Assembly: GCF_055900595.2 (NCBI RefSeq)
Contig: NZ_CM148325.1
Reading direction: 5' to 3' (one strand)
Length of the DNA stretch: 64,000 nucleotides
The notes beneath the pieces were generated by a model. The model was not told the origin of the DNA. It was given only the letters and a program-made list of their open reading frames with translations, and ran no database searches. This document shows, one piece after another, positions 1 through 64,000 of this stretch. A program made the translations under genes and the position numbers. Positions within the stretch are counted from its first letter, which is position 1, and every line of letters starts with the position of its first letter.

Positions 1-1248
1 GAGGAAGATAATCATCACGCCCAGATAGGCCGCGAGGAACAATTTACCGGCTGGTAGAGACATCAGAACTTGCTGCACAGCTGTTTCGCCGCCCAGTGTT
101 TCCAGCACCTGTGGGACGTTGATTACGCCATTGATAAACTGATGAATGGCATAGCTTTCCATTACGCCGAAGAAGAACCAGCAACCGACGGTGCTGCCGA
201 GGATCAGTCCCCAGATAACTTCTTTAATCTTACGACCGCGCGAAACTCGGGTGACAAACATTGCTACGCCAGGGGTGTATGAGATCCACCACAGCCAGTA
301 GAAAACGGTCCAGTTGCGGGTAAATGAACCATCGCCAAGCGGATCGGTGAATAAGCTCATTTGCAGGAAGTTTTGCGTGGTCAGGCCGATGGCATTGATG
401 ATGCTGTTGGTAATAAATTCGGTTGGACCGACAATCAGCACCAGTAATGGCAGCAGGAATGCGCCCCAGCCAACCATTTTGCTTAGACGTTGCAAACCGT
501 TGTTGATACCAATCCACGAGCTTAGGCAAAAAATGCCGCCGGAAAGCAGGATCACAAATGCCTGTACGGTAAAGTTATCGGGTAAACCGGTCAGCGCGGA
601 AAGCCCACGGGTAAAGGTTGCTGCGGTGACAACAAGGGAAATGGTCAGTGCGCCGACAGTGGCGATCAGGAACATCAAATCGACCAGTTTCCCCCACGGG
701 CCTTGCGGGCGAACGCCGGTAATAGCAGCAATAATGCCGGAAAGGCTCAGCCCTTTATTTTTCCGCACATGAAAGTGATAAGCCATGATTAATGAGGCCA
801 GCGTATAAGTTGCCCAGGCGCTGATGCCCCAGTGGAAGAAGGAGTAGGGAACGCTAAATTCGAGTGCCTGTTGTGAACGCGGTGCGATATTTAATCCAGG
901 CGTTTGATAATAATAGGCCCATTCAGCAACCCCCCAATAAAGCGTAGAAGAACCTAAACCTGCACAAATAAACATAAACAGCCAGGAGAGCGTGCTGTAT
1001 TCCGGTTTTCCTTCGCCAAGACGAATATTGCCGTATTTACTGGTGGCTAAATAAATCACCAGTCCCATTGCCAGCAAAACCAATACCTGTACGGCGGAAC
1101 CTAACGTACGCGTAACAAAAGTGTATATTGCGTTGGCCGCGTCGGCCGATTGTTGTGGGAAAAGGCTTAATGCAGCTGCGATGAAAAGAATGGCCACCAG
1201 GCTGATGCTTATCAACGGCACATCTTTTTTCTTAACATTGCTCATCAT
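1..1248 (-). CDS. yeaV: BCCT-family (betaine/carnitine/choline) transporter, N-terminal 416 codons; 3' end lies beyond window start
   Basis: Manual minus-strand translation from ATG at 1248 (AGGAG 7 nt upstream) gives [21 protein letters not shown]... with many hydrophobic segments and no stop before position 1; absent from ORF track because no stop codon is in the window; position next to dmlA matches recalled K-12 order. Confidence 0.8.
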
Positions 1249-1451
1249 GAGTCATCTCCTGGGCATAAAAGCCCGTCTCTGGCTTTTGCCAGTTGTAATT
1301 ATTTGCAGGGTATGAGTTGTATGTTGTGTTTAACAAATTGATTATTTACATGTTACATAAATTAAACAATTAAGAATACGGAAAGCCATAAAACACGAAA
1401 CGGAAACAATAAAAGGTGAAATGACGCAGGTTATTTACTGCAAAGAACGAA

Positions 1452-1478
1452 TAAAAAAACCGCGTCAGTGACGCGGTT
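1452..1478 (-). terminator. Rho-independent terminator downstream of dmlA
   Basis: Hairpin accgcgtcagtgacgcggt followed on the minus strand by a T-run (A7 on plus strand at 1452-1458). Confidence 0.5.
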
Positions 1479-1497
1479 CAAATAAACTGGTTTGACC

Positions 1498-2583
1498 TTA
1501 ACGCAAAAGAATTTTGCAAATCGCGTCGGCAACCTGTGGCGTGGTGGCATTGCCTTTCATATCAGGTGTTTTCGGCCCGTGAGCAATCACTTCTTCAATC
1601 GCGGCCAGAATACCGTTATGCGCTTGCTGGAAACGCTCATCGCCATTGCCGAGAAAATCGAGCATCATTGCACCGGCCCAAATCGTGGCGATAGGGTTAG
1701 CAATATTTTTCCCGTAGATATCCGGCGCGGAACCGTGGACTGGCTCGAAGAGCGACGGGAAAGTGCGTTCGGGATTCAGGTTGGCGGATGGGGCAATGCC
1801 AATGGTGCCGGTGCAGGCCGGGCCAAGATCGGAAAGGATATCGCCAAACAAATTGGACGCCACTACCACATCGAAGCGTTCCGGCTGCATCACAAAACGT
1901 GCGCAGAGAATGTCAATATGCTGCTTGTCCCAGCGGATCTCCGGGTAATTCTCAGCCATTGCTTCCACTCGCTCATCCCAGTACGGCATGCTGATGGCTA
2001 AACCGTTCGATTTAGTGGCAGAAGTTAGCGTCTTACGTGGGCGGCTTTGCGCAAGTTCAAAGGCATAGCGCAAAATACGATCGACACCACGACGAGTAAA
2101 TACCGATTCCTGAATGACGACTTCATGCTCTGTACCTTCATTCACTCTACCGCCGAGCGAGGAATATTCGCCTTCGGTGTTTTCCCTGACCACGTAAAAA
2201 TCGATGTCGCCAGGCTGTTTTCCCGCCAGCGGGCAGGGAACGCCAGGAAAGAGACGAACCGGGCGCAGGTTGACGTACTGGTCGAACTCACGACGAAATT
2301 TCAGCAGCGAACCCCACAACGAAATATGGTCCGGAACGGTATCCGGCCAGCCGACGGCACCAAAATAGATGGCGTCGAAACGGCTAAGTTGCTCATGCCA
2401 GTCGTCCGGCATCATTTTACCGTGATGGCTGTAATACTCGCAGCTCGCCCACTCCATTTGCTCAAAACTCAAGGCGAAGCCCCAGCGCTCAGCGGCAGCC
2501 TGTAACACGCGAATCCCTTCAGGAAGGACTTCTTTGCCAATCCCGTCTCCCGGGATCGCAGCAATACGCATCGTTTTCATCAT
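1498..2583 (-). CDS. dmlA: D-malate/tartrate dehydrogenase (isocitrate/isopropylmalate dehydrogenase family)
   Basis: 361-aa ORF; MMKTMRIAAIPGDGIGKEV N-terminus and overall family signature; length matches recalled K-12 DmlA; divergent LysR regulator adjacent. Confidence 0.93.
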   Translation of the reverse strand: MMKTMRIAAIPGDGIGKEVLPEGIRVLQAAAERWGFALSFEQMEWASCEYYSHHGKMMPDDWHEQLSRFDAIYFGAVGWPDTVPDHISLWGSLLKFRREFDQYVNLRPVRLFPGVPCPLAGKQPGDIDFYVVRENTEGEYSSLGGRVNEGTEHEVVIQESVFTRRGVDRILRYAFELAQSRPRKTLTSATKSNGLAISMPYWDERVEAMAENYPEIRWDKQHIDILCARFVMQPERFDVVVASNLFGDILSDLGPACTGTIGIAPSANLNPERTFPSLFEPVHGSAPDIYGKNIANPIATIWAGAMMLDFLGNGDERFQQAHNGILAAIEEVIAHGPKTPDMKGNATTPQVADAICKILLR

Positions 2584-2685
2584 TGGGTTCTCACTTCCTG
2601 ACCATCAAAATTGACAATACCCTCATCCTATAATTGACTGAAAAGGAATTAATCCCCGTAACTGGTGAAACATAAAACACGAATC
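2584..2685. promoter_or_regulatory. dmlR-dmlA divergent control region with dyad TAATT-N11-AATTA (possible LysR-type site)
   Basis: Intergenic between divergent dmlA and dmlR; TTGACA at 2611-2616, TATAAT at 2629-2634 (short spacer), dyad 2631-2651; assignment is inference. Confidence 0.35.
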
Positions 2686-3609
2686 ATGAATAATTTACCG
2701 CTGCTGAACGATTTGCGCGTCTTTATGCTGGTGGCTCGCCGGGCTGGTTTTGCCGCTGTGGCGGAAGAATTGGGCGTTTCACCGGCGTTCGTCAGCAAGC
2801 GCATCGCCTTGCTGGAGCAAACGCTAAACGTGGTGTTGTTACACCGCACCACCCGCCGCGTCACCATTACCGAAGAAGGAGAGCGGATTTATGAATGGGC
2901 GCAGCGGATTTTGCAGGATGTTGGTCAAATGATGGACGAACTTTCTGACGTGCGTCAGGTGCCGCAGGGGATGCTGCGTATTATCAGCAGCTTTGGTTTT
3001 GGACGACAGGTAGTGGCTCCGGCGTTATCAGCGCTGGCGAAAGCGTATCCGCAACTGGAGTTACGTTTTGATGTGGAAGACCGACTGGTCGATTTGGTCA
3101 ATGAAGGCGTCGATCTCGATATTCGCATTGGCGATGATATCGCCCCTAATTTAATCGCCCGCAAACTGGCGACTAATTACCGCATTCTCTGCGCGTCGCC
3201 GGAATTTATTGCGCAACATGGCGCGCCGAAACATTTAACCGATCTTTCTGCATTGCCGTGCCTGGTCATTAAAGAGCGCGATCATCCTTTTGGTGTCTGG
3301 CAATTACGCAATAAAGAAGGCCACCATGCGATTAAAGTTACCGGCCCACTGTCGTCTAATCATGGAGAAATTGTCCATCAGTGGTGTCTCGATGGGCAGG
3401 GGATTGCTCTGCGCTCCTGGTGGGATGTTAGCGAAAACATTGCCAGTGGTCATTTAGTACAAGTGCTACCGGAATATTACCAGCCAGCAAATGTCTGGGC
3501 CGTTTATGTTTCAAGGCTGGCGACGTCAGCGAAAGTGCGGATAACGGTAGAATTTTTACGCCAGTATTTTGCCGAGCACTACCCGAATTTTTCACTGGAC
3601 CACGCCTGA
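2686..3609 (+). CDS. dmlR: LysR-family transcriptional regulator of dmlA
   Basis: ORF track 2665-3609; start moved to MNNLPLLNDLRVF to give 307 aa as recalled for K-12; N-terminal HTH then LysR substrate domain. Confidence 0.88.
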   Translation: MNNLPLLNDLRVFMLVARRAGFAAVAEELGVSPAFVSKRIALLEQTLNVVLLHRTTRRVTITEEGERIYEWAQRILQDVGQMMDELSDVRQVPQGMLRIISSFGFGRQVVAPALSALAKAYPQLELRFDVEDRLVDLVNEGVDLDIRIGDDIAPNLIARKLATNYRILCASPEFIAQHGAPKHLTDLSALPCLVIKERDHPFGVWQLRNKEGHHAIKVTGPLSSNHGEIVHQWCLDGQGIALRSWWDVSENIASGHLVQVLPEYYQPANVWAVYVSRLATSAKVRITVEFLRQYFAEHYPNFSLDHA

Positions 3610-3717
3610 TTAATGATTCAATTATCGGGTTGATATCAGGTTAAACCCTGATTTTCTCCTTTCTAAGCCGCTAGAGATTGGTTAGCATATTCACCTTTAA
3701 TCGCGCATGATCGATAG

Positions 3718-4374
<657 letters not shown>

Positions 4375-4457
4375 TGCTTTCAGCCCGCGTTATCGCGGGC
4401 TTCCTGCCTGTAATCTTTCCTTATTCATCGCTGATACGGTGCTAAAGAGTAACCAAT

Positions 4458-4480
4458 AAATGGTATTTAAAATGCAAATT
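4458..4480. promoter_or_regulatory. Imperfect AT-rich palindrome upstream of yeaR, candidate NsrR-type operator
   Basis: aaatggtatttaaaatgcaaatt lies about 65 bp upstream of the yeaR start; yeaR-yoaG is a known nitrosative-stress operon (recalled); the match is judged by eye. Confidence 0.3.
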
Positions 4481-4546
4481 ATCAGGCGTACCCTGAAACG
4501 GCTGAAATAAACTGTTTTCAGCACATTCATCGAAGGAGGGAAAAGG

Positions 4547-4906
4547 ATGCTGCAAATCCCACAGAATTATATTCATACGCGCTCAACGCCTTTCTGGAAT
4601 AAACAAACTGCGCCTGCCGGAATATTCGAACGTCATCTTGATAAAGGAACGCGCCCGGGGGTTTACCCACGCCTTTCCGTTATGCATGGGGCGGTCAAAT
4701 ATCTCGGCTACGCTGATGAACACAGTACAGAGCCTGATCAAGTGATCCTTATCGAAGCGGGGCAGTTTGCGGTGTTCCCTCCAGAAAAGTGGCACAACAT
4801 TGAAGCCATGACTGACGACACTTATTTCAACATTGACTTCTTCGTTGCTCCTGAAGTCCTGATGGAAGGCGCGCAACAACGAAAAGTCATTCATAACGGG
4901 AAATGA
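4547..4906 (+). CDS. yeaR: DUF1971-family protein YeaR
   Basis: 119-aa ORF, GGAGG RBS, forms operon with yoaG; length and synteny match recalled K-12. Confidence 0.85.
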   Translation: MLQIPQNYIHTRSTPFWNKQTAPAGIFERHLDKGTRPGVYPRLSVMHGAVKYLGYADEHSTEPDQVILIEAGQFAVFPPEKWHNIEAMTDDTYFNIDFFVAPEVLMEGAQQRKVIHNGK

Positions 4907-4909
4907 ATC

Positions 4910-5092
4910 ATGGGCAAAGCAACGTATACCGTGACCGTCACCAATAACAGTAATGGCGTTTCTGTCGATTATGAAACAGAGACGCCGATGACTTTGCTGG
5001 TGCCAGAAGTGGCGGCTGAAGTGATAAAAGATCTGGTGAATACCGTGCGTTCTTATGACACGGAAAACGAACATGATGTTTGTGGTTGGTAA
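4910..5092 (+). CDS. yoaG: Small protein YoaG
   Basis: 60-aa ORF MGKATYTVTVTNNSNGVSVDYETETPM starting 4 nt after yeaR stop. Confidence 0.8.
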   Translation: MGKATYTVTVTNNSNGVSVDYETETPMTLLVPEVAAEVIKDLVNTVRSYDTENEHDVCGW

Positions 5093-5239
5093 TTATCACT
5101 GATCGTAGATGGCGCAATTTCTGCGCCATCGCAAAAAAATCCTCCGTGATGCTTGTCACAAATCTTGCCCTCCTGATGTTGTGCTATGCTTTTTATCAGC
5201 GACTAACCCGCTAATGCAAAACAGATAAGTGAGGAAACA

Positions 5240-5488
5240 ATGGGCATTCTGTCATGGATTATTTTTGGGCTTATTGCCGGTATTCTGGCGAAGTGGATCA
5301 TGCCAGGTAAAGATGGTGGTGGATTCTTTATGACTATCCTGCTGGGGATAGTCGGTGCCGTAGTCGGCGGATGGATCAGCACGCTGTTTGGCTTTGGTAA
5401 AGTCGATGGCTTCAATTTTGGCAGCTTCGTGGTTGCCGTTATTGGTGCGATTGTCGTGCTGTTTATCTACAGAAAGATCAAAAGTTAA
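5240..5488 (+). CDS. yeaQ: GlsB/YeaQ/YmgE-family small membrane protein
   Basis: 82-aa ORF MGILSWIIFGLIAGILAKWIMPG with glycine-rich TM helices; RBS GAGGA. Confidence 0.85.
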   Translation: MGILSWIIFGLIAGILAKWIMPGKDGGGFFMTILLGIVGAVVGGWISTLFGFGKVDGFNFGSFVVAVIGAIVVLFIYRKIKS

Positions 5489-5502
5489 CGCGTAAATTGC
5501 AC

Positions 5503-5536
5503 AAAGGCTGCACACAGGCAGCCTTTGCTATTTTTT
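5503..5536 (+). terminator. Rho-independent terminator after yeaQ
   Basis: Hairpin aaaggctgcacacaggcagccttt followed by T6. Confidence 0.55.
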
Positions 5537-5546
5537 AGATGTGACG

Positions 5547-5621
5547 TTACCACCATCCCAACTCAGTGCCGAGAACGACAATAATCGCTACGCCCATCAT
5601 AATAATCGTTGTTTTTTTCAT
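5547..5621 (-). CDS. yoaJ: 24-aa small membrane protein YoaJ
   Basis: Manual translation MKKTTIIMMGVAIIVVLGTELGWW; below ORF-track size cut-off; matches recalled K-12 small protein. Confidence 0.6.
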   Translation of the reverse strand: MKKTTIIMMGVAIIVVLGTELGWW

Positions 5622-5623
5622 CT

Positions 5624-5722
5624 TTACGCTCCCGGGGCAGCATAGCCGCCAATAAAAAACCATGCTAAAAATACGACCGCTGTAATAAAGATTACAACCG
5701 GAAAAATAATACCGATTCGCAT
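5624..5722 (-). CDS. yoaK: 32-aa small membrane protein YoaK
   Basis: Manual translation MRIGIIFPVVIFITAVVFLAWFFIGGYAAPGA; stop lies 2 nt upstream of the yoaJ start. Confidence 0.6.
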   Translation of the reverse strand: MRIGIIFPVVIFITAVVFLAWFFIGGYAAPGA

Positions 5723-5754
5723 GTTATCACCAATCAAAAGGATGTGAATACGCC

Positions 5755-6780
5755 TCAGGAATGTAGCGCTGAATGCGCGACAAAAGGTGTTTTCTGTTTG
5801 TGTTTTTTCTCCTGATACATCGCGATATCGGCAGCATGCAGGGCGCTGTCTGCATCGGTCGTTTCAGGATCGACTTCTACTATGCCAAGACTGGCACCAG
5901 GATAATACAAATCAACATCACCTAAGTGATATTCTCCGCGTATTTGCTGTTGAATACGTTCTCGCAGCGATGGAATATCCGCATTCTCATTGTTCAGTGA
6001 AACAACCAAAAACTCATCACCGCCGAGACGACCAATAACTTCGCCATTTTGCTGGAGCGTATTAAGGCGCTCGCCAACCTGAATAAGAAACAGATCGCCA
6101 CTATTATGACCAAAACGATCATTGATTAATTTGAAGTTATCCAGATCGATAAATGCGATCATTATCTTATGGTTAAGATGCCTCGCAAGAGAAAACAGCG
6201 TCGTCAGGTTTTCAAAAATCGCCCGCCGATTCGGTAGCCCGGTTAACGAGTCGGTATACGATTGCGCAATCAGTGCGGCATTTGCTTCGCGCAGCTGTTC
6301 AACCAGCGCCTCTTTTTGAATATATTGTGCAATCAGTCCGGCGAATAGCTGTAAAACCTGTTCCGCGCGTTCACTCCACTGGCGCTTCTCACTGCTGGCG
6401 GCGCAAAGTGTGCCATAGAATGATCCATCCGGTAAGTGAATTGGCGTGCTCAGAAATGTGGTGATGCCAAGATTTCGTGCCGCAACACAGTCGCCCCAAC
6501 GGTCGGGGACTTCATCGCTGAAAAAGCAGTTTTCATCAATGGCGCGTTTGCATAACGAGTAATCCCACGAGACGGTAAAATTCTCCGGGATGTGCATTTT
6601 CTGGCTATTACGGGCAAACATTATATGCTGCAGGCGCGCTTCGACATCCACTTTGGTCAGGTAGGTTGACTCCATATCAGTGACCATTTCCAGCATCTCC
6701 AGAAGCTGTCGGACCAGACTTTCCAGTGACTGTTCTTTGGCAAGGGATTGCGAGACGCGGGCGATAATCTGATCTGACAC
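5755..6780 (-). CDS. dgcP: Diguanylate cyclase (GAF-GGDEF)
   Basis: ORF track 5755-6909 trimmed to GTG start at VSDQIIARVSQ to give 341 aa as recalled; intact RLGGDEF motif. Confidence 0.88.
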   Translation of the reverse strand: MSDQIIARVSQSLAKEQSLESLVRQLLEMLEMVTDMESTYLTKVDVEARLQHIMFARNSQKMHIPENFTVSWDYSLCKRAIDENCFFSDEVPDRWGDCVAARNLGITTFLSTPIHLPDGSFYGTLCAASSEKRQWSERAEQVLQLFAGLIAQYIQKEALVEQLREANAALIAQSYTDSLTGLPNRRAIFENLTTLFSLARHLNHKIMIAFIDLDNFKLINDRFGHNSGDLFLIQVGERLNTLQQNGEVIGRLGGDEFLVVSLNNENADIPSLRERIQQQIRGEYHLGDVDLYYPGASLGIVEVDPETTDADSALHAADIAMYQEKKHKQKTPFVAHSALHS

Positions 6781-6962
6781 GAAACAACTCCAGGATACGG
6801 CGGGTAAATGCTGATTATTTAATCTTTGCAGGCATGATAAAACATCATCAACAAAGATGAAACAAGACGTAATATGTTTTGAGTGAATGTAATAAAAATA
6901 GTGCTGCAAAACAAAACGATACCGCGATACTCTAAGCTTGGATAAATATGTGAGATCAATAA

Positions 6963-7217
6963 ATGAAAATTATCAGTTTTGTTCTGCCTTGCTTGCTGGT
7001 CCTGGCTGGTTGTTCAACCCCTTCTCAGCCAGAAGCACCTAAACCGCCGCAGATTGGTATGGCAAATCCGGCGTCGGTCTATTGCCAGCAGAAGGGCGGG
7101 ACGCTCATTCCTGTGCAGACAGCGCAAGGGGTCAGCAACAATTGCAAATTACCGGGCGGTGAAACGATTGATGAATGGGCATTGTGGCGACGGGACCATC
7201 CGGCTGGTGAAAAATAA
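6963..7217 (+). CDS. yoaF: DUF333-family lipoprotein
   Basis: 84-aa ORF with signal peptide and lipobox LAGC. Confidence 0.8.
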   Translation: MKIISFVLPCLLVLAGCSTPSQPEAPKPPQIGMANPASVYCQQKGGTLIPVQTAQGVSNNCKLPGGETIDEWALWRRDHPAGEK

Positions 7218-7238
7218 CCGCCGGATGCTGCACTAAAA

Positions 7239-7586
7239 TCACAAGCTACGTAGCCAGTCTGCCAGCACCAGCGCATGGTTCTGTGTGGTGTTTTTTGCTG
7301 AGTAGAGCAGGGTCAGCGGCTGTTTTTTGGCGATGTCTGCCAGCCGCTTTCCTTCTTGCTCGTGTTGCGCCAGTTCTGCAAGATATTGCTCGCGAAAGGT
7401 TGCAAAATCGACGACTTCGCCGTGAAAGGCTTTGCGCAGCTCCGTTGACGGCGTGATTTCTTTATCCCACTCATCAAGGGCTAAATCGGTTTTTTTGATA
7501 CCGCGTGGCCAGAGGCGGTCGACCAGTACGCGATAACCATCGCTCTGTTCAGCCGGATCATAAACGCGTTTGCACTGAATATTCAT
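7239..7586 (-). CDS. yeaO: DUF488-family protein
   Basis: ORF track 7239-7607 trimmed to MNIQCKRVYDP (115 aa as recalled). Confidence 0.82.
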   Translation of the reverse strand: MNIQCKRVYDPAEQSDGYRVLVDRLWPRGIKKTDLALDEWDKEITPSTELRKAFHGEVVDFATFREQYLAELAQHEQEGKRLADIAKKQPLTLLYSAKNTTQNHALVLADWLRSL

Positions 7587-7640
7587 CGTATTTGTTCTTC
7601 CTTTCACGCATGATTTGTCACGTCACTATAGCACCGGATA

Positions 7641-8822
7641 TTAGCGAATTTCTTTGTCTCTCCCGGCGCAAAGTCCGAAAATCGCCATCAGTAGTGAAAG
7701 TATTGCAACACCCATCAGTGGTACGGACCAGTCACCGTTAGCATCGTGTATTTTACCCATCAGCGGCGGCCCACAGGCTGCCAGCAAATACCCGACGGAT
7801 TGTGCCATCCCCGAGAGTGCTGCCGCCTGATGCGCAGAACTTGCCCGAAGACCAATGAACGTCAACCCCAGTATCATTGTTGCGCCGGAACCAAAACCGA
7901 AAAGCAGAGTCCAGGTGATCGCGTGTGCTGGCATAAAGCAGAGCCCAACCGCGCCCACTGCGCACATCAAGGCAACGAACGCTGCAATACCACGCTGATC
8001 TTTCACATGATGTAAGAAAAGTGGGATCAGCAAACCGGGAGCTGCTGTGGCTAGTTGCAGCAAACCATGCAGTGAACCCGCCTGTGCTTCGCTATAGCCG
8101 TGACTGATGAGGATCGCCGGAAGCCAGCCAATAATCACGTAATAGACGAGTGAGTTGATCCCAAGAAACAATGTTACCTGCCAGGCAAGCGGCGAACGCC
8201 AGATACCCCGAGTATGTAAGGCGCGTGAGGTACTCAAATTTGCATGTTGTTGACTTCGCCACTGTGGCAGCCATAAAAAAAGAGCCAGCAGAGGAAAACA
8301 CATCAGCATGAGCAACGCGCCTTGCCAGCCAAAACCGTTCAAAGCCAGCGGCACGACCATAGCCGATCCCAGTGCCGCCGCAGCTCCCATTGTCAGGGAA
8401 TATGCGCCGGTAAGTCTGGCGACGGAATGAGGGAAATCGCGTTTAATTAATCCTGGCAGTAAGACATTGCCTAATGCAATCCCACCGCCAATGACCGCTG
8501 TACCGCCAAATAATAAGTAAGGCGAAGGGAGAGAGCGAATTGCGATACCTGCACAGATCAAAAGTAACGCGGCAAACAGGCTACGTTCCATACCAAAACG
8601 TCGCGCCACCGGGGCGGCAAGAGGTGAGATTAGCGCAAAGGCCAATAATGGCAGGGTGGTTAATAAGCCGGTTTGCGCCGTCGTTAGCGAGTAAGCGGAA
8701 CGAATCGTATCCAGTAACGGTGCTGCGCCGGTAAAGGTGACGCGTAATGTTGTGGCAATCATCAGAATGCCAGCGATAAGGACAATCCTGTTTTTGCCGC
8801 TTAATGAAGTTGAACAGGCCAT
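7641..8822 (-). CDS. yeaN: MFS transporter (CynX-like)
   Basis: 393-aa polytopic membrane ORF; synteny with nimR. Confidence 0.85.
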   Translation of the reverse strand: MACSTSLSGKNRIVLIAGILMIATTLRVTFTGAAPLLDTIRSAYSLTTAQTGLLTTLPLLAFALISPLAAPVARRFGMERSLFAALLLICAGIAIRSLPSPYLLFGGTAVIGGGIALGNVLLPGLIKRDFPHSVARLTGAYSLTMGAAAALGSAMVVPLALNGFGWQGALLMLMCFPLLALFLWLPQWRSQQHANLSTSRALHTRGIWRSPLAWQVTLFLGINSLVYYVIIGWLPAILISHGYSEAQAGSLHGLLQLATAAPGLLIPLFLHHVKDQRGIAAFVALMCAVGAVGLCFMPAHAITWTLLFGFGSGATMILGLTFIGLRASSAHQAAALSGMAQSVGYLLAACGPPLMGKIHDANGDWSVPLMGVAILSLLMAIFGLCAGRDKEIR

Positions 8823-8918
8823 ATGTTTCTCATTGATACAAACGAGGCTGTACCTTACCGTTTTTATTGTTATGTTGAATCAAGTTAAAATGACAAATTA
8901 TCGCTAAATTCGGACAAA

Positions 8919-9740
8919 ATGATGCACAGGTTGAATCTCAATGGTTATGAACCCGACCGACACCATGAAGCCGCGGTCGCATTTTGTATTCACGCCGGAA
9001 CGGATGAGTTAACCAGTCCTGTACATCAGCACCGCAAAGGGCAGCTGATACTGGCGCTACATGGTGCAATTACCTGTACGGTGGAAAATGCTTTGTGGAT
9101 GGTGCCGCCACAATATGCGGTTTGGATACCGGGCGGGGTGAAACATAGCAATCAAGTGACAGCTAACGCTGAACTCTGTTTTCTGTTTATAGAGCCCAGC
9201 GCAGTGACAATGCCGACAACATGTTGCACATTGAAAATATCGCCCTTATGCCGGGAATTAATTTTAACCCTGGCAAACAGGACGACGACTCAGCGTGCTG
9301 AGCCGATGACCCGCAGATTAATTCAGGTCCTGTTTGATGAACTCCCTCAGCAGCCACAACAACAGCTGCACCTGCCCGTTTCTTCTCATCCTAAAATCCG
9401 CACGATGGTGGAGATGATGGCGAAAGAGCCTGTCGAGTGGGGGGCATTGGGGCAATGGGCTCGCTTTTTTGCGATGAGTGAACGCAATCTTGCCCGACTG
9501 ATAGTGAAAGAGACGGGGTTGAGTTTTCGCCAGTGGCGTCAGCAGTTACAGCTGATTATGGCGCTTCAGGGATTAGTGAAAGGCGATACTGTACAGAAAG
9601 TTGCTCATACGCTGGGGTATGATTCAACAACGGCCTTTATTACTATGTTTAAGAAAGGCCTGGGGCAAACGCCAGGCCGATATATTGCGGGATTAACTAC
9701 TGTTTCCCCACAATCAGCGAAACCAGACCCGCGGCAATAA
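8919..9740 (+). CDS. nimR: AraC-family transcriptional regulator
   Basis: 273-aa ORF with C-terminal AraC-type HTH ([25 protein letters not shown]); divergent from yeaN. Confidence 0.85.
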
Positions 9741-10143
9741 GCGGGCCAACCGGTACGCCGCGAAACAGCGCCACGCCCAAAACAGTGCCCACCAGCAGCC
9801 CGGCGACCAGTTGCGGCTGGCTGCCCATTAACGTCACGCCGCGCCCACCTAGCCAGGAGACAATAACGCCTACTGCAATTGCCACCAGCGATTTCCAGTT
9901 CAGAAACGAGTGAATCAGGGTTGAGGGCGGTAGCGTCCCGCTGGCGATGGGGGCCATAACGCCAATCGTCAGAATGATTATCCCGATACTTAGCCCCTGT
10001 TTTTCAATCCACGGGAAAAAGGTGCTTAACGGTGTGACGCGGACAATGATTAACACCAGAATTGAAACGGCGACAGTGGTGTTATGACTGATAAAGCCCA
10101 GCGCAGCTAACCCGAGCAGGATCAGCAAAGTGACATCAAACAT
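9697..10143 (-). CDS. yeaL: DUF441/UPF0756 membrane protein
   Basis: 148-aa hydrophobic ORF; 3' end overlaps nimR 3' end by 44 nt (convergent). Confidence 0.85.
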
Positions 10144-10312
10144 CGTGGTTTCCTTGCCAAAAAATAATAAGCCTGCTTACTTTACGCTTGCTGCAGGAAG
10201 GAAGTAGAAAATCTTTACGTTTTTTGCATAAAAAATCAGGCGAACTGTCATCAAACTGCCATTTGTGCACGCTAACAATAACGTGAAAACAGCTATCTCC
10301 CCGGGGCATACT

Positions 10313-10417
10313 ATGAACGATCAAATGTTTGTCGAGACACTGATTATCACGTCATCGTTTTTTGCCATTGCTGTTGTGCTGGTTTTGTCCGTTCTGCTTA
10401 TTGAACGGACAGGCTAG
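10313..10417 (+). CDS. yoaI: 34-aa small membrane protein YoaI
   Basis: Manual translation [34 protein letters not shown]; stop TAG directly abuts the yeaK stop on the opposite strand. Confidence 0.55.
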
Positions 10418-10921
10418 TTACGCAGTGCGGCGGAAATTGACCAGTTCTGGTTGCGCAATGCGCAAATAATCCGCGGTTTTCAAAATAACGGATTTATCCA
10501 GCATGCCTGCATTGAAGGCGATTTCATCAAATCGTTCGAAGAGTAGGGGGTCGGCAACCAGTTTGAGTTTTGGATGGAAGCTGAAAGGGGGGATCGCGCC
10601 GAAGACACAGCCTGTGAGTTCATCGACTTCCGCCGGGCTGGCCAACGAAGCGCGTAATCCGCCTATATGGATGGCAAGTTGGCTCAGATCGGCCTGTTGA
10701 TCGGCAGCGAGGATCGCCAGAACATGTTGATTTACGCCATTGCCTTTGACTTTACATACCAGTGCCTTAGCCCCCTGGCCTAAAGCGGTGCCACGAATTT
10801 CTGACACCGCTTCGCATTTACCTACCGCCTCATGGGTAACGACGCGGAAGTCAGCACCTTCTTGTGATAATAAAGCGATTAACCGCTGATGCGTCACGCT
10901 TCCTTTAGCCATTTCAGTCAT
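10418..10921 (-). CDS. yeaK: YbaK/ProX-like aminoacyl-tRNA deacylase domain protein
   Basis: 167-aa ORF; family signature and synteny. Confidence 0.85.
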   Translation of the reverse strand: MTEMAKGSVTHQRLIALLSQEGADFRVVTHEAVGKCEAVSEIRGTALGQGAKALVCKVKGNGVNQHVLAILAADQQADLSQLAIHIGGLRASLASPAEVDELTGCVFGAIPPFSFHPKLKLVADPLLFERFDEIAFNAGMLDKSVILKTADYLRIAQPELVNFRRTA

Positions 10922-10963
10922 TTCACGCTCCTGAGATTACAAGCAAACAACCACAGAAGATTA

Positions 10964-12454
10964 TCATGAACGGCTGTTTTTGTTCTGCTTATTGACATAT
11001 AAACGCTCATCGGAAGCTTTATACGCATCATGTAACGTATCGTTTTCTTTCATCGCATAAATACCGGAAGAGAAGCCGATCTCTTTCTGCGGCGCGATAT
11101 GTTGCAGACGTTTTTCGATACGTTCAGGCAGTTGTGCTGCAATTTGCGGCGTCGAATCGACAAGAATGATGCAGAATTCATCGCCACCGAGTCGGATGGC
11201 ATAATCACTTTTACGAATCGACTGTTTAATCGCCTGAGCTAATAACGTAATCGCTAAATCTCCTTCCTGATGACCGAGCGTGTCATTTATTTGCTTTAAC
11301 TTGTCCATGTCAATTGCAATAAACATCACCGAAGAACCAGATTGCACCAGTTTTTGCAACCGCTGCTCCAGTTCAGGGGTTAATATTTTGCGATTATACA
11401 GTCCGGTCATCGCATCACTAATATTTTCTCGCGACACATTTTGGTATAAACGGAAGTGCATCCGCACCATATTCAGCAAAATTAACGCCGTCAAAATCCA
11501 GAACAGAACGCTTTTCCACGAAGATGTGATAAAGTAAAGAATATCAATGGATAACGATACACGAATGCCGCCCGGTAAGTCATGGACGTAACTGACATAC
11601 TGGAACAGATTATCTTCGCTCTGGTTGATGATAATGTCGCGCCCAGAATCTGTATCGGTTAGCGTGACATTGAGAAAACGCCAGAGGAGAGGGCGGTCAT
11701 GCGTGTAAAAGATATTCCGCAGATTGTTTTTGTTAATATCCAGCAGCACAATTCCTTTTAGCTGCCCTGCAACATACACTGGCGTCAGCAAACTCATCAC
11801 GTTCTGTTTAGTACGCTGATCCTGGTAAATGCTCGATAATACGGTGCGACCGGTAAAAACTTTTTCAATATCTTTGCGATCGATGCCAATGCTTCCTGAC
11901 TGCAGGAAGGACCAGTTATTCATCGCAAAGTACTCAACATTAACCGGCTCATAAAAATAGACATAGAGGTCATTGAGATCGAGATAATAGTGAAATTTCT
12001 CTTCGGCCATTCCAAGACCTGAACCATAATCATCCTGGTGGCGGTTGCCTTCCACTGCCTGATCAAAAGCGGGTAATAGTGCTGCAGCTTCCACAATTGT
12101 GTCGCATTCAGTGGATGCGGTTTGTAGTGTACCGTGTAAGCCCGTGTACTTATGGGCAGTCAGGTTTAAGCCATGGGTATTATTGGCAGACTCAAAAGCC
12201 TCGCAGATGGTACGCCGCTGTTCTGGCGACACTTCCGACTGCTCAGCAGCGAGAGCGCGCATCACATGCGCGGCAATACTCTGATTTTGATACTTGTCAT
12301 AAAGAAAGGAGGAATCTGCTCTCTGCACGATATAGCGCAGATAGGCACTCATTGCTCTGTCGCTGGCGACAAGTTCAAAAATAAGGAAGGAAGATGTCAG
12401 CACAATGACACTTGCGGCGATAAAATGCCGGAGCATTCTATGGTGCAATTTCAT
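10964..12454 (-). CDS. dgcJ: Membrane-anchored diguanylate cyclase
   Basis: ORF track 10964-12634 trimmed to MKLHHRMLRHF (496 aa as recalled); intact RLGGDEF motif. Confidence 0.88.
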   Translation of the reverse strand: MKLHHRMLRHFIAASVIVLTSSFLIFELVASDRAMSAYLRYIVQRADSSFLYDKYQNQSIAAHVMRALAAEQSEVSPEQRRTICEAFESANNTHGLNLTAHKYTGLHGTLQTASTECDTIVEAAALLPAFDQAVEGNRHQDDYGSGLGMAEEKFHYYLDLNDLYVYFYEPVNVEYFAMNNWSFLQSGSIGIDRKDIEKVFTGRTVLSSIYQDQRTKQNVMSLLTPVYVAGQLKGIVLLDINKNNLRNIFYTHDRPLLWRFLNVTLTDTDSGRDIIINQSEDNLFQYVSYVHDLPGGIRVSLSIDILYFITSSWKSVLFWILTALILLNMVRMHFRLYQNVSRENISDAMTGLYNRKILTPELEQRLQKLVQSGSSVMFIAIDMDKLKQINDTLGHQEGDLAITLLAQAIKQSIRKSDYAIRLGGDEFCIILVDSTPQIAAQLPERIEKRLQHIAPQKEIGFSSGIYAMKENDTLHDAYKASDERLYVNKQNKNSRS

Positions 12455-12634
12455 GATAAATGGCACTCCTTCGGTTAGTGAAACGAGAAAACCAGATAAA
12501 GTTCGATTGCGGCCTGGCACAGGGGCGCTAATTATACTCATCTCTGCGCCGCTGGGGAGGGGAAATTTAGGGGTAATAGTAATAAATTGTATGCAAAAGC
12601 CACGCAAAAAGCATGGCTCTGAATATTTTTGCAC

Positions 12635-14083
12635 TTAAATATGATGAATAATCACTTTGTTGCCCCCCTCGCTTTTCGCTTCGCGTAAGGCTTTATCTGC
12701 TTCCGTCATGACAAGCGAGATATTACGCGTGTCACCCGTTGAAAAAACCGTGCCAATACTGATGGTCATTTGTTCAGGAACATCATATCTGTTACTAAAA
12801 CCGGTCAGGAGTTCGACATTTTTACGCATACGTTCCGCAATGATTTTTGCCTGGGCACTATTGAGTTCGGTAAATAGCAAGCCAAACACCTCACCCTCCA
12901 GTCGCGCTAAAATATCATCGGGGCGGATGCTTTGCTGGATAATATCGACAATTGAAACCAGCACTTTATCACCCACACGATGTCCCCATTGGGCATTGAT
13001 GCGCTTGAACTGATTAATATCAACCAGCATGACACAAAAGTCCTTAACAACAGGTCGCGACAATAATGACTCTACGCTGTTGAAAAAGTAGCGCCGATTA
13101 TAAATATTGGTCAGTACATCATGAACTGCCAGTTTGCTGGAGAGTTGCAGTTCCTGAAAAATGTTATAAATCAGAAAAGACACAACAAACAGTTTACTGG
13201 AAACTTCAATCCCGCGACTGATATACCAGATGGTGTAATTATACTCATCCAGAGTCAGTAGAAGTAAGTTGCAGCATAGCGATGCCAGACATAATAATGC
13301 TATTAACGGCCATAGTTCGCTGGCTAATCGTGTACGCATGATAATAAAGAACAGTAAAAATGCCCACAGACAAACCAATATTTTTGTATAGTTGATTCCC
13401 CAGGTCGCAGTATGGTTGTCCGGACAGTAATCGACGACATACAAAGAATAGTCAGCGTTATAACTGCTCAGATTGTGTGCCAGAAGGGGAAATACTAAAA
13501 AAGGGATCAGCGTCAGTAACAGGATCCCCGTTTTTTTCTTATTGTTGTTAAGAATGTTGTCTTTACCATAACAAAAGAGCGCCAGCGAGGTTAAACAAAT
13601 AAAACTGAGTTGGCGGAAAATATAGAAAATAGAAACATCATTCGACTTTGTCTGGATCAGTGTACTGCCGTTGATTGGTTTATGGATAATTACAATGGTT
13701 TCAACTAAATAGATAAGGCCACTTAAAAATGCAAGGCTTAAAATGAGTGTTGGTAAAATTTGTTTGTTAGTGAAATATTTCATCAACATGAAAAGAAAAA
13801 TGACGGCGTTAAGGAAGAACAAAGCCACAACAACCATCAGGTAATTCATCTGTGGAATGAGTTTTACATTCGTGTTTTCGTTATATAAGGTGGTGATGCA
13901 AAATAAAATTAACGTCAGCAATAAGCTGAAAATAAAAAAGCCTTGAGCTTTTAATTTTTGTGTACCCATAGAAACCATAAAAAGGAGAGCAATGTGAGTG
14001 CTGGATTTTATTGATGGCAGAGATATATGGTTTTGACCAAGATCAATTTTCGGTAACGATGCAAAATAATTAAAGAATAACAC
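12635..14083 (-). CDS. dgcI: Degenerate GGDEF-domain membrane protein
   Basis: 482-aa ORF with many TM helices; signature motif reads EGEVF rather than GGDEF; true start may be a few codons upstream. Confidence 0.82.
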   Translation of the reverse strand: MLFFNYFASLPKIDLGQNHISLPSIKSSTHIALLFMVSMGTQKLKAQGFFIFSLLLTLILFCITTLYNENTNVKLIPQMNYLMVVVALFFLNAVIFLFMLMKYFTNKQILPTLILSLAFLSGLIYLVETIVIIHKPINGSTLIQTKSNDVSIFYIFRQLSFICLTSLALFCYGKDNILNNNKKKTGILLLTLIPFLVFPLLAHNLSSYNADYSLYVVDYCPDNHTATWGINYTKILVCLWAFLLFFIIMRTRLASELWPLIALLCLASLCCNLLLLTLDEYNYTIWYISRGIEVSSKLFVVSFLIYNIFQELQLSSKLAVHDVLTNIYNRRYFFNSVESLLSRPVVKDFCVMLVDINQFKRINAQWGHRVGDKVLVSIVDIIQQSIRPDDILARLEGEVFGLLFTELNSAQAKIIAERMRKNVELLTGFSNRYDVPEQMTISIGTVFSTGDTRNISLVMTEADKALREAKSEGGNKVIIHHI

Positions 14084-14255
14084 GGGTAAATACGTGTTGA
14101 ACGAAGCATTTTTCCGAATGATTGTTTTCTGGAACTAAATTGTGTAAAGGTTGTGCTGTTATATTTAAAGCGATTGTAAGTTAATGTATATAATAAATGA
14201 GATGATTTACAGTGTGCTAAAAAACAGCCAGGCGACGATGACCCGGCTGATAGTT

Positions 14256-15551
<1,296 letters not shown>

Positions 15552-15651
15552 CTACATTTGCCAACTGTTTGCTACGCCTGTGTTGCCGCTTCTCTGGCCC
15601 ACGGTTCGCTGTCGTTGTAGGCCCGGTAGCATGCGTACCGGGCCATGGTTG

Positions 15652-17586
15652 TTAAGACGATTTACGTACGCGCAAATACCATTCGCACAGTAAACGCACC
15701 TGTTTACGGGTGTAGCCTTTTTCCATCATACGGTCGACAAAATCGTCGTGTTTCTTCTGCTCGTCGGTTGACGTTTTGGCGTTAAACGAAATAACCGGCA
15801 ACAGCTCCTCGGTATTAGAGAACATTTTCTTCTCAATAACCGTGCGCAGTTTTTCATAGCTGGTCCAGTTCGGATTGCGTCCGCTGTTATTCGCTCTGGC
15901 GCGCAGTACGAAGTTGACAATCTCGTTGCGGAAATCTTTTGGATTACTGATCCCCGCCGGTTTCTCAATTTTCTCCAGCTCAGCGTTGAGAGATTCGCGG
16001 TCAAATAGCTGCCCGGTATCCGGGTCGCGATACTCCTGATCCTGAATCCAGAAATCTGCATACGTGACATAACGGTCAAAAATGTTTTGTCCATATTCAG
16101 AATAGGATTCAAGATACGCAGTCTGAATCTCTTTACCGATAAACTCGGCATATTTCGGAATCAAGTAACCTTTCAGGAACTCGAGATAACGCTCAGCCTG
16201 CTCCTGAGGGAACTGCTCGCGCTCGATCTGCTGTTCCAGGACGTAGAACAGATGAACAGGGTTTGCTGCCACTTCCACGTGGTCGAAGTTGAACACGCGA
16301 GAGAGGATCTTAAACGCAAAACGCGTGGACAGACCGTTCATCCCTTCATCAACGCCTGCGTAGTCACGATATTCCTGATACGACTTGGCTTTCGGATCGG
16401 TGTCTTTCAGACTTTCGCCATCATAAACCCGCATCTTCGAATAAATGCTGGAGTTTTCCGGCTCTTTCAGACGCGAAAGAATGGAAAAACGAGACAGCGT
16501 TTCCAGCGTGCCAGGTGCGCAGGGGGCGTGAGTCAGTTCACTGTGATTAAGCAATTTCTCGTAGATTTTGATCTCTTCGGAAATACGCAAGCAATATGGC
16601 ACCTTCACGATATAAACACGATCGAGGAAGGCTTCGTTGTTCTTGTTATTACGGAAAGTGACCCATTCGGATTCGTTCGAATGGGCGAGAATAATCCCGT
16701 TAAACGGCAGGGCGGAGATACCTTCCGTCCCGTTGTAGTTACCTTCCTGAGTGGCGGTTAACAGGGGATGCAGCACTTTAATCGGGGCTTTAAACATCTC
16801 GACAAACTCCATGATCCCCTGGTTGGCGCGGCATAGTGCACCGGAATATCCGTAGGCGTCCGGATCGTTCTGCGCGTAGTGTTCGAGTTTACGGATATCG
16901 ACTTTCCCTACCAGCGCTGAGATGTCCTGGTTGTTCTCATCGCCAGGTTCCGTTTTGGCGATAGCAATTTGTTGCAGAATTGACGGCCAGACCTTTACCA
17001 CCCGGAACTTAGTAATATCGCCACCAAATTCATGCAGGCGTTTTGCTGCCCACGGCGACATGATGGTGCCAAGATAGCGTCGAGGAATGCCATACTCTTT
17101 TTCCAGAATCTGCGCATCTTCTTGCGGATTGAAAAGACAGAACGGATGATCGTTGACCGGGCTCCGCTCACCGTTAGCGCTTAATACATAGATCGGCACG
17201 AGCTGCATTAATGATTTCAGTCGCTCAGCAAGCGATGATTTACCCCCACCCACAGGCCCCAGCAGATACAGGATTTGTTTCTTCTCCTCCAGCCCCTGAG
17301 CCGCGTGTTTCAGATAAGAGACAATCTGTTCAATCGCGTCTTCCATGCCGTAAAACTCTTCAAAGGCTGGGTAACGTGCAATGACCCGGTTAGAAAAGAG
17401 TCGAGAAAGTCTGGGTTCCTGGGCTGTATCGACCATGACAGGCTCACCGATAGCCATCAATAGCCGCTCAGCCGCGTTGGCATAAGCACTGCGATCTTGC
17501 CGACAAGTGGTAAGAAACTCCTGCAGTGTGAACTCTTCGTTCTTGGCAGCTTCATATCGCTGGCGATAGTGATCGAATATATTCAT
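15652..17586 (-). CDS. yeaG: PrkA-family serine protein kinase
   Basis: 644-aa ORF with Walker A GPVGGGKSS; length and synteny match. Confidence 0.93.
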   Translation of the reverse strand: MNIFDHYRQRYEAAKNEEFTLQEFLTTCRQDRSAYANAAERLLMAIGEPVMVDTAQEPRLSRLFSNRVIARYPAFEEFYGMEDAIEQIVSYLKHAAQGLEEKKQILYLLGPVGGGKSSLAERLKSLMQLVPIYVLSANGERSPVNDHPFCLFNPQEDAQILEKEYGIPRRYLGTIMSPWAAKRLHEFGGDITKFRVVKVWPSILQQIAIAKTEPGDENNQDISALVGKVDIRKLEHYAQNDPDAYGYSGALCRANQGIMEFVEMFKAPIKVLHPLLTATQEGNYNGTEGISALPFNGIILAHSNESEWVTFRNNKNNEAFLDRVYIVKVPYCLRISEEIKIYEKLLNHSELTHAPCAPGTLETLSRFSILSRLKEPENSSIYSKMRVYDGESLKDTDPKAKSYQEYRDYAGVDEGMNGLSTRFAFKILSRVFNFDHVEVAANPVHLFYVLEQQIEREQFPQEQAERYLEFLKGYLIPKYAEFIGKEIQTAYLESYSEYGQNIFDRYVTYADFWIQDQEYRDPDTGQLFDRESLNAELEKIEKPAGISNPKDFRNEIVNFVLRARANNSGRNPNWTSYEKLRTVIEKKMFSNTEELLPVISFNAKTSTDEQKKHDDFVDRMMEKGYTRKQVRLLCEWYLRVRKSS

Positions 17587-18021
17587 GGTATGCCGTCCTT
17601 TCGTTTTTTAGCACAGGTTAAGAGCCGTTCATATGAATAGTAGAGGCTCCCGGAAGAGGTAAACTGAACGACGTCTCTTGCTAAAACACAGCAACTCTCA
17701 TGCCATTTTATCGACGATGAGAACAACGTGCCCGGTGATACACCTTCAAAATTAAGCGTAGATGGCAAATGGAAAACTTGCCTGCACGGCTTTCTTAATT
17801 TCAATGGCATATCAACAACTCATCCATAAAATTTGCATAATTAATGTAAAGACCAGGGTCGCCAGTAACGCGTAATTCATTTGGCTGTAAGCGTGGTGTC
17901 ATCTGCGTCAGGAAAATTAAACAGTTACTTTAAAAAATGAAAACGTAAAAAGGTTGGGTTTCGATGTATTGACGGGTAAACTTTGTCGCCCGCTAAACAT
18001 TTGTTTAAGGAATGATTAATT

Positions 18022-18768
18022 GTGACCAAACTCAAACTTCTGGCACTTGGAGTGCTTATCGCAACGTCTGCAGGCGTAGCGCACGCTGAAGGTAAATTTT
18101 CCCTGGGCGCAGGCGTAGGTGTCGTTGAACACCCATATAAAGATTACGATACCGATGTTTACCCAGTACCGGTAATCAACTATGAAGGCGATAACTTCTG
18201 GTTCCGTGGCTTAGGTGGTGGTTACTACCTGTGGAATGACGCAACGGATAAACTTTCAATTACCGCTTACTGGTCGCCGCTTTACTTCAAAGCTAAAGAC
18301 AGTGGCGATCACCAAATGCGTCACCTGGATGACCGTAAGAGCACCATGATGGCTGGTCTGTCTTATGCTCACTTTACCCAGTACGGTTACCTGCGTACCA
18401 CCCTGGCTGGCGATACCCTGGATAACAGCAACGGCATCGTCTGGGATATGGCCTGGTTGTATCGTTACACCAACGGTGGCCTGACCGTGACTCCGGGTAT
18501 TGGTGTGCAGTGGAACAGCGAAAACCAGAACGAATACTATTATGGCGTATCGCGTAAAGAGTCTGCGCGCAGCGGTCTGCGTGGCTATAACCCGAATGAC
18601 AGCTGGAACCCTTACCTGGAGCTAAGTGCCAGCTACAACTTCCTCGGCGACTGGAGTGTTTACGGCACCGCACGCTACACTCGTCTGTCTGATGAAGTTA
18701 CTGACAGCCCAATGGTGGATAAATCCTGGACTGGCCTGATTTCTACCGGGATCACCTACAAATTCTGA
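18022..18768 (+). CDS. mipA: MltA-interacting outer-membrane protein (OmpV/MipA family)
   Basis: 248-aa ORF with signal peptide and C-terminal aromatic residue (TGITYKF). Confidence 0.9.
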   Translation: MTKLKLLALGVLIATSAGVAHAEGKFSLGAGVGVVEHPYKDYDTDVYPVPVINYEGDNFWFRGLGGGYYLWNDATDKLSITAYWSPLYFKAKDSGDHQMRHLDDRKSTMMAGLSYAHFTQYGYLRTTLAGDTLDNSNGIVWDMAWLYRYTNGGLTVTPGIGVQWNSENQNEYYYGVSRKESARSGLRGYNPNDSWNPYLELSASYNFLGDWSVYGTARYTRLSDEVTDSPMVDKSWTGLISTGITYKF

Positions 18769-18803
18769 TAATGCATCTTTCCAGGGCATTTTGTGCATAA
18801 AAA

Positions 18804-18826
18804 CAGGGCGTAATGCCCTGTTTTGC
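18804..18826 (+). terminator. Rho-independent terminator after mipA
   Basis: Hairpin cagggcgtaatgccctg followed by TTTT. Confidence 0.5.
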
Positions 18827-18857
18827 ATTACGGTGGTGCAATACCTGGGAGGAAACA

Positions 18858-19712
18858 ATGCAACAAAAAATGATTCAATTTAGTGGCGATGTCTCACTGC
18901 CAGCCATAGGGCAGGGAACATGGTATATGGGCGAAGATGCCAGTCAGCGTAAAACAGAAGTTGCTGCACTACGCGCGGGCATTGAACTCGGTTTAACCCT
19001 CATTGATACCGCCGAAATGTATGCCGATGGTGGTGCCGAAAAGGTGGTTGGGGAAGCATTAACCGGTCTGCGTGAGAACGTCTTTCTCGTCTCTAAAGTC
19101 TATCCGTGGAATGCTGGCGGGCAAAAAGCGATAAATGCATGCGAAGCCAGTTTACGCCGTCTCAATACTGATTATCTCGATCTCTACCTATTACACTGGT
19201 CTGGCAGTTTCGCTCTCGAAGAGACTGTCGCAGCGATGGAAAAATTGATCGCCCAGGGAAAAATCCGCCGCTGGGGCGTTTCTAACCTTGATTATGCCGA
19301 TATGCAGGAACTCTGGCAGCTGCCGGGGGGAAATCAGTGTGCCACTAATCAGGTGCTTTACCATCTCGGTTCACGAGGGATTGAGTACGATCTACTTCCC
19401 TGGTGCCAGAAACAGCAGATGCCGGTGATGGCTTACAGTCCATTAGCCCAGGCCGGGCGGTTGCGCAATGGACTGTTAAAAAATGCGGTAGTCAACGAAA
19501 TTGCACATGCTCACAATATCAGTGCGGCACAAGTATTGTTGGCGTGGGTAATCAGCCATCAGGGTGTGATGGCGATTCCAAAAGCGGCAACTGTCGCACA
19601 TGTCCAACAAAATGCGGCTGTGCTTGAGGTTGAACTTTCGTCAGCGGAATTAGTTATGCTGGATAAAGCGTATCCGGCACCAAAAGGAAAAACTGCGCTG
19701 GATATGGTGTGA
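18858..19712 (+). CDS. yeaE: Aldo-keto reductase
   Basis: ORF track 18813-19712 trimmed to MQQKMIQFSG (284 aa as recalled). Confidence 0.88.
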   Translation: MQQKMIQFSGDVSLPAIGQGTWYMGEDASQRKTEVAALRAGIELGLTLIDTAEMYADGGAEKVVGEALTGLRENVFLVSKVYPWNAGGQKAINACEASLRRLNTDYLDLYLLHWSGSFALEETVAAMEKLIAQGKIRRWGVSNLDYADMQELWQLPGGNQCATNQVLYHLGSRGIEYDLLPWCQKQQMPVMAYSPLAQAGRLRNGLLKNAVVNEIAHAHNISAAQVLLAWVISHQGVMAIPKAATVAHVQQNAAVLEVELSSAELVMLDKAYPAPKGKTALDMV

Positions 19713-19762
19713 TGTTGATACGTGCCGGATGCATCGCACCCGGCACACAATATTAACGCAAA

Positions 19763-20647
19763 TTAACGTTTCGCAACGCGAATGGATTGCGCCAGATGTG
19801 CAGGTTTCTCTTTGGTGACTTTTTGCGTTTCTGAAGCGTATGCCGTTTCTACACAAACAAAGGTCTTGTAGCCATCATCCGGCATATCGCCCATGCTAAC
19901 TGAAAGCGCCGGTCCTGGGTTCCAGCCTACAACGTTCAGATGATGCTGGTGGCCTACGGCGATAATACGATTCAGCGCTTCGTCATTAATTACGCTGCAA
20001 TCTTGCGGATTCAGATACACGCGATCGGTACGGTCAGGGAAGGTCTGAATACCGTCGGTCAGTACATCTTCTTTCGCGTCATTTACTTTATCAATGAAGC
20101 GATCGCCTAGTCCACTGACGCTTACCTTAGCGATATCACCCACGTTAAAGTAGGTATGCAGAGCAGAGGTAGTTTCAAATTCGCCGTGTGCTTCAAGATC
20201 GATTTCACAGGTTTTACCCACGTGGAAATGCGCTAACAGCGTAAAGTCGTGCGGCCAGAATTTTTTCGTCTCTTCGCTTTGTGTCAATTCAAAAGTCAGC
20301 GCTACACCATCAGCATCTTCACGATGTGATTTCAGCGTCCACGGCAGGTTGCGGGCAAAACCGTGCGCAGGCAGACCTTGTTGTGCAGCCGGACCAAACC
20401 ACGGCCAGCAAACCGGTATGCCACCGCGAATGGCGACGCCATTTTTGAACGGTGTGTTGTTACTCAACCACAGAACTTCTTCTTCACCCGCAGGTTTCCA
20501 CGAGAGAAGGTGTGCGCCCTGTAATGCAAAAGAGGCTTTTACCTGGGGATGATCGACCACAATGAGGTCCAGTTCATCCAGTTTACGACGGGAGAGGACA
20601 GGGGAGATTTGTTCGATGACCGGAAGGGCAAAAATTTTCTTAATCAT
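19763..20647 (-). CDS. yeaD: Aldose/glucose-6-phosphate 1-epimerase family protein
   Basis: ORF track 19763-20668 trimmed to MIKKIFALPV (294 aa). Confidence 0.88.
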   Translation of the reverse strand: MIKKIFALPVIEQISPVLSRRKLDELDLIVVDHPQVKASFALQGAHLLSWKPAGEEEVLWLSNNTPFKNGVAIRGGIPVCWPWFGPAAQQGLPAHGFARNLPWTLKSHREDADGVALTFELTQSEETKKFWPHDFTLLAHFHVGKTCEIDLEAHGEFETTSALHTYFNVGDIAKVSVSGLGDRFIDKVNDAKEDVLTDGIQTFPDRTDRVYLNPQDCSVINDEALNRIIAVGHQHHLNVVGWNPGPALSVSMGDMPDDGYKTFVCVETAYASETQKVTKEKPAHLAQSIRVAKR

Positions 20648-20679
20648 GACGCAGTCCTTTAACTTCATTTTATCAGGTA

Positions 20680-20710
20680 AAAAAAAGAGCGACCGAAGTC
20701 GCTCTTTTTA
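20680..20710 (-). terminator. gapA terminator (hairpin flanked by A/T runs, potentially bidirectional)
   Basis: aaaaaagagcgaccgaagtcgctcttttt between gapA stop and yeaD start. Confidence 0.55.
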
Positions 20711-20730
20711 GATCACAGTGTCATCTCAAC

Positions 20731-21738
<1,008 letters not shown>

Positions 21739-22067
21739 CTATTTGTTAGTGAATAAAAGGTTGCCTGTAAAATTACAAAAACCTTACGCAGCGTCAAGCG
21801 GAATCGTGTCAATCATTGCGACAAATCAATCCTGTGCCTAAGCATTATGCGACTGACTCGCCTCACTCTTCCTTTGGGCTTGAGACCACATGGGGTCGGC
21901 GCCCCGAATTTTAAAGGGCAATTACGATAAAAATGTGATTTTCATCACGATTTAGGTGCAGCTATTTCGTCGAGATCAAGTTTAGGACAAAATTTTGCCA
22001 GTTGGTGTTAATGTTTTGTTAGAATCAGTCGCGTAATGTGAGCACGATTAAAGTGAGATGTGAGCAA

Positions 22068-22481
22068 ATGGCTAATAAACCTTCGGCAGAAGAACTGAAA
22101 AAAAATTTGTCCGAGATGCAGTTCTACGTGACGCAGAATCATGGGACAGAGCCGCCATTTACGGGTCGTTTACTGCATAACAAGCGTGACGGCGTATATC
22201 ACTGTTTGATCTGCGATGCCCCGCTGTTTCATTCCCAAACCAAGTATGATTCCGGCTGTGGCTGGCCCAGTTTCTACGAACCGGTGAGTGAAGAATCCAT
22301 TCGTTATATCAAAGACTTGTCACATGGAATGCAGCGCATAGAAATTCGTTGCGGTAACTGTGATGCCCATCTGGGGCATGTCTTCCCCGACGGGCCGCAG
22401 CCAACGGGTGAACGTTATTGTGTTAACTCAGCCTCTTTACGCTTTACCGATGGCGAAAACGGCGAAGAAATCAACGGTTGA
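22068..22481 (+). CDS. msrB: Peptide methionine sulfoxide reductase B
   Basis: ORF track 22038-22481 trimmed to [10 protein letters not shown] (137 aa); two CxxC pairs and catalytic RYCVNSASL. Confidence 0.92.
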
Positions 22482-22522
22482 AAAAACGATTCAGCAACTT
22501 ATTCCACAGGAGCGGAAAAATT

Positions 22523-22795
22523 ATGAATCTTGATGACATTATCAACAGCATGACGCCTGATGTATACCAGCGTTTGTCGACTGCCGTTGAGCTGGGGAAA
22601 TGGCCCGATGGCGTTGCGCTGACCGAGGAACAAAAAGAGAACTGCCTACAGCTGGTGATGCTGTGGCAAGCCCGCCATAATACCGAAGCACAGCATATGA
22701 CAATTGACACACATGGTCAGATGGTTATGAAGAGCAAACAACAGTTAAAAGAAGATTTTGGTATCTCAGCAAAGCCTATTGCCATGTTTAAGTGA
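22523..22795 (+). CDS. yeaC: DUF1315-family protein YeaC
   Basis: ORF track 22478-22795 trimmed to MNLDDIINSM (90 aa); starts just after msrB. Confidence 0.82.
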   Translation: MNLDDIINSMTPDVYQRLSTAVELGKWPDGVALTEEQKENCLQLVMLWQARHNTEAQHMTIDTHGQMVMKSKQQLKEDFGISAKPIAMFK

Positions 22796-22955
22796 ATGAG
22801 TTGTCTAGTATTTAAGCCTGTTATTAAGGGAGGGCAAATAGACTTGTTCGGACGTCGTGTTTTAGCTGCAAGTAGGTTAAATGCAACACTGACAAGTATT
22901 ATCTGGCCTACAATGTCATTGAGGAAATGTAGGCCAGAGATGAATCCAACTAATA

Positions 22956-23597
22956 TTACTCCTGCGTCTCTTCCCAGTCTGCAAGCGTATATAGCGTTGC
23001 CCCAGCTGCTGACATCTCCATAAACGCGTGCGCACTGTCCTGTGGCTGGATATTCACGCCACGACAACCATCGGTAATCACATTAACCTTATAACCTAAC
23101 TGTAACGCGTCCAGCACGGTAAACTTCACGCAATAGTCAGTAGCCAGGCCCATAATGATCAATTCATCGATTTCATGATCGCGTAACCAGTCATCGAGCG
23201 TGGTTTTCTGCCGACGGCCGTTATCAAAAAAGGCACTGTAACTGTCAACTAAAGGATTTTCGCCTTTATGGAACACCGCTGCGATCGCTTTTTGGTTCAG
23301 TAACGGATGTAATTGTGCGCCTTCACTGTTCTGCACACAGTGATCTGGCCAGAAGGTTTGTGGCAAACCGTCGATTTGGCCTGGCGTATAAGGCTCTACA
23401 CCGTGCTGACTGGCAAAACTGCCGTGATTCGCCGGGTGCCAGTCTTGACTGGCGATAACCGCTTCACCGCGTGACTGGCACCAGTCAATCAGGCGGTTAG
23501 CGACATCCACCGTACTGTCACCTTCCGGCACGGCGAGCGCGCCACCAGCACAGAAATCATTTTGTAAATCGACCAGTAACAGGGCGCGAGGGGGCAT
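22956..23597 (-). CDS. pncA: Nicotinamidase/pyrazinamidase
   Basis: ORF track 22956-23615 trimmed to MPPRALLLVDLQNDF (213 aa); isochorismatase-family signature. Confidence 0.92.
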   Translation of the reverse strand: MPPRALLLVDLQNDFCAGGALAVPEGDSTVDVANRLIDWCQSRGEAVIASQDWHPANHGSFASQHGVEPYTPGQIDGLPQTFWPDHCVQNSEGAQLHPLLNQKAIAAVFHKGENPLVDSYSAFFDNGRRQKTTLDDWLRDHEIDELIIMGLATDYCVKFTVLDALQLGYKVNVITDGCRGVNIQPQDSAHAFMEMSAAGATLYTLADWEETQE

Positions 23598-23607
23598 TGC
23601 AGTCTCC

Positions 23608-24624
23608 TTAATCATCCGGCGTCAGTTCGCCGCGCAGGTTTTGGCTCATGGCCTTGCGAATGGTTTCAGTATCCAGTTCCTGGCTAAGCAGGTAATGCAG
23701 TTTGGTTAGCGTGGCTTCTACAGTCATATCTGCACCGCCAATAACGCCGGCATGGGCGAGGGCGTTACCGGTGGCATAACCCCCCATGTTCACTTTACCG
23801 GACATACATTGTGTCAGGTTGACTACCACAATTCCGCGATCGCTGGCTTCTTGTAATTCTTGCAGGAAGGCTTTGTTTTGTGGCGCATTACCCACGCCAT
23901 ATGAGCGCAGAATCAATGCTTTCACCGGTTGGCGCAGAAAATTGCGCACGACGTCAGCAGAAATCCCTGGATAAATCGTCACTACGCCAATTGGTTGTGG
24001 GGTGATTGGATGAACGATCAATTCCCCTTCACCGTGCGGGGCGGGTGGCGTATTCAAACGACGAATATGGATACCTGCTTCCAGTAACGGAGGAAGGTTT
24101 GGAGAGGCAAACGCATCAAAACCATCGGCATGGGCTTTGGTGGTACGGTTGCCACGATAAAGTCGATTATTAAAAAAGAGAGTTACTTCGTTGATAGGAT
24201 AATTCGCCGCAACGTACAACGCATTCAGCAGATTAATTTGTCCGTCAGAGCGTAACTCAGCCAGCGGGATTTGTGACCCTGTCACAATGACCGGTTTACC
24301 GAGATTCTCGAGCATGAACGACAGCGCAGAGGCGGTATACGCCATCGTGTCGGTGCCGTGCAGAATGACAAAACCATCATAGTCGTCATAATGCGCTTTA
24401 ATATCTTCAGCAATATGCTGCCAGTCTTCTGGCGTCATATCTGAAGAGTCCATCAGCGGCGTATATTCATGAATGGTGAAATCTGGCATCTCCGGGCGAT
24501 GGAATTCCGGCATCAGCGCCAGTTGGCGTTGTAGATGACCTGACACCGGAATATAACCCTGCTCGGAACGCTGCATCCCGATGGTCCCGCCCGTGTAGGC
24601 GACGTAAATTGATTTCTTTTGCAT
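23608..24624 (-). CDS. ansA: Cytoplasmic L-asparaginase I
   Basis: 338-aa ORF MQKKSIYVAYTGGTIGM with asparaginase catalytic threonine motif. Confidence 0.95.
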   Translation of the reverse strand: MQKKSIYVAYTGGTIGMQRSEQGYIPVSGHLQRQLALMPEFHRPEMPDFTIHEYTPLMDSSDMTPEDWQHIAEDIKAHYDDYDGFVILHGTDTMAYTASALSFMLENLGKPVIVTGSQIPLAELRSDGQINLLNALYVAANYPINEVTLFFNNRLYRGNRTTKAHADGFDAFASPNLPPLLEAGIHIRRLNTPPAPHGEGELIVHPITPQPIGVVTIYPGISADVVRNFLRQPVKALILRSYGVGNAPQNKAFLQELQEASDRGIVVVNLTQCMSGKVNMGGYATGNALAHAGVIGGADMTVEATLTKLHYLLSQELDTETIRKAMSQNLRGELTPDD

Positions 24625-24755
24625 GATATTGATATGAATGATATCGAAAGAGCAAAAGTATATACGTGAGGGGCAGCGAGCGCACCTGGATACTCTGTGG
24701 ATATGAGAAAAGTCCGGCAGAACGGAGGGATTAGTGTCCCGCCGGAGAAAAGTGG

Positions 24756-25478
24756 TTAATCCTGCAACGCATAGGTTACGGTGGTGACTACGCGTACCGT
24801 TTTATTAATCGCCGTAGGATCATCTTCATCACTGCCACTGGCGAAGATCTGGAACACGCCTTGTGAGGCATCGCTAATTGACCCCACCTGGCTACCTGAG
24901 TCCGTTGCAAATTGTAATGCTGCGTTGCGTGCATCTTTGGTGGCGGCGGCAATCATCTCAGCGCGCAGTGCGCCAATACCATTAAAGCGATAGGCGACTT
25001 TGCTCTCAGCGATAGCGCCCTCCGTAGCGACTTGCAGTTCGTTTAATTTCGCGACGACTTTTTCGACAGCAGCAACATTATGGGTTTTTATCGTCACTGA
25101 CCCGTCTGCGTTATAGCGTGGCATTGTGGGATCATCTTTCAGATAAAAGGAATCTGTTCGCTTGCTTGTCCATTGGCCCAGGGTTATCTCTTTCTCGTTA
25201 ATCCCCTGAGCATTGAGTTCGGCAACAATTTTTTTCTGCGCGTCTTCCAGTTTCGGGAACAGTTCGCCGGGAATATTACCCTTAAAGTTAATCGCAATTG
25301 TTAATTCTGCCGTATCTGCGCGAACTTCTTTTTCAGAAAGCCCACGCACATTTACATAACGGTTATTGGTTTTCAAATGTTTAACACCATCGCCAACAAA
25401 ATAACCACAGGCGCTAATCCCCAGTCCGAGGACGATAGCGGCAATTAAAGAGGGGGCCTTATTCACTGATGACTCCAT
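24756..25478 (-). CDS. SIMPL/DUF541-domain periplasmic protein (YggE-like)
   Basis: 240-aa product MESSVNKAPSLIAAIVLGLGISACGYF...; the ORF-track 389-aa version is an artefactual upstream extension running into the IS200 flank; no counterpart between ansA and sppA in recalled K-12. Confidence 0.75.
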   Translation of the reverse strand: MESSVNKAPSLIAAIVLGLGISACGYFVGDGVKHLKTNNRYVNVRGLSEKEVRADTAELTIAINFKGNIPGELFPKLEDAQKKIVAELNAQGINEKEITLGQWTSKRTDSFYLKDDPTMPRYNADGSVTIKTHNVAAVEKVVAKLNELQVATEGAIAESKVAYRFNGIGALRAEMIAAATKDARNAALQFATDSGSQVGSISDASQGVFQIFASGSDEDDPTAINKTVRVVTTVTYALQD

Positions 25479-25539
25479 ATCAGATGCTAAATGAGCAAGG
25501 GAATGTAGTGGAGAGAGGGAGTGAAAGACAGTCCGATTC

Positions 25540-26250
25540 AGGAGTGTGGCCGACAGCATATCGGCCACATTTTTGTGCACAGAAAACCCCCAGCTAGGCT
25601 GGGGGTTCCGGAAAGCTTTCAGCTTTGAGCCAGTTATTAAAACCCCTTTTGATTTGTTAAAACACCTTGCGGTCTGGCAACTGCAAGTGTCAAACAAGAA
25701 ATCAAAAGGGGGTCCCAATGGGGGACGAAAAGAGCTTAGCGCACACCCGCTGGAACTGTAAATATCACATAGTTTTTGCGCCGAAATACCGAAGACTGGC
25801 GTTTTACGGAGAGAAGCGTAGGGCGATAGGCAGTATTTTGAGAAAGCTGTGTGAGTGGAAAAGCGTACGGATTCTGGAAGCAGAGTGCTGCGCAGATCAT
25901 ATCCATATGCTTGTGGAAATCCCACCCAAAATGAGCGTATCCGGCTTTATGGGATATCTGAAAGGGAAAAGCAGTCTGATGCTTTACGAGCAGTTTGGGG
26001 ATTTGAAATTCAAATACAGAAACAGGGAGTTCTGGTGCCGAGGGTACTATGTCGATACGGTGGGTAAGAACACGGCGAAGATACAGGACTACATAAAGCA
26101 CCAGCTTGAAGAGGATAAAATGGGGGAGCAGTTATCGATTCCATATCCGGGCAGCCCGTTTACGGGCCGTAAGTAACGAAGTTGAATGCAAATGTCAGAT
26201 CGTATGCGCCTGTTAGGGCGCGGCTGGTAACAGAGCCTTACAGGCGCATT
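25540..26250 (+). mobile_element. IS200 (IS200/IS605 family), about 0.7 kb, boundaries approximate
   Basis: Contains tnpA below; left end carries the characteristic perfect hairpin gtggccgacagcatatcggccac and a second stem cccccagctaggctggggg upstream of tnpA. Confidence 0.8.
25718..26176 (+). CDS. tnpA: IS200 Y1 (HuH) transposase TnpA
   Basis: MGDEKSLAHTRWNCKYHIVFAPKYRR...HIHMLVEIPPK...YIKHQLEEDK; HuH motif; near-identical to recalled IS200 TnpA. Confidence 0.92.
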   Translation: MGDEKSLAHTRWNCKYHIVFAPKYRRLAFYGEKRRAIGSILRKLCEWKSVRILEAECCADHIHMLVEIPPKMSVSGFMGYLKGKSSLMLYEQFGDLKFKYRNREFWCRGYYVDTVGKNTAKIQDYIKHQLEEDKMGEQLSIPYPGSPFTGRK

Positions 26251-26285
26251 TGAAAAACCTCCGGCTATGCCGGAGGATATTTATT
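26250..26285 (-). terminator. sppA Rho-independent terminator
   Basis: Minus-strand hairpin cctccggcatagccggagg followed by TTTTT just downstream of the sppA stop. Confidence 0.55.
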
Positions 26286-26292
26286 GCAGGAT

Positions 26293-28149
26293 TTAACGCA
26301 CGTTGGCGCAGGTCAGGCAAAACGCATAACGGTTTTGTGGGTCGTTAAACGCTGCCAGCTTGTCGCTTTCACTTTTAACGGTAGAGGCTACCGAGGCCAG
26401 CGGTGCAGGTAACATGGCCTGGAACGCATCTGGCAACATTGCCCGGACAGAACCAGACATATTGTCCATCACTTTGTCGAAGAAGGTCGGTTCATCAACG
26501 TAGTATTCCAGATGCCACTGTTTCACTTTTGCCAGCTCTGCCGCTTTGGCAACCGCATCATCGAAATCCCCGAGACTATCGACCAGCCCGTTAGCTTTTG
26601 CATCCTGACCGGTCCAGACGTGGCCCTGGGCGATTTTATCAATCTGCTCCGGCGTCGAATGACGCGCATCAGCAACCAGCGTGATAAAGCGTTTATAGCC
26701 ATTCTCAATGCTTAACTGCATCATCTGCTGCGCTTCCGGCGGCAGTGCCTTGGTGATAGAAACATCCGCTAGCGGTGAAGTTGAGACGCCATCGGTATGA
26801 ACACCAATCGAATCCAAACTATTTTCTACGGTAGTGATCACGCCGAAGATACCGATAGAACCGGTCAGGGTGCTGGGGTTAGCCACAATGTAATTAGCTG
26901 GCGTGGAAATCCAGTAACCACCAGATGCCGCCATGCCGCCCATCGATACAACCACCGGCTTACCCGCTGCCCTGGCTGCTGCCAGTTCAGCGCGAATCAC
27001 TTCAGAGGCGGTAACGCTGCCGCCAGGGCTATTAACACGCAGAACAATCGCTTTCACTTTCGGGTCAAGGCGAGCGTCGCGGATTTGTGCCGCAGTGGTA
27101 TCACCGCCAACATTCCCCTGAGTTTCCTCGCCATCCATAATTGCGCCATTAGCGAAGACGACACCGATACTGTCACCGGTATCTGCCGGCGTTTTCAATG
27201 CGTAATCGTAATAACTGATGGCGCGATAATTTTTATCAGTCTTACTCCAGCCGAACTCTTTGGTCAGAGCTTTTTCGATTTCGGCACTTGATGCCAGTGC
27301 ATCGACCAGCTTGTTTTCCAGCGCATATTTCGCGGTATCGCCACCGGTTTTGGTTAAACCCTTAAGCAACCCTTGCGCACCAGGGAATACCTGCTGAGCA
27401 GGGATCTGCCGGTTAGCGGCAACAGTATTCAGATAGTTTTGCCACAGCTCACCGATCCAGCGGCTGTCAGCTTCGCGGGCTGCCGGTGACATATCATCAC
27501 GAATAAACGGTTCAACGGCAGATTTATACGTACCCACGCGGAACACATGGGTGGAAACTTTCAGCTTATCCAGCAACGATTTGTAGTACAGGCCGTTGGT
27601 AGCAAAACCGTGCAGATCCACCACGCCTTGTGGAGATAGCCAAATTTTGTTGGCGAAACTGGCGAGATAATATTGCCCCTGGCTGTAGTTCTCGCCTATG
27701 GCATAAACTGGTTTCCCGCTGTCACGAAACTCTTTCAGGGCTTTGCCGATGTACTGCATAGACGGCTGGTCGCCGCCTGCGAAGTTTTTCAGATCCATCA
27801 CGATACCGGTGATATTGCGGTCGTCCTTCGCCTGGCGAATGGTGTTGACGATATCAAACAGTGAGTTTTCCTGCAGACGATCGGAACTGGCACCAAGCAG
27901 CTGGCGGCTTAGCTTACTAAACCGCTGAGAACTGTCGGGTTTATCGACGATTACACCAGATATGTCCAGCAGCAGCGCGCCACGACTGGCCGTTTCTTTC
28001 GAATCACCACCACTGACCTGCATCCAAATCCCCACACCAACCAGTACGAGAAAAATAAAGAACAGGTTAAGTACCATTTCACGGACGAAATTCAGCAGAC
28101 GCCACGTCCATTTAAAAAATCCGGCAATAAATCGCCAAAGGGTTCGCAT
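26293..28149 (-). CDS. sppA: Signal peptide peptidase A (protease IV)
   Basis: ORF track 26293-28161 trimmed to [14 protein letters not shown] (618 aa); tandem ClpP/crotonase-like domains. Confidence 0.93.
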
Positions 28150-28309
28150 GTATTCTCCCAACTAAAGGTCACACCTGTCACAGGCGCAATAGATGTGGTT
28201 ATCGTAATGACCCAACCGGCACTTGTCAGCAGGAATTGCGGACTGTGCTGTAACAAAATCCACTCTCGTGTTAATTTTGTGAATAAATATCATGACAGGA
28301 GTTAATCAA

Positions 28310-28861
28310 ATGGATGCACTCGAACTATTGATCAATCGCCGTAGCGCCTCCCGCCTGGCTGAACCTGCGCCAACGGGTGAACAACTGCAAAACATACTGC
28401 GAGCGGGTATGCGTGCCCCGGACCATAAGTCCATGCAACCGTGGCATTTTTTTGTGATTGAAGGGGAAGGACGCGAGCGTTTCAGCGCATTATTGGAACA
28501 GGGGGCGATTGCTGCCGGTAGTGATGACAAAGCTATCGACAAAGCGCGTAATGCGCCGTTCCGCGCACCGCTCATCATAACGGTGGTGGCAAAATGCGAA
28601 GAAAATCATAAAGTCCCGCGCTGGGAACAGGAAATGTCTGCGGGATGTGCGGTCATGGCGATGCAAATGGCAGCAGTTGCCCAGGGGTTTGGCGGCATCT
28701 GGCGCAGTGGCGCATTAACTGAAAGTCCGGTAGTGCGTGAAGCATTCGGTTGCCGTGAGCAGGATAAAATTGTCGGTTTTCTCTACCTTGGTACGCCGCA
28801 GTTGAAAGCATCTACGTCGATAAACGTTCCGGACCCGACGCCGTTTGTGACTTATTTCTGA
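28310..28861 (+). CDS. ydjA: Nitroreductase-family protein
   Basis: ORF track 28292-28861 trimmed to [15 protein letters not shown] (183 aa). Confidence 0.88.
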
Positions 28862-28977
28862 TAATTGTCGCGAAACTGTCTGGATTGTGAGCAAAGGCGC
28901 AGGAATTCAGACACTCTCACTTATCACTTCATGGAATGAGGGTTACCATACCCGGATTGCATTGACAGGAGATGTCC

Positions 28978-30021
28978 ATGAGCGAGAACTCGATTCGTTT
29001 GACCCAATACAGCCACGGTGCAGGTTGCGGCTGTAAAATTTCCCCAAAAGTGTTGGAAACCATCCTGCACAGTGAGCAGGCGAAGTTTGTTGATCCGAAT
29101 TTGCTTGTGGGTAATGAAACCCGCGACGATGCGGCGGTGTACGATCTGGGCAATGGCACCAGCGTTATCAGTACCACCGACTTCTTTATGCCGATCGTTG
29201 ATAATCCTTTCGATTTTGGCCGCATTGCGGCGACTAACGCCATCAGCGATATCTTCGCGATGGGTGGCAAACCGATTATGGCGATTGCGATTCTCGGCTG
29301 GCCTATTAACAAACTTTCCCCTGAAATTGCCCGCGAAGTAACCGAAGGTGGACGCTATGCATGCCGTCAGGCGGGTATTGCGCTGGCTGGCGGTCACTCC
29401 ATCGATGCGCCGGAGCCGATTTTTGGTCTGGCGGTAACGGGGATCGTACCGACCGAGCGGGTGAAGAAAAACAGTACTGCACAAGCCGGATGCAAACTGT
29501 TCCTGACGAAACCGCTGGGAATTGGCGTTCTTACTACGGCTGAGAAAAAATCACTGCTGAAACCAGAACATCAGGGACTAGCGACGGAAGTGATGTGCCG
29601 GATGAACATCGCAGGCGCGTCCTTTGCCAACATCGAAGGCGTAAAAGCGATGACTGACGTGACTGGTTTTGGTCTGCTGGGGCATTTGAGCGAAATGTGT
29701 CAGGGTGCTGGTGTGCAGGCGCGAGTCGACTATGAAGCGATCCCGAAACTGCCGGGGGTTGAAGAGTACATTAAGTTGGGCGCAGTGCCTGGCGGCACCG
29801 AACGTAACTTTGCCAGCTATGGGCATCTGATGGGTGAAATGCCGCGTGAAGTGCGCGATCTGCTGTGCGATCCGCAAACTTCTGGCGGTCTGCTGCTGGC
29901 GGTCATGCCGGAAGCAGAAAATGAGGTCAAAGCTACAGCCGCCGAGTTTGGCATTGAACTGACGGCGATTGGCGAACTGGTGCCAGCGCGCGGCGGTCGT
30001 GCCATGGTTGAGATCCGTTAA
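28978..30021 (+). CDS. selD: Selenide, water dikinase (selenophosphate synthetase)
   Basis: [27 protein letters not shown]-terminus with the catalytic Cys-Gly-Cys region; 347 aa. Confidence 0.95.
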
Positions 30022-30025
30022 TTCA

Positions 30026-31981
30026 ATGCGGTTGTTTATTGCCGAAAAACCGAGTCTGGCGCGCGCCATTGCTGATGTCCTGCCCAAACCGCACCGGAAA
30101 GGCGATGGCTTTATCGAGTGCGGTAATGGCCAGGTGGTGACCTGGTGTATCGGTCACCTGCTTGAGCAGGCGCAGCCAGACGCCTACGACAGTCGCTATG
30201 CGCGCTGGAACCTGGCCGATCTCCCCATTGTCCCGGAAAAGTGGCAATTACAGCCACGACCCTCCGTGACCAAACAACTTAACGTCATCAAACGCTTTCT
30301 GCATGAAGCCAGCGAAATCGTTCACGCCGGTGACCCGGACCGTGAAGGGCAATTGCTGGTAGATGAAGTGCTGGACTACCTGCAACTGGCACCAGAAAAG
30401 CGCCAGCAGGTACAGCGTTGTTTGATAAACGACCTGAACCCGCAGGCGGTTGAGCGGGCGATCGATCGTCTTCGCTCCAATAGCGAGTTTGTACCACTGT
30501 GCGTTTCTGCGCTGGCGCGAGCACGAGCCGACTGGTTATACGGCATCAATATGACCCGCGCGTACACCATTCTCGGTCGTAATGCGGGTTATCAGGGCGT
30601 GCTTTCCGTGGGCCGCGTGCAGACGCCCGTGCTCGGGCTGGTGGTGCGCCGCGATGAAGAAATTGAAAACTTCGTGGCGAAAGACTTCTTTGAAGTCAAA
30701 GCGCATATCGTGACACCTGCCGATGAGCGGTTTACCGCTATCTGGCAACCGAGCGAAGCGTGTGAACCGTACCAGGATGAAGAAGGGCGCTTGTTACATC
30801 GTCCGCTGGCGGAGCATGTGGTCAACCGCATCAGCGGCCAACCGGCTATTGTCACCAGCTATAACGATAAACGGGAATCAGAATCCGCACCGCTGCCGTT
30901 TTCGCTTTCGGCGTTGCAGATTGAAGCGGCTAAACGCTTTGGTCTGAGTGCGCAGAACGTGCTTGATATCTGCCAGAAGTTGTACGAAACGCACAAGCTA
31001 ATCACTTATCCGCGTTCCGATTGTCGCTATCTGCCAGAAGAGCATTTTGCCGGACGCCACGCGGTGATGAATGCTATCGGCGTCCATGCGCCGGATCTGT
31101 TGCCGCAACCAGTGGTAGATCCAGATATACGCAACCGCTGTTGGGATGACAAAAAGGTCGATGCGCACCACGCCATCATCCCGACCGCGAGGAGTTCTGC
31201 CATCAACCTGACGGAAAACGAGGCGAAGGTCTATAACCTGATTGCTCGTCAGTATTTGATGCAGTTCTGTCCGGACGCGGTGTTCCGCAAGTGTGTTATC
31301 GAACTGGAAATAGCCAAAGGCAAATTTGTCGCTAAAGCCCGTTTTCTTGCTGAAACAGGCTGGCGCACACTGTTAGGCAGCAAAGAGCGCGATGAAGAAA
31401 ACGACGGCACGCCACTGCCTGTGGTGGCGAAAGGCGATGAGTTGCTGTGTGAAAAAGGTGAAGTGGTAGAGCGGCAAACCCAGCCGCCGCGCCATTTTAC
31501 CGATGCAACACTGCTTTCGGCGATGACCGGGATCGCGCGCTTTGTGCAGGACAAAGATCTGAAAAAGATCCTTCGTGCCACCGATGGTCTGGGGACAGAA
31601 GCAACCCGTGCCGGGATTATTGAACTGTTGTTCAAGCGTGGCTTTCTGACCAAAAAAGGGCGCTATATCCACTCCACCGACGCCGGAAAAGCGTTATTCC
31701 ATTCACTGCCAGAAATGGCTACGCGACCGGACATGACCGCGCACTGGGAATCGGTGCTGACGCAAATCAGCGAAAAGCAGTGCCGCTATCAGGACTTTAT
31801 GCAACCGTTGGTGGGGACGCTGTATCAGTTGATTGATCAGGCCAAACGTACGCCGGTGCGGCAGTTTCGCGGCATAGTGGCTCCAGATGGCGGAGAAGGA
31901 AATAAAAAGACTTCACCCCGTAAGCGAGCAGCGAAAAAAAGCCCGCCAGCAGCAGAGGCGGGCAGTGGAGTGATAATGTAA
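30026..31981 (+). CDS. topB: DNA topoisomerase III
   Basis: ORF track 29969-31981 trimmed to [19 protein letters not shown] (651 aa); Toprim and topoisomerase IA domains; starts 4 nt after selD stop. Confidence 0.95.
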
Positions 31982-32004
31982 TGCTCTGATGCAGTCAGTT
32001 TTCG

Positions 32005-32040
32005 TAGGCCAGATAAGGCGTTCACGCCGCATCTGGCATA
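32005..32040. repeat. REP (repetitive extragenic palindromic) element
   Basis: Reverse complement GCCAGATGCGGCGTGAACGCCTTATCTGGCCTA matches the recalled REP consensus with compensatory changes in the stem. Confidence 0.6.
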
Positions 32041-32064
32041 AACGCCTGAAACGGCGCTAATGAC

Positions 32065-33408
32065 TTAAATCACACCCTGCGCCAGCATCGCATCGGCAAC
32101 CTTCACAAAACCGGCAATGTTCGCGCCCTGCACGTAGTTGGTTTGCTCACCTTCACCACCATGCTCAACACAGGCATGGTGGATATCCAGCATGATGTGA
32201 TGCAAACGTGCGTCAACTTTCTCGGCTTTCCAGCCCAGGCGCGCAGCGTTTTGCGCCATTTCCAGGCCGGATGTAGCTACGCCACCAGCATTAGCCGCTT
32301 TACCCGGTGCAAACAGTACGCCTGCCTGCTGGAACAGTTCAGTCGCTTCGATGGTGGTCGGCATATTTGCCCCTTCGGCGACGGCTTTAACGCCATTGGC
32401 GATAAGCTGATGCGCGGCGTCTACATCCAGTTCGTTCTGGGTGGCGCAAGGCAGGGCGATATCAACCGGTACAGACCACGGCTGTTGGCCTTCGAGATAG
32501 ACCAGGCCAAATTCTTTGGCGTAATCTGCCACTCGACCATCGCGGCTGGCTTTGATTTCGATAAGACGTGCCAGTTTCTCTTTAGTGAATCCGCTTTCAT
32601 CAACGACAGTGCCACTGGAGTCTGACGCAGTAATCACACGGGCACCAAATTCCATCGCTTTTTCGATAGCGTACTGGGCGACGTTGCCGGAGCCAGAAAC
32701 GGAAACGCGCATCCCTTCAAAACCCATACCGTGGCGTTTTAGCATTGCTTCTGTGAAATAAACCAGACCGTAGCCGGTTGCTTCCGGGCGAATAAGACTG
32801 CCGCCAAAAGAAAGCCCCTTACCGGTGAAGACGCAGGCGGTATTGTTGGAGAGCTTTTTCATCATCCCCGCCATAAAGCCGACTTCACGACCACCAACGC
32901 CGATATCACCTGCCGGAACGTCGGTATCCGCGCCCAGGTGGCGATACAGTTCAGTCATCAGGGCCTGGCAAAAACGCATCACTTCACCTTCGCTTTTTCC
33001 TTTCGGATCGAAATCGCTGCCACCTTTACCACCGCCCATCGGCAGGGTAGTCAGGGCATTTTTGAAGGTTTGCTCGAAGCCGAGAAATTTGAGAATGGAG
33101 AGGTTAACTGACGGATGGAAACGCATACCGCCTTTGTACGGGCCGATGGCGGAGCTGAACTGAACGCGCCATGCACGGTTGACCTGTACCTGGTTGCGAT
33201 CGTCAACCCATACCACGCGAAACTGGATCACGCGCTCCGGTTCAACCAGACGCTCCAGTAATGACATCTGACGATATTTTGGATTTTGTTCAAGAAAAGG
33301 CCAGAGTGTGGTCATTACTTCACGAACGGCTTGCGCGAACTCGGTTTGATTCGGGTCGCGCTTTTGGACATGGTTGAGGAATGACTCCAGAGAATATGTC
33401 TGATCCAT
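32065..33408 (-). CDS. gdhA: NADP-specific glutamate dehydrogenase
   Basis: 447-aa ORF MDQTYSLESFLNHVQKRDPNQTEFAQAV with Glu/Leu/Phe/Val dehydrogenase signature. Confidence 0.97.
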   Translation of the reverse strand: MDQTYSLESFLNHVQKRDPNQTEFAQAVREVMTTLWPFLEQNPKYRQMSLLERLVEPERVIQFRVVWVDDRNQVQVNRAWRVQFSSAIGPYKGGMRFHPSVNLSILKFLGFEQTFKNALTTLPMGGGKGGSDFDPKGKSEGEVMRFCQALMTELYRHLGADTDVPAGDIGVGGREVGFMAGMMKKLSNNTACVFTGKGLSFGGSLIRPEATGYGLVYFTEAMLKRHGMGFEGMRVSVSGSGNVAQYAIEKAMEFGARVITASDSSGTVVDESGFTKEKLARLIEIKASRDGRVADYAKEFGLVYLEGQQPWSVPVDIALPCATQNELDVDAAHQLIANGVKAVAEGANMPTTIEATELFQQAGVLFAPGKAANAGGVATSGLEMAQNAARLGWKAEKVDARLHHIMLDIHHACVEHGGEGEQTNYVQGANIAGFVKVADAMLAQGVI

Positions 33409-33643
33409 AGATATAAAACCCTTATATATTAATACGATTATGCTTATGTTGTTTATGTCATGTGCTTTTGCAGTTTTCGACTATACCATCAAGAATGTGA
33501 CGGTAAGCAAGAAAAAAATGACTCACGAAAGCAAATTAATAACGGGAGAAATCTCATAACCAAAAGCGATAACTCAGACGCTAAAGTTTTGCCGCCAGGC
33601 TACCGTTATCAGTAGCAGAGACAAAAACGTTAAGGAGTTCCCT

Positions 33644-33916
33644 GTGAGTCGAGCATTGTTCGCCCTAGCATTGGCATTTCCATTCATTGCACTGGCTAAC
33701 CCGCATTATCGTCCGGACGTGGAGGTAAACGTACCGCCTGAAGTATTCAGTTCAGGCGGGCAGTCAGCGCAGCCCTGTACTCAGTGCTGCGTCTATCAGG
33801 ATCAAAACTATTCTGAAGGGGCGGTAATTAAAGCCGAAGGAATACTGCTGCAATGCCAGCGGGATGACAAAACTCTTAGCACTAATCCGCTGGTCTGGCG
33901 GCGCGTAAAGCCATAA
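33644..33916 (+). CDS. ynjH: DUF1496-family exported protein
   Basis: 90-aa ORF with signal peptide MSRALFALALAFPFIALA; synteny. Confidence 0.75.
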   Translation: MSRALFALALAFPFIALANPHYRPDVEVNVPPEVFSSGGQSAQPCTQCCVYQDQNYSEGAVIKAEGILLQCQRDDKTLSTNPLVWRRVKP

Positions 33917-34289
33917 ACGCCTTTAATAGTGGAATGTCAGCAGGGGCCAGCGGATATTGCAGCGCCTCTTCAGGTGAGCACCAGACCAGCGCCTGATGTT
34001 CATGTGCCTGTAACGTCCCGTGGAAGTGGGGTACGTGCCAGGCATGAAGATGGATAATCCGCCCCGACACTTCTCGCTGATGGCTGGCAACATACTCACC
34101 CACAGTTGCTTCGATGCCCAATTCTTCGCGTAACTCACGCACCAGCGCCTGCCGCTGGCTTTCATCCGGCTCGACTTTACCACCGGCAAACTCCCATAAT
34201 CCCGCCTGATCGCTATGGGCGGGGTGTTGAGCGAGTAAAATTTTGCCATCACGTTCGATGATGGCGGCAACAACTTCAATCATATTCAT
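33882..34289 (-). CDS. nudG: Nudix hydrolase (CTP/dCTP pyrophosphohydrolase)
   Basis: 135-aa ORF with Nudix box GKVEPDESQRQALVRELREELGI. Confidence 0.9.
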   Translation of the reverse strand: MNMIEVVAAIIERDGKILLAQHPAHSDQAGLWEFAGGKVEPDESQRQALVRELREELGIEATVGEYVASHQREVSGRIIHLHAWHVPHFHGTLQAHEHQALVWCSPEEALQYPLAPADIPLLKAFMALRAARPAD

Positions 34290-34369
34290 AAATTACACAC
34301 GGGCAGATAAGCGAAAAATGCCATAATATCCGCACTGTTGCTCAATCAGAAAGGCTTTATATTTAAGGA

Positions 34370-34996
34370 GTGCCTGTGTTAGACCGCCATCTTCATCCCC
34401 GAATTAAACCTTTGTTGCATCAGTGTGTGAAGGTGCTGGATAAACCCGGCATTACGCCAGATGGTTTAACATTAGTGGGATTTGCCATCGGCGTGCTGGC
34501 ACTGCCGTTTCTGGCGCTGGGCTGGTATCTGGCGGCGCTAATCGTCATTTTGTTGAACAGGCTGCTTGATGGTCTGGACGGCGCGTTGGCGCGGCGAAGA
34601 GGACTTACCGACGCGGGTGGCTTTCTCGATATTTCTCTCGATTTTCTTTTTTACGCACTGGTGCCTTTTGGGTTTATCCTCGCCGCACCGGAGCAAAACG
34701 CGCTGGCAGGCGGCTGGCTGCTGTTTGCGTTTATCGGCACGGGCAGCAGTTTTCTCGCATTTGCTGCGCTGGCGGCGAAACATCAGATTGATAATCCCGG
34801 TTATGCGCATAAATCGTTTTATTATCTGGGCGGGTTAACCGAAGGCAGCGAGACGATTTTGCTGTTTGTTCTGAGTTGCCTCTTGCCAGCTTATTTTCCG
34901 TGGTTTGCGTGGGTATTTGGTGCGTTGTGCTGGATGACGACCTTTACGCGGGTGTGGAGTGGGTATCTGACGCTGAAGTCGCTCCAGCGCCAGTAA
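34370..34996 (+). CDS. ynjF: CDP-alcohol phosphatidyltransferase-family membrane protein
   Basis: 208-aa hydrophobic ORF with DG-x2-AR-x8-G-x3-D-like motif (DGLDGALARRRGLTDAGGFLDISLD); GTG start. Confidence 0.82.
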   Translation: MPVLDRHLHPRIKPLLHQCVKVLDKPGITPDGLTLVGFAIGVLALPFLALGWYLAALIVILLNRLLDGLDGALARRRGLTDAGGFLDISLDFLFYALVPFGFILAAPEQNALAGGWLLFAFIGTGSSFLAFAALAAKHQIDNPGYAHKSFYYLGGLTEGSETILLFVLSCLLPAYFPWFAWVFGALCWMTTFTRVWSGYLTLKSLQRQ

Positions 34997-35004
34997 TTGC
35001 AATG

Positions 35005-36312
35005 TTATTTGCTGCTGTCCGGGCCGCGCTCACCGGTTGCTACGGGATTTTTCGGATCGCTGCTCCATTCGTACCAGCCGCCGTCGTAAACGGAGACGTT
35101 ATTCCAGCCCATTGCTCGTGCGTACATAAAGGTTTCGGACGCGCGCCAGCCGGTGCCGCAGTAGAATGAAACTTGCTGATCTGGTTTGATATTCCATGCT
35201 TTCCACATAGCGGCAATATCATCGGCGCTACGCATGGTGCCATCCGGGTTATGGAAATCCTCCATATGCGTCGAGTCGCTACCAGCGTGTCCCCAACGGG
35301 CTCCGGCTATTTCACCTTTTGGCTTAATATAGCTGTAACCACTGGTCGTACCGATAAATTCTGGCCACGAACGAATGCTCACCAGCGATGCATCCTGGCG
35401 ATGCAGCAGCCCACGGGCCTGTTCCATATCAAGCATCAACTGCGGTTGCGCCGGGATCTTCACGCCGAAATCCGGTTCAGCTTTCACTTTCGGTGGCGTT
35501 CCGCGCTCAACAGGCAGTCCCGCGTCGGACCAGGTTTGCCAGCCGCCGTCCAGCAGGCGCACATCTTTCACCCCTGCATAGAGCATAATCTGTGCTACAC
35601 GCGCTGCTGCGTATACATCACGACCATATAGAATCACCGTGGTGTCATGACGAATGCCATGCTTTGCCAGCATCGCTTTCAGTTGTTCATCAGAGACTTT
35701 ATTCCACAGCGGTTCGCTTTCCACTTCATTGGTATCGATGTAATCCGCGCCGGGAATATGGCTGATAAGGTAAAGCTTAGGAGCGCCCCAGGCCGCTTCA
35801 ATGACTTTCCAGTCACCGGCAGGTTTCGCCGTAACCTCTTTACCCTGTTGCAGGTCATGCAGCCATTGCGGATAAACCAGCTGCTCAAAGTGCGGCAGTT
35901 TTTGCAGATGGGAAGGTTCGCTTAGCGCGTCACTCAGGATGGAGATATGCGTAAAACCTGCTTTTTGCAGTCGCGTTTTGACGGCGTCGACATCTTTGTC
36001 ATTACCGTACAGCGCCACCGGAGCGTCGGTTTTCAGGTTATGTTGCTTGATCCACGCGTTGAGCTGTTCGGTGCTCATTTTGTCGAGCCAGCTAGCAGAG
36101 AGGTTTAAGGCGGCAGGTTCATGACCAGAAGGGCCATTTAAGGTTTGTGGCCAGCCGTTATAAAACGCGCTGGGGCGAGTATCTATCGCTTTGCCATTTT
36201 GTTGTTGAAGCTGGTCAAGTGTAAGAGGCTTCGCCAGTTCAGCGGCCCACGAAGAAGCGCAAGCCAGCCCTAAAGCCATTGCCAGCGCGGTCATTTGAGA
36301 AACACGTTTCAT
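35005..36312 (-). CDS. ynjE: Periplasmic thiosulfate sulfurtransferase (triple rhodanese)
   Basis: ORF track 35005-36327 trimmed to MKRVSQMTALAMALGLA (435 aa); catalytic CGTGWR loop. Confidence 0.88.
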   Translation of the reverse strand: MKRVSQMTALAMALGLACASSWAAELAKPLTLDQLQQQNGKAIDTRPSAFYNGWPQTLNGPSGHEPAALNLSASWLDKMSTEQLNAWIKQHNLKTDAPVALYGNDKDVDAVKTRLQKAGFTHISILSDALSEPSHLQKLPHFEQLVYPQWLHDLQQGKEVTAKPAGDWKVIEAAWGAPKLYLISHIPGADYIDTNEVESEPLWNKVSDEQLKAMLAKHGIRHDTTVILYGRDVYAAARVAQIMLYAGVKDVRLLDGGWQTWSDAGLPVERGTPPKVKAEPDFGVKIPAQPQLMLDMEQARGLLHRQDASLVSIRSWPEFIGTTSGYSYIKPKGEIAGARWGHAGSDSTHMEDFHNPDGTMRSADDIAAMWKAWNIKPDQQVSFYCGTGWRASETFMYARAMGWNNVSVYDGGWYEWSSDPKNPVATGERGPDSSK

Positions 36313-36378
36313 CGAAAATCCCGACATTGTAGTTTTGAGTGCGCCATTCTGAACTGACGCATTGGGAAAAACTTTGCG

Positions 36379-37032
36379 TTATCGCAGTTTGTTGTAATTT
36401 TCTGACCACTGCGCCATATCCAGAACAGAACTATCAGCAGGAACATCCTGGAGATCGTGCGTTACCTGAACGACGGGGATCGCCAGTTCGCGAACTTCGC
36501 TGAACACCCACTGGCGAAAATTATCGCGCAGAGCCACATCAAGACGGCTGAACGGCTCATCCAGTATTAACGCTTTAGGCTGGGCGAGAAGGGCACGTAG
36601 CAAGGCTACCCGCGCTCGCTGGCCGCCCGATAATGTCGCCGGATCCTGATGAAAAGTTCCGCCAAGCCCTGTCCGTTCAAGCGCATCATTTACTGCATTG
36701 TGCCTTGCAGCCCCTTTCAGTGTCGCCGGTAGCGCCAGCAATAAATTTTGCCCGACGCTGAACTGGTCAAATAACAGCGCATCCTGGAAAAGAATGCCAA
36801 TCTGACGCTGTGCGGTGGGTAGCATGTCAATCCGTTGCTCATTGAGCCATAGCTCACCTGTACAAGAAAACTGTCCTGCCAGCGCACCAATCATCCATGA
36901 AAACAGAGAAGATTTACCACAGCCTGAGGGACCCATTAACGTGACAATGTCACCTTTATTGACCGTAAAGTTAACGTTTGTCAGCAAAGGCCTTTCAGGC
37001 AAACGTAGCGAAACATCTTTCACGCAGAGCAT
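36379..37032 (-). CDS. ynjD: ABC transporter ATP-binding protein
   Basis: ORF track 36379-37119 trimmed to MLCVKDVSLRL (217 aa); Walker A GPSGCGKSS and LSGGQ signature. Confidence 0.85.
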   Translation of the reverse strand: MLCVKDVSLRLPERPLLTNVNFTVNKGDIVTLMGPSGCGKSSLFSWMIGALAGQFSCTGELWLNEQRIDMLPTAQRQIGILFQDALLFDQFSVGQNLLLALPATLKGAARHNAVNDALERTGLGGTFHQDPATLSGGQRARVALLRALLAQPKALILDEPFSRLDVALRDNFRQWVFSEVRELAIPVVQVTHDLQDVPADSSVLDMAQWSENYNKLR

Positions 37033-38567
37033 TAGCGGAGTCCTTGTCTGACATAACCTACCCATTTTGCAAGCAGGGCGGTCAGGGCAAAAATAATAAG
37101 CGGCAACAGTAGTTGCCATAAAGCCTGGGCGGCGAGAATGCCGTTGCTGCCGCCGCTGCTTAATGCCACCGCTTCAGTGGTGAGTGTCGGAAAACGCCCC
37201 GCGCCCAGCCACAGCGTCGGCATATACTGCGCAATACTGACTGAAAATCCCACCGCGAAGGTAATCAGCGCAGGGCGCAACATGAGTGGGCATTTCACGT
37301 AAAAGAAGATTTTGGCCCGCGACCAGCCCAGTGTTTGCGCAATCAAAATTAACCGTGAATCAATGCGCTGCCAGGCGGGTTGCAGGATAAACAGCATCCA
37401 CGGCATTACCCACAGCAGATGCCCCCAGACCACCGCTGTCCAGCTCCCATCTATGTTCAGCCATAGCGCCAGCATGTACTGGCCCGCCACCAGCGGCAGA
37501 GCGGGTAACAATATGGGCAACCATAGCCAGAATTGCCTCCGTAGTGATCCCCATTCCAGCCAGGCCAGTAACAGGATTAAAGCGAGAAACGTCGCGGTAA
37601 GTCCCATCGTCAGGCTGTTGATGAGCGCTTCACTATTGATCGTCGACTGATCCGCGAGGATCGCCAGCAGAGCCACACAGAGCACACCGGTTAAGGGTAA
37701 AAAAATCGCCAGTGTATTACCGGGTAATAAAGGCGTGGCGTGCTTACGAACGCCATCTTCCTGGGGGATCGTGCGTCGCCAGGCGCGCCATAACAGATAA
37801 CCCAGCAAAACGTAGGCGGCGAGTAACAGCATCAGCAGCAGGCTGGCAAGCGCGCCTTTTGTCTGTTGGTCAATGCCACCCTGGGTTAGCCACTGCCAGC
37901 TAATTACCGCCAGCGTCGGTGGATTACCCGGCCCGAGAATAATTGCCACATCCACGACCGACAACGACCATGCCACAATAGCCAGCATCGCCATTGCCAG
38001 TGCAGGCGCGACGGAGGGCAACAACAACCAGTTCAGACATTGCCAGCGGCTGTAGCCCAGCGAATCCAGTACAATAACCTGCTGCAACAGCCGTTTCTCG
38101 CTCAATACTGCCGCTAAGATCCACAGCAGAAATGCGCTTTCTTTCACCGCCAGGGTAAGGCCCAGCCCAATACCCAATTTATCCATCGGCGGAGTGAGAA
38201 AAGGAAAAACCTGATAAACCAGGCCACCTTCAGCAAACAGCAACAGGGCGCTGGTGGCAAAAGCCACATGGGGAATGGCGAGCAGCCACGGCAGACGGGC
38301 GCACATACGCTGCCATTTCGGCCCAGGCCACAGCGCCATAATTACCAGCAGGGCAATCGTCAATGCGCCGAGCGCCGCGATGGTTGTTGACACCAGTGTT
38401 GCCAGTAAGGCCTGCGGTAGCTGCGGATCGGCAAATAACGCCTGCCAGTGTGCCAACGACAAAGCAGGCGATATCAGCGTGAGAGCTGCCGGGATCAGCG
38501 GTGAATAAATCACCACCACCATCGCCCACAGCAACAAGATTAATGCGTACCGTAACGGCGTAGCCAT
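37032..38567 (-). CDS. ynjC: ABC transporter permease (fused double permease)
   Basis: 511-aa polytopic ORF; stop overlaps ynjD start by 1 nt. Confidence 0.85.
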   Translation of the reverse strand: MATPLRYALILLLWAMVVVIYSPLIPAALTLISPALSLAHWQALFADPQLPQALLATLVSTTIAALGALTIALLVIMALWPGPKWQRMCARLPWLLAIPHVAFATSALLLFAEGGLVYQVFPFLTPPMDKLGIGLGLTLAVKESAFLLWILAAVLSEKRLLQQVIVLDSLGYSRWQCLNWLLLPSVAPALAMAMLAIVAWSLSVVDVAIILGPGNPPTLAVISWQWLTQGGIDQQTKGALASLLLMLLLAAYVLLGYLLWRAWRRTIPQEDGVRKHATPLLPGNTLAIFLPLTGVLCVALLAILADQSTINSEALINSLTMGLTATFLALILLLAWLEWGSLRRQFWLWLPILLPALPLVAGQYMLALWLNIDGSWTAVVWGHLLWVMPWMLFILQPAWQRIDSRLILIAQTLGWSRAKIFFYVKCPLMLRPALITFAVGFSVSIAQYMPTLWLGAGRFPTLTTEAVALSSGGSNGILAAQALWQLLLPLIIFALTALLAKWVGYVRQGLR

Positions 38568-39709
38568 TCTTGTTCCAGCGCATTTACCCAGCCAGCATGC
38601 GGTTCCGCCAGTACCGGCGGCAGATCCTGCGGCATTCTTGATTGTAAAGTTTCACGCTGCCCGGCAGGCAGTTTTTGTGGATCGAGAACCGATGGATCAC
38701 CCCAGACAGCAGGATCTGCCTTACGTAGCTGTGCATCAGGTGAGAGCAGGAAATTGGCAACCACCTTCGCCGCAGCACTGGCATTCGCGTTGGCAGGAAC
38801 GGTGACGAAATGCACGTTGCCAATCATCCCCTCGCGAAAGCCAAAACTGTAACTGCTTGCTGGCAAATCGCCACTGGCGATTTTTTGCTGGGCATGTGCA
38901 GGATTAAAGGTCAGCGACAGGCGCAATGTGCCAGTTTTCAGCAGAGCATCCATCCGCGCGGGCGAAGGTGGGAAATCCTTTCCTTCGCGCCATAGATACG
39001 GATGCAGCGCATCAAGATATTGCCACAAGGGCGCAGTGATACGGGCGAAAGTCGCATCGTTCGGCGCTTTCTTTAATGCTGCGGGATCTGGCGTCAGCAT
39101 AATCAGTAACTGTTCAAGAAATGCGGTGCCAGTAAAGTCTGGCGGGCGCGGATAGGTAACCGTGCCAGGATTGGCTTTAGCGAATTCCAGTAAGGCTTGC
39201 GGTGTTTGTGGTGGCAGTGGCGTAACATCGCGGCGGGCGATAAACGTCAGTTGTGCGCCGCCCCAGGGCGATTCAGCCCCTTCTGTAGGCACTGAAAAAT
39301 CTTCCCGCACCGGCAGCTGTGTGTCGATATAGCGCCAGTTGGGCAGAGTCTCCGCCCAGCCTGTTTGTAATAAATTAGCCTCTTTTAAGGTGCGGAAGTT
39401 TTCGCCGTTCACCCAGAGCAGATCCACCGAACCGCCTGTTTTGCGCCCGGCAGCAGCTTCGGTCTGAATGCGCTTCACCGCGTCTGCGGCATCCGCCAGG
39501 CGGACAATCTTCAGGTTTATATCATAATGGGTTTTCATCTCGCCGCTAACCCAGTCGAGATAGCGGTTAATTGCGGTATCGCCGCCCCAGGCGTTAAACC
39601 AGACGGTTTGCCCTTTGGCCTCATTTTTAACTTCCTGCCAGTCACTGGCATGTGTTGCCAGAGAAAACAGCGATAACAATCCCAGCAACCACCCACAATG
39701 GCGCATCAT
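38540..39709 (-). CDS. ynjB: ABC transporter periplasmic substrate-binding protein
   Basis: 389-aa ORF with signal peptide; overlaps ynjC start. Confidence 0.85.
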   Translation of the reverse strand: MMRHCGWLLGLLSLFSLATHASDWQEVKNEAKGQTVWFNAWGGDTAINRYLDWVSGEMKTHYDINLKIVRLADAADAVKRIQTEAAAGRKTGGSVDLLWVNGENFRTLKEANLLQTGWAETLPNWRYIDTQLPVREDFSVPTEGAESPWGGAQLTFIARRDVTPLPPQTPQALLEFAKANPGTVTYPRPPDFTGTAFLEQLLIMLTPDPAALKKAPNDATFARITAPLWQYLDALHPYLWREGKDFPPSPARMDALLKTGTLRLSLTFNPAHAQQKIASGDLPASSYSFGFREGMIGNVHFVTVPANANASAAAKVVANFLLSPDAQLRKADPAVWGDPSVLDPQKLPAGQRETLQSRMPQDLPPVLAEPHAGWVNALEQEWLRRYGTH

Positions 39710-39936
39710 CTCTCCTTAGGAATAAAACTAGATGTATAATCTATTGTTTTTTCATTTGTTGTTTTGTTTGTGTTTTTTAGGGGCCACCAATAAGGCCCCT
39801 TGCGCAGTTCGAATTCTTCTGGTGCTATTTTTCCTCTTTTTTCTGTCTTCCTCCATTATTCTGTTTGACTCGATGTTCTGTATTACGAAATCGAATTAGA
39901 GGGCAGATACTTAGAAATTACCAGTTCAGCTTTCCA

Positions 39937-40722
39937 TTAGTTCCGGATGTTTAAACGTGATATGCGCGGAGCCCTTCTTAAAGTATCTGATACTGAACAT
40001 CTCATCTTCATAGCACTCTTTACCCTGAACAGACTGGATGTGCCATCCTGATGAATGGTTATGTTTTTCCCGTTGCCGGGGATGGGGGTGCCGCTGAACA
40101 GATGTAGCATTCTTTCCAGGTCGGCGAGTCGGTCAGTCTGTTGTCCGGTGATAAGATGAAATCCCCACCGGTCCCATCTCACCAGATTGTTGATAATGAT
40201 TTTACTTCCAAATTTACAGGGAGAGTTGGTTTTATAATTCCAGCTCAGTTCCCTGAAGACGTTAATCACTCCCCGCTTAAACACCTCATCCTTGTTCTGG
40301 TGCACTTGTTCAAATGTGCTCAGAATGTTCGCTTCGCTGATTTCCTGAAAATTATCGTACTCCAGTGAGCGGTACCATGTATCACGGGCCTGTGCATCCA
40401 TTAAGGAAAGCATCCCTGAACGTTGCATCAGGTCACGCCAGATTTCACGGTCAAGGTTGCGGGTAATGGCTTTCATTGCGGTTTCCTGTTTCTCCTTCAG
40501 CCAGCAGCCACAGCGAAAATCCTGTTTCATGGCCCAGTCCGGGGCGGTTTTACCTCCAATACTTTCCGTCAGAATTGAGATTTTAGCCAGTTGCCGGATA
40601 AGTGTGTCGATTGGCAACAGTGTACTCTTTCGTACAGCCAGAATGTGGCAGACTGAGGTGGAACAGATAACGTCCGTATGCCCGCTGACCACCTCCGGGC
40701 GGGAGAGTGTGGTATCTGACAT
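39937..40722 (-). CDS. Hypothetical protein, first gene of the island next to the core junction
   Basis: 261-aa ORF, separated from the upstream YeeW-like gene by a hairpin terminator; no family recognised from sequence alone. Confidence 0.45.
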   Translation of the reverse strand: MSDTTLSRPEVVSGHTDVICSTSVCHILAVRKSTLLPIDTLIRQLAKISILTESIGGKTAPDWAMKQDFRCGCWLKEKQETAMKAITRNLDREIWRDLMQRSGMLSLMDAQARDTWYRSLEYDNFQEISEANILSTFEQVHQNKDEVFKRGVINVFRELSWNYKTNSPCKFGSKIIINNLVRWDRWGFHLITGQQTDRLADLERMLHLFSGTPIPGNGKNITIHQDGTSSLFRVKSAMKMRCSVSDTLRRAPRISRLNIRN

Positions 40723-40756
40723 AATCGTTTTTCCTTTTTGCAGATAAATGAAAACG

Positions 40757-40785
40757 CCAGCTCTGTTCAGGCTGGCGTCAGGAGA
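40757..40785 (-). terminator. Rho-independent terminator after the YeeW-like gene
   Basis: Minus-strand hairpin acgccagcctgaacagagctggcgt followed by a T-rich tract. Confidence 0.45.
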
Positions 40786-40806
40786 ATGAAGTCTGGTGAG
40801 TGAGAT

Positions 40807-41232
40807 TCACCGGTTCTGGTGCAGAAGTTGCAGTTGGTGCAGGGTACGGATATCCTCCCTGGCCTGTTCGATACAGGGCAACAATGCTGCCGAATCCGTT
40901 TTATCCTCATCGTTGTCGAAAATAATTCCGGACCCGCAGTCGATATTGTCCTGCAGCCACGCAATGAGGATATCCAGCGCTGTTTCAGTGGTTAATGGCA
41001 TCACGCTCTGTATCACTGTATTGTCTTCCGGCAACTGATGAGAGCTGGCAGAAGTCGCCGGTGTTTCGGTAGCGTCACGTTCATCCACCACGCGGAGTGA
41101 ATAACCGTATTCAGCGACCTTGTTAATCAGTTCAGTGAGCTCAACACCATCAATGTCAACGACAATTCGCCCTATATTCAGTGCCTGTACGTTAACGCTG
41201 TCTGCTTCCAATGTCAGGGCCAGTTTCATCAT
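40807..41232 (-). CDS. YeeW-like protein following the CbtA-type toxin
   Basis: 141-aa acidic ORF whose start overlaps the toxin stop (ATGA); position matches yeeW in CP4-type islands. Confidence 0.6.
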
Positions 41233-41603
41233 TTCGCCTCCGGATACTTACCCAGGGTAATGTTATTTACCGTTCTGTAATTGTCGCGGGTCATCAGGCC
41301 GGTCGCCCTGCGAGCCCGGAGGATATCGATGCTGTTTATTAACTGAGAGCGGGTACAGGCGCTGAATCCCGGCTGGTCGGTACGCACCAGCGCGTATTTT
41401 TCCACGAGAAAGTTCACCGCATCACACAGTGAAATGCCTGCCTCAATATGCAGCTCAATCACGCGTTCATCCGCGAACGGTGTGTCATTCAGCGTAAGGC
41501 TGTAATGCTGGTCCAGTAACCGGGTGAGCAGTGTCTGCCAGATGGTGACGGGAGACGGGCAACACGATGCCTCCCGTACATGCGTGTCGGGTAATGTTTT
41601 CAT
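41229..41603 (-). CDS. CbtA/YkfI/YpjF-family toxin (type IV toxin-antitoxin)
   Basis: 124-aa [40 protein letters not shown] sequence typical of the CbtA family. Confidence 0.8.
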
Positions 41604-41692
41604 AATGAAGATTTTCCTGATATGCAGAGATAAAAAATGGGACAGTGGCGTGGTGAAAACACCAGGCCGGAGCAGAAGATTATTCTGATGAT

Positions 41693-42061
41693 TTACTTTT
41701 TCGTTTCGGGCGTCGGATAAACAGCCAGATAAACGTAACCACAGGAGCCGAGGGTGTCGGCTTCACAGGTCAGCCCCTTCGCATACAGTGTCACGGTATG
41801 CTGATGGCGGGGATTCAGTTCACCGCTGGTGAGCATGAGCTCCAGTTGTTTCATCGGCAGCGGAAAGGCCTGGTCCGGATGGTACGCATCCGCATCTCTG
41901 AACCGGCCTCTGATACCGGCACGGTCGGCAAGGTAATGCAACCGGTTACCCTCCTGCACCAGACGTGCCCCGAAACAGGGCGTCACGGTGCAGGGCAGTC
42001 CCCACCAGAGGCGGTCGTGATTGTCGTCGTGATGCGTTGTCCCGGGGAGTGTGTCTGACAC
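41693..42061 (-). CDS. CbeA/YafW/YfjZ-family antitoxin
   Basis: GTG start at 42061 (GAGGA upstream) gives 122 aa [38 protein letters not shown]...; ORF-track version carries an upstream extension. Confidence 0.8.
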
Positions 42062-42110
42062 GATAAAATCCTCACAGAAAATCGTTGAATGATAGTTTAA
42101 CTTTGACAGG

Positions 42111-42755
42111 TCAGCCGGTGCGCAGACCGGCTTCGGTGAAGGTGTATTCGTTGATGAGAAGGGCCTCATCCACAGGGGCATCTGAGGTCAGCCTGTTGTG
42201 CTCGTTTTCCAGTTGACGGTACAGCCATAAGGCCAGGTCGCGCAGGGCTTCGCTGACAGCGGCTTCCGCATCTGTTGTCATAGTCTGACCAGTCGGACTG
42301 TTCCGGGTAACAGTGATATCCATGCTGTACGGATGGCAGTAGCGTCCCCGGCGGTGGATTTCAGCCTGCAGTTGCCAGAAGTTACGCTTCTGCACCGCCT
42401 GCAGGGCATCCGCGATACGATGGAGTTCATGCTCCTGTGGGGCATACTTCCGGATTATCCGGGCTGTCGCCGGCTGCCAGTGCCAGCGTCCTTCAAAACA
42501 GGCTCCGTCCCCCTGGCTGCAGCATCCGCTGAACCAGATGCACGGCTCTTCCATAAACCTGCCGTTGCTGAGCCGGAAAACGCGCTGGCGGAGGTCAATT
42601 CCGAAAATGTCACAGACCGCCCTGAAGTCCTCATACACGTTTTCATACCAGTTGCTGTCAGCATGATGCTGACGGTACCCGTCGCGGGCTTTTCCCCGTA
42701 CCGGGCAGGAAAGTTCATCCAGCGTATACACTGTGATGGTGATAATGCTGCTCAT
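42111..42755 (-). CDS. Hypothetical cysteine-rich 214-aa protein inserted between the DUF987 and antitoxin genes
   Basis: ORF with RBS AAAGGGGA; contains CIWFSGCCSQGDGACFEGRWHW cluster; no family recognised. Confidence 0.5.
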   Translation of the reverse strand: MSSIITITVYTLDELSCPVRGKARDGYRQHHADSNWYENVYEDFRAVCDIFGIDLRQRVFRLSNGRFMEEPCIWFSGCCSQGDGACFEGRWHWQPATARIIRKYAPQEHELHRIADALQAVQKRNFWQLQAEIHRRGRYCHPYSMDITVTRNSPTGQTMTTDAEAAVSEALRDLALWLYRQLENEHNRLTSDAPVDEALLINEYTFTEAGLRTG

Positions 42756-42773
42756 CAGAATCCCCTTTCTGAT

Positions 42774-42995
42774 TCAGTTCAGGGTGACGCTCATCAGCCG
42801 GACATACGGGCCAAAACTGTCCTTACGGCGTTCAGCAAACACGGCCAGCACACCGGGAATATCCTGTACTTCACGACCGGTATACGTCTCAGCACTGCCG
42901 TGCCAGCGGTACTTACCGGTGCAGAACGGAAATAGACGGGATGCAGGATGCTGTTGGTGAATACGCATGGCTTCACCACGGGTGATAATTTTCAT
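42774..42995 (-). CDS. DUF987-family protein (YeeT/YkfH-like)
   Basis: 73-aa ORF MKIITRGEAMRIHQQHPASRLFPF; canonical position between radC-like and antitoxin genes. Confidence 0.7.
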   Translation of the reverse strand: MKIITRGEAMRIHQQHPASRLFPFCTGKYRWHGSAETYTGREVQDIPGVLAVFAERRKDSFGPYVRLMSVTLN

Positions 42996-43408
42996 AATGG
43001 GATACCTCTGAAGACAGAAGATAAAAGTGAAAACAGGTGTGATGTGGTTGTGACGGGTTAAAGCAGACCATGTTCGGCAAAGGAGAAAACCTGGCTGCCA
43101 CCGACTATCAGATGGTCCGGCACCCGGATATCCACCAGGCCCAGTGCCTGTACCAGACGTTCCGTGATAAGGCGGTCTGCCTTGCTGGGTGTGACTTCAC
43201 CGGACGGGTGATTGTGCGCCAGCACCACGGCAGCGGCATTGTGGTACAGGGCGCGTTTAATCACTTCCCGGGGATGGACTTCCGTGCGGTTGATGGTGCC
43301 GGTGAAGAGGGTTTCACCGGCAATCAGCTGATTCTGGTTGTTCAGATACAGCACCCGGAATTCTTCACGCTCCAGTCCCGCCATGTTCAGAATCAGCCAT
43401 TGTAGTGG

Positions 43409-44659
<1,251 letters not shown>

Positions 44660-44810
44660 ATTCCCGTGCCGCATGCGTGGAGGTGAAGGCCACGCCGGGT
44701 TCATGAAGATGGCGGTCCAGGGCTTTCAGGGCCCGCTGAATGAGGCTGCGCTCTCTGGTTGTCATTTCTCCGGGCAGAAAGGAAATCTGTTGCATTGTTC
44801 CGGCCCCCTT

Positions 44811-45290
44811 TCAGTCAATGATGCGCATAATGGCGCTGCATTCCGGATGCTGCAGGGCGTAATCCCGCAGACGGTAATAATGAACCGTCATGGCATAACA
44901 CTCCGTACGGCAGGCGTGATGACTGTACGTCATCAGACAGGCAGCAATGCCGGCGGCTTCCGGGCTCATTTCAGCGCGGTTACCGTTCATGGCATTGAAC
45001 AGTACCCATGTTTCGTCATCATCATCATCCGGTTCGGGGGCCATAAATGCCCCGCCGTTGTTCAGGGTGTACAGATTCCAGATACCACCGCAGTAGTCTT
45101 CGCACAGACGGTCCATCCAGCCGAAGACACGGGGCTCCAGGGTCACCCACTGTGGAATGAGGCCAAAATGCTGCGGCCAGAAGCTGATGCGCTGTTCATC
45201 AGGGACGAGGCTGGCAACCAACTGAGGCGGATTATTCTCTGGTGTTGTAGCTGAATAAATTGTGGGGGTATTCTGAGAAACGGTTTTCAT
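44811..45290 (-). CDS. Antirestriction protein (KlcA/ArdB-like)
   Basis: 159-aa ORF with acidic stretch EPDDDDDE and the conserved C-terminus recalled for YfjX/YafX-type antirestriction proteins. Confidence 0.75.
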   Translation of the reverse strand: MKTVSQNTPTIYSATTPENNPPQLVASLVPDEQRISFWPQHFGLIPQWVTLEPRVFGWMDRLCEDYCGGIWNLYTLNNGGAFMAPEPDDDDDETWVLFNAMNGNRAEMSPEAAGIAACLMTYSHHACRTECYAMTVHYYRLRDYALQHPECSAIMRIID

Positions 45291-45371
45291 GAGATAACGC
45301 CTTAAATAACAAATAAATGTGTGTTTTTCAGGAACGAAAGCTGAATGATTCCCTCACTCAGGGAAACGGCA

Positions 45372-46190
45372 TCAGCGCATGCTCTCCAGCAGCGTTTCTG
45401 CCATCACCCACAATGCGCGGTTGAGTTTTATATCGGTATCAATGCTGTGAATGGCCCGGGTATGGATACGTTTTCCTTTTGCACTGCGACCGGAAATCCC
45501 GCCTTTCAGCATATTCTCCTGGATGGTCTGATAAGCACTCCACAGGTCCTTACCGTAATCCTCCCGGCGTCGTGGTGTCAGAATGTCGGCGGTGGTGACG
45601 GGCTGATGTTCGTCACCATAACGGTAAGTCAGTGCCGCCTGTGCCAGCGCCTGGCGTGCCGGTGGCGGCAGGACCAGCGACTGCATGGCATCACGCTTCT
45701 CCTCTATCCGGTCAAACACGCCCACCACCTCGTAAGCCCCTTCAATGACTCTGTCCACCACATTTCCCCGGTGCGGAACACGCACTTCCCCCAGAGACTG
45801 ACCGCAGACGCATCCGTTCTGGCAGACGAACCTGAAGTAACCCGGCAGCATCTGGTAGCTGGAGGTACCGTCATGGGAGTTCAGCAGGATGATTTCAGGG
45901 ACATGTTGTCCGTTTATCTCCCCGTCACGGCGCAGACGCAGCATGTGTTTGGTATACCCCCGGCGGCCCGGGTCACGTACGCGGGTCTGGCAGGCGAAGA
46001 ATGGCTGAAAGCCTTCCCGCTGCAGGCTTTCCAGCACGGTGATGGTGGGGATGTATGTATAGTTCCGGCTCCGGGAGGTGTGTTTATCTTCCCCGAAAAT
46101 CCCGGGCACATGGTGCATCAGCTCTTCACGGGTCAGCGGACGGTCACGGCGTATCTGGTTCGCATAACCAAAACGACTGGCTAATCGCAT
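45372..46190 (-). CDS. DUF932-family protein (YafZ/YfjQ-like)
   Basis: 272-aa ORF MRLASRFGYANQIRRDRPLTREELMHHVPGIFGEDKHTSRS. Confidence 0.75.
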   Translation of the reverse strand: MRLASRFGYANQIRRDRPLTREELMHHVPGIFGEDKHTSRSRNYTYIPTITVLESLQREGFQPFFACQTRVRDPGRRGYTKHMLRLRRDGEINGQHVPEIILLNSHDGTSSYQMLPGYFRFVCQNGCVCGQSLGEVRVPHRGNVVDRVIEGAYEVVGVFDRIEEKRDAMQSLVLPPPARQALAQAALTYRYGDEHQPVTTADILTPRRREDYGKDLWSAYQTIQENMLKGGISGRSAKGKRIHTRAIHSIDTDIKLNRALWVMAETLLESMR

Positions 46191-46448
46191 ACTTTGCTCC
46201 TTATCAGTGGTTAAGACTGAATGACGTAATCAATGAAAAAGCCGCGTCTCACGGAGAAGACGCGGCCTGATGGATGAAATGAATGAGGGTTTACCGAAGC
46301 CCTTCAGCATTGTGGTGACGCAACCGGAAATGCGTTCCCTGATCATCTTCAATAAGCACATTGCGGTAAGCTGTTGTGACAGCCATCGCCTGTTCGCGTG
46401 AGAAAGGGCCTTCGGGCAATAAAACAGGGTGACAGTCCGACATACCGG

Positions 46449-47126
46449 CTATTTTCCGATAAATTCAACGCTGGCGCCGGTGGCATTACCGTCAGCACCA
46501 ACCGTGACGGTCACTTTGTCGTACGCACGGTCTTCAGGATTGAACACTTCAAACTCAACCTTATTGCCTTTTACTTCGTAAGAGCCAAAATCAGCGGTTT
46601 CTGTTATTTCCTCGTCATATTCCCGGGCGTATGCCTGCCGGGCAGCCTGCAGGACGGAATCTTTATTAATAGTGGTCGTCTGTTTCGGGGAAAAACCGGC
46701 AAGTGATGTGACAAATTTCGGACAGACCTTCAGCATATCACCGCGGGTGAATTCCATTCGTACACCAAATGCCTGTAAAACGGACACATCACGCTCTGCT
46801 ATGGAGTGAACGGCTTTTTTGACCATTTCCGGCGCCTGTCCGACTTCCACCTCAACAGCCCTGAATCCTGTCTGCTGATTACACATTTGTGATGTGGGGA
46901 TCAGGTTACCGTTAATGCTGATACGGTTGCCCAGGAGCGTCTGTACGCCATTCGGGCATCCCTGCATCAGGCCGGTAATACCAATCGTGCCATTTTTCAG
47001 CATTACCAGCGCCTGACCATCTTCCGTCATGGTCTGACACCAGCCGTTTTTGACAGCCCAGTTGCCGGCGGAGGCGGAGAATGATGCCACAGTGAACAGC
47101 AGGGGAAAAAGAATTCTGGTATTCAT
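46449..47126 (-). CDS. Hypothetical exported protein
   Basis: 225-aa ORF with N-terminal signal peptide [20 protein letters not shown]; no family recognised. Confidence 0.5.
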
Positions 47127-47244
47127 GACTGACCTCTGAAATTAAAGAGCGTGTTATTGATAATGACAGACGGTATACGGCAGTGGTTACCGTAATCCGT
47201 TGTCGTGTAAAGGTATACGGTTGCCACGGGGGACTCCGGAGCGT

Positions 47245-48129
47245 TCAGAACAGGTGATCCCACAGTGTGACCAGCAGGTGGATAATGCGGTCCCGGGTTT
47301 TGCGCAGAAGCTGTAACATCCAGGCCGGAAAACTGAAACGGGCAACGGCGTCGTCAAAACTTTTCCCGATGGTTTCACCAAAAGTCTGTTGTGCGTGTTT
47401 CTGGACCCGTTCAGAGCGGTTTTCCCCCCGGATATGTGAATAAACCGCGCTGGTTGCCTGTGGCGGCAGGGCGTGGATCATCAGTGACACCAGTGCCGGA
47501 ATATTCCAGCCGACAGGCGCGGCAACGGGGAGTACCGGAAATGATGAAGGGAACAGGGTTGCCACCCGGGCTGTCACCGTCGCCAGCGAGAGTTCCTGGT
47601 GACGGGACGGGCATTTTTCTGTGTCGTTCCATTCTTCAGCAGGAAATACGCGATCGGCATGGCTGAGAACAAACAGAAAACGCGAGGGATCTGCACCTTC
47701 ATTCAGTAAAAACTGATGCATGGCGATGTCGGCAGCATACGCACGTTCATCAGCCCGCAGGATCCAGATAATCAGATCCAGTTCGGGCAGTAACTGACTG
47801 TAAAGTGCCCGGTATTCCTGATCATGCTGTGGTGTTTCGCCAGTGCCGGGCAGATCGACCAGCGTCATTCTTCGTTCACCGGGCTGAAAGGTAAGACGAT
47901 GAGCCTGACGGGTGCAGCCGTTCAGCGGATGCGTGGCGCAGACACGGGACTGAAAAATGGCATTGCACAGGCTGCTTTTTCCGGCACCGGATTTACCCAT
48001 AATGCCAATCACGGGCTCGTAATGAATAACACTGTGGAGATGTTCAAGGATTTTCTGGCGAATTTCTTCAGGAAGAAACGTCAGATATGATTTCACTTGT
48101 GCGGAGAGGGAAGAATGGCTGAATGACAT
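47245..48129 (-). CDS. Island-associated GTPase (YeeP/YfjP/YkfA family)
   Basis: 294-aa ORF with P-loop GIMGKSGAGKSSL and DLPG switch motif. Confidence 0.8.
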   Translation of the reverse strand: MSFSHSSLSAQVKSYLTFLPEEIRQKILEHLHSVIHYEPVIGIMGKSGAGKSSLCNAIFQSRVCATHPLNGCTRQAHRLTFQPGERRMTLVDLPGTGETPQHDQEYRALYSQLLPELDLIIWILRADERAYAADIAMHQFLLNEGADPSRFLFVLSHADRVFPAEEWNDTEKCPSRHQELSLATVTARVATLFPSSFPVLPVAAPVGWNIPALVSLMIHALPPQATSAVYSHIRGENRSERVQKHAQQTFGETIGKSFDDAVARFSFPAWMLQLLRKTRDRIIHLLVTLWDHLF

Positions 48130-48234
48130 ACCGGTATCCTGTTGATTTCACTGAACCGGATCACACTAATCCGGTTTATCATTCAGGTAATATGGGCGTG
48201 AAAAAATCTGGAGTGACAAAGTTCGGGAGGAGTG

Positions 48235-49185
48235 ATGGCATCACTGTCGATTAATACGCTACGCCGAATGAGCATTTGTAAAAGTCAGGCCTGGAAAGAT
48301 ACCCAGCGAATACTGAAGCGTAGTGGACTTGTGTACAGAGGGGAACGGTCAGAATCGTTTGATCCTGAGAAACATTTTAATCGTTATACGGTGCGTTATC
48401 TGTACCTGCTTAACATAATTGCGCTTAAGATAAGGTCGGTTAGTAAATTTTCCTGTTGGATCGAGGTGGGACAATGCCATCGTATGACTGGTAAACATTT
48501 ATCTCTTAATGCCCCGCCTTTTATGCTGATTCCGCGTAGTATCCGGAGAAAAGTGGATGGATTCAGACAGTCAAAAGGTGAAGCAACCCCAAAATCGGCT
48601 CAACCGTTCACGGGCAGTTTGTATGAGGTTTTGAGAAAGGAGAGCGATTCAGCTAAGCTGGACGCATGGATTGCTGAACTGCCTCTGAACTTGCAGGAGG
48701 AGGGAAAGGAAATCTCAGTCATGGGATTTAGTCCACGGGCTGTGGCCCGACCTGTTCTTCGGTCAGCATCCCCGACGTTTGAACTGTTTTATCAGGAGTA
48801 TCAATCCCTAAGATTAAAATCTGTTTTTAAATTTGAACCAAGATTTGAACAACTTTTAACAAGACTGAGCTTTAGAAAACAATCAATTCTCAGAAAACAA
48901 CAATACAGGGTTAAATCGCAATTACTGGAGAGACTGGGGAATGTGTTGTTTTTCACGTCGCTTTATAACCAGGGATGTTTAGAGGAGTTTATAAATGCAC
49001 TTGTGGAAAAGGAGGACATTTATCTGAAAATGTCCCCTGGGGAGGAAAAGGTGAAAGCACACCAGAAAATGGTTAACTACATTGAAGCGTTCTGCAACAA
49101 AATGACGGAAAAATACCTGATGCCCGCAGCAAGCAGACACTACAAAAAGAAGAAAATCGCCAGGAGCGAAAGTGGTGAAAGTTAA
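48235..49185 (+). CDS. Hypothetical basic protein (gene A of convergent AT-rich pair)
   Basis: 316 aa from ATG at 48235 (GGAGG upstream); low-GC codon usage unlike the flanking backbone; no family recognised. Confidence 0.5.
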   Translation: MASLSINTLRRMSICKSQAWKDTQRILKRSGLVYRGERSESFDPEKHFNRYTVRYLYLLNIIALKIRSVSKFSCWIEVGQCHRMTGKHLSLNAPPFMLIPRSIRRKVDGFRQSKGEATPKSAQPFTGSLYEVLRKESDSAKLDAWIAELPLNLQEEGKEISVMGFSPRAVARPVLRSASPTFELFYQEYQSLRLKSVFKFEPRFEQLLTRLSFRKQSILRKQQYRVKSQLLERLGNVLFFTSLYNQGCLEEFINALVEKEDIYLKMSPGEEKVKAHQKMVNYIEAFCNKMTEKYLMPAASRHYKKKKIARSESGES

Positions 49186-49970
49186 TCCAGTCTATCGTAC
49201 AGAATCAGTTGTTCCAGAATAGCCTGCTGTGTTGTTTTCCGCTCTCTGGTCAGTCTGTCCAGAGCGCTTTTTGCGGATGGCGATATCTTTACGTTGATTT
49301 GTACCCGTTTATCTTTTTTTCCATCGATAAACTGTTTTCTGAATGCATTGTGCATCTTGTCGAAAAATCTTTCTTTTGCAGCGAATCCTAGGTGAAATTC
49401 TTTTGGCGTCAGTAAACAGGGTGTGTCTGTGGGGAATAACATTTTTAGTAAAACTACAATGGCAATATATCTTTCGTTATCATTTACAGGATTAAACCAG
49501 GAAAGATATGTGGGTGAGATACGTGCATCAATATATTCCCATGCCCATTTCAGTTGTTCGGTATTCTTTTTAAGCCATTTGGCTTCGTTTCTCTTTTCGA
49601 GTCCCAGCCAGTTTTGATGCATTATTGAGATAATCCGATCTGCTTCCCCATAAAGGATTAACGCATTAATCCATTTCCCTATAACATTCAGTCGTGTTTC
49701 ATGACTTGAAGGAATAATTGTCATGGGGTTATCCTTCATAACGATCACCCCCTTCAAGGCAGAGTTGAACTCAGATTCATTATTAAGTTTAAGTTTTTCG
49801 GGAACTGTATGAGACATAATTAACCAGAACCAGAATGCTGCAATTTCATTTTTTCTGATCCATTCAGGTATGTGATTATCTGCCAGATTATTATCATTCA
49901 ATAAATGCTCGGTTGTTTTATTTTTCCAGTCATATCTATTCACGTTATAACCGCCTTTATATTGTTTCAT
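49182..49970 (-). CDS. Hypothetical protein with C-terminal ribbon-helix-helix-like motif (gene B)
   Basis: 262 aa from ATG at 49970 (GAGG upstream; ORF track extends to a GTG at 50057); C-terminus KRVQINVKISPSAKSALDRLTRERKTTQQAILEQLI has strand-helix-helix pattern; stop overlaps gene A stop in a TTAA. Confidence 0.5.
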   Translation of the reverse strand: MKQYKGGYNVNRYDWKNKTTEHLLNDNNLADNHIPEWIRKNEIAAFWFWLIMSHTVPEKLKLNNESEFNSALKGVIVMKDNPMTIIPSSHETRLNVIGKWINALILYGEADRIISIMHQNWLGLEKRNEAKWLKKNTEQLKWAWEYIDARISPTYLSWFNPVNDNERYIAIVVLLKMLFPTDTPCLLTPKEFHLGFAAKERFFDKMHNAFRKQFIDGKKDKRVQINVKISPSAKSALDRLTRERKTTQQAILEQLILYDRLD

Positions 49971-50087
49971 CTGATTACGCCTCAATCGTTTTCTTTTCTG
50001 GTGATTTTCACCATCACATGTCAGTTGTATATGCAAGGGGATCAATAAAAATATCACCCTGCAAGCACTTCAAAGCTGATTATGGGG

Positions 50088-50151
50088 ATATTCTAGAACT
50101 ATTCACAAAACTATTCCAGACATATCAAGAACTATTTCTTGACCTATTCAT
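50088..50151. repeat. Four iteron-like direct repeats A(A/C)CTATT(C/T) upstream of gene B
   Basis: tagaactattcac, aaaactattcca, agaactatttctt, gacctattcat within 64 bp. Confidence 0.45.
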
Positions 50152-50323
50152 AATAAAATAAAACATGCTATCAACTACGGCTCATATTCTCCTTGGGGGT
50201 GTCGTTGTACTGTTCGACTGTTCTTGTGGTCAGATTAACAATCTGAAGAGTAAAAGCGACAGTAATCTGTCTGTTATAGTGGCGATAAAAACACTGAATG
50301 CGCATCCTGTATGTGAAATCCTG

Positions 50324-50590
50324 TCATGTAGAGCAGTAAGCAATGACAGACATGCATGTTATATGTGAAGGGGGCCGGGAGACGACATAATCAGTATGGC
50401 TGTCATTCTGGTTGTAAAACGCGATCACTTTCCGGGGGTAAAAGATGATATGGAGGTTGACAAACGGTTTGCTTCGGATTGTCTTTTCTGGGGCCTGAAA
50501 TACGAGGGCAGAAAAATAATTCCAGAGTAAATCTGCTCTGTTTTTAGGACAGAAAACTCCATGCTGGCTGTAAAAGTGAAAAATTAACAC
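50324..50590 (-). pseudogene. 3' portion of an unidentified ORF interrupted by IS10
   Basis: 88-aa frame begins inside the IS10 target duplication; the same frame is open across the duplication into the sequence on the far side of IS10 (51935 onward). Confidence 0.35.
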
Positions 50591-50596
50591 CCAGTA

Positions 50597-51925
50597 CTGA
50601 TGAATCCCCTAATGATTTTTATCAAAATCATTAAGTTAAGGTAGATACACATCTTGTCATATGATCAAATGGTTTCGCCAAAAATCAATAATCAGACAAC
50701 AAAATGTGCGAACTCGATATTTTACACGACTCTCTTTACCAATTCTGCCCCGAATTACACTTAAAACGACTCAACAGCTTAACGTTGGCTTGCCACGCCT
50801 TACTTGACTGTAAAACTCTCACTCTTACCGAACTTGGCCGTAACCTGCCAACCAAAGCGAGAACAAAACATAACATCAAACGAATCGACCGATTGTTAGG
50901 TAATCGTCACCTCCACAAAGAGCGACTCGCTGTATACCGTTGGCATGCTAGCTTTATCTGTTCGGGCAATACGATGCCCATTGTACTTGTTGACTGGTCT
51001 GATATCCGTGAGCAAAAACGGCTTATGGTATTGCGAGCTTCAGTCGCACTACACGGTCGTTCTGTTACTCTTTATGAGAAAGCGTTCCCGCTTTCAGAGC
51101 AATGTTCAAAGAAAGCTCATGACCAATTTCTAGCCGACCTTGCGAGCATTCTACCGAGTAACACCACACCGCTCATTGTCAGTGATGCTGGCTTTAAAGT
51201 GCCATGGTATAAATCCGTTGAGAAGCTGGGTTGGTACTGGTTAAGTCGAGTAAGAGGAAAAGTACAATATGCAGACCTAGGAGCGGAAAACTGGAAACCT
51301 ATCAGCAACTTACATGATATGTCATCTAGTCACTCAAAGACTTTAGGCTATAAGAGGCTGACTAAAAGCAATCCAATCTCATGCCAAATTCTATTGTATA
51401 AATCTCGCTCTAAAGGCCGAAAAAATCAGCGCTCGACACGGACTCATTGTCACCACCCGTCACCTAAAATCTACTCAGCGTCGGCAAAGGAGCCATGGAT
51501 TCTAGCAACTAACTTACCTGTTGAAATTCGAACACCCAAACAACTTGTTAATATCTATTCGAAGCGAATGCAGATTGAAGAAACCTTCCGAGACTTGAAA
51601 AGTCCTGCCTACGGACTAGGCCTACGCCATAGCCGAACGAGCAGCTCAGAGCGTTTTGATATCATGCTGCTAATCGCCCTGATGCTTCAACTAACATGTT
51701 GGCTTGCGGGCGTTCATGCTCAGAAACAAGGTTGGGACAAGCACTTCCAGGCTAACACAGTCAGAAATCGAAACGTACTCTCAACAGTTCGCTTAGGCAT
51801 GGAAGTTTTGCGGCATTCTGGCTACACAATAACAAGGGAAGACTCACTCGTGGCTGCAACCCTGCTTACTCAAAATCTATTCACACATGGTTACGTTTTG
51901 GGGAAATTATGAGGGGATCTCTCAG
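50597..51925 (+). mobile_element. IS10 (IS4 family), complete 1329-bp copy
   Basis: Outside end CTGATGAATCCCCTAATGATTTT at 50597, inside end ...GGGGATCTCTCAG at 51925; perfect 9-bp target-site duplication CACCCAGTA at 50588-50596 and 51926-51934. Confidence 0.93.
50704..51912 (+). CDS. IS10 transposase
   Basis: 402-aa ORF MCELDILHDSLYQFCPELHLKRLNSLTLACHALLDCKTLTLTELGRNLPTKARTKHNIKRIDRLLGNRHL... matching recalled IS10/Tn10 transposase almost exactly. Confidence 0.95.
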   Translation: MCELDILHDSLYQFCPELHLKRLNSLTLACHALLDCKTLTLTELGRNLPTKARTKHNIKRIDRLLGNRHLHKERLAVYRWHASFICSGNTMPIVLVDWSDIREQKRLMVLRASVALHGRSVTLYEKAFPLSEQCSKKAHDQFLADLASILPSNTTPLIVSDAGFKVPWYKSVEKLGWYWLSRVRGKVQYADLGAENWKPISNLHDMSSSHSKTLGYKRLTKSNPISCQILLYKSRSKGRKNQRSTRTHCHHPSPKIYSASAKEPWILATNLPVEIRTPKQLVNIYSKRMQIEETFRDLKSPAYGLGLRHSRTSSSERFDIMLLIALMLQLTCWLAGVHAQKQGWDKHFQANTVRNRNVLSTVRLGMEVLRHSGYTITREDSLVAATLLTQNLFTHGYVLGKL

Positions 51926-53005
51926 CACCCAGTATGTATGGAAGTCTGAAGATGTTGAGAATGTCGGTATGATACTATATACACATATTTTACTAAGTAT
52001 TTTTACTAAGCATTTCAGTAAGTGTTATACACGTATTTTCTACTAAGTGTTTTACCAGACATACACGTGTTTTCATAAACAGCCCTATAAGTGTTTTCAT
52101 TAAGCATTGCTGTACACATTGCTTTGTCTGAAACACATCCAGTTTAGTAAATCTTTACGTTAGCTAAAATCAGTTTAAAGCTGCTGTAAAACCTTTCTGT
52201 TTAAGCAATCAATCTGCTATTCGATTTTACTGATGTTGCGTTTAACCTTTTCTGAGATTTCGAGTTTCGACGTTAGCATGAGAAAAGTATCTTTACGCTA
52301 AATCAACCCGAACTTTCCTGAAGTAATCTGACGTTTTTTTCGATGTGCTTACGACGATTCTGTTAAACGACTTTCTGGATGTTTTGATAACAATCAGATT
52401 GAGGCATTAACGATTCCTGACGTTTTCTTTTCCGTGTAAGGTCATTCTTTTTGTCATGAGGTTTCTTCTTGCATTGCGAAAGTGTGATGAACGGTTTTGG
52501 TGTTTTTGATTCAGATAAGGTTTACGTTATCGATGGTTAACCGTTTTTATGGTGCGTAGTGAAACGTAACTTTTTCAGGATGAGAAAATCGATTCTGATG
52601 TTGGTGATTTTTGTTCTTGTGGCGGGGTTTATCTGTAAACAGGTTTTAAACGTGTCATTCACATCCGTGATTGAGTTGTGTGATTAAGCTGTAGGTTTTG
52701 GGGTTGTTGTTGATTTGCATTACCAGGAAGCGTTCTGGTTGCGTTTCTGGTGTTTTGTTCGAATGTTCTGTGGATCCTTTTCCCTTCTGACTTTTCTCGT
52801 TGTCCATGTCGTTTTTAAATCCATTCGCTGTTCTTGAGTGTTTTTACCCTGCGTGTAGAATTATCTTTTCGTTCCGGGATGGTTTGTTCCGTTTCAATCA
52901 CTCTTAATCAGAGAGTTGTAGCATTGCTCAATGCCGGATGCCGTAAAGTTTTACCGCGGTGATTAATGATGTGAAGTCAATCCAAATCAACGGAGATCTC
53001 TCATC

Positions 53006-53737
53006 ATGAATCAACCAATACACAATGCTTACTGGTTATCCCGTTTTGAAAGTATTCTCAACAGTGCCCTGGCGCAGCACCGTGCCGTCTCGTTAATCCG
53101 GGTGGATTTACGTTTCCCTGAGTATATGCCTGCCACCATCATGGATACCGATTTAGATTCAGCGGTGATTTCTCGTTTTTTTGCATCCCTGAAAGCAAAA
53201 ATTCAGGCTTACCAGCGACATAAACGACGTGCCAACAAGCGTGTGCGTGCAACCACTCTGCGTTATTTCTGGTGTCGGGAGTTTGGCAAGGAAAAAGGCA
53301 GGAAACATTATCACGTGATATTACTGCTCAACAAAGATACCTGGTGCTCGCCAGGGGATTTCACCGTTCCTTCTTCGCTGGCGACACTGATCAAGCTGGC
53401 ATGGTGTAGTGCTCTGCATCTTGAGCCCTGGCAGGGTAATGGACTGGTTCATTTTTCCAGGCGGACGCCTTTCCGTAAACCGACATCATCTGATGCTCGC
53501 CCTTCTTCCGATGATACGCCTTTGTCGGGTGGATGTTCTGATACCAGGAAGGCTTCAGACAAAAAGCCGGGTGAAGCCGCTGTTCTCTGGATCAAGCGTG
53601 GTGATGTGGAAGCGCTGCAGAAAGCCCGGAACAGAGCCAGTTATCTCGTGAAATATGAGACGAAGCAGCATGACGGTTCCGGGCAACGTAATTATGGTTG
53701 CAGTCGTGGGCCGGGGCGTCTGCTGGATGGCAGGTGA
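53006..53737 (+). CDS. YagK/YfjJ-family protein (island-associated, inovirus Gp2-like)
   Basis: 243-aa ORF with ...LIRVDLRFPEY...KHYHVILLLNKD... motifs; preceded by conserved leader motif. Confidence 0.6.
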   Translation: MNQPIHNAYWLSRFESILNSALAQHRAVSLIRVDLRFPEYMPATIMDTDLDSAVISRFFASLKAKIQAYQRHKRRANKRVRATTLRYFWCREFGKEKGRKHYHVILLLNKDTWCSPGDFTVPSSLATLIKLAWCSALHLEPWQGNGLVHFSRRTPFRKPTSSDARPSSDDTPLSGGCSDTRKASDKKPGEAAVLWIKRGDVEALQKARNRASYLVKYETKQHDGSGQRNYGCSRGPGRLLDGR

Positions 53738-54063
53738 GCCCTGTAAAACGACATCCGGTGTCTGAGCTTATGCTACAGGACGTTGGCTGACGCCCTTAGC
53801 TCGTTTTCTGAAAAAGTCGTCCTGAAGTCATGCAACGGTATTTTTCTCTGCTTTCGCTCCTGGAAACACTCCGTCGGTAAAACCTTACTGTCCTGCTTAA
53901 TGATGTGAACCGAAGTCAACGGAGATCATTCATTCTGAACCTGCATCCGGTGTTCTGTCCCTTGTCGGTTACCTGATCTTCCCGTTCTGCCGCGGTTTTT
54001 CACTTATTCCATCAACCCCATACGCAAGCCATAACACGTCAGCGCATCCACGGGCAGGACGCG

Positions 54064-54666
54064 TTGTGGGCTGCGTATAACGGAACATATCTTATGAATG
54101 CTATCCCTTATTTCGACTATAGCATGGCGCCCTTCTGGCCATCTTATCAGAACAAAATCATCGGCGTTCTCAACCGTGTGTTGCGCGAGCAGTCCGGCTC
54201 CAGGATACGGCGGATCCTGCTTCGTCTGCCGGGGGAACATGGCAACATCTTCAGCGACAGAAAAACCTGGTTCGGTATGGCCTTTATCGAAACCGTCAGT
54301 GCGCTGATGAATGCAACCCCCGGACGCGACCTCTGCTGGCTCCTGACACGTCATCCTGAAAAACCGGAATACCACGTGGTGCTGTGCGTCAGACAGGAAT
54401 ATTTCGACGGCCCTGAGCTGGACCGGTTGATTCTGGATGCCTGGAGCAACGTACTGGGCTTCGCGTCACCGGGTGAAGCAGCACCGTACCAGAAACAGAT
54501 AACCCGGGATGTGGTGCTGGACAGTTGTTCACCGGACTGCGAAGAGAGACTCAAAGAGCTGATATGGGCGTTCAGTGATTTCGCCCGCGATCGTCGTGGT
54601 GTGCGCGATCCGGAAGCCCGTTACCTCGCCGGTAATCCCTGGTATCCCGTAGCAGGCCAGCTCTGA
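54064..54666 (+). CDS. YagK/YfjJ-family paralog
   Basis: 200-aa ORF with corresponding motifs RILLRLPGEH and PEYHVVLCVRQE; same leader motif upstream; true start may be an internal Met. Confidence 0.55.
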   Translation: MWAAYNGTYLMNAIPYFDYSMAPFWPSYQNKIIGVLNRVLREQSGSRIRRILLRLPGEHGNIFSDRKTWFGMAFIETVSALMNATPGRDLCWLLTRHPEKPEYHVVLCVRQEYFDGPELDRLILDAWSNVLGFASPGEAAPYQKQITRDVVLDSCSPDCEERLKELIWAFSDFARDRRGVRDPEARYLAGNPWYPVAGQL

Positions 54667-54734
54667 AAGCTCAGCTCAGCAGATTCACCCGCATTTGCCC
54701 AACATTCATAAATCTCACAGAGGACATTCTGACC

Positions 54735-54971
54735 ATGTTGACCTCAATGACAGGTCACGACAGCGTATTGCTGCGTGCCGACGATCCCCTGATCGACATG
54801 AACTACATCACCAGCTTCACTGGTATGACCGACAAATGGTTTTACAAGCTGATCAGTGAAGGCCATTTCCCTAAACCCATCAAACTGGGGCGCAGCAGCC
54901 GCTGGTACAAAAGTGAAGTGGAGCAGTGGATGCAGCAACGAATCGAGGCATCACGAGGGGCAGCAGCATGA
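54735..54971 (+). CDS. AlpA-family phage/island transcriptional regulator (excisionase-like HTH)
   Basis: 78-aa ORF with ...YITSFTGMTDKWFYKLISEGHFPKPIKLGRSSRWYKSEVEQWM. Confidence 0.78.
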   Translation: MLTSMTGHDSVLLRADDPLIDMNYITSFTGMTDKWFYKLISEGHFPKPIKLGRSSRWYKSEVEQWMQQRIEASRGAAA

Positions 54972-55720
54972 AACGTGTTGTAATGCCGGTACGCTGGCAA
55001 TGTGCAAAATACCAGCGTTGGTATTGTGGAAATCAGCCCTGTCCCTGGTGCTGGCGACCTGCTGCCCCCGTCTGTCATTCCTCGTTCTTCGCTGTAACAG
55101 GCATCGTACCGGTCTCGGCGTGCTTTCCTGCGTACCGACACCGGTTCAGCAACATTCAAGGGGATCAAATCGTGCAAATAACCGAAACCGTACTTTCAGA
55201 GCCGGTGGAAATCCGGCGTTTTATTCAGCAGGCGGTGGATCACTGGCCGCGTCTGCTGGCCGTCCACTTCACACTCCATTCGGCAGAAGGAAACATCAAC
55301 GGACAACAGATTCATGCATTCTGTACTTCCTTTTACCGACAGGTGCACGAGCGTATTACTGAACGTAATCACACGGCCAGTCCAGCACCACCGGTGGTAT
55401 TACGCTGGTTGCGGGAACAACATGGAGGAGCAACAATGCGATGCCTGTTGCTGCTCAGCCAGACGAGCATTTGCCATCCACGGGTCAGTGCCACGGTTGA
55501 TGAAGAATGTTCGCAACGGGTGGATTTATTGCAACAGACATGGCGGGTGATAAGTGCTGACGGACAATGCCGGGTGGAAAGGTGTTTTCAGGCTGCCCGG
55601 GGTGATACATCCGGCCAGTATATTGCGTTAAAAACAGTTGCATTGTCTCTGGGGTTACCGGTTGTGACCGGTATTACCCATCGCCCGGTACAGCGCTGTA
55701 CATTGATTACAGCTCAGTGA
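54968..55720 (+). CDS. Hypothetical protein with cysteine-rich N-terminus
   Basis: ATG at 54968 overlaps alpA stop (ATGA); N-terminus has CAKYQRWYCGNQPCPWCWRPAAPVCH; alternative GTG start near 55174; no family recognised. Confidence 0.4.
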   Translation: MKRVVMPVRWQCAKYQRWYCGNQPCPWCWRPAAPVCHSSFFAVTGIVPVSACFPAYRHRFSNIQGDQIVQITETVLSEPVEIRRFIQQAVDHWPRLLAVHFTLHSAEGNINGQQIHAFCTSFYRQVHERITERNHTASPAPPVVLRWLREQHGGATMRCLLLLSQTSICHPRVSATVDEECSQRVDLLQQTWRVISADGQCRVERCFQAARGDTSGQYIALKTVALSLGLPVVTGITHRPVQRCTLITAQ

Positions 55721-55737
55721 ACAGCGCTGTTGTGCAG

Positions 55738-56040
55738 TCAACGAGGTTTTCTGTCTTTTCGTCGGTCATTCAGCATCATTAAACGGGTCTCTGCCTCTTT
55801 CTGTTCCTGTGGTGTCACTTCCCCGCACGGCTGACCGTTCAGGTTGTAACGGGCGCCACCTGCTATTAACGCACGGTAATAGCGCGGAGACTGCACATAA
55901 GACGCCACTGCTGCATGTAATGTACCAGCGCCAAACGCCAGTTCTCGGATGGCGATATCCTGTATCAGGTCGTCAGGTATCCCCACTTTAAGTGGTTTTG
56001 TTTTTTTCCCGGTTGAATGACTCAGGCCAGAGTTCCACAA
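55738..56040 (-). CDS. Hypothetical 100-aa protein
   Basis: ORF only; basic C-terminus; no family recognised. Confidence 0.3.
   Translation of the reverse strand: MWNSGLSHSTGKKTKPLKVGIPDDLIQDIAIRELAFGAGTLHAAVASYVQSPRYYRALIAGGARYNLNGQPCGEVTPQEQKEAETRLMMLNDRRKDRKPR

Positions 56041-64000: not shown

Follow-up and report, generated by a model that had tools for sequence, protein, structure and literature searches.

An 11-1-11 inverted repeat in the yeaR-yoaG promoter of Escherichia coli: a probable NsrR operator sharing DNA with the NarL site and the -35 hexamer

The yeaR-yoaG operon lies downstream of leuE in the analysed window, i.e. the whole stretch of 64,000 nucleotides, and is preceded by an intergenic region of 172 bp. 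This region contains a 23-mer (AAATGGTATTTAAAATGCAAATT), whose letters at positions 4458-4480 are those given in an earlier sequence-only reading. A 212-aa open reading frame (ORF) on the ORF list ends at 4374, upstream of the 23-mer, and the yeaR start codon is located 67 bp downstream of it. The definition of the operon (4547-5092, Table 1) relies on the ORFs, on the RefSeq annotation of identical DNA, and on the K-12 annotation. Matches to positions 4300-5100 were found in 5,419 of 5,426 complete E. coli genomes. DNA identical to this segment is labelled leuE, yeaR (DUF1971), and yoaG (DUF1869) in RefSeq E. coli entries, and the gene order is collinear with b1798-b1796 of K-12 MG1655; the earlier assignment of the downstream genes to yeaR-yoaG is thus right. 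Only 12 of the 5,419 matching genomes are at least 99% identical over these 801 bp, most showing 95-99% identity, so the window originates from an uncommon E. coli lineage. The best matches include the E. coli strains Z0117EC0005 and E200086. Despite this uncommon lineage, the core yeaR promoter is identical to that of K-12.

Table 1. Features of the leuE/yeaR-yoaG region, in positions of the window
Feature	Coordinates	Strand	Remarks
leuE hairpin	4382-4401	+	AGCCCGCG-TTAT-CGCGGGCT; perfect 8-bp stem, GC-rich, just 3' of the leuE stop codon
NarL 7-2-7 activator site	4450-4465	.	TAACCAATAAATGGTA; centre 4457.5 = -43.5; 16-mer and position from PMC10853779
Probable NsrR operator	4458-4480	.	11-1-11 imperfect inverted repeat AAATGGTATTT-A-AAATGCAAATT; centre 4469 = -32
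-35 hexamer	4466-4471	+	TTTAAA, weak, 4/6 vs TTGACA; placed from the start at 4501 and a 17-bp spacer
-10 hexamer	4489-4494	+	TACCCT, 3/6 matches, including A2 and T6; placed from the start at 4501
yeaR-yoaG transcription start	4501	+	G; computed as 4457.5 + 43.5
Predicted 5' mRNA hairpin	4501-4522	+	GCUGAAA, 8-nt loop, UUUCAGC; predicted -10.6 kcal/mol, z -4.6; outside the operator
yeaR	4547-4906	+	119-aa ORF; DUF1971; first gene of the regulated operon
yoaG	4910-5092	+	60-aa ORF; DUF1869; regulated operon 4547-5092

The cryo-EM study of the NarL transcription activation complex on the yeaR promoter (PMC10853779) describes a NarL 7-2-7 site centred at -43.5 and immediately 5' of an "intrinsically weak" yeaR -35 element. 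Since the centre of this site falls at 4457.5 in the window, the transcription start is placed at 4501 and the centre of the 23-mer at -32. The G found at 4501 agrees with the published transcript, whose first base is a G on a scaffold that is native up to +1 (PMC10853779). In these coordinates, the 23-mer runs from -43 to -21 and encloses the -35 hexamer completely. Its right half-site is situated in the spacer between the -35 and -10 elements, and its left half-site overlaps the promoter-proximal NarL heptamer over 8 bp (4458-4465). Neither the shared 8 bp nor the enclosed -35 hexamer had been mentioned in the sequence-only reading. The 23-mer was also considered as a NarL site in its own right, and this was rejected: it holds a single heptamer (AATGGTA, 5/7) and no NarL/NarP 7-2-7 arrangement, and overlaps one heptamer of the real site at 4450-4465. 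A consensus promoter scan of positions 4300-4600 returned no strong sigma-70 promoter, as would be expected if the promoter is weak and depends on an activator; this outcome does not argue against a promoter here. Lin and colleagues are said to have placed the yeaR NsrR operator at -32 in 2007.

Three hairpins accompany these elements. The GC-rich hairpin at 4382-4401 has a counterpart at the equivalent place in most orthologues; it likely serves as the leuE terminator, with a short T-tract, and delimits the yeaR control region on the upstream side. The hairpin at 4501-4522, which the repeat scan likewise detects, recurs at the equivalent place with other stem sequences when five Citrobacter and two Salmonella sequences are folded singly. 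RNAalifold applied to a MAFFT alignment of the 5' untranslated regions (UTRs) yielded no consensus structure, since the alignment does not bring the stems into register, and an Rfam scan of positions 4300-5300 (E<=1) gave no match. This predicted structure at the 5' end of the yeaR mRNA may act as an mRNA stabiliser. Between yoaG and yeaQ, a 9-bp hairpin (GATGGCGCA-ATTTC-TGCGCCATC, 5108-5130) is followed by a run of A rather than of T. The terminator scan 3' of yoaG found no canonical terminator and did not call this hairpin. It may bear on the membership of yeaQ in the operon, which has been questioned (PMC4959519).

The AT-rich imperfect palindrome from which the sequence-only reading started is present, with an A+T content of 83% and symmetry at 8 of 11 positions in the 11-1-11 layout, and is weak as a bare palindrome. 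In all, 120 of the 63,978 23-mers of the window are palindromes of the same quality, and among the 908 that are equally AT-rich, eight are as symmetric. An inverted-repeat search with a 6-nt seed did not report the 23-mer, so the site is not marked by palindromy alone.

A position-weight-matrix scan, proposed earlier as a check in which a poor score would count against NsrR, returned the best score of the window. The main NsrR matrix was built from 16 ChIP-positive sites, with yeaR excluded. It assigns 21.1 bits to the 23-mer (21.5 with a uniform background) and ranks it first among 63,978 window positions, the runner-up reaching 10.2 bits; none of 100 shuffled windows attained this score (shuffle maximum about 13.5 +/- 1.9). 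A second matrix, made from all sites except yeaR, gave the same picture (22.1 bits, rank 1 of 63,978, runner-up 10.9, shuffles 0/100). The 16 training sites span 13.0-30.5 bits, and the 23-mer (21.5 bits) ranks in the upper half of these ChIP-verified sites. It agrees with the NsrR consensus at 18 of 23 bases, and the matrix peak falls in the exact 11-1-11 register AAATGGTATTT-A-AAATGCAAATT. Both halves contribute to the score, with 11.3 and 10.4 bits, respectively. The A at position 21 of the E. coli site is strongly disfavoured (-4.1 bits).

For a comparison across genera, a genome scan with YeaR provided 26 usable orthologous loci from Escherichia, Citrobacter, Salmonella, a Raoultella-labelled MAG, and Silvania, of which the 170 bp 5' of the yeaR start codon were aligned; identities are means of the 21 non-Escherichia sequences relative to the window. 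A conserved block (4448-4494) stands between diverged flanks: mean identity is 0.89 for the NarL site, 0.82 for the NsrR 23-mer, 0.78 for its right half, and 0.89 for the -10 hexamer (TACCCT or TAACCT), compared with 0.32 in the upstream flank and 0.39 in the 5' UTR. In all 26 promoters, the top NsrR matrix match within the 170 bp occupies the aligned position, with 12.5-23.8 bits. Some orthologues carry weaker right halves (AAATATATATT), and Salmonella diarizonae scores 12.5 bits. Conservation of the left half-site is confounded with that of the NarL site and the -35 hexamer; the right half AAATGCAAATT occupies the spacer between the two hexamers, a stretch in which no specific bases are required by sigma-70 or NarL. 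Silvania possesses a near-consensus NsrR site (AAGTCGCATTTTAAATGCATTTT, i.e. AAGTCGCATTT-T-AAATGCATTTT; 23.6 bits) next to a poor NarL 7-2-7 match (3/7 and 4/7), and is the only case of an NsrR site without a good NarL 7-2-7. Three Citrobacter promoters had been considered as further cases in which the NarL site was lost and the NsrR site kept; this was dropped, the replacement TGCCCCTTTTGGTGTA (TGCCCCT-TT-TGGTGTA) matching the heptamers at 6/7 and 5/7.

Within E. coli, the 57-bp core at 4448-4504 is identical to that of K-12 MG1655, all 14 positions at which the intergenic region (175 bp in this comparison) differs from K-12 lie outside it, and about 4,801 of 5,426 complete genomes contain the exact 57-mer. 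The operator shows almost no variation in E. coli, and its conservation extends to other genera.

A variant of the site was encountered in E. coli strain 118, in which T->A at 4473 converts AAAATGC to AAAAAGC in the NsrR right half-site. About 295 of the 5,426 complete E. coli genomes carry this change; among those listed, the carriers are O157:H7 save a few, and other O157:H7 strains have the common allele. The same change is seen in Citrobacter sp. Awk4. Position 4473 corresponds to operator position 16, among the most informative of the right half-site, where T is found in 29 of 32 symmetrised training half-sites, and the substitution lowers the matrix score from 21.5 to 17.2 bits. It should weaken control by NsrR and leave the NarL site and both promoter hexamers untouched.

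The site, its regulator, and the adjacent NarL site are already in the literature; the feature is known, which the sequence-only reading did not notice. PMC5320621 (Table 4) gives the identical 23-mer for yeaR as a predicted NsrR site of the 11-1-11 type, with a PatSer ln P of -17.05 (cut-off -14.28), and the concern that the known operator might map elsewhere in the promoter is thereby removed. With reference to Lin et al. (2007), the same study states that yeaR is "known to be regulated by NsrR", and the yeaR-yoaG operon is described as regulated by NarL and NsrR (PMC4959519). In CFT073 supplied with nitrate, yeaR and yoaG are up 160-168-fold (PMC5320621, PMC4959519). PMC12249550 contained nothing on yeaR. 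In the E. coli K-12 and CFT073 yeaR-yoaG operator, the 23-mer, the 57-bp core (compared with K-12 MG1655), and the flanking genes are all the same as in the window, with no difference within the element. NsrR ChIP-seq of CFT073 in aerobic L broth showed no peak at yeaR, which the authors regard as a probable false negative; in their text, an earlier K-12 ChIP-chip study is not credited with a yeaR peak either (PMC5320621).

Taken together, the matrix rank, the published 23-mer, and the centre at -32 argue for the NsrR operator that had been suggested as possible, a wording that understates the case since the feature is already documented. We consider it very probable that the 23-mer is the operator, in the yeaR-yoaG promoter, of NsrR, an NO-sensing repressor of the Rrf2 family with an iron-sulfur cluster.

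It is much less probable that the block is kept only for the NarL site, the -35 hexamer, and an AT-rich spacer, and that the effect of NsrR on yeaR is indirect, without direct binding. The missing CFT073 ChIP-seq peak (PMC5320621) would suit such an arrangement, as would the overlap of the left half with the NarL site and the -35 hexamer and the mere 8/11 symmetry of the palindrome. Yet the right half AAATGCAAATT, in a spacer free of NarL and sigma-70 demands, still contributes its 10.4 bits at an identity of 0.78, the score of the full site is twice that of any other in the 64 kb, and in Silvania a better NsrR site stands beside a poor NarL 7-2-7 match; in addition, yeaR is treated as a direct NsrR target in the literature (PMC5320621, PMC4959519).

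Slimmer still are the chances that the AT-rich element is mainly a nucleoid-protein site, e.g. for Fis, acting in repression by displacing NarL in rich medium. The A+T content of the DNA is in keeping with this, and Squire and colleagues reportedly described in 2009 a Fis footprint over the yeaR NarL site. However, that footprint is said to overlap the NarL site at -43.5 rather than the -32 element, AT-richness leaves the position-specific match to NsrR sites unexplained, and Fis binding is compatible with NsrR, as the DNA can be common to both. A chance AT-rich near-palindrome without function, to which the 120 equally good palindromes of the window might point, is effectively refuted by the matrix rank and shuffles, the conservation footprint across genera, and the invariance in about 4,800 E. 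coli genomes.

As an NsrR operator, the yeaR site can be set beside the canonical operators of ytfE, hmp, and hcp (11-1-11, AAGATGCATTT-N-AAATGCATCTT), with which it shares the 23-bp architecture and the conserved GYATTT and AAATRC cores. It differs from these operators in several respects: it is less symmetric (8/11), the sequence of its left half is set in part by the NarL heptamer that overlaps it, the -35 hexamer lies at its centre, it has DNA in common with an activator site, and it is ChIP-negative in the CFT073 dataset (PMC5320621). The NarL 7-2-7 of the same promoter (PMC10853779), with which it has the 8 bp at 4458-4465 in common, differs from it in binding another protein through TACYYMT heptamers and in serving activation instead of repression, and the right half of the NsrR site lies outside it.

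According to PMC11500311 and PMC5411485, holo-NsrR acts as the repressor and DNA binding is lost upon reaction with NO. At the yeaR promoter, an NsrR dimer carrying its cluster would occupy the 11-1-11 repeat centred at -32 (-43 to -21). The bound dimer would exclude region 4 of the sigma factor of RNA polymerase as well as phospho-NarL, because the repeat contains the -35 hexamer and the proximal 8 bp of the NarL site. NO would nitrosylate or damage the cluster, leading to the release of NsrR; if nitrate is present, NarL-P would then bind at -43.5 and polymerase would be recruited via the alpha C-terminal domain. Since release of NsrR depends on NO and NarL-P on nitrate, the promoter would integrate both signals. 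In this scheme, the sequence and geometry of the site, its match to the motif, and its evolutionary footprint come from the present analysis, the regulation of yeaR by NsrR and NarL and the position of NarL are taken from the literature, and the steric exclusion of RNA polymerase and NarL is what we infer.

An extension of the scheme, which we regard as rather unlikely, is that about 31 bp (4450-4480) are common to NarL, NsrR, sigma region 4, and Fis, with the growth state setting which repressor is present. The absent ChIP signal in rich aerobic medium would then reflect true displacement, e.g. by Fis, as opposed to a technical false negative.

Activation by NarL is studied on the yeaR promoter as a model system, for which a cryo-EM structure exists, and the operator carries little weight as a discovery. 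It offers a worked example of activator and repressor sites that have 8 bp and the -35 element in common. The operator variant specific to an O157:H7 lineage could alter the NO responsiveness of an operon tied to nitrosative stress and to the fitness of uropathogens.

What the first reader, a model, noticed from the sequence alone, without database searches (positions are those of the whole stretch)
5547..5722. Two tiny membrane-protein genes (24 and 32 aa) invisible to the ORF track
Manual reading between yeaQ and dgcP recovers ORFs encoding MKKTTIIMMGVAIIVVLGTELGWW and MRIGIIFPVVIFITAVVFLAWFFIGGYAAPGA, matching the small proteins YoaJ and YoaK. A third, YoaI (34 aa), is at 10313-10417. This shows the ORF track's 60-aa floor hides real genes in this window.
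Basis: partly seen in the sequence, partly recalled or inferred. Interest (0 to 1): 0.3.

Follow-up and report, generated by a model that had tools for sequence, protein, structure and literature searches.

The report
Known small membrane genes yoaK, yoaJ
The two tiny reading frames are real: they are the already catalogued E. coli small inner-membrane protein genes yoaK (32 aa) and yoaJ (24 aa), conserved under purifying selection in related bacteria, so the finding is correct but ordinary.

Summary
Observation and interpretation both hold. On the minus strand, yoaK is at 5624-5722 and yoaJ at 5547-5621, 2 nt apart, between dgcP and yeaQ. yoaI is at 10313-10417 (+). All three proteins are identical to E. 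coli K-12 b4676, b4675 and b1788, pass NCBIfam equivalog cut-offs, and are annotated in RefSeq. The region is present in 5402 of 5426 complete E. coli genomes.

In 30 loci found through the neighbouring gene yeaQ (Escherichia, Citrobacter, Salmonella, Enterobacter, Leclercia), both frames are intact and keep their length. Changes fall mainly on third codon positions: pN/pS is 0.11 for yoaK and 0.29 for yoaJ, against 0.07 for yeaQ and 1.1-4.1 in the wrong frames.

The pair follows dgcP closely, and yoaJ's ribosome-binding site lies inside yoaK's last codons, which suggests translational coupling. Published work reports a dgcP-yoaK-yoaJ transcript, tagged YoaK protein, membrane-integral YoaJ and RseP cleavage. 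Their function is still unknown.

One side observation may be new. YoaK-family ORFs (never YoaJ) sit directly downstream of very divergent cI-type repressor genes in lambdoid phages and prophages. They are unannotated in the HK106, mEp234 and mEp506 records.

Novelty: already known. Interest: low.

The parts
5624..5722 (-). yoaK, 32-aa single-pass small inner-membrane protein gene (ATG to TAA)
   Evidence: Identical to K-12 b4676. NCBIfam NF033821 scores 69.1 bits against a cut-off of 32. pN/pS is 0.11, with 13/7/30 variable sites at codon positions 1/2/3.
5547..5621 (-). yoaJ, 24-aa single-pass small inner-membrane protein gene (ATG to TAA)
   Evidence: Identical to K-12 b4675. NCBIfam NF011343 scores 60.4 bits against a cut-off of 54. 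pN/pS is 0.29, with 14/9/21 variable sites.
5629..5633 (-). GGGAG Shine-Dalgarno for yoaJ, inside the Pro-Gly-Ala codons that end yoaK
   Evidence: Read directly from the sequence. A CCGGG(A/G)GC.TAA junction, with 2, 0 or -1 nt between the genes, is kept in 30 loci.
5727..5731 (-). GGTGA Shine-Dalgarno-like motif 4 nt upstream of the yoaK ATG
   Evidence: Read from the sequence. GGTGA or GGTGG is found at the same offset in most Escherichia, Enterobacter and some Citrobacter loci. It is weaker in several Citrobacter loci.
5502..5527 (.). G+C-rich stem-loop between the convergent yeaQ and yoaJ genes, a likely shared terminator
   Evidence: Terminator scan, + strand. On the minus strand the RNA forms the same 11-bp stem 19 nt after the yoaJ stop, but with a U-poor tail.
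5755..6780 (-). dgcP (GAF-GGDEF diguanylate cyclase), upstream gene of the operon, with its stop 32 nt before the yoaK ATG
   Evidence: RNA-seq-based operon call yeaP-yoaK-yoaJ in PMC4620388.
5240..5488 (+). yeaQ, the convergent neighbour used as an unbiased anchor to collect relatives
10313..10417 (+). yoaI, 34-aa small membrane protein gene named in the finding
   Evidence: inside the 50-aa GTG-extended ORF 10265..10417. Annotated. NF041475 scores 79.8 bits. Function described in PMC11429745.

Best explanation
Shown here. The two reading frames are the known E. coli genes yoaK and yoaJ. They are conserved as an adjacent pair of fixed length (32 or 33 aa, and 24 aa) under purifying selection across Escherichia, Citrobacter, Salmonella, Enterobacter and Leclercia. 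They almost always lie directly after the diguanylate cyclase gene dgcP and converge on yeaQ.

From the literature. They are transcribed with dgcP. YoaK protein is detectable from a chromosomal tag. YoaJ is an integral membrane protein with its N-terminus in the cytoplasm. Both can be cut by the intramembrane protease RseP in vitro.

Inferred. (1) yoaJ is translated by coupling to yoaK: its GGGAG ribosome-binding site lies inside yoaK's last three codons, and the genes are 2, 0, -1 or -4 nt apart. (2) Each product is one transmembrane helix with a basic N-terminus (MR- or MKK-) and a few C-terminal residues facing the periplasm. (3) Like the small membrane proteins that have been characterised (MgrB, AcrZ, MgtS, YoaI), they most probably bind and tune a larger inner-membrane protein rather than act alone. 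Strict co-occurrence in chromosomes suggests YoaK and YoaJ work together. The partner is unknown. I am about 0.97 sure they are real genes with these identities and about 0.45 sure of the accessory-subunit mechanism.
For: - **Identity.**. All 6 DNA differences from K-12 across yoaK-yoaJ are synonymous. The region is in 5402 of 5426 complete E. coli genomes.
- **Unbiased conservation test.** I collected 80 loci through YeaQ. Of these, 31 carry yoaK at the syntenic site, and 30 of the 31 have an intact yoaJ.
- **Coding signature.** pN/pS is 0.11 for yoaK and 0.29 for yoaJ, against 0.07 for yeaQ and 1.1-4.1 in the shifted frames.
- **Link to dgcP.** dgcP lies 34-58 nt upstream in 29 of the 30 loci with an intact pair, counting the window itself among the 30. 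It is absent from all 49 loci that lack yoaK. A second chromosomal lineage, picked up in IMG/VR prophage flanks and one metagenome contig, shows the same order of GAF-GGDEF gene, yoaK, yoaJ, with overlaps of -1 or -4 nt.
- **Literature.** Operon call (PMC4620388). YoaK immunoblot (10.1101/511675). YoaJ topology, membrane integration and co-immunoprecipitation with RseP (PMC4597795). RseP cleavage of both peptides in vitro (PMC10470546). YoaJ induced by diamide, as cited in PMC12542507.
Against: - No function or partner is known (PMC9769844), so the accessory-subunit mechanism rests on analogy.
- Salmonella arizonae keeps yoaK-yoaJ without dgcP, so the pair does not depend on dgcP.
- RseP cleavage results differ between assay formats. 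Both peptides are class II substrates, and neither is cut by chromosomally encoded RseP.
- The pN/pS values are pooled pairwise counts on related sequences, not a tree-based estimate.
- Part of the conservation at the YoaK C-terminus (Pro-Gly-Ala) may come from the embedded yoaJ ribosome-binding site rather than from protein function.
- The primary papers (Hemm 2008 and 2010, Fontaine 2011) are not in the library, so I cite their results second-hand.
Confidence: 0.9

Rival explanations
1. The ORFs are chance reading frames in an intergenic or 3'-UTR stretch and make no functional product.
For: Short ORFs are abundant: 31 of at least 20 aa overlap 5000-6300. The local Pfam copy has no family for either peptide.
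Against: The frames are intact with constant length in 30 of 31 syntenic loci across five genera. Variation falls mainly on third codon positions, and pN/pS is 0.11 and 0.29 against more than 1 in the other frames. Both peptides hit NCBIfam equivalog models. Tagged protein has been detected.
Confidence: 0.01
2. The conserved feature is mainly an RNA or translation-level element. It could be a dgcP 3'-UTR or terminator region, or ORFs whose translation matters but whose peptides do not.
For: The region is the 3' end of the dgcP transcript. A stable stem-loop follows yoaJ.
Against: Amino-acid sequence is constrained while synonymous sites are close to saturated (pS 0.60-0.66). An RNA-structure or pure-translation model does not predict that. 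No Rfam family matches the region. YoaK homologues persist in an unrelated transcript context, after phage repressor genes, with the same coding signature.
Confidence: 0.03
3. YoaK and/or YoaJ are type I toxin-like hydrophobic peptides (in the manner of Hok, Ibs, Ldr or TisB) that damage the membrane when made.
For: They are very short single-helix hydrophobic peptides. RseP, which cleaves them in vitro, also degrades the toxin HokB. Homologues in prophage immunity regions lie beside hicAB-like toxin-antitoxin genes.
Against: No antisense RNA or convergent promoter was found. The genes are single-copy and sit in an operon behind a housekeeping-type signalling enzyme. YoaK is detectable at steady state in growing and stationary cells. 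Tagged YoaJ and YoaK were expressed from plasmids in the RseP studies I read, with no toxicity mentioned in those passages.
Confidence: 0.05

Closest known systems
E. coli K-12 YoaK (b4676) and YoaJ (b4675), small membrane proteins of unknown function
   Same: The amino-acid sequences are identical. The gene order is the same: dgcP, yoaK, yoaJ, then convergent yeaQ. The NCBIfam equivalog models are the same.
   Different: Nothing of substance. There are six synonymous DNA differences, because the window comes from another E. coli lineage. That part of the window (5200-5800) is 100% identical to strain Z0117EC0005 and about 98% to K-12 lineages such as MC4100.
Characterised small inner-membrane regulators (MgrB-PhoQ, AcrZ-AcrB, MgtS-MgtA, YoaI-EnvZ)
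   Same: One transmembrane helix, under 50 aa, stress- or stationary-phase-linked expression, encoded in enterobacterial core genomes. YoaI lies in the same window and activates EnvZ (PMC11429745).
   Different: There is no sequence similarity and no partner protein has been identified. YoaK and YoaJ come as a translationally coupled pair behind a c-di-GMP synthase gene. This is a working analogy, not a membership claim.
Genes carried in the lambda-type immunity operon downstream of cI (rexA/rexB position)
   Same: Phage YoaK-family ORFs occupy this slot: on the same strand as a cI-type repressor gene and 12-172 nt after it. No promoter or terminator consensus lies between them in HK106.
   Different: They have no homology to RexA, RexB or SieB. 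They are 31-34 aa rather than multi-helix or soluble proteins. No exclusion phenotype has been tested. There are no PADLOC or PHROG matches. The window's own yoaK is chromosomal and not in a prophage.

Membership tests
YoaK family small membrane protein (NCBIfam NF033821, equivalog) | Full-length match to the 32-position model above the curated cut-off of 32 bits | tested here: met
   69.1 bits, residues 1-32 on model positions 1-32.
YoaK family small membrane protein (NCBIfam NF033821, equivalog) | Family motif M-[RK]-x-G-x-x-F-P ... A ... W-F-x-x-G-G-Y-A-x-P within one uncharged hydrophobic span | tested here: met
   The motif is present in the window protein. It is invariant in the YeaQ-anchored loci, except for G25, A28 and P30, which are only nearly invariant family-wide. 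In the IMG/VR set, F7, P8, W21, F22, G26, Y27 and A28 were fixed by my search pattern, and position 25 was limited to a GRN codon. Only the anchored set is unbiased.
YoaK family small membrane protein (NCBIfam NF033821, equivalog) | Orthologous position in E. coli: between dgcP and yoaJ, convergent with yeaQ | tested here: met
Protein YoaJ (NCBIfam NF011343, equivalog) | Full-length match to the 24-position model above the cut-off of 54 bits | tested here: met
   60.4 bits, residues 1-24 on model positions 1-24. Identical to b4675.
Protein YoaJ (NCBIfam NF011343, equivalog) | Integral inner-membrane protein with N-in, C-out orientation | not testable with these tools
   The sequence fits: MKK, then an uncharged span, then ELGWW. 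The experimental support is from the literature only: PMC4597795 cites Fontaine 2011 for topology and shows alkali-resistant membrane association.
Small membrane protein YoaI (NCBIfam NF041475, equivalog) | Full-length match above the cut-off of 45 bits, and position between yeaK and yeaL | tested here: met
   79.8 bits. Annotated at 10313-10417. Identical to b1788.
Expressed small proteins of E. coli (validated small proteome) | Protein product detected from the chromosomal locus | not testable with these tools
   Literature only. Chromosomally SPA-tagged YoaK was used as an immunoblot reference in 10.1101/511675. YoaJ induction by diamide is reported by Hemm 2010, as cited in PMC12542507.
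Type I toxin-antitoxin small hydrophobic toxins (considered, not adopted) | A cis- or trans-encoded antisense RNA antitoxin, and toxicity on expression | tested here: inconclusive
   There is no Rfam hit in the region and no convincing convergent promoter. Toxicity cannot be tested with these tools.
Known anti-phage defence or superinfection-exclusion proteins (considered for the phage-borne YoaK homologues) | Sequence match to a catalogued defence family | tested here: not met
   No PADLOC match at E up to 1. No significant PHROG match.

The most novel reading that the evidence does not exclude
YoaK-family peptides may be a mobile passenger of prophage immunity operons. A 31-34 aa ORF follows cI-type repressor genes of many unrelated immunity types in lambdoid phages and prophages. 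It is under purifying selection and is presumably made in lysogens from the repressor promoter. It would act on a conserved host inner-membrane target, either to exclude superinfecting phage or to remodel the lysogen's envelope. The chromosomal dgcP-yoaK-yoaJ cassette would then be the domesticated (or ancestral) version acting on the same target. If so, this gives the first functional handle on YoaK.
Probability: 0.2. Interest if true: 0.55.

Novelty: already known. Interest (0 to 1): 0.12.

Why it matters
For the scan, the main value is as a control. A reader working from raw sequence recovered three real genes under 60 aa, with exact coordinates, that a 60-aa ORF floor hides. No further annotated genes of this kind are in the window. 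Biologically, yoaK and yoaJ have been catalogued since the 2008-2011 small-protein surveys and still have no known function, so confirming them adds little. The context analysis adds three points. The chromosomal pair is strictly co-inherited and probably translationally coupled. It is tightly but not obligatorily linked to the c-di-GMP synthase gene dgcP. YoaK alone has relatives behind phage repressor genes. That last point suggests a concrete experiment on a protein that currently has no phenotype.

Tried and rejected
- The search for homologous proteins and the search for related loci reject proteins under 40 aa. I collected relatives through the neighbour YeaQ instead, which also avoids selecting for conservation of the small ORFs. 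I ran the 32-aa YoaK through the exhaustive representative search. YoaJ (24 aa) could not be searched that way.
- **A wasted scan.** My first IMG/VR pattern had three extra Ns and found nothing. I tested the corrected pattern locally and re-ran it.
- **Databases with no hit.** The local Pfam copy has no YoaK or YoaJ family, although precomputed annotations list PF28021:YoaK. PHROGs, PADLOC and PDB gave nothing. Rfam has nothing at the locus.
- **Promoter scan.** The only sigma-70-like match near yoaK has its -10 hexamer overlapping the yoaK ATG. I rejected it as the yoaK promoter. Transcription from dgcP, or from inside dgcP, is more likely.
- **Literature not held.** Hemm 2008 and 2010, Fontaine 2011 and the EcoSal review are not in the library, so I cite them only through papers that cite them.
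- **A false lead.** The 'YoaK' hits in a protein-language-model preprint are a GitHub user name.
- **Not attempted.** I did not run AlphaFold on a YoaK-linker-YoaJ fusion. A shallow alignment of single helices would not be decisive.

Full report

Yes, and the coordinates are exact. On the minus strand an ATG at 5722 opens a 32-codon frame ending in TAA at 5624-5626 (MRIGIIFPVVIFITAVVFLAWFFIGGYAAPGA). Two bases later an ATG at 5621 opens a 24-codon frame ending in TAA at 5547-5549 (MKKTTIIMMGVAIIVVLGTELGWW). The third [37 protein letters not shown], is at 10313-10417 on the plus strand.

The mechanical ORF list shows them in their longest forms (38, 37 and 50 aa, from upstream ATG, TTG or GTG codons). 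All are below 60 aa. ORFs of this size are everywhere: 31 of at least 20 aa overlap 5000-6300. Their existence alone is therefore not evidence of a gene.

**2. What is it?**

Positions 5200-5800 of the window are 100% identical to E. coli strain Z0117EC0005 and about 98% identical to K-12 lineages. This region is present in 5402 of 5426 complete E. coli genomes. RefSeq annotates the two ORFs as yoaK and yoaJ, between dgcP (5755-6780, minus strand) and the convergent yeaQ (5240-5488, plus strand), and annotates yoaI between yeaK and yeaL.

The three proteins are identical to K-12 b4676, b4675 and b1788. All six DNA differences from K-12 across yoaK-yoaJ are synonymous. Each protein matches its NCBIfam equivalog model over its full length and above the curated cut-off: YoaK 69.1 against 32 bits, YoaJ 60.4 against 54, YoaI 79.8 against 45.

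**3.

The homology tools refuse queries this short. I therefore collected relatives through the neighbouring gene yeaQ. This does not select for conservation of the small ORFs. The search returned 80 loci, one per species.

- A yoaK homologue lies at the syntenic, convergent position in 31 of them: Escherichia, Citrobacter, Salmonella arizonae, Enterobacter, Leclercia and two metagenome-assembled genomes.
- It is absent from 49 others: Klebsiella, Raoultella, Pantoea, Erwinia, Yersinia, Serratia and more.
- In 30 of the 31, yoaJ follows intact. YoaK is 32 aa (33 in one locus) and YoaJ is always 24 aa.
- The exception is Citrobacter sedlakii, which has a one-base deletion in the A-run just after the yoaJ ATG.

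The substitution pattern is that of coding sequence:

| Sequence | Variable sites at codon positions 1/2/3 | Pooled pN/pS |
|---|---|---|
| yoaK | 13/7/30 | 0.11 |
| yoaJ | 14/9/21 | 0.29 |
| yeaQ, same loci | 21/4/73 | 0.07 |
| yoaK and yoaJ read in the two wrong frames | — | 1.1-4.1 |

These are pooled pairwise counts on related sequences, not tree-based estimates, but the contrast is large. The frames are conserved, so the finding survives its own test.

**4. Anatomy and likely expression.**

- dgcP ends 32 nt before the yoaK ATG. A DgcP orthologue lies 34-58 nt upstream of yoaK in 29 of the 30 loci with an intact pair, counting the window among the 30. It lies in none of the 49 loci without yoaK.
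- Salmonella arizonae and C. sedlakii have yoaK without dgcP. The link is therefore strong but not obligatory.
- A GGTGA motif sits 4 nt before the yoaK ATG.
- The yoaJ ribosome-binding site, GGGAG at 5629-5633, lies inside the Pro-Gly-Ala codons that end yoaK. The junction CCGGG(A/G)GC.TAA is kept, and the genes are separated by 2, 0 or -1 nt. In a second chromosomal lineage they overlap by 1 or 4 nt. I infer translational coupling from this; it is not shown.
- The only sigma-70-like match near yoaK overlaps its start codon and cannot serve it.
- An 11-bp G+C-rich stem-loop at 5502-5527 lies between yoaJ and yeaQ. It is a good terminator for yeaQ but has a U-poor tail in the yoaJ direction.
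- No Rfam family matches the locus.

**5. What the literature says.**

- An RNA-seq-based operon database uses yeaP(dgcP)-yoaK-yoaJ as its example of a newly recognised three-gene operon (PMC4620388).
- Chromosomally tagged YoaK is detectable by immunoblot and was used as a reference for a weakly expressed small protein (10.1101/511675).
- YoaJ is described as a type II (N-in, C-out) membrane protein, with topology confirmed by Fontaine et al. 2011. It is integral to the membrane and co-immunoprecipitates with RseP (PMC4597795).
- Purified RseP cleaves both YoaJ and YoaK in vitro. The in vivo results depend on the tag, and neither is cleaved by chromosomally encoded RseP (PMC10470546).
- YoaJ is reported to be induced by diamide (Hemm 2010, as cited in PMC12542507).
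- Their functions were still described as unknown in 2022 (PMC9769844).
- YoaI has since been shown to activate EnvZ-OmpR (PMC11429745).
- The primary small-protein papers are not held in the library.

**6. How it most likely works.**

Each peptide has a basic N-terminus (MR- or MKK-), one uncharged hydrophobic span, and a few C-terminal residues. For YoaK the tail is a conserved W-F-x-x-G-G-Y-A-x-P. For YoaJ it is G-T-x-x-G-W-W.

The best-supported reading is that they are single-helix inner-membrane peptides, made together from the dgcP transcript. By analogy with every characterised member of this size class, they probably bind and tune a larger membrane protein. Strict co-occurrence in chromosomes suggests that they act together. 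The partner is unknown and this step is inference, at about 0.45.

Three rivals are all much less likely, for the reasons listed under each: chance ORFs, a purely RNA-level element, and type I toxin-like peptides.

**7. A side observation that may be new.**

The exhaustive search with YoaK found only 25 representative clusters, so the family is narrow. Two distant members lie directly downstream of Peptidase_S24/HTH repressor genes in prophages. A third follows a GGDEF gene.

- **Phage records.** tblastn against phage genomes finds a YoaK-family ORF in HK106, mEp234, mEp506 and Klebsiella phage ST974-OXA48phi18.2. It carries no annotation in the three coliphages, and in the Klebsiella phage the corresponding CDS is labelled 'CI transcriptional regulator'.
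- **HK106.** The 32-codon ORF (MRIGIVFPILVFIVAMGFMAWFIIDGYATPSG) starts 105 nt after the cI stop and lies before hicAB-like genes. This is the slot that rexAB fills in lambda. No promoter or terminator consensus lies between cI and the ORF.
- **Family membership.** The phage ORFs pass the NCBIfam YoaK cut-off at 43.8-67.8 bits. PGAP names the prophage copy 'YoaK family small membrane protein' in 6 of 5426 E. coli genomes.
- **IMG/VR scan.** A pattern scan gave 91 matching stretches, of which I examined 80 loci.
  - 31 are the chromosomal arrangement of GAF-GGDEF gene, yoaK and yoaJ, caught at the edge of prophage predictions.
  - 49 are phage-type. Of these, 39 have a cI-type repressor immediately upstream. 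Most of the rest are at locus ends or unresolved.
- **Divergent repressors.** Many repressor pairs give no BLAST hit to each other. One pair is only 23% identical over 56 aa, yet its YoaK ORFs are identical.
- **Selection.** The phage ORFs show a coding signature, with pN/pS of 0.09-0.14 within groups.
- **YoaJ.** It is never present in the phage contexts.
- **Caveat.** The scan pattern fixes seven YoaK residues and restricts an eighth, so identity and invariance figures from that set are inflated.

I found no paper in the searchable library that links YoaK to prophages. There is no PADLOC, PHROG or PDB match. A gene in that slot is typically expressed in lysogens and often excludes other phages. 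That is a hypothesis for the family, at about 0.2, not a result.

**8. Verdict.**

The genes are already known and annotated, and their function remains open. These three are the only annotated genes under 60 aa in the near-identical RefSeq strain, and K-12 annotates no others in the matching region I examined, from chbR to leuE. Interest is low at 0.12. The only element worth following up is the cI-yoaK association in phages.

Noticed in passing
L086 2501-2599 (phage HK106, JQ086369.1 30467-30565 complement); also mEp234, mEp506, L083, L084, L087, and the phage-type loci among L091-L170: YoaK-family ORFs of 31-34 aa lie directly downstream of cI-type repressor genes of many unrelated immunity types in lambdoid phages and prophages. 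They are unannotated in HK106, mEp234 and mEp506, labelled 'CI transcriptional regulator' in a Klebsiella phage, and have no PHROG. They are under purifying selection, and YoaJ is never present with them.
   Followed up: yes
L014 3370-3385 (Citrobacter sedlakii NBRC 105722): yoaJ has a one-base deletion in the A-run right after its ATG (ATGAAAAAAC instead of ATGAAAAAAAC), which truncates the frame. This genome also lacks dgcP upstream of yoaK. It could be a sequencing error, a pseudogene, or a slippery homopolymer.
   Followed up: partly
L009 3311-3486 (Salmonella enterica subsp. arizonae): yoaK-yoaJ are intact but dgcP is missing. About 200 nt of unrelated intergenic DNA separates yoaK from the next gene, so in this lineage the pair must have its own promoter.
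   Followed up: partly
L094-L170 subset (31 IMG/VR loci, e.g. L128, L156): A second chromosomal lineage carries a GAF-GGDEF gene, then yoaK (33-34 aa), then yoaJ, with overlapping stop and start codons. It is not next to yeaQ. It recurs exactly at the edge of roughly 38-kb prophage predictions, so a frequent prophage insertion site lies beside it. I did not identify the host genus.
   Followed up: partly
window 5721-5748 (-): The only sigma-70-like promoter match near yoaK (TTCACA, 16-nt spacer, TAACAT, with an upstream TG) has its -10 hexamer overlapping the yoaK ATG. It cannot drive a normal yoaK mRNA.
   Followed up: no
window 24756-26176: Compared with K-12, this strain has an IS200/IS605 tnpA (25718-26176) with the STnc490 RNA (25585-25708, Rfam 146 bits) and a SIMPL-domain gene (24756-25466) between sppA and ansA. 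It lacks the K-12 ydjE-ydjL cluster between pncA and yeaC, and it lacks ynjI.
   Followed up: no
window 44468-44590 (-) and 50642-50711 (-): There are Rfam gathering-score hits to isrC (145 bits) and RNA-OUT (97 bits; RNA-OUT is the IS10 antisense RNA). The window loses register with strain Z0117EC0005 after about position 39.7 kb, which points to an insertion or deletion there.
   Followed up: no
public protein clusters P0001, P0002, P0004, P0016, P0024: Several database 'proteins' of 40-74 aa are YoaK fused by a frameshift to the yoaJ frame or to out-of-frame read-through. P0002, for example, is YoaK joined to YoaJ. They are probably assembly or sequencing errors around the G-run at the gene junction.
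   Followed up: no

Follow-up and report, generated by a model that had tools for sequence, protein, structure and literature searches.

The window, that is, the whole stretch of 64,000 nucleotides that was analysed, contains on its minus strand an open reading frame at 12635..14083, whose presence we confirmed. This reading frame is E. coli cdgI, formerly yeaI. The first-pass annotation had called it dgcI, a misnomer: in the published nomenclature YeaI is CdgI, and the name DgcI belongs to YliF (PMC5635695). The gene, two further genes for GGDEF proteins, and the boundary towards the upstream operon are located as follows.

12635..13978, minus strand: cdgI (yeaI) coding sequence, 447 amino acids plus stop; this is its most likely extent, and the one in the RefSeq annotation of identical DNA.
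10964..12454, minus strand: dgcJ (yeaJ), a GAPES1 periplasmic sensor and a canonical GGDEF domain, whose I-site is of the RxxD type (NF040885, 743 bits).
5755..6780, minus strand: dgcP (yeaP), a GAF domain and a canonical GGDEF domain that has QNGE in place of an RxxD I-site.
14225..14249, minus strand: a terminator-like hairpin and T-run 3′ of yeaH, which sets cdgI apart from yeaGH.

Bases 12400-14300 match the chromosome of strain Z0117EC0005, in which the gene is annotated as cdgI, at 100% identity. Their identity to most other E. coli is about 97%, a sign of a divergent lineage. Of these bases, 80% or more are present in 5410 of the 5426 complete E. coli genomes. The CdgI protein of the window shares 99% identity with the main E. 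coli cluster, and its position, yeaH-cdgI-dgcJ, is that in RefSeq, where the gene order is yeaG, yeaH, cdgI, dgcJ, yeaK, yoaI, yeaL, nimR, nimT, yeaO, yoaF, dgcP. The GC content of cdgI is 34-45%, compared with about 50% in the flanks. No RNA element was detected in an Rfam scan of the cdgI locus.

cdgI, dgcJ and dgcP had been described as three clustered GGDEF genes. This applies to cdgI and dgcJ, which are adjacent, with a gap of 180 bp, but not to dgcP, which lies about 4.2 kb off, with seven genes in between. The products of dgcJ and dgcP both read GGDEF, as had been stated. The GGDEF domains of CdgI, DgcJ and DgcP share only 28-31% pairwise identity, and their sensor domains are unrelated; we therefore rejected the notion that the three genes are tandem duplicates, and conclude that they did not arise by recent duplication.

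The 5′ end of cdgI has been drawn in different places. In K-12-type strains the protein is annotated with 491 amino acids, starting from an upstream ATG. In the window, this ATG (position 14109) is out of frame, owing to a 1-bp indel close to the 5′ end, and only a 33-codon open reading frame is found there. The start assumed in the first-pass annotation was instead a GTG, which adds the following segment.

13979..14083, minus strand: 5′ extension of the first-pass annotation (GTG start, 482 amino acids), probably promoter and leader rather than coding sequence.

The end at 14083 reflects just the longest possible open reading frame, this GTG being the first codon 3′ of a stop at which translation could start. 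The window offers only two other in-frame starts, ATG 13978 and ATG 13969. The former, which gives 447 residues, is the RefSeq start on identical DNA; the latter, which gives 444 residues, is the only start codon aligned across all seven orthologous loci. In addition, in-frame stops occur 10-23 codons upstream of the 13978 start in E. albertii, in two further relatives, and in both orthologues with a GGEEF motif. Because of these stops and of the start-codon alignment, translation of cdgI most plausibly begins at ATG 13978 or ATG 13969; the extension annotated in K-12 is probably non-coding. ATG 14109 is thus rejected for the window allele, in which it is out of frame, and is unlikely in general, given the in-frame stops in the orthologues. 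The same stops make GTG 14083 an unlikely start.

Two domains were recognized in the CdgI protein.

13154..13849, minus strand: MASE4 integral-membrane sensor domain (PF17158, E=6.3e-49, profile positions 5-237 of 239).
12656..13129, minus strand: GGDEF domain (PF00990, E=8.8e-45, profile positions 1-161 of 161).

Against TIGR00254, CdgI scores 123 bits, the cut-off being 37. Its AlphaFold2 model has a mean pLDDT of 83.5, and of about 90 across the GGDEF domain. The model features eight long helices within residues 3-285, the last of which extends into the linker to the GGDEF domain. A Foldseek search with this model matched, among others, PleD, WspR, GcbC, DosC and SadC; the target TM-scores for these five were 0.8-0.88. 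As modeled, then, the GGDEF fold of CdgI is intact.

Of the residues of the GGDEF motif, the first two, both glycines, contact GTP, and the next two coordinate the metal and catalyse the reaction. The primary I-site consists of the RxxD motif and, in PleD, R390; R313 is the cross-linking arginine. These residue roles are the subject of the review by Roemling, Galperin and Gomelsky (2013) and of the PleD work of Chan (2004), Christen (2006) and Wassmann (2007). CdgI was placed on PleD by BLASTP and on solved cyclases by HMMER alignments, and the functional columns were tabulated in PleD numbering for 45 homologues. The match of the PleD reference to PleD chains in the PDB spans its 167 residues, and its alignment to 9g86 differs at one position. 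The elements that we located in CdgI are the following.

12884..12898, minus strand: degenerate A-site EGEVF, residues 361-365 (405-409 in K-12 numbering), aligned to PleD G368-F372.
12914..12925, minus strand: I-site RPDD (RxxD), R352-P-D-D355, intact, exactly five residues (ILARL) before EGEVF.
12824..12838, minus strand: AERMR with the partner arginine R383 (PleD R390), from the alignment to PleD.

The translation contains SIRPDDILARLEGEVFGLLF, in which the motif is encoded by codons 12898..12884. EGEVF at the motif position had been read from the DNA before, with an alignment to active GGDEF domains proposed as a check. In this alignment EGEVF falls exactly on the GGEEF of PleD and of the solved cyclases, and the active-cyclase motif GG[D/E]EF is not matched. 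The motif changes, in PleD numbering, are G368E and E371V. Given the roles of the motif residues, CdgI thus lacks two of the four that are essential. Outside the motif, seven of ten further substrate and metal residues are kept, and D329N, D336A and R446G are altered. The positions kept in CdgI are D327, K332, N335, H340, D344, R366, G369, E370, F372 and K442. Position 446 is non-canonical in DgcJ (Asn) and DgcP (Gln) too, and R446G was for this reason given little weight. The I-site is complete: it includes RPDD, R383, and R308, which aligns to PleD R313. A full-text literature search for the string EGEVF returned no match; this motif had already been given for yeaI by Spurbeck et al. (2012).

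Several of these properties have been described for the K-12 protein. According to Sarenko et al. (2017; PMC5635695), E. coli K-12 has a single stand-alone degenerate GGDEF protein, CdgI, whose A-site is degenerate and whose I-site is intact. In that study, the purified K-12 His6-GGDEF domain binds c-di-GMP, as detected by UV cross-linking (Fig. S4B), and the GGDEF domain of CdgI engages other GGDEF domains in multiple strong heteromeric contacts. Overexpression of CdgI was toxic, and the protein was undetectable in standard culture. The authors suggest that CdgI may inhibit cyclases through heteromerisation, perhaps in a manner modulated by c-di-GMP; in their methods, labelled GTP is named next to c-di-GMP as a cross-linking ligand. 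A later article (PMC10459773) refers to CdgI as 'catalytically non-functional' and assigns it to a MASE4-GGDEF family with DgcT and DgcX. That is, the degenerate A-site, the intact I-site and the binding of c-di-GMP by CdgI have been known since 2017, and the name cdgI itself reflects this understanding. Deletion phenotypes of yeaI are also on record in the literature, one report describing a minor phenotype, and cdgI is deleted in Shigella flexneri 2457T.

Other reports regard YeaI as an enzyme. As cited in a later paper, Sanchez-Torres et al. (2011) found that yeaI raises cellular c-di-GMP in BW25113, and Spurbeck et al. (2012) cite that work for 'verified diguanylate cyclase activity' of YeaI. 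Spurbeck et al. also tested WspR, a cyclase, in a ΔyeaI mutant of CFT073, and found that it complemented the biofilm defect in no-salt LB, whereas in glycerol minimal medium it did not. Could CdgI then be a weak or conditional cyclase, perhaps one that works only as half of a heterodimer, with one half-site supplied by a canonical partner? The strong heteromeric contacts of its GGDEF domain (PMC5635695) would be in line with such an arrangement, as would the retention in E. coli of D327 (a metal ligand), E370 (catalytic), N335 and D344 (which bind guanine), and K442. We nevertheless consider this explanation improbable. Shifts of c-di-GMP in vivo can arise indirectly, via partner cyclases, and do not imply intrinsic catalysis, and WspR failed to complement the mutant in the glycerol medium. 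Both G368E and E371V strike essential motif residues, while orthologues on which purifying selection otherwise acts have Asp, Asn or Lys in place of E370. Finally, specialists class CdgI as inactive (PMC5635695, PMC10459773). The literature consulted, in which Sanchez-Torres et al. (2011) was represented by the papers that cite it, yielded no in vitro cyclase assay of CdgI.

To place these substitutions in an evolutionary context, we compared CdgI with its homologues. Every homologue that could be placed on a contig sits between yeaH and dgcJ; these proteins, of 445-448 amino acids, are thus positional orthologues. They include a CdgI clade, made up of E. coli lineages, E. albertii and two further relatives, with 64-99% identity to the protein of the window. 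The A-site in this clade reads EGEVF, EGEEF, DGEVF, EGDVF, EGNVF or EGKRF, the lineage with EGEEF having retained both acidic residues. Position 336 is Ala, Asp or Asn in the clade, and position 446 is always Gly. R359, D362 and R390 of the I-site, again in PleD numbering, are invariant across all 11 sequences of the clade. The next relatives, P0021 from Citrobacter sp. Awk 4 and P0018, share 57-61% identity with CdgI, have GGEEF as their A-site and keep every catalytic residue; they are presumably active cyclases. Because these two syntenic proteins keep GGEEF together with D329, D336 and R446, CdgI descends from an enzyme at the same locus, presumably an active cyclase, whose A-site has been drifting since, with the I-site frozen. 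Such drift among orthologues is expected once catalysis is no longer under selection. It adds to G368E, E371V, D329N, D336A and R446G in support of the earlier reading of CdgI as a protein without cyclase activity.

Estimates of selection indicate that cdgI is maintained under strong purifying selection and is not decaying. dN/dS is 0.04 relative to the K-12-like strain HB101 and 0.08 relative to E. albertii, and is low in both the MASE4 and the GGDEF halves; the value for dgcJ, for comparison, is 0.03. The CdgI proteins of the window and of HB101 differ at 3 of 447 residues, all of them in MASE4, and their GGDEF domains are identical. A relative-rate comparison of degenerate and canonical GGDEF domains with outgroups gave no consistent acceleration, the splitting into domains being unreliable for some of the sequences. 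Truncated cdgI alleles without the GGDEF domain exist in clusters, with a stop after residue 345, a stop near residue 293 or a frameshift at residue 273.

These data bear on a further explanation, in which cdgI is a silent evolutionary relic that is heading for loss and has no present function. The truncated alleles, the deletion in S. flexneri 2457T, the low GC content, the failure to detect the protein in standard culture (PMC5635695) and the minor phenotype of a deletion would all be accounted for. The dN/dS values of 0.04-0.08 in both domains, which extend to comparisons between species, are nevertheless hard to reconcile with a relic, and an I-site that stays invariant while the A-site drifts argues in the same direction. 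So do the near-universal presence of the gene in complete E. coli genomes, its synteny in E. albertii and more distant relatives, the conserved regulatory islands upstream of it (see below), and the recorded deletion phenotypes. We thus regard a relic as quite improbable, slightly more so than a weak cyclase.

The difference between the two sites is also informative as to which ligand might be sensed. It is conceivable that the degenerate A-site senses GTP, as the GEDEF domain of Caulobacter PdeA (CC3396) does, and that the I-site is not a sensor of c-di-GMP. N335, D344, K332, K442 and D327 are kept, and labelled GTP appears among the cross-linking methods of Sarenko et al. (PMC5635695). Unlike the I-site, however, the GTP pocket is without visible constraint, as the A-site varies and R446 is Gly; CdgI has no output domain, such as EAL, that GTP could regulate; and the result reported is the binding of c-di-GMP (PMC5635695). 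This is, in our assessment, the least probable of the explanations considered, and a very remote one.

The region upstream of the revised start contains two elements that may explain when cdgI is expressed.

14033..14046, minus strand: FNR-type box TTGATCTTGGTCAA, with one mismatch to TTGAT-N4-ATCAA, conserved among 7 orthologous loci.
14005..14010, minus strand: −10-like hexamer TAAAAT, 22 nt 3′ of the FNR box; all 7 loci have either TAAAAT or TAGAAT here.

In an alignment of the upstream regions of the seven loci, conservation is poor outside these two islands, and in 3 of the 7 the FNR box is a perfect consensus. The 22-nt spacing puts the center of the box at about −41.5 from a predicted start site near 13998, some 20 nt before ATG 13978. 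Judged by its sequence, this is the geometry of a class II FNR-activated promoter, and suggests that cdgI is induced anaerobically. FNR-type matches in the 64 kb number 6, compared with 3.06 expected, and a single match is not significant alone; the case for an FNR promoter rests on conservation, spacing and published occupancy, not on the match count. As to occupancy, K-12 coordinate 1868475 is the position of an FNR ChIP-seq peak that Myers et al. (2013; PMC3688515) assigned to yeaI, with the motif TTGATCCTGGTCAA and the label "Within yeaI". Occupancy by sigma-70 was higher anaerobically, and no FNR-dependent change in yeaI expression was seen in glucose minimal medium (PMC3688515). A generic sigma-70 scan returned only a weak promoter-like site upstream of cdgI, and a total count no higher than in shuffled sequence. 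Other inputs have been reported for this gene: CsrA represses it (PMC5635695), an SrsR site lies between yeaH and cdgI, and RstA binds to the cdgI promoter in EHEC. These inputs do not conflict with the FNR reading; CsrA, SrsR and RstA, and also H-NS, may mask an effect of FNR.

Taken together, these results lead us to propose, with considerable confidence, that CdgI is an inner-membrane MASE4-GGDEF protein that has lost its cyclase chemistry and serves as an I-site c-di-GMP receptor or scaffold, modulating GGDEF partners. The architecture, the residues, the evolutionary history and the selection estimates behind this proposal come from the present analysis; c-di-GMP binding and heteromeric contacts come from the literature, and were reported for the K-12 protein. 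In the proposed mechanism, a long helix would connect the MASE4 helix bundle in the inner membrane with a GGDEF domain of intact structure, which would no longer make c-di-GMP. Binding of c-di-GMP at the I-site would most likely make CdgI a membrane-anchored receptor or scaffold. By the pairing of its GGDEF domain with theirs, CdgI would modulate other GGDEF proteins, probably as an inhibitor, and c-di-GMP might bridge or gate these contacts. The gene is silent under standard aerobic conditions, and expression of cdgI would probably be conditional, with anaerobic induction through the class II FNR-type architecture upstream. A possible receptor or scaffold role had also been raised in the first-pass annotation; it fits the invariant I-site, the low dN/dS, and the published binding and contact data. 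We can also envisage a more specific form of this proposal, namely that CdgI is an FNR-induced, anaerobic membrane 'anti-cyclase', a former MASE4 cyclase, of a kind that syntenic relatives still have at this locus, that senses c-di-GMP through its I-site and traps further GGDEF proteins in unproductive heterodimers, the 44-residue extension in K-12 being an untranslated promoter. This form is offered tentatively; as a whole it seems to us rather unlikely, though less so than any of the alternatives weighed above.

Beyond what was known of CdgI, the additions made here are modest: the series of orthologues, the estimate of selection, the corrected 5′ boundary and the reading of an FNR-type promoter. 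The orthologues provide a clean natural example of the transition from an enzyme to a receptor, being presumably active in the syntenic relatives, one of them a Citrobacter, and having a drifting A-site and a frozen I-site in Escherichia. An FNR-type promoter inside the annotated K-12 coding region offers a testable hypothesis for the 'still-unknown conditions' of CdgI expression (PMC5635695). The RefSeq product names of cdgI are 'sensor domain-containing diguanylate cyclase' and 'GGDEF domain-containing protein'. Such names, and the several papers that treat CdgI as an enzyme, can cause cyclases to be miscounted and mutant phenotypes to be misread.

The CdgI of the window can be compared with several known systems. 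Its closest counterpart is CdgI of K-12 (YeaI, b1785), which has the same locus, yeaG-yeaH-cdgI-dgcJ-yeaK, the same MASE4 and GGDEF domains, and the same EGEVF and RPDD motifs; the window allele differs by the 1-bp indel that takes the 491-residue start out of frame. The closest paralogues are DgcT (YcdT) and DgcX, which like CdgI are MASE4-GGDEF proteins; their overall identity to it is 36-40%, and that of the GGDEF domain is 46-47%. In contrast to CdgI, however, both have GGEEF and all catalytic residues, and are functional cyclases (PMC10459773). P0021 and P0018 share with CdgI the yeaH-dgcJ locus, the architecture, the FNR-type box and the −10 hexamer, and differ from it in that the canonical GGEEF, D329, D336 and R446 are preserved. 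The principle proposed for CdgI has precedents in PopA of Caulobacter and PelD of P. aeruginosa, which have lost the A-site, bind c-di-GMP at a retained RxxD I-site, and exert their output by interacting with proteins. PopA has receiver domains, and PelD has transmembrane segments and a GAF domain; neither protein is homologous to CdgI outside the GGDEF domain.

The K-12 annotation of cdgI (yeaI), which encodes a MASE4 and GGDEF-domain protein of 491 residues, begins upstream of a conserved start that yields 447 residues. In the window strain, a 1-bp indel places the K-12-type ATG out of frame (13979-14109, minus strand), and in all non-E. coli orthologues in-frame stops are found upstream of the 447-residue start. 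Because of these stops, and of the out-of-frame ATG, the N-terminal extension of K-12 CdgI is probably a mis-annotation. Two conserved elements fall within the K-12 491-residue annotation:

14033-14046, minus strand: FNR-type box, TTGATCTTGGTCAA, immediately 5' of the conserved cdgI start
14005-14010, minus strand: -10-like hexamer TAAAAT, with the FNR-type box 22 nt upstream of it

An FNR ChIP-seq peak labelled 'within yeaI' in K-12 (Myers 2013, PMC3688515) matches this box. Together, the spacing of box and hexamer and the published peak suggest that a class II FNR promoter lies ahead of cdgI and that the gene is induced anaerobically.

The two nearby GGDEF proteins differ in their inhibitory sites. 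DgcJ (10964-12454) keeps an RxxD I-site, namely RKSD, whereas DgcP (5755-6780) lacks one and carries QNGE instead. From these motifs, DgcP, a cytoplasmic GAF protein, is predicted to be the only one of the three neighboring GGDEF proteins without feedback inhibition.

The cdgI gene (12635-14083) is AT-rich: its GC content is 34-45%, whereas the genes on either side have about 50%. Its AT-richness fits silencing by nucleoid proteins and the observed lack of cdgI expression in laboratory culture. Truncated E. coli alleles that lack the GGDEF domain were also observed, in homologue clusters P0015, P0024 and P0025; the lesions comprise one stop after residue 345, another near residue 293 and a frameshift at residue 273 (K-12 numbering). 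In Shigella flexneri 2457T, cdgI is deleted (PMC11327459). The orthologous locus L009, which holds the CdgI orthologue P0011, is 97.7% identical to the window in YeaH and 84% in the MASE4 half of CdgI, but only 64% in the GGDEF half and 67% in DgcJ. This mosaic divergence suggests that a recombination breakpoint may lie within cdgI in the L009 lineage.

Further along, one Rfam match lies between sppA and a SIMPL-domain gene, together with an IS200/IS605 tnpA that it adjoins:

25585-25708, plus strand: STnc490, 146 bits

Collinearity with the closest reference ends near ynjA/ynjB, at about 39723, where a CP4-like island starts:

about 39723-64000: CP4-like island
44468-44590, minus strand: isrC, Rfam, 145 bits
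50642-50711, minus strand: RNA-OUT, Rfam, 97 bits
50704-51912, plus strand: 402-residue ORF adjoining RNA-OUT

It carries a CbtA/YeeU toxin-antitoxin pair and genes for an antirestriction protein, a DUF932 protein, a GTPase and a YadA-like adhesin, along with several IS remnants. RNA-OUT and the 402-residue ORF together resemble an IS10-type element that has inserted into the island. Of the island query, 11% is left uncovered by the best-matching genome, and this putative element probably explains some of that gap. A few chicken and human isolates carry the island at the same site.

Follow-up and report, generated by a model that had tools for sequence, protein, structure and literature searches.

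In the window, i.e., the whole stretch of 64,000 nucleotides analyzed here, the genes yeaC and pncA are direct neighbors, and the ydj cluster of Escherichia coli K-12 is missing between them. We regard it as probable that the window represents the unoccupied allele of a known ydj polymorphism, that its spacer belongs to an old lineage (termed type W) rather than being the product of a deletion, and that the island of other strains resides in a second spacer type (type K).

The DNA belongs to E. coli. Positions 21800-24700 (2.9 kb) are 100% identical to NZ_CP098223.1, the complete genome of E. coli strain Z0117EC0005 (dog, South Korea). The yeaC stop codon ends at 22795 and pncA, located on the minus strand, ends at 22956, which agrees with the initial annotation describing both genes as a convergent pair 160 bp apart. 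The genes and their spacer are as follows:

22523 to 22795, plus strand: yeaC, encoding a DUF1315 protein of 90 amino acids (ORF list; RefSeq annotation of NZ_CP098223.1; 95.6% identity to K-12 YeaC in tblastn)
22796 to 22955, no strand: yeaC-pncA spacer of 160 bp, probably the unoccupied type-W allele of the site that harbors the 9,057-bp ydjLKJIHGFE island in K-12
22956 to 23597, minus strand: pncA, encoding a nicotinamidase/pyrazinamidase of 213 amino acids (ORF list; RefSeq annotation of NZ_CP098223.1; search against K-12 proteins)

The K-12 gene order given in the initial annotation was confirmed by the annotation of NC_000913.3 (pncA, ydjE, ydjF, ydjG, ydjH, ydjI, ydjJ, ydjK, ydjL, yeaC). 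A tblastn search of the 64-kb window with the K-12 proteins did not disclose any orthologue of ydjE to ydjL, affirming that the eight genes are absent between yeaC and pncA; the sole match was the paralogue yeaE (27% identity), and the neighbors yeaC and pncA are intact. When the spacer and its surroundings were scanned, nothing meaningful turned up in the way of promoters, terminators or Rfam families.

To this arrangement a population sample of 5,426 complete E. coli genomes was compared. In 1,091 of them yeaC and pncA are contiguous as in the window, and the central 91 bp of the spacer was found in 1,086 genomes, once per genome and with 95.6-100% identity. The K-12 ydj island is present in 4,336 genomes; 4,260 of these contain it nearly complete, while the remaining 76 keep less than 80% of it. 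The number of genomes without any island match (5,426 - 4,336 = 1,090) is within one of the number of contiguous sites. The empty state (approximately 20%) and the island state (approximately 80%) are essentially mutually exclusive alleles. Insertion sequences (ISVsa5/IS4-like, IS3, IS5-like, IS1) were detected inside the island or truncating it in several E. coli (hits H61, H77, H89, H90). The cluster is decaying in some E. coli lineages, independently of the empty allele.

The absence of ydj in the window is a common, ordinary accessory-gene polymorphism of E. coli, which has been reported previously. Among meat-plant E. coli, the prevalence of ydjI by phylogroup was 96.6% in A, 29.9% in B1, 100% in B2, 50% in C, and 100% in both D and E (PMC9602453, which also describes an association with lactic-acid stress). 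In a pan-genome study, ydjH figures among the 'extended-core' loci for which true deletions are recorded (PMC12595684). The variably present K-12 ydj operon (ydjLKJIHGFE) is identical in locus and in its eight genes to what is missing in the window. Both studies give prevalence only and do not cover the junction, the spacer haplotypes or the empty sites of related Escherichia.

The part of the spacer adjacent to pncA, which lies outside the island, proved to be the most informative one. The initial annotation had described an 11-bp perfect inverted repeat at 22902-22940; the repeat exists, but its end had been set 2 nt too far, the true end being 22938. Together with a segment located next to it, the following features were discerned:

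22902 to 22912, no strand: left arm TCTGGCCTACA of the 11-bp perfect inverted repeat, with a REP-type head GGCCTAC
22913 to 22927, no strand: loop ATGTCATTGAGGAAA of 15 nt, specific to type W (in island-bearing E. coli: ATGCCAGTACAGAAT)
22928 to 22938, no strand: right arm TGTAGGCCAGA of 11 nt, 100% complementary to TCTGGCCTACA
22940 to 22950, no strand (limits ±1-2 nt by alignment): 11-bp segment ATGAATCCAAC, which marks type W and lies outside the island

We aligned the 125 bp immediately preceding the pncA stop of 12 E. coli genomes and of two further genomes, L003 and L006, which belong to a species-representative collection and were deposited as E. coli. In sppA, ansA, pncA and yeaD the latter are only approximately 92% identical to the window, a divergence that corresponds to separate Escherichia species, presumably cryptic clades. 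yeaC and pncA are adjacent in both, separated by 163 bp (L003) and 174 bp (L006). Across approximately 70 bp beside pncA the aligned sequences fall into two types:

Type W, loop ATGTCATTGAGGAAA, 11-bp segment present: the empty E. coli (window, 07_3986, O111:H8, HB-Coli0, E166, C3)
Type K, loop ATGCCAGTACAGAAT, 11-bp segment absent: the island carriers (K-12, SE11, 042, CDC#03-98, BH100, 47258)

The association, read base by base in these 12 E. coli genomes only, is perfect, since 6/6 empty E. coli and L006 exhibit type W and 6/6 island-bearing E. coli and L003 exhibit type K. ATGAATCCAAC itself was present in every empty E. coli sampled as well as in L006, and missing from every island carrier sampled as well as from L003. 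Minor deviations concern the loop, which has a diverged 13-nt form in L006 next to a retained 11-bp segment, two substitutions in the empty L003, and one SNP in 47258. Among the 24 island-bearing genomes listed, the alignment ends at window position 22951 with a single exception (23160). Position 22951 is the site of the 11-bp indel, so that the stop is consistent with the W/K split at the population scale.

As the differences between W and K lie outside the island, the empty allele cannot derive from the island allele by deletion of the island. The simplest reading of the alignments is that the window spacer, being of type W, was never occupied and that the island entered a type-K spacer. Type W would be a distinct old spacer lineage which is also found empty in one related Escherichia species (L006), and the island would sit in the type-K lineage, which is likewise found empty in a second one (L003). 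Within E. coli, the W and K alleles would have replaced each other through homologous recombination in the core genes on either side. The initial annotation had left open whether the junction is a clean deletion or an ancestral state. Its second option gained support from the window spacer, which aligns end to end with that of L006 (approximately 76% identity over 142 bp), and from the old haplotype on the pncA side; its first option did not. The informative non-coli Escherichia amount to these two genomes, E. fergusonii having been left out and the contig of E. albertii being uninformative. In the E. albertii type strain (L004 2128-3701), homology to E. coli does not extend past the pncA stop, where an ORF for a membrane protein of 112 amino acids and an IS-family transposase of 373 amino acids follow before the contig ends ahead of yeaC. 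By its sequence, the transposase appears to be H-repeat/ISAs1-like.

According to the annotation of NC_000913.3, the K-12 ydj block is composed of metabolic, transport and regulator genes only. YdjH is annotated as L-glycero-L-galacto-octuluronate kinase and YdjI as the matching aldolase; the ydjLKJIHGFE cluster encodes the catabolism of a long-chain sugar acid. With a GC content of 46.4%, compared to 50.7% in the flanks, the block shares the deviant base composition of a classical genomic island, but it lacks the integrase or transposase, the tRNA target and the flanking direct repeats of such elements: neither an integrase nor a transposase or tRNA is annotated at the block, and no significant repeats were found at its borders.

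The interval was also inspected in 80 species-representative loci, in 71 of which the gene arrangement on the pncA side could be read. yeaC and pncA are adjacent in 30/71 loci, including those of Salmonella enterica subsp. diarizonae, Kosakonia, Phytobacter, Rahnella and 1/5 Serratia loci. In another 32/71 the two genes are separated by 0.4-3.2 kb of inserted DNA, in most cases a GH18 chitinase-like gene, and in 7/71 the ydj cluster directly follows pncA and is itself followed by the chitinase gene:

Loci L017, L022, L023, L024, L028, L029 and L039 (approximately 10680 to 19430 in most): ydj cluster 3′ of pncA, in Citrobacter sp. FP75, C. youngae, C. gillenii, Raoultella planticola, Klebsiella spallanzanii, K. 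michiganensis and Yokenella

The GH18 gene, which encodes a secreted chitinase-like protein of 430 amino acids (10775-12067 in L009, the same position in approximately 30 other loci), was encountered in Enterobacter, Lelliottia, Leclercia, Klebsiella pneumoniae, Buttiauxella, Cedecea and Serratia; Escherichia possesses neither the gene nor a detectable remnant. In two Kluyvera loci (L043, L048; 10640-18560), pncA and yeaC lie approximately 7.7-7.9 kb apart, and the chitinase gene makes up the first kilobase of this interval.

Between Citrobacter and Klebsiella/Raoultella, the concatenated Ydj proteins are 93-97% identical, while SppA, AnsA and PncA together reach only approximately 86%. Because of this discrepancy, the sequences indicate that the ydj cluster was probably transferred between genera without mobility genes. 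Together with the island GC content below that of the flanks and the empty sites in related genera, this movement of the cluster supports its acquisition.

Within E. coli, distances between flanks follow the strain background and not the island state. C3 (empty) and SE11 (island) differ at one position in the 1,994 bp left of the junction. On its right side, 20 differing sites lie within approximately 1.3 kb (pncA-ansA), followed by one in the next 790 bp. The pattern looks like a recombination patch and would fit a replacement of alleles via homologous recombination in the flanking core genes. On the basis of this patch, of the occurrence of both spacer types in E. coli and in related species, and of the closely related ydj clusters of Citrobacter and Klebsiella, we tentatively consider a further possibility, namely that the interval is a long-lived exchange site. 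In that case, the W and K lineages would persist across Escherichia species, a 9-kb cassette would be passed between genera and among E. coli lineages purely by flanking homology, and the split of roughly 20/80 would be kept by niche-dependent selection on ydj. Like the integration hot spots and genome-plasticity regions of E. coli, the pncA-yeaC interval holds varied cargo between the same core genes. Unlike those, it has no tRNA, integrase or flanking direct repeats, and exchange would probably proceed through core-gene homology.

The term 'ancestral' may however apply within E. coli only. In this scenario, an ancestor shared by Escherichia, Citrobacter and Klebsiella already carried ydj at this site, and both empty spacer types go back to old deletions. 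We consider such an ancient loss rather unlikely, though several data speak for it. The cluster lies at the same place, 3′ of pncA, in the Citrobacter, Raoultella, Klebsiella and Yokenella loci, a stretch of approximately 125 bp ahead of ydjL is conserved between the genera, and the E. coli Ydj proteins are approximately 90% identical to those of all these genera, a value equal to that of the core proteins of E. coli and Citrobacter. Because of the position next to pncA and this equality, ydj in E. coli would be compatible with vertical descent combined with old losses. On the other hand, both informative related Escherichia species as well as Salmonella diarizonae are empty, the island GC content is 4 points under that of the flanks, and the cluster clearly moves between genera, as the Citrobacter and Klebsiella/Raoultella proteins illustrate. 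Furthermore, ydj lies in the other genera between pncA and the GH18 chitinase gene, which Escherichia lacks, and no remnant of ydj or of the chitinase gene is detectable in any Escherichia spacer; the search for GH18 remnants in these spacers and in the K-12 ydjL-yeaC intergenic region gave no match below E of approximately 1. The E. coli ancestor may have carried the island or been polymorphic, and B1 may have regained the empty allele by recombination, since the island is as diverse as the core (Ydj proteins 98.6-99.2% identical within E. coli, core 98.7-99.2%) and, according to the literature, near-universal in phylogroups A, B2, D and E.

That this strain or its close relatives lost ydjE to ydjL in a recent clean deletion, with the palindrome or short border repeats as possible mediators, is in our opinion very improbable. 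It would agree with the fact that the flanks of the window are closest to those of 042 and 47258, both of which carry the island; strain 042, which we take to belong to phylogroup D, represents a background where the ydj cluster is usually present. The decay of the island in the 76 genomes that retain less than 80% of it, several of them with IS elements, would also be in line with a deletion. Yet, the same junction and spacer recur in 1,086 genomes of several backgrounds, and the flank outside the island is of type W in both its loop and the 11-bp indel, a type shared with an empty related species. Moreover, the spacer contains DNA that K-12 does not have at this site. In a direct alignment to K-12, homology is lost a few bases past the yeaC stop (approximately 22803) and comes back at 22887, 15 nt before the hairpin, which leaves the following segment:

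22803 to 22886, no strand: spacer core of approximately 84 bp without direct counterpart at either K-12 border, orthologous to the L006 spacer

Compared with both strands of the 9.1-kb K-12 island, this core gave local matches at chance level only. Up to approximately 22836 it is weakly homologous to the K-12 yeaC 3′ hairpin region, a relationship that becomes apparent through L003 as bridging sequence. The spacer of L003 matches both K-12 borders, on the yeaC side with a short hairpin after yeaC, and on the pncA side; it puts the K-12 island at 9,057 bp, in place of approximately 40 bp of L003-like spacer. Hence, the junction of the window is not simply the left border of K-12 joined to the right one without extra bases, as approximately 84 bp (22803-22886) are additional. 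The two K-12 island borders share only one direct and one inverted 9-mer, and 394/2,000 shuffles, i.e., 20%, reached the same level. With 84 bp devoid of a direct K-12 counterpart and border repeats not exceeding chance, the clean deletion proposed in the initial annotation was not borne out.

That the cluster was merely collapsed out of or moved from the stretch by an assembly or scanning artefact, an idea in favor of which nothing was found, is practically negligible, considering the complete genome identical to the window over 2.9 kb, the 1,091 complete genomes with this arrangement and the 1,090 genomes without an island match, which agree with them within one.

The palindrome had been suspected to mark the borders of the ydj cluster, which turned out to be wrong. 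K-12 contains a single copy between pncA and ydjE, approximately 36 bp outside the island edge, and no second copy at the yeaC-side border. The comparison suggests that the palindrome is neither an island border nor a scar and belongs to the 3′ flank of pncA in both alleles; the hairpin is also found in K-12, L003 and L006. The inverted repeat is more than a chance occurrence. The 64-kb window contains the pattern GGCCTAC N5-30 GTAGGCC a single time, compared with 0/100 shuffles, and the folding energy of the 51-nt hairpin is about -19 kcal/mol for both strands (z approximately -5). Seven core pairs of the stem are invariant, two vary on one side with a wobble pair being kept, and the loop is free to vary. 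Owing to this invariant stem core, a covariation test of the hairpin did not reveal any compensatory changes. The hairpin does not resemble an intrinsic terminator, having a loop of 15 nt and a U tract on neither strand, and a terminator scan of 22400-23200 gave no terminator-like site. Searching the spacer against Rfam 15 yielded only a sub-threshold match to a microRNA precursor (22.5 bits versus 72 required), which is due to the hairpin.

With REP/BIME elements, the arms of the window share the facing heads GGCCTAC and GTAGGCC, the short linker and the location between convergent genes. Lelliottia, three Enterobacter species and Escherichia sp. ESNIH1 have a complete head-to-head REP pair with the same heads in the corresponding place after pncA, and full pairs with these heads also occur at other positions in many loci of other genera. 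Unlike these full pairs, Escherichia keeps 9-11 nt per head and lacks the REP bodies of approximately 25 nt. The flanks of the arms form REP stems (imperfect palindromic units of approximately 35 nt) in L010, L011, L014, L042 and L057, but not in the window, K-12, L003 and L006, and the annotation of this part of NC_000913.3 lists no repeat feature at the palindrome. By sequence, the palindrome thus resembles the head-to-head GGCCTAC...GTAGGCC core of a REP pair that lacks the REP bodies in Escherichia. It would most likely fold into a stem-loop where the convergent pncA and yeaC (or ydjE) transcripts end, and act as a barrier or stabilizer rather than as an intrinsic terminator. By analogy to the established function of REP elements, our best guess is a REP-derived stem-loop that may mark and protect the convergent mRNA 3′ ends.

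Two other peculiarities of the neighborhood were noticed. The 3′ half of yeaC (22561-22726) exhibits approximately 10 SNPs in 170 bp, none of which occurs in any of the 11 other E. coli compared. At most two of them match either related Escherichia genome, while msrB just upstream is identical to that of 042, and only 13-15 genomes match the yeaC 3′ region at 99% or more. A lineage outside the sample may have contributed this segment as a small recombination patch. Between ansA and sppA, a gap of only 166 bp in K-12, the window contains a gene for a SIMPL-domain protein (24756-25466, minus strand) and an IS200/IS605 tnpA gene (25718-26176, plus strand). This full arrangement is present in 8/5,426 genomes, and the SIMPL gene alone resides at the site in other strains, including O157:H7 and CDC#03-98. 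The query matches 17 places in the chromosome of the window strain, which suggests that it contains many IS200 copies.

For the strain, the empty site means that it should be unable to use the long-chain sugar acid degraded by the ydj pathway, and the short yeaC-pncA spacer should not be annotated as a lesion. Beyond such bookkeeping the finding matters little, the presence or absence of ydj being already known. What is added by the spacer haplotype structure and the mobility of ydj between genera is small: the spacer is probably an old unoccupied lineage and not the result of a deletion, the palindrome appears to be a hairpin of REP heads in the 3′ flank of pncA instead of a scar, the site varies among Enterobacterales, and ydj was probably passed on between their genera without mobility genes.

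What the first reader, a model, noticed from the sequence alone, without database searches (positions are those of the whole stretch)
24756..26292. SIMPL-domain gene plus IS200 occupy the ansA-sppA interval
In recalled K-12, ansA and sppA are neighbours. Here a 240-aa YggE-like periplasmic protein gene and a complete-looking IS200 lie between them. The IS200 is identified by its near-identical TnpA and its characteristic hairpins, and it sits between the SIMPL gene start and the sppA terminator. IS200 is typical of Salmonella and only some Escherichia lineages, so this is an informative lineage marker and could affect expression of the adjacent gene.
Basis: partly seen in the sequence, partly recalled or inferred. 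Interest (0 to 1): 0.5.

Follow-up and report, generated by a model that had tools for sequence, protein, structure and literature searches.

The report
IS200 beside an ancestral SIMPL gene
Between ansA and sppA this E. coli genome carries an old Escherichia envelope-protein gene that K-12 has lost, plus a complete IS200 insertion sequence found only in one narrow lineage; both are ordinary and already annotated in public genomes.

Summary
Between ansA and sppA lie a SIMPL/DUF541 gene (24756-25466, minus strand) and a complete 711-bp IS200 (25575-26285, plus strand). K-12 has neither.

The interpretation needs correcting in five places.
- The SIMPL gene is the ancestral state of this locus, not a newcomer. 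E. albertii, E. whittamii and two unnamed Escherichia species have it at the same place, as do 943 of 5426 complete E. coli genomes. K-12-type lineages lost it.
- It starts at a conserved GTG, giving 236 aa, not 240. It shares only the Pfam domain with YggE.
- IS200 is not rare in E. coli: 38% of complete genomes hold a near-full copy. This particular insertion is in only 8 of 5426; five of the eight are published as ST485, "cryptic clade I". It is a good marker for that narrow group.
- The element sits 7 nt after the sppA stop, directly behind a native hairpin and T-run.
- There is no target duplication.

Fourteen independent copies show the same target: a terminator-like hairpin and a T-rich tail ending TT. 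The predicted effect, untested, is that the SIMPL gene is cut off from sppA transcription. Nothing here is new in kind.

The parts
23608..24624 (-). ansA (asparaginase 1), the flanking core gene
   Evidence: ORF. RefSeq annotation of a 99.99% identical locus (identity). 97.9% nucleotide identity to K-12 ansA.
24705..24746 (-). Terminator-like hairpin (24713-24746) and U-rich tail (24705-24712) just after the SIMPL stop. Probable end of the SIMPL transcript, lying upstream of ansA.
   Evidence: RNA fold -18.6 kcal/mol, z = -3.4. Its function is inferred.
24756..25466 (-). SIMPL/DUF541 envelope-protein gene, 236 aa from a GTG start. An upstream in-frame ATG at 25478 is not conserved. The N-terminus is a hydrophobic signal or anchor with a lipobox-like ISAC.
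   Evidence: Pfam PF04402 E 3.2e-18 over the full model. RefSeq calls it a 'SIMPL domain-containing protein'. GTG and the AAGGAG/ATGGAG ribosome-binding site are conserved across Escherichia species. Solved-structure relatives are 10am_A (E 1e-27) and 7c50_A (E 4e-26).
25545..25574 (+). Native intergenic hairpin (25545-25569) and T-run (25570-25574) on the plus strand. This is the target structure behind which IS200 integrated.
   Evidence: DNA fold -10.6 kcal/mol, z = -6.4. The stem and loop are identical in the Escherichia orthologous loci examined, including E. albertii. The same hairpin-plus-T layout is seen at 13 of 14 independent IS200 sites.
25575..26285 (+). Complete IS200 (711 bp) of the IS200/IS605 family. 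No inverted repeats and no target duplication.
   Evidence: 711-bp difference from the empty site. Ends fixed by 14 copies and a tandem pair. 100% identical to a copy at another site in strain ST2747 (H61). About 96% identical to copies annotated IS200C, 91% to Salmonella IS200F and 87% to IS1541.
25585..25607 (+). IS200 left-end perfect hairpin (AACCCCCAGC-TAG-GCTGGGGGTT). In Salmonella IS200 this is the bidirectional terminator.
   Evidence: Fold. Its role as a bidirectional rho-independent terminator (nt 12-34) is described in PMC4513863.
25585..25708 (+). tnpA 5' UTR with the stem-loop that sequesters the ribosome-binding site. The antisense sRNA art200 (STnc490) is encoded opposite this region.
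   Evidence: Rfam RF01405 at 146.4 bits against a gathering score of 56, covering the full model. Biology from PMC4513863.
25718..26176 (+). tnpA, an intact 152-aa Y1 HUH transposase. The HIH motif is in ...CCADHIHMLV... and the tyrosine in ...RGYYVDTVG....
   Evidence: NCBIfam NF033573 at 144 bits against a cut-off of 55, on the in-frame slice 25709-26164. RefSeq gives tnpA WP_000502112.1 at the same coordinates in L002. The motifs were read from the translation.
26204..26285 (+). IS200 right end: a long imperfect hairpin (26204-26249), a perfect hairpin (26258-26276) and the tail ATATTTATT (26277-26285). On the minus strand the perfect hairpin is followed by TTTTTCAAAT, so it now stands as a terminator-like signal 17 nt after the sppA stop.
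   Evidence: Fold. Terminator-like on both strands. RNA fold of the sppA-sense strand -18.1 kcal/mol, z = -3.6. The perfect hairpin and tail are identical in the 13 copies where they could be located.
26293..28149 (-). sppA (signal peptide peptidase), intact. Its stop codon lies 7 nt from the IS200 right end.
   Evidence: ORF. RefSeq coordinates transferred from L002.

Best explanation
Two unrelated things share this interval.

(1) The SIMPL/DUF541 gene encodes a 236-aa exported or membrane-anchored envelope protein. It is the ancestral occupant of the sppA-ansA spacer in the genus Escherichia. It was deleted in K-12-type lineages and survives in about 17% of complete E. coli genomes.

(2) A complete IS200 integrated by the family's single-strand 'peel and paste' route. 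It entered directly 3' of the T-run that follows a conserved hairpin between sppA and the SIMPL gene. There is no target duplication. Its active (top) strand lies on the lagging-strand template. The insertion happened in the ancestor of a narrow lineage in which IS200 has expanded to about 15-17 copies; the members with published typing are ST485, cryptic clade I.

Shown: the identity, ends and completeness of IS200, the target structure, and the distribution of both features.

Inferred: in genomes with the empty site, the SIMPL gene is read through from sppA. No sigma-70-like promoter is found, and the hairpin has no U-tract on the sense strand. If so, IS200 now places two bidirectional terminator hairpins between sppA and the SIMPL gene. 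That would end sppA transcripts 17 nt after the stop codon and reduce or abolish SIMPL expression in this lineage.
For: Identity and ends of IS200.

Target rule. At 14 independent sites the left flank is T-rich and ends in TT. At 13 of the 14 a hairpin of -7 to -15 kcal/mol ends 2-6 nt before the IS. Mean folding energy is -9.8 kcal/mol for left flanks and -3.0 for right flanks. A tandem pair shows one copy integrated directly behind another copy's right-end hairpin and ATATTTATT tail. A preprint reports terminator-like sequences over-represented immediately upstream of ISs, most strongly for IS200/IS605 elements (10.1101/2025.07.22.666184).

Orientation. The window is the reverse complement of K-12 at 1.85 Mb, and the cumulative GC skew of the plus strand is positive. 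So the plus strand, which is the tnpA sense strand, has the leading-strand sequence and is therefore the lagging-strand template. This matches the family's known bias (PMC5371812; PMC5027513).

Ancestry of the SIMPL gene. The order sppA-SIMPL-ansA is seen in three other Escherichia species, and sppA-SIMPL in E. albertii, whose contig ends inside the gene. Nucleotide identity of the gene is 92.8, 88.9, 88.3 and 81.0%, declining in step with sppA at 93.3, 91.9, 90.0 and 88.4%. In E. coli it is always single-copy and chromosomal, in 943 of 5426 genomes.

Lineage. Eight of 5426 genomes carry the insertion. The same eight are 100% identical across the pncA-yeaC junction. Five are published as ST485, clade I.

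Polarity. No promoter-like site was found upstream of the SIMPL gene in the occupied or the empty locus. The right-end hairpin is terminator-like on both strands. On the sppA-sense strand the right-end hairpin carries a T/U-run; the left-end hairpin is also followed by a T-run there (read). The left-end hairpin is a documented bidirectional terminator (PMC4513863).
Against: - No transcription data were available, so the operon and polarity steps are inference only.
- The promoter scan is a strict sigma-70 consensus search. It would miss weak or alternative-sigma promoters in the 108 bp kept between the IS and the GTG. That stretch is unusually conserved: 100% identical among the E. coli loci compared.
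- The SIMPL ORF is still intact in this lineage, which would be unexpected after long silencing. The insertion may simply be recent.
- In the window the hairpin and T-run are not the terminator of a co-oriented upstream gene, unlike at least seven of the other sites examined.
- The SIMPL gene is 99.9% identical to that of ST131 while its flanks are only 97.4-97.7% identical. Recombination has therefore touched this locus, and descent has not been purely vertical.
Confidence: 0.85

Rival explanations
1. The SIMPL gene is a horizontally acquired islet, inserted between ansA and sppA in some lineages. On this view K-12 shows the original state.
For: Only 17% of complete E. coli genomes have it. 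The single-genome-per-species scan found no close relative outside Escherichia; the next best match is 54% identical, in a metagenome bin. The gene is 99.9% identical to ST131's while the flanks are 97.4-97.7%, so it does move by recombination. The hairpin-plus-T module appears inverted between the two haplotypes.
Against: It sits at the same position and in the same orientation in E. albertii, E. whittamii and two unnamed Escherichia species. Its divergence scales with that of the flanking genes. It has no associated mobility gene, and the intergenic hairpin is invariant across species. A single gain at the base of the genus followed by losses needs fewer events.
Confidence: 0.1
2. The IS200 insertion is neutral for its neighbours. 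The SIMPL gene has its own promoter in the 108 bp retained upstream, and sppA terminates efficiently with or without the IS.
For: The 108-bp upstream stretch is 100% conserved among the E. coli loci compared and 92.6-98.1% in three other species, which suggests a regulatory element. The SIMPL ORF remains intact in all 8 carriers. IS200 usually sits in intergenic DNA behind terminators, where it does little harm.
Against: No promoter-like site was found on either strand in the occupied or the empty locus. On the sense strand the native hairpin has no U-tract, so read-through from sppA is expected at the empty site.
Confidence: 0.4
3. The IS200 copy is an inactive relic that merely looks complete.
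For: IS200 is notoriously dormant. Its transposase is held down by a weak promoter, a sequestered ribosome-binding site and the antisense RNA art200 (PMC4513863).
Against: The tnpA ORF is intact and both ends are intact. The copy is 100% identical over 711 bp to a copy at a different site in another strain (H61). The carrier genomes show 15-17 places matching the 1.9-kb query, nearly all of them IS200 copies. The median is 2 IS200 places per genome that has any. These figures point to recent transposition.
Confidence: 0.1

Closest known systems
IS200 of Salmonella enterica (copies annotated IS200F) and E. coli copies annotated IS200C
   Same: Same architecture: about 710 bp, a single tnpA, a left-end perfect hairpin terminator, a stem-loop sequestering the ribosome-binding site, the art200/STnc490 region and right-end hairpins. 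Same terminal sequences in the copies examined.
   Different: It is a sequence variant. DNA identity is about 96% to copies annotated IS200C and about 91% to a Salmonella plasmid copy annotated IS200F. It is 711 bp long, against the 707 bp quoted for Salmonella IS200. RefSeq names its transposase only 'IS200/IS605 family transposase', WP_000502112.1.
IS1541 of Yersinia pestis
   Same: Same family, same layout and the same target context. The one copy examined follows a GC-rich hairpin and a T-rich tail ending TT, and ends in ATATTTATT.
   Different: 87% DNA identity.
IS608 / ISDra2 (the mechanistic models of the IS200/IS605 family)
   Same: A Y1 HUH transposase, subterminal hairpins rather than inverted repeats, integration 3' of a short target with no duplication, and a lagging-strand-template orientation bias.
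   Different: Those elements also carry tnpB and recognise defined tetra- or pentanucleotides. TTAC for IS608 is documented; TTGAT for ISDra2 is from my own knowledge. Here the target looks like a hairpin followed by a T-rich tail ending TT. No biochemical work on this element was consulted.
Solved SIMPL-domain proteins 7C50/7C51 ('SIMPL domain-containing protein') and 10AM ('Periplasmic protein')
   Same: They align over almost the whole mature protein at E 4e-26 and 1e-27. Chain 10am_A also has an N-terminal hydrophobic segment that aligns with the query's.
   Different: They are distant relatives. Their organism and function were not established here. The aligned chain lacks the lipobox-like Cys that is conserved in the Escherichia proteins.
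E. coli YggE (b2922; DUF541, 'oxidative stress defense protein')
   Same: K-12 annotates YggE as a DUF541 protein, the same Pfam family (PF04402, SIMPL/DUF541) as the window protein. Similar length, 246 against 236 aa.
   Different: No detectable pairwise similarity (BLASTP E = 34). It fails the YggE equivalog model at 19.5 bits against a cut-off of 249. It lies at a different locus.

Membership tests
IS200/IS605 family, IS200 group | Encodes a Y1 HUH transposase (TnpA) of about 150 aa | tested here: met
   NCBIfam NF033573 transpos_IS200 at 144.4 bits against a cut-off of 55. The ORF 25718-26176 gives 152 aa. HIH and a C-terminal YY are present in the translation.
IS200/IS605 family, IS200 group | No terminal inverted repeats; subterminal hairpins at both ends | tested here: met
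   Left-end hairpin 25585-25607 and right-end hairpins 26204-26249 and 26258-26276, with z-scores of -5.3 and -4.9. The ends GTGCACAG... and ...ATATTTATT are not inverted copies of each other.
IS200/IS605 family, IS200 group | Integration 3' of a preferred target without target-site duplication | tested here: met
   The empty and occupied sites differ by exactly the 711-bp element. The left flank always ends in a T-rich run closing with TT, and the base after the right end varies (G, T, A or C) among 13 copies.
IS200/IS605 family, IS200 group | IS200-specific 5' UTR structure and art200 (STnc490) region | tested here: met
   Rfam RF01405 at 146.4 bits against a gathering score of 56, covering model positions 1-124 of 124.
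IS200/IS605 family, IS200 group | Active strand on the lagging-strand template (a statistical bias of the family, not a requirement) | tested here: met
   The window is the reverse complement of K-12 at 1.85 Mb and the plus-strand GC skew is positive. This is a single copy, so it is only consistent with the bias, not proof of it.
IS200/IS605 family, IS200 group | Ability to excise and integrate as single-stranded DNA | not testable with these tools
   Supported only indirectly: identical copies at different sites and 15-17 matching places per carrier genome.
SIMPL / DUF541 (Pfam PF04402) | Full-length match to the SIMPL domain | tested here: met
   PF04402 E 3.2e-18, model positions 1-205 of 205, residues 42-236 of the 240-aa reading. 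Sequence relatives among solved structures at E 1e-27 and 4e-26.
SIMPL / DUF541 (Pfam PF04402) | Export signal or membrane anchor, implying an envelope location | tested here: inconclusive
   The N-terminus reads NKAPSLIAAIVLGLGISAC. It is a hydrophobic segment with a lipobox-like I-S-A-C conserved in the Escherichia orthologues. No signal-peptide predictor was available, and the 54% identical relative lacks the Cys.
YggE equivalog (NCBIfam NF008299, oxidative stress defense protein) | Score above the curated cut-off; recognisable similarity to E. coli YggE | tested here: not met
   19.5 bits against a cut-off of 249. BLASTP against K-12 YggE gives E = 34.

The most novel reading that the evidence does not exclude
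IS200 may choose its sites by structural mimicry. Host intrinsic terminators (a GC hairpin plus a T-rich tail ending TT) resemble the element's own right end (a hairpin plus ATATTTATT). That resemblance, rather than later selection, would explain why these elements sit just behind terminators. In this lineage the rule would have led IS200 to an invariant intercistronic hairpin, splitting an ancestral sppA-SIMPL transcription unit.
Probability: 0.25. Interest if true: 0.35.

Novelty: already known. Interest (0 to 1): 0.12.

Why it matters
Its value is mostly practical.
- The insertion is a clean presence/absence marker for the 8 carrier genomes, a set that includes the eatA-carrying ST485 cryptic clade I isolates sampled across Africa and Asia. 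IS200 has expanded in these genomes.
- The locus shows that K-12 is the derived state here. An old Escherichia envelope-protein gene of unknown role has been lost from most laboratory-type E. coli.
- If the predicted polar effect is real, ST485 strains are natural knock-downs of that gene. They could be compared with near-identical empty-site strains.
- The uniform hairpin-plus-T-run target at 13 of 14 sites is a tidy illustration of IS200 site choice. It could be tested biochemically, but it extends known biology rather than overturning it.

Tried and rejected
- Other IS200 copies in the window: none.
- A 2-bp target duplication: the apparent TT/TTG repeat at the junctions comes from the conserved target tail and the IS end. 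Other copies have a variable base after the right end, so this was rejected.
- IS boundaries 25576-26286, my first reading from the empty site alone: rejected in favour of 25575-26285, because the final G is not conserved among copies and the tandem pair joins ...TTTATT directly to GTG....
- YggE paralogy: rejected.
- A sigma-70 promoter for the SIMPL gene: none found at the scan's stringency in the occupied or the empty locus. My manual inspection found only weak 3-4 of 6 hexamers.
- Literature on the function of SIMPL proteins in E. coli: a full-text search gave nothing relevant to this gene.
- Literature on IS200 target choice: the IS200 regulation paper has no target-site data. Only the general over-representation of terminators was found.
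- Structure prediction and fold search were not used, because sequence already finds solved relatives.
- A plus-strand antisense transcript ending at the native hairpin and T-run was considered. No promoter-like site supports it.
Full report
**What is there.** Window 20.7-30 kb reads gapA(-), msrB(+), yeaC(+), pncA(-), ansA(-, 23608-24624), a SIMPL-domain ORF(-), an IS200(+), sppA(-, 26293-28149), ydjA(+), selD(+). RefSeq annotates a locus that is 99.99% identical in the same way (L002). K-12 MG1655 has sppA and ansA 166 bp apart with nothing annotated between them.

**The SIMPL gene.**
- The protein matches Pfam SIMPL/DUF541 over the whole model, at E 3.2e-18.
- It has sequence relatives among solved structures: 10am_A at E 1e-27 and 7c50_A at E 4e-26.
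- It is not a YggE orthologue or a recognisable paralogue. The NCBIfam YggE equivalog scores 19.5 bits against a cut-off of 249. BLASTP against K-12 YggE gives E = 34.
- The ATG that gives 240 aa is AAG in Escherichia sp. E1V33, E. whittamii and E. albertii, where it is part of an AAGGAG ribosome-binding site. The GTG six bases after that site is conserved and is the RefSeq start, giving 236 aa.
- The N-terminus, NKAPSLIAAIVLGLGISAC, is a hydrophobic export or anchor segment with a lipobox-like ISAC. It is conserved in the Escherichia orthologues. Whether the protein is lipidated was not testable.

**Where the SIMPL gene comes from.**
- It is single-copy and chromosomal in 943 of 5426 complete E. 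coli genomes, including ST131 and O157:H7.
- A scan of one genome per bacterial species found close relatives only in Escherichia. These were Escherichia sp. MOD1-EC7003 (96% protein identity), Escherichia sp. E1V33 (94%), E. whittamii (92%) and E. albertii (84%, gene cut by the contig end). The next best hit is 54% identical.
- In three of these species the order is sppA-SIMPL-ansA. In E. albertii it is sppA-SIMPL up to the contig end.
- Nucleotide identity of the gene to the window is 92.8, 88.9, 88.3 and 81.0% in those four species. For sppA it is 93.3, 91.9, 90.0 and 88.4%. The gene has therefore diverged in step with its neighbours, somewhat faster.
- The simplest reading is that the gene is ancestral to this locus in the genus and was deleted in K-12-type lineages.
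- Two complications remain. The gene and both adjoining spacers are 99.9-100% identical to ST131 while ansA and sppA are 97.4-97.7% identical, which suggests a local recombination patch. The hairpin-plus-T-run module next to sppA also appears inverted between the K-12 and the SIMPL-bearing haplotypes.
- In three genomes the gene is split by IS1, so it is dispensable.

**The IS200.**
- An empty site in strain 2017-02-2CC, which is 99.1-99.7% identical on both sides, lacks exactly 711 bp. The junction has a 3-base ambiguity (TTG).
- I resolved this by collecting 13 further independent copies. Eleven came from E. coli chromosomes, one from a Y. pestis plasmid (IS1541B) and one from a Salmonella plasmid (IS200F).
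- In every E. coli copy the element starts GTGCACAG (GTGAACAG in one). Wherever the right end could be located, in 13 of the 14 copies, it ends ...CCGGAGGATATTTATT. The next base is G, T, A or C.
- In strain ABW_A19 two copies lie head to tail, with ...ATATTTATT joined directly to GTGAACAG.
- The element is therefore window 25575-26285, and there is no target duplication.
- tnpA (25718-26176) is intact at 152 aa. The in-frame slice scored 144 bits against NCBIfam transpos_IS200. The HIH motif and the tyrosine region are present.
- The 5' UTR matches Rfam STnc490 over the full model at 146 bits. This region holds the left-end bidirectional terminator (IS nt 12-34) and the stem-loop that sequesters the ribosome-binding site. 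The antisense RNA art200 is encoded opposite it (PMC4513863).
- The hairpins fold strongly: left end 25585-25607, right end 26204-26249 and 26258-26276.
- This copy is 100% identical over 711 bp to a copy at the fadR-ycgB site of another strain. It is about 96% identical to copies annotated IS200C, about 91% to IS200F and 87% to IS1541.

**Why it is here.**
- At all 14 independent sites, 5-7 of the last 8 flank bases are T and the flank ends in TT.
- At 13 of the 14 sites a hairpin of -7 to -15 kcal/mol ends 2-6 nt before the element.
- Mean folding energy of the 40-nt left flanks is -9.8 kcal/mol. For the right flanks it is -3.0 kcal/mol.
- At seven or more of the other sites this structure is the terminator of a co-oriented upstream gene such as fadR, hrpA, topA, htpX or emrB.
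- In the window the target is the hairpin 25545-25569 with the T-run 25570-25574 on the plus strand.
- The element's own right end, a perfect hairpin followed by ATATTTATT, has the same form as its targets. The tandem pair shows that it can serve as a target.
- A recent preprint reports terminator-like sequences over-represented just upstream of ISs, most strongly for the IS200/IS605 family. It interprets this as limiting transposase expression (10.1101/2025.07.22.666184).
- The plus strand of the window corresponds to the K-12 reverse strand at 1.85 Mb and has positive cumulative GC skew. The tnpA sense strand is therefore on the lagging-strand template, as the family's single-strand mechanism favours (PMC5371812; PMC5027513).

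**Position relative to the neighbours.**
- The right end of the IS is 7 nt from the sppA stop codon.
- The native hairpin lies on the SIMPL side of the IS, not the sppA side.
- The hairpin that looks like an sppA terminator (26258-26276, followed on the minus strand by TTTTTCAAAT) belongs to IS200.
- On the sppA/SIMPL sense strand the native hairpin has no U-tract.
- No sigma-70-like promoter was found upstream of the SIMPL gene, in the occupied or the empty locus.
- A terminator-like hairpin follows the SIMPL stop.
- I therefore infer that at empty sites the SIMPL gene is transcribed with sppA. IS200, with terminator hairpins at both ends acting in both directions, would now end sppA transcripts early and insulate the SIMPL gene.
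- This is untested. The retained 108-bp spacer is very conserved and might hold a promoter that the scan cannot see.

**Lineage.**
- Only 8 of 5426 complete genomes carry this insertion. Each shows 15-17 matching places. The median is 2 IS200 places among genomes that have any.
- The same eight are the only genomes 100% identical across the pncA-yeaC junction.
- Five of them (100117, E200086, E400634, E500002, E600003) are published as ST485, OND:H45, cryptic clade I. They are eatA-positive isolates from the Global Enteric Multicenter Study (PMC13064198).
- The window is thus closest to this group of eight, but it is not identical to any complete genome searched. An IS10 copy at about 50.6 kb interrupts an island that other genomes hold uninterrupted.
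- IS200 as such is not a rare marker in E. coli. 2063 of 5426 genomes hold a copy covering at least 80% of it, and 2641 hold some part of it.

**Verdict.** Everything here belongs to well-known kinds and is already annotated in RefSeq. The only mildly new angle is the very regular hairpin-plus-T-run target and its resemblance to the element's own right end. A testable prediction follows: ST485 has uncoupled an ancestral sppA-SIMPL unit.

Noticed in passing
window 22796-22955 (pncA-yeaC spacer): The eight-gene ydjE-ydjL cluster that K-12 has between pncA and yeaC is absent here. pncA abuts yeaC. The same junction, at 80% query coverage or more, is seen in 1089 of 5426 complete E. coli genomes.
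   Followed up: partly
window 50642-50711 (-), within 47000-53000: A full Rfam RNA-OUT match (97 bits) marks an IS10 copy inside a low-GC island (GC 0.416 at 48-52 kb). No complete E. coli genome covers 80% or more of 47-53 kb. The best matches lack about 1.3 kb, so this IS10 insertion seems private to the source genome.
   Followed up: partly
window 44468-44590 (-): A full-length match to the Hfq-binding sRNA isrC (145 bits against a gathering score of 39), near the edge of the same island-like region.
   Followed up: no
window 25545-25574, compared with K-12 L003 5695-5860: The hairpin next to sppA has its T-run on the strand antisense to sppA in SIMPL-bearing genomes. In K-12 the T-run is on the sppA-sense strand, where it forms an ordinary terminator. 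The module looks inverted between the two haplotypes. The stem and loop are invariant from E. coli to E. albertii. This is unexplained.
   Followed up: partly
window 24625-25574, compared with L035 (ST131): The SIMPL gene and both adjoining spacers are 99.9-100% identical to ST131, whereas flanking ansA and sppA are 97.4-97.7% identical. This looks like a short recombination patch shared between a clade I lineage and phylogroup B2.
   Followed up: no
L040 (NZ_CP067307.1, downstream of topA): Two IS200C copies lie in direct head-to-tail tandem. The first copy's ...ATATTTATT joins directly to the second copy's GTGAACAG. This shows that the element's right end can act as a target.
   Followed up: yes
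hits H16-H18 (NZ_OX030701.1, NZ_AP022032.1, NZ_AP021998.1): In three genomes the SIMPL gene is split by an IS1 insertion and annotated as two SIMPL fragments flanking an IS1 transposase. The gene is therefore dispensable, at least in those strains.
   Followed up: no
L014 (WQYP01000231.1, 'Phycisphaerales' metagenome bin): The closest non-Escherichia relative of the SIMPL protein (54% identity) lies on a 5.7-kb contig of a metagenome bin labelled Phycisphaerales. This is an odd taxonomic jump that may reflect mis-binning.
   Followed up: no

Follow-up and report, generated by a model that had tools for sequence, protein, structure and literature searches.

A ynjI-less topB-gdhA junction with a REP element and a half-REP remnant in Escherichia coli, most likely of ancestral type

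Introduction

In the annotation of Escherichia coli K-12 MG1655, the genes gdhA (b1761), ynjI (b1762) and topB (b1763) follow one another. In YnjI, two predicted transmembrane helices (residues ~38-64 and ~68-90) precede a DUF1266 domain, the K-12 protein matching PF06889 with 90.6 bits. The gene has been reported to be activated by BglJ-RcsB and to be regulated, to some extent, by H-NS/StpA (PMC3950696). The ynjI-less state is an ordinary case of presence/absence variation between strains.

Two REP elements separated by a linker of about 40 nt lie between gdhA and ynjI in K-12, the stem of the proximal one being 9 nt from the gdhA stop codon. The gdhA mRNA becomes less stable when the REP that follows the gene is deleted (Merino et al. 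1987, according to the accounts given in PMC12306157 and PMC8049555). REPs down-regulate translation only when located <16 nt from a stop codon (Liang, Rudd & Deutscher 2015, from the account in PMC12306157). REP singlets are considered to be decaying remnants of REP doublets (PMC8049555). A doublet of the BIME/REPIN kind consists of two complete, inverted REPs with a short linker between them.

Another K-12 system to which the contents of this locus can be compared is the hscC locus (MG1655 675570-683393), made up of ybeQ, ybeR, djlB, ybeT, ybeU, djlC and hscC. These genes encode proteins with Sel1 repeats (ybeQ, ybeT), DUF1266 (ybeR, ybeU) or a J domain (djlB, djlC) and an Hsp70 (hscC); ybeR overlaps djlB and ybeU overlaps djlC.

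Here, we analysed the topB-gdhA junction of a 64-kb stretch of DNA (64,000 nucleotides of contig NZ_CM148325.1, assembly GCF_055900595.2), hereafter called the window. A first-pass annotation had noted that topB and gdhA are separated there by 83 bp holding only a REP element and that ynjI is absent; it had stated, correctly, that ynjI lies between the two genes in K-12.

Organization of the topB-gdhA junction

The two genes are convergent and their stop codons, that of topB being the TAA at 31979-31981, are 83 bp apart (Table 1). RefSeq gives the same annotation of both genes for the identical sequence of NZ_CP098223.1. They are flanked by selD and ydjA upstream of topB and by ynjH, nudG and ynjF beyond gdhA.

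Table 1. Features of the topB-gdhA junction in the window
Feature	Coordinates	Strand	Basis or remark
topB (DNA topoisomerase III), 651 aa	30026..31981	+	NCBIfam TIGR01056, 1020 bits
topB variable tail, last ~45 codons	~31826..31981	+	allele-specific
Predicted intrinsic gdhA terminator in the topB coding tail	31934..31963	-	pattern match and fold
topB-gdhA intergenic spacer, 83 bp	31982..32064	.	no ORF, no ynjI
Complete REP, GTAG head, GTAGGCCAGATAAGGCGTTCACGCCGCATCTGGCATA	32004..32040	+	stem 32008-32037; inverted arms, fold, dispersed copies
15-nt string CATAAACGCCTGAAA	32037..32051	+	identical to the sequence across the K-12 ynjI stop codon
Half-REP remnant, left arm of a second, inverted REP, ACGCCTGAAACGGCGCT, 17 nt	32042..32058	+	alignment to E. 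albertii
gdhA (NADP-specific glutamate dehydrogenase), 447 aa	32065..33408	-	NCBIfam NF006929, 778 bits

The limits of the gap were confirmed to the nucleotide, and the list of open reading frames contains none of at least 40 aa inside it. The sole frame that overlaps the gap, one of 62 aa on the minus strand (31837-32025), runs antisense to the topB tail and is unsupported. A tblastn search with K-12 YnjI gave no match anywhere in the 64-kb window, which bears out the absence of ynjI, and no ORF encoding DUF1266 was found between topB and gdhA. The alignment of the window with MG1655 breaks at both stop codons (31981 and 32063), MG1655 having 1,282 bp where the window has 81 bp. No sigma-70-like promoter was found in the region 31700-32400, which includes the gap.

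REP sequences of the spacer

The spacer is composed of 22 nt of unique sequence, the complete REP, the 17-nt sequence ACGCCTGAAACGGCGCT and then AATGAC. In the RAYT/REP literature, REP palindromes begin on their 5' side with a conserved GTAG tetranucleotide, the head. The head of the element of the window (GTAGGCCAGATAAGGCG, 32004-32020) is an exact match to the search pattern, and its arms (32005-32021 and 32024-32040) are 82% complementary. The predicted hairpin has a free energy of -19.4 kcal/mol (z = -4.57), a value equalled by one of 200 shuffled sequences. Furthermore, the 46-nt segment 32002-32047 matches unrelated chromosomal sites with 95.7% identity in all of the best-listed 22 further genomes, which include CFT073 and Nissle 1917. 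These hairpin statistics and dispersed copies, together with a sub-threshold match to the naRNA4 family (see below), show that the palindrome did not arise by chance and is a member of the dispersed REP family. Hence, the REP-like palindrome noticed at first reading is a genuine REP. Like other REPs of E. coli, it is an imperfect palindrome of about 35 nt with a GTAG head, it is wholly extragenic between the stop codons of two convergent genes, and near-identical copies of it occur at other sites of E. coli genomes. The 64-kb window contains no second full copy and carries one 13-nt remnant at 22899-22911. No U-run follows the hairpin on either strand, the next nucleotides being AUAAACG on the plus strand and ACGAAAAC on the minus strand.

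The positional orthologue of this REP in L008, which belongs to another E. coli lineage, differs at 4 of the 37 positions. Two of these differences form one compensatory change in the stem: the window has a lineage-specific A-T pair where L008 has G-C.

The claim that the spacer holds only one REP has to be qualified: a single REP is complete, but a half-REP remnant lies beside it. This remnant aligns to the E. albertii sequence ATGCCTGATGCAACGCT, which runs on via TGCGCGTCTTATCAGGCCTAC as a complete REP (E. albertii L009), and it is truncated in the same way in L008 and L010. The content of the gap thus reads, from this alignment, as a decayed REP doublet (BIME/REPIN): an intact REP plus half of its inverted partner. 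Two complete inverted REPs are not found in the gap, the partner being complete only in E. albertii L009. The window keeps a stump of the inverted partner, as a decaying doublet would, and this fits the published view that singlets derive from doublets (PMC8049555).

A different type of REP-like sequence was observed in the yeaH-yeaG spacer (15617-15644, plus strand), in which a GTAG-headed G+C-rich hairpin (GTAGGCCCGGTAGCATGCGTACCGGGCC) has a predicted free energy of -19.1 kcal/mol.

Contents of the slot in E. coli

The comparison of the gdhA-topB interval across strains that the first-pass annotation had proposed revealed a true presence/absence polymorphism of ynjI. Among 5,426 complete E. 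coli genomes, 3,506 (about 65%) carry ynjI between the two genes. A sensitive blastn search returned the same 3,506 genomes, which speaks against divergent ynjI genes missed by megablast. topB and gdhA are contiguous in 1,516 genomes: 1,499 have a 76-bp spacer of B2 type (e.g. EC958) and 17 have the 83-bp spacer of the window (98-100% identical). Moreover, 368 genomes carry in this slot a cassette of about 3.9 kb encoding an Hsp70-family protein and a J-domain/Sel1 protein, and about 36 genomes, a number obtained by subtraction, are unclassified. In E. coli, the slot thus comes in three or more cargo states instead of two. In lacking ynjI, the window resembles B2 strains such as EC958; however, the B2 spacer has another left flank and no half-REP, and the spacer of the window is far rarer.

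All alleles of the slot meet precisely at the stop codon of gdhA. Towards topB, they part about 130 nt before the stop codon of that gene, so that the C-terminal tail of TopB co-varies with the cargo: TopB has 651 aa in both the window and EC958, 653 aa in K-12 and 648 aa in the Hsp70-type allele. The last 156 nt of the topB gene of the window are 76-86% identical to the other alleles, versus 91-96% for the first 1,800 nt. This tail is 83-86% identical to those of EC958, L008 and E1V33 and 76% identical to that of K-12.

Sporadic insertion sequences were observed in the occupied slot in a set of genomes comprising H167 (NZ_AP045064.1), H82, H102, H150, H179 and L004. IS621 (IS110 family), a REP-targeting element, is located within the topB-ynjI-gdhA stretch in one of them. 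IS1 is found inside or adjoining ynjI in several, and one IS1-mediated truncation reduces ynjI to its first ~117 nt.

Source lineage and other variable regions of the window

The window is 100% identical to Z0117EC0005 over 1.3 kb around the gap and 99.97% identical over positions 14001-39722. It diverges from this genome to the right of 39722, where it carries an island that Z0117EC0005 lacks; it is thus from a related strain and not from Z0117EC0005 itself. The core block from yeaH to msrB (15000-22500) is at least 99% identical to only 17 of the 5,426 genomes; its identity to the others that were sampled is 97.1-97.6%. As to topB, its first 1,800 nt share about 95% identity with the K-12 allele and with the B2 allele, these two being 96.8% identical to each other. 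These identities place the window in a rare, deep-branching lineage of E. coli that comprises 17 genomes and may be a cryptic clade. From the matching counts and the shared top hits, we infer that the same 17 genomes carry the spacer and the core block. Since the spacer is found in as many genomes (17) as the lineage comprises, it was probably inherited vertically rather than produced by a recent local event.

Other regions of the window also differ from K-12. In the pncA-yeaC spacer (22796-22955), the K-12 cluster of eight genes ydjE-ydjL (b1769-b1776, ~9.1 kb) is absent and pncA adjoins yeaC. Two REP-head remnants facing away from each other (TATCTGGCCTAC ... GTAGGCCAGAG) are located at 22794-22886 in this spacer; as they lie where ydjE-ydjL is missing, REP debris marks a second indel junction. 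Between sppA and ansA, a 1.58-kb insertion relative to K-12 (24704-26286) carries a gene for a SIMPL/DUF541 protein (24756-25466, minus strand) and an IS200-like transposase gene (25718-26176, plus strand, PF01797).

Homology to both K-12 and Z0117EC0005 ends within the final codons of ynjA, just upstream of ynjB (position 39722). Positions 39723-64000 are occupied by an island of more than 24 kb encoding DUF4942, YeeP-like GTPase and YagK/YfjJ proteins, several transposases (IS3-type rve, DDE_Tnp_1 and Mutator family) and, at 58691-60385, a YadA-like trimeric autotransporter adhesin. No tRNA gene was found in the 64-kb window. The region 36000-56000 is covered at 80% or more by only 24 genomes.

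Origin of the empty junction

We searched for the junction outside E. coli with TopB, using one genome per species. At least 80 loci were obtained, among which E. fergusonii, E. marmotae and further Escherichia do not figure. topB and gdhA are adjacent, without ynjI, in E. albertii (179-bp spacer with three REPs), in Escherichia sp. E1V33 (95 bp), in L008, a second representative labelled E. coli (81 bp), in Salmonella enterica subsp. diarizonae (29-bp spacer without a REP), in many Citrobacter (15-99 bp, zero to two REPs) and in Enterobacter, Kosakonia and others. Among the outgroup loci listed, ynjI occupies the slot only in Escherichia sp. MOD1-EC7003 (91% amino acid identity). Furthermore, the spacer of the window is collinear over its full length with those of L008 and E1V33 and with the first part of that of E. 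albertii. The G+C content is 41% for ynjI, 55% for topB and 53% for gdhA.

Taken together, the ynjI-less outgroups, the collinearity of the spacers, the AT-richness of the H-NS/StpA-linked ynjI and the topB tail of empty-allele type suggest that the empty junction is most likely of ancestral type and that ynjI is an insertion. The first-pass description of ynjI as absent was right, but this absence should not be read as a loss, given the outgroups and the collinear spacers. As a whole, the best explanation, which we consider probable, is a native ancestral-type junction in a rare deep-branching lineage that never acquired ynjI or had no ancestor with a K-12-like ynjI, including the role proposed for the REP below. 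The insertion may predate the diversification of E. coli, since ynjI alleles are only 58-80% identical at the protein level.

We also considered an exact replacement of the REP hairpin by ynjI. This idea agrees with the right boundary, but it was rejected because the similarity between K-12 and the empty alleles in the left flank is too weak (local alignment scores of 12-16) to support it.

In E. albertii NBRC 107761 (L009), the topB tail contains an in-frame stop codon between the residues APSSGE and KKKASPRKR (~6150-6234). TopB lacks about 27 residues in this species, in agreement with a C-terminal tail that is dispensable and free to vary.

Alternatively, the lineage could have possessed a K-12-like ynjI and deleted it secondarily, for instance by REP-REP recombination leaving the REP and the 15-nt string CATAAACGCCTGAAA. 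This string is identical (15/15, local alignment score 30) to the K-12 ynjI stop region, a match for which we roughly estimate a chance expectation of ~4e-5. In addition, ynjI alleles are ancient in the slot, and independent IS1-mediated truncations show that the gene is dispensable and sporadically lost. However, from the 22 nt that precede the REP to the final 6 nt, the entire spacer is collinear with those of the ynjI-less L008, E1V33 and E. albertii, which a deletion would not recreate, and the topB tail of the window is of empty-allele type, not of K-12 type. The 15-mer itself sits at the junction between the REP tail and the half-REP, which is present, although diverged, in the outgroup spacers. 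It is found in K-12-type ynjI alleles, is diverged in MOD1-type alleles and is missing from the ynjI variants whose proteins are 68% and 80% identical. In view of the collinear spacers and of these two divergent alleles, the interpretation of the 15-mer as a deletion scar was set aside. Since it occurs in diverged form in the outgroup spacers and not in these two variants, its simplest reading would be a piece of the old spacer retained by K-12. We therefore regard a secondary loss as possible but unlikely.

It is highly improbable that the spacer, instead of a passive REP, encodes a functional nucleoid-associated small RNA of the naRNA4 type (derived from REP325). The Rfam model RF02564 does match positions 32007-32052 with 36.2 bits (E 2.8e-4) on the plus strand and 21.4 bits on the minus strand, but these scores are far below the gathering score of 59.5. 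naRNA4 derives from a REP element, so that a partial score would be expected from any REP. Moreover, the surroundings lack a promoter-like site (see above) and the region corresponds to the overlap of two convergent 3' UTRs. Lastly, an assembly artefact, in which ynjI would have been collapsed in or dropped from the assembly of the window, is almost inconceivable, since the sequence of the junction, enclosed by two stop codons, is unique, 17 independent complete genomes have the same spacer with 98-100% identity and 1,499 further genomes have a different ynjI-less spacer.

Predicted transcript ends and putative functions of the REP

Under the preferred reading, i.e. a native ancestral-type junction, both convergent transcripts would read into the REP, since the gap contains neither a promoter-like site nor a hairpin followed by a U-run. 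As RNA, the REP hairpin would then block 3'-to-5' exonucleases and stabilise the mRNA located upstream of it, in line with the published effect of the K-12 gdhA REP. The REP of the window resembles the K-12 elements studied by Merino et al. (1987): it is associated with the same gene, on the same side, and shares its orientation and its GTAGGCC head with the gdhA-proximal REP of K-12. It differs from them in that one REP and a half-REP, instead of two REPs, are located between gdhA and topB, instead of between gdhA and ynjI. By analogy, the REP of the window probably stabilises the 3' ends of the convergent mRNAs. The distance between its stem and the stop codon is 26 nt for topB and 27 nt for gdhA, i.e. 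beyond the <16 nt within which REPs are reported to act on translation (Liang et al. 2015), whereas a REP lies 9 nt from the gdhA stop codon in both K-12 and EC958 (B2). From the published REP rules and these differences in REP number and distance, differences between lineages in gdhA mRNA stability and translation can be predicted.

Transcription of gdhA would stop about 130 nt past its own stop codon, at a hairpin followed by U7 located in the topB tail, on the opposite strand. This predicted terminator overlaps the coding sequence of topB, within its final ~45 nt. It consists of a 7-bp G+C stem, GCCCGCC (31963-31957) pairing with GGCGGGC (31947-31941), a 9-nt loop and U7 (31940-31934), with a predicted free energy of -16.0 kcal/mol (z -2.5). 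Equivalent hairpins of -14.6 to -17.5 were found in EC958, L008 and E1V33, so that four of the five empty alleles tested have a predicted gdhA terminator within the topB tail. The hairpin is not better than shuffled sequences in E. albertii (-9.8, z 0.16), where three REPs intervene, in K-12 (-7.2) or in the Hsp70-type allele (-7.0). Terminator-like patterns are about as frequent in shuffled sequences (0.9 +/- 1.2 per 700 nt), and the hairpin is conserved without compensatory change. From its conservation, we read the hairpin as a predicted gdhA terminator embedded in the topB tail of short empty alleles.

ynjI and the alternative cargo genes

ynjI is an accessory, AT-rich gene whose product is a small membrane protein with two predicted helices and a DUF1266 domain. 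The family of YnjI-like proteins is small: a word-indexed search of 5.8 billion proteins gave 8 clusters and a search of 1.84 billion representatives gave 83 matches. Protein variants with 80, 68, 60 and 58% identity exist. The 68% variant is encoded in the same slot in E. coli, where topB and gdhA are 98.1% and 98.7% identical to those of K-12 at the DNA level. The 80% variant is encoded in the same slot in a metagenomic Escherichia-like (non-coli) genome. ynjI alleles (L089-L092 compared with L001) are far more divergent than their own flanks, and this divergence suggests diversifying selection or repeated import of ynjI.

The third allele of the slot, found in L005 (5305-8945, ST1193), L006 and L007, is a two-gene cassette with 44% G+C; its carriers include a derivative of Nissle 1917. 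Its first protein (566 aa) is a full-length HscC paralogue of the Hsp70 family, 43% identical to K-12 HscC. The second one (647 aa) combines a J domain similar to those of DjlB/DjlC and Sel1 repeats similar to those of YbeQ/YbeT. A related pair of Hsp70 and J/Sel1 genes is located about 4 kb downstream of topB in Klebsiella spallanzanii (L035).

The cargoes of other strains thus match component types of the HscC-DjlB/DjlC module, YnjI sharing DUF1266 with YbeR and YbeU; the window itself carries no part of this module. Since all the alternative cargoes are of hscC-module component types, a link between DUF1266 proteins and HscC-type chaperones is suggested; it provides a weak lead to a functional association. 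BLASTP detected no similarity between YnjI and YbeR or YbeU, and no Hsp70 or J-domain gene was found among the neighbours of four distant ynjI-like genes, one of which has a faint Sel1 gene nearby. The main review on bacterial Hsp70 proteins contains no mention of these genes.

Two other ideas on these cargoes were rejected. ynjI is not a remnant of the gene encoding the J-domain protein of the cassette, the two proteins having no BLASTP similarity (best E value 1.5). Nor does the slot appear to be a hotspot for defence islands, no cargo protein having a meaningful PADLOC match: YnjI has no match in PADLOC-DB, and the Hsp70 and J/Sel1 proteins have only marginal partial matches (17.5 and 19.5 bits).

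In a broader interpretation, the junction would be a long-lived, multi-state cargo slot of Escherichia whose cargoes are non-random, YnjI and other DUF1266 proteins being partners or clients of HscC-type chaperones, with the gdhA terminator lying in the topB tail of most short empty alleles. As a whole, this scheme seems quite improbable.

Conclusions

If the junction of the window is ancestral, K-12 should not be taken as the ancestral reference for this locus: K-12 would bear the insertion, and the strain that looks odd would keep the original junction. For annotation, no gene is to be expected in the topB-gdhA gap of this lineage. The slot, flanked by convergent housekeeping genes, can be viewed as a site where insertions are naturally tolerated. 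Furthermore, the 3' UTR of gdhA varies between lineages in the number of REPs and in their distance from the stop codon (27 nt here and 9 nt in K-12 and B2). If the predicted terminator is real, the sequence of the topB tail would be tied to the cargo state. Lastly, the alternation of ynjI with an Hsp70/J-domain cassette is a weak lead on the function of DUF1266 proteins; if the link with HscC-type chaperones is true, the lineage of the window would be a natural null for that function.

Follow-up and report, generated by a model that had tools for sequence, protein, structure and literature searches.

Is the last open reading frame of a genomic island in Escherichia coli, which lies downstream of a toxin–antitoxin module and is separated from it by a hairpin with a T-rich tail, a gene of its own with its own transcription, or should this arrangement be explained in another way? 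The question is raised by a locus in a 64 000-nt stretch of chromosome (contig NZ_CM148325.1 of RefSeq assembly GCF_055900595.2; here called the window), for which an earlier note had proposed that a 261-aa ORF of unknown function, situated at the junction with the core genome, forms an independent transcription unit behind the terminator of the toxin genes. As an overall explanation we instead consider it probable that this ORF is a dead copy of a DUF4942 gene, resulting from a deletion and a 3′ fusion, which lies behind a conserved terminator-like element ending the toxin–antitoxin operon, with intact copies of the gene being expressed by way of leaky read-through.

The island next to ynjB

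The window derives from the E. coli chromosome, with the core genes ynjE, ynjD, ynjC and ynjB found on the minus strand up to position 39709, and to the right of ynjB lies a CP4-type island, the genes of which are also on the minus strand and read towards ynjB. In the order of the island these are an antirestriction gene, a RadC/JAB gene (IS-interrupted), a DUF987 gene, a 214-aa ORF (42111–42755), the gene for the CbeA/YeeU antitoxin (CbeA domain within 41693–42181), that for the CbtA toxin (41229–41603), a 141-aa ‘YeeW-like’ ORF (40807–41232) and finally the 261-aa ORF. The genes upstream of the latter thus form the same neighborhood as that of the type IV CbtA/CbeA (YeeV/YeeU) module of CP4-44-type prophages, together with YeeS (RadC), YeeT (DUF987) and YeeW. 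K-12 CP4-44, however, has no DUF4942 gene, DUF4942 being the family of the 261-aa ORF (see below) and an extra distal gene outside the characterized toxin–antitoxin pair. The K-12 gene yoeF was considered as a possible DUF4942 remnant and was rejected; it is unrelated, K-12 lacks the locus, and transcript maps of K-12 are therefore of no help here. Literature searches on yoeF/yeeW and on cbtA together with terminators gave nothing relevant.

The 141-aa ORF directly upstream was found to be a chimera, in which about 55 codons of DUF5983 (YeeW), a 76-bp non-homologous insert (40998–41073) and a 65-aa DUF957 domain follow each other in frame. Judged by the BLAST break points against E2348/69, the 76 bp stand in for ≈350 bp. 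Pfam recognizes the DUF5983_N domain in residues 5–58 only, and PGAP annotates two features in its place, a CDS for DUF957 and a partial pseudogene of DUF5983.

Two further features of the island can be mentioned. A 1257-bp IS3-family element (43402–44658), having an HTH_Tnp_1 ORF at 44275–44622 and an rve ORF at 43409–44155, both on the minus strand, interrupts the RadC/JAB (YeeS-like) gene, and is missing from the otherwise identical islands of strains LH10-b-1 and Ch1. The 214-aa ORF, also on the minus strand, between DUF987 and the antitoxin gave no match in Pfam or NCBIfam, and an ORF of the same length, again without a family hit on record, is also found inside the toxin–antitoxin module of Salmonella (loci L016–L018, 4153–4797).

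Homology to K-12 ends at 39722, thereby defining a core junction (39722/39723) that precedes the ynjB ATG by 13 nt and is located 7 nt inside the 3′ end of ynjA. The 261-aa ORF is hence the last ORF of the island, as had been implied, with the junction itself found ≈200 bp beyond the gene. Position 39916 was also considered as the island edge and was dismissed, as the break seen there is due to an IS2 insertion in strain Ch1. Between the pseudogene described below and the core junction is a terminal tail of the island (39723–39925), of which ≈175 bp (39725–39898) share 72–76% identity with the unannotated ends of CP4-type islands in about 1100 E. coli genomes. Those other islands carry ParDE or AbiE (AbiEii/DUF6088) cargo between DUF4942 and the terminal sequence. 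Since the tail is homologous to termini lying beyond such cargo, the simplest reading is that a deletion joined the 3′ end of the DUF4942 gene to the island terminus. The segment 39725–39898 also contains a GC hairpin, AGGGGCC...GGCCCCT (39780–39803), with a flanking T-run on the plus strand. The genes ynjA and ydjXYZ are not present in the window, and ynjBCD, directly downstream of the last genes of the island and co-oriented with them, are thus severed from the rest of the ydjX–ynjD row of K-12.

The 261-codon frame is a decayed DUF4942 gene

The ORF of the earlier note was exact, spanning 39937–40722 on the minus strand from an ATG start, and its homology could be readily assigned. It matches the DUF4942 family (PF13708) with 151 bits and an E-value of 4.1e-44, at a Pfam gathering threshold of 25 bits; what had been described as being of unknown function hence belongs to a named family, the biochemistry of which is uncharacterized. 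The match comprises profile positions 1–137 out of 190 and stops at residue 225, not reaching full length, and the intact protein of E2348/69 spans positions 1–190.

The cause was evident from DNA alignments, showing that one nucleotide present in every intact homolog is absent between 40043 and 40044 (minus strand), where the GGATGA[T/C]CACAT of the homologs has become GGATGGCACAT in the window. Codons 227–261 of the ORF are consequently out of frame, and BLASTP identity collapses past residue 226. The true C-terminal frame persists as a remnant at 39926–40042 on the minus strand, translating to HIQSVQGKECYEDEMFSIRYFKKGSAHITFKHPELMES followed by a stop (TGA, 39926–39928), which corresponds to the conserved block of residues 228–262 in the intact protein and keeps the invariant residue H254. 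This remnant stops ≈17 codons early, its 3′ end being swapped for unrelated sequence: intact DUF4942 proteins have tails of the form ...RKPELVDRLNDIIAKHYPxxL, and with the homology gone beyond ‘PEL’, the last ≈17 codons have been lost as well. The pseudogene as defined by Pfam, PGAP and alignment to intact 280–284-aa copies therefore extends over 39926–40722 on the minus strand, and the frame at 39937–40722 is the mechanical ORF within it.

Frameshift and 3′ truncation together cost 54 of 280 residues. Four residues are invariant in an alignment of 68 family sequences (W95, D201, H254 and N267), of which the 261-aa product has two, being without H254 and N267, and the conserved P126, D216 and R218 are substituted in the window copy. 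Over the first 226 residues, the identity to the E2348/69 protein is 78%. With the deletion at 40043/40044 and the replaced 3′ end, the copy in the window does not have an uninterrupted frame colinear with the members of the family. Judged by these alignments the 261-codon frame, taken as a gene in the earlier note, is the decayed and dead copy of an island gene of wide distribution, i.e. a frameshifted and 3′-truncated pseudogene of the 280-aa DUF4942 family. Its status as a pseudogene is not new, as RefSeq has already flagged it: an identical sequence in strain LH10-b-1, equivalent to 39926–40722 of the window, is annotated by PGAP as ‘DUF4942 domain-containing protein, frameshifted’.

Both lesions were found in four of the four other genomes inspected that have an island at ynjB (LH10-b-1, F11, Ch1 and B771), and are thus older than the spread of this island variant. 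The dN/dS ratios among intact E. coli paralogs, 0.08–0.24, show that DUF4942 is a real protein under selection, and those of the window copy (0.12–0.24) are only marginally above those of intact pairs; either the decay happened recently or the test has little power.

Some observations on other decayed copies were also made. The ynjB-site copies of F11 and B771 have a lesioned 3′ half identical to that of 39926–40722 in the window, together with divergent 5′ parts, the divergence affecting the initial ≈450 nt of the F11 copy and, in B771, the region of the hairpin, which suggests gene conversion or recombination among island paralogs within a genome. Several independent clusters of 261-aa DUF4942 proteins exist (P0069, P0072, P0073, P0094 and P0113), two of them (P0073 and P0113) being −1 frameshift alleles that shift near residue 219, compared to residue 226 in the window. 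As a −1 frameshift anywhere before the stop that these alleles share in the alternative frame will result in 261 aa, the inactivation of DUF4942 is a recurring event.

A terminator-like hairpin upstream of the DUF4942 start

We then consider the element by which the toxin module was said to be separated from the last ORF. A GC-rich stem-loop is found on the minus strand at 40754–40778, having a stem of 8–9 bp in which ACGCCAGC (40778–40771) pairs with GCUGGCGU (40761–40754) around a 9-nt loop (40762–40770), with the innermost pair of the stem being a C/A mismatch in the window copy. It is followed without any spacing by a U-rich tract, UUUCAUUUAUCUG (40741–40753, minus strand), within which UUUCAUUUA occupies 40753–40745, and T-rich tails are conserved across loci. 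Moving 3′ from the stem one thus finds UUUUCAUUUAUCUG (to 40741), the Shine-Dalgarno sequence AAGGAA of the DUF4942 gene (40736–40731, 8 nt before the start codon, with AAGGA kept in homologous upstream regions) and the ATG at 40722. The distance from the U-tract to the Shine-Dalgarno sequence is about 9–20 nt and that to the ATG 23 nt, with the hairpin and its U-tract located 34 nt upstream of the ATG. Both parts of the ‘hairpin + T-tract’ earlier placed at 40757–40785 are accordingly real and on the correct side for a minus-strand transcript, with that range covering most of the stem and not the U-tract. The hairpin also lies directly downstream of the gene named as YeeW-like, the stop codon of which is 28 nt before the hairpin, with that gene being the DUF5983-N/DUF957 chimera described above.

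The window hairpin folds with −16.5 kcal/mol (z −4.6) and is followed by UUUUCAUUU, and none of 200 shuffled sequences folded as well. This gives a stable GC-rich stem-loop with an immediate U-tract on the transcribed strand, as is characteristic of a terminator, with a stem weakened in comparison to the canonical copy (−20.8 kcal/mol). A terminator consensus scan found the intact E2348/69 copy (11 pairs, 7 G–C pairs, loop of 5) and missed that of the window because the C/A mismatch gives a 9-nt loop where the limit is 8, which was the sole point of failure. With Rho-independent terminators the element shares the GC-rich stem of 8–11 bp, the short loop, the immediate 3′ U-tract, the position 28 nt past a stop codon and, in many lineages here, an A-rich 5′ flank that pairs with the U-tract. 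Unlike a simple terminator, it is located only ≈20 nt from the Shine-Dalgarno sequence of the next gene and travels with that gene, which would make it more attenuator-like.

Conservation and covariation of the hairpin

As had been noticed, the toxin module and the final ORF of the island are indeed parted by a terminator-like hairpin plus U-tract, an arrangement conserved throughout Enterobacterales. A locus search with a 7-sequence alignment gave 79 loci from different Enterobacterales, to which those of E. coli and Salmonella were added, and in 81 of 85 loci a GC-rich hairpin with a T-rich tail was found between the toxin–antitoxin module and DUF4942, in 64 distinct hairpin sequences. It lies 7–40 nt, mostly 20–30 nt, before the DUF4942 ATG. 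Terminator-like hairpins were present in 61 of 71 distinct regions upstream of DUF4942 (86%), compared to 36 of 762 regions upstream of control ORFs at the same loci (4.7%).

In an alignment of 35 sequences, 94.8% of cells pair, a percentage that is inflated by pre-selection of the sequences with a hairpin finder using a 6-nt loop, and eight of the 12 pairs have changed on both sides; slid controls of the 3′ partner pair at 30–46%, and none of 500 shuffles reached the observed values. This pre-selection has no bearing on the diversity of pair types or on the enrichment of 86% over 4.7%. G–U and U–G pairs are frequent in one orientation (e.g. GU in 14 and UG in 10 of the 35 sequences), pointing to selection on a sense-strand RNA and not on a DNA palindrome. 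Pairing was retained also where the stems are wholly different between lineages, as exemplified by six pairs of 5′ and 3′ arms: CGCCAGCC with GGCUGGCG, CGCCGGUC with GACCGGCG, GGCCCGCA with UGCGGGCC, CACCCGCC with GGCGGGUG, CUCUGCC with GGCAGAG, and GCGCCAUCC with GGAUGGCGC.

The gene immediately upstream of the hairpin varies, being that for DUF957, DUF5983, CbtA or, when the toxin–antitoxin order is reversed, YeeU, and CbtA or CbeA is encoded within ≈3.5 kb upstream of DUF4942 in about 74 of the 79 enterobacterial loci. In two loci (L013 and L033) the hairpin still adjoins DUF4942, with the nearest upstream gene on the same strand being ≈430 nt away. In the intact E. coli copies inspected, DUF4942 always follows DUF957 with a spacer of 84 bp. 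The window copy shares this position and this spacer with the stand-alone enterobacterial PF13708 proteins, and differs from them in its frameshift and in the loss of ≈54 residues at the C-terminus of the domain.

Searching 39600–43500 with the covariance models of Rfam 15 gave no match at E-values up to 1. A covariance model of our own (R1) scored Salmonella- and Mixta-type copies strongly and those of E. coli weakly (16 bits for locus L005, none for the window), and was left out of the counts. Taken together, the hairpin looks like a conserved intrinsic terminator or attenuator, and the family-wide covariation of this terminator-like element, combined with the tight coupling between the toxin–antitoxin module and DUF4942, is the only mildly new element of the present analysis.

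Read-through, own promoter or another role of the hairpin

The 260 nt upstream of DUF4942, scanned in the window as well as for five intact copies from E. coli, contained no sigma-70-like site with at least eight of 12 matches, the scan being blind to weak or non-sigma-70 promoters. Moreover, as the U-tract ends ≈9 nt before the Shine-Dalgarno sequence, there is no room for a promoter. The proposed independent transcription unit is hence left without a recognizable promoter, both in these 260 nt and in the gap of ≈20 nt, as far as can be read from the DNA, and DUF4942 would thus probably be made from read-through transcripts, by attenuation. Leaky read-through accordingly seems more likely than an independent transcription unit. 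In the window itself little depends on this question, given that the gene behind the hairpin is dead and the stem weakened.

That the ORF could nonetheless be an intact and independently transcribed gene, insulated by the terminator upstream and having its own promoter, is in our view quite unlikely. The hairpin is indeed real and conserved, and the gene has a good Shine-Dalgarno sequence and ATG; the lost 54 of 280 residues, however, include the invariant H254 and N267, nothing promoter-like is seen in the window or in the E. coli copies, and only ≈9 nt separate the U-tract from the Shine-Dalgarno sequence. Promoters are suggested further away in the family, with a distant homolog on an IncP-like plasmid having TTGTCA-N17-TATAAT, and one enterobacterial sub-lineage (Buttiauxella-type) having TTCCCA-N16-CATAAT, a site with nine of 12 matches whose −10 element abuts the stem. 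The latter could be a promoter, and such transcripts would lack the 5′ arm and thereby escape termination, but the positions of ‘CATAAT’ covary (UA, AU and UG in columns 7 and 32), as expected for a helix and not for a −10 box. As a general −10 box, ‘GCATAAT’ was discarded, since the T of position 6 is not conserved and the positions covary as base pairs.

There is also some, albeit low, probability that the hairpin is a regulated leader of DUF4942, i.e. a conditional attenuator at which a factor or signal relieves termination, making DUF4942 a switched third component of the CbtA/CbeA system. The distance from the hairpin to the ATG is short and fixed, mostly 20–30 nt, whereas both the identity of the upstream gene and the distance to it vary, and in L013 and L033 the hairpin was retained beside DUF4942 after insertion of two genes upstream, a finding no less compatible with a leader or attenuator belonging to DUF4942 than with a plain terminator at an operon end. 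The location of DUF4942 downstream of CbtA/CbeA in ≈74 of 79 enterobacterial loci also agrees with a third component, but distant DUF4942 homologs on plasmids, on a Tn7-like element and on an integrative and conjugative element (ICE) are found without CbtA/CbeA. Neither a conserved anti-terminator nor an upstream leader was seen in the E. coli copies, where the DUF957 stop codon is 28 nt from the stem, and no Rfam family matched.

Very improbable, finally, is that the inverted repeat works as DNA and not as an RNA terminator, being either the operator of a dimeric protein or a site that serves recombination or bounds a cassette. This would be compatible with a perfect palindrome of 8–11 bp that changes symmetrically between lineages and bounds a variable upstream module from DUF4942. 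An operator would conserve its sequence, though, and the stem exists in 64 distinct versions; the G–U and U–G pairs, furthermore, would be mismatched when read from the other strand or in a DNA duplex, and the T-tract is found on the sense strand only.

The reading that we favor, that of a dead gene copy behind a terminator-like element, may be summarized mechanistically as follows. DUF4942 is the conserved distal gene of a RadC–(YeeT)–CbeA–CbtA–(YeeW)–(DUF957) module in islands of the CP4/P4-integrase type in Enterobacterales, and the toxin–antitoxin operon ends in the hairpin with its U-tract, a conserved RNA element resembling a Rho-independent terminator, which probably stops most transcripts of the operon. 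In intact islands, where DUF4942 seems to lack a promoter within the short gap, low-level expression would result from read-through of the leaky terminator, in other words from attenuation. In the island next to ynjB, 13 nt upstream of this gene, the loss of 1 nt after codon 226 and a second deletion, fusing the 3′ end to the terminal sequence of the island with removal of the last ≈17 codons and any later cargo, would then have left the arrangement in the window as a relic.

The DUF4942 family and its link to DNA methyltransferases

Of 5426 complete E. coli genomes, 4071 (≈75%) carry genes for DUF4942 proteins, with a median of two copies and 8722 places in all, and intact copies encoding 280–284 aa (in E2348/69 at ≈2981790–2983000 of NZ_CP059840.2, O157:H7, H10407, BL21 and others) occur across Enterobacterales. 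The ORF is thus present in related islands, contrary to the absence that the earlier note named as grounds for its refutation. In a library of 1.8 billion proteins the family makes up 2229 clusters at 50% identity. It has earlier been named L0010 in the LEE-adjacent element of O157:H7, orf56 in the SRL PAI of Shigella, and Aec79 (PMC6980539), and in our literature search DUF4942 was mentioned in annotation tables only.

The majority of the members are stand-alone proteins of 255–290 aa. In a minority of relatives, having 460–468 aa, DUF4942 is N-terminal and followed by a C-terminal class I methyltransferase domain with EPSAGxGA and NPPF motifs. The ‘DNA methyltransferase’ group PHROG 6263 matches DUF4942 across its N-terminal region, and in these N6-adenine DNA methyltransferases of phages and plasmids (460–468 aa) the DUF4942 domain is homologous to that of the island protein, with E-values of 1e-35 to 1e-38. 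Unlike those enzymes, the island protein has no methyltransferase domain and no EPSAGxGA or NPPF motif. In the 280-aa protein the SAM-binding motif I and the catalytic (D/N)PP(Y/F) motif IV are absent and Pfam sees DUF4942 alone, and no methyltransferase is annotated by PGAP in the sequenced part of this island.

An AlphaFold2 model of the protein was confident (pLDDT 89.6). Structure searches with it revealed no solved relative of DUF4942, with BFVD giving family members only, and DUF4942 had no match in NCBIfam or in a PDB sequence search. The HMMs of PADLOC 2.0 matched neither DUF4942, DUF957 nor DUF5983. An HNH-like beta-beta-alpha site around H254/N267 was considered and dropped, having the wrong spacing and no structural match.

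Because of the methyltransferase fusions, our best guess is that DUF4942 has a DNA-directed role, derived from or cooperating with the N6-adenine DNA methyltransferases of mobile elements. The more far-reaching idea, that the hairpin is an attenuator gating the stand-alone N-terminal, possibly target-recognizing, domain of a methyltransferase as a linked third component of CbtA/CbeA on CP4-type islands, we regard as improbable. If the attenuator reading were true, the toxin–antitoxin module and DUF4942 would make up one regulated and undescribed unit, with DUF4942 perhaps directed at DNA as, e.g., a factor for establishment or against restriction; even then, the window would hold a dead copy only.

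The window itself, with a pseudogene flagged by RefSeq and a standard-looking terminator, matters little. The family is of wider interest, being among the most widespread uncharacterized island genes of E. coli, often in several copies, and nearly always coupled to CbtA/CbeA across Enterobacterales. The covarying hairpin, absent from Rfam, gives a testable handle on DUF4942 expression, and the link to NPPF-type methyltransferases of mobile elements provides a lead on its function.

The IncP-like plasmid carries its distant DUF4942 homolog next to KorB, with a C5 methylase two genes away, and further distant homologs were found in the Tn7-like element and in the ICE, there adjoining KfrA and an integrase. 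On the IncP-like plasmid contig (L015, 3600–3737) the homolog is preceded by the consensus promoter mentioned above, with the palindrome TTGGCAATTGTGCCAA in place of the terminator hairpin, and is followed by a 126-aa ORF and the C5 DNA methylase gene.
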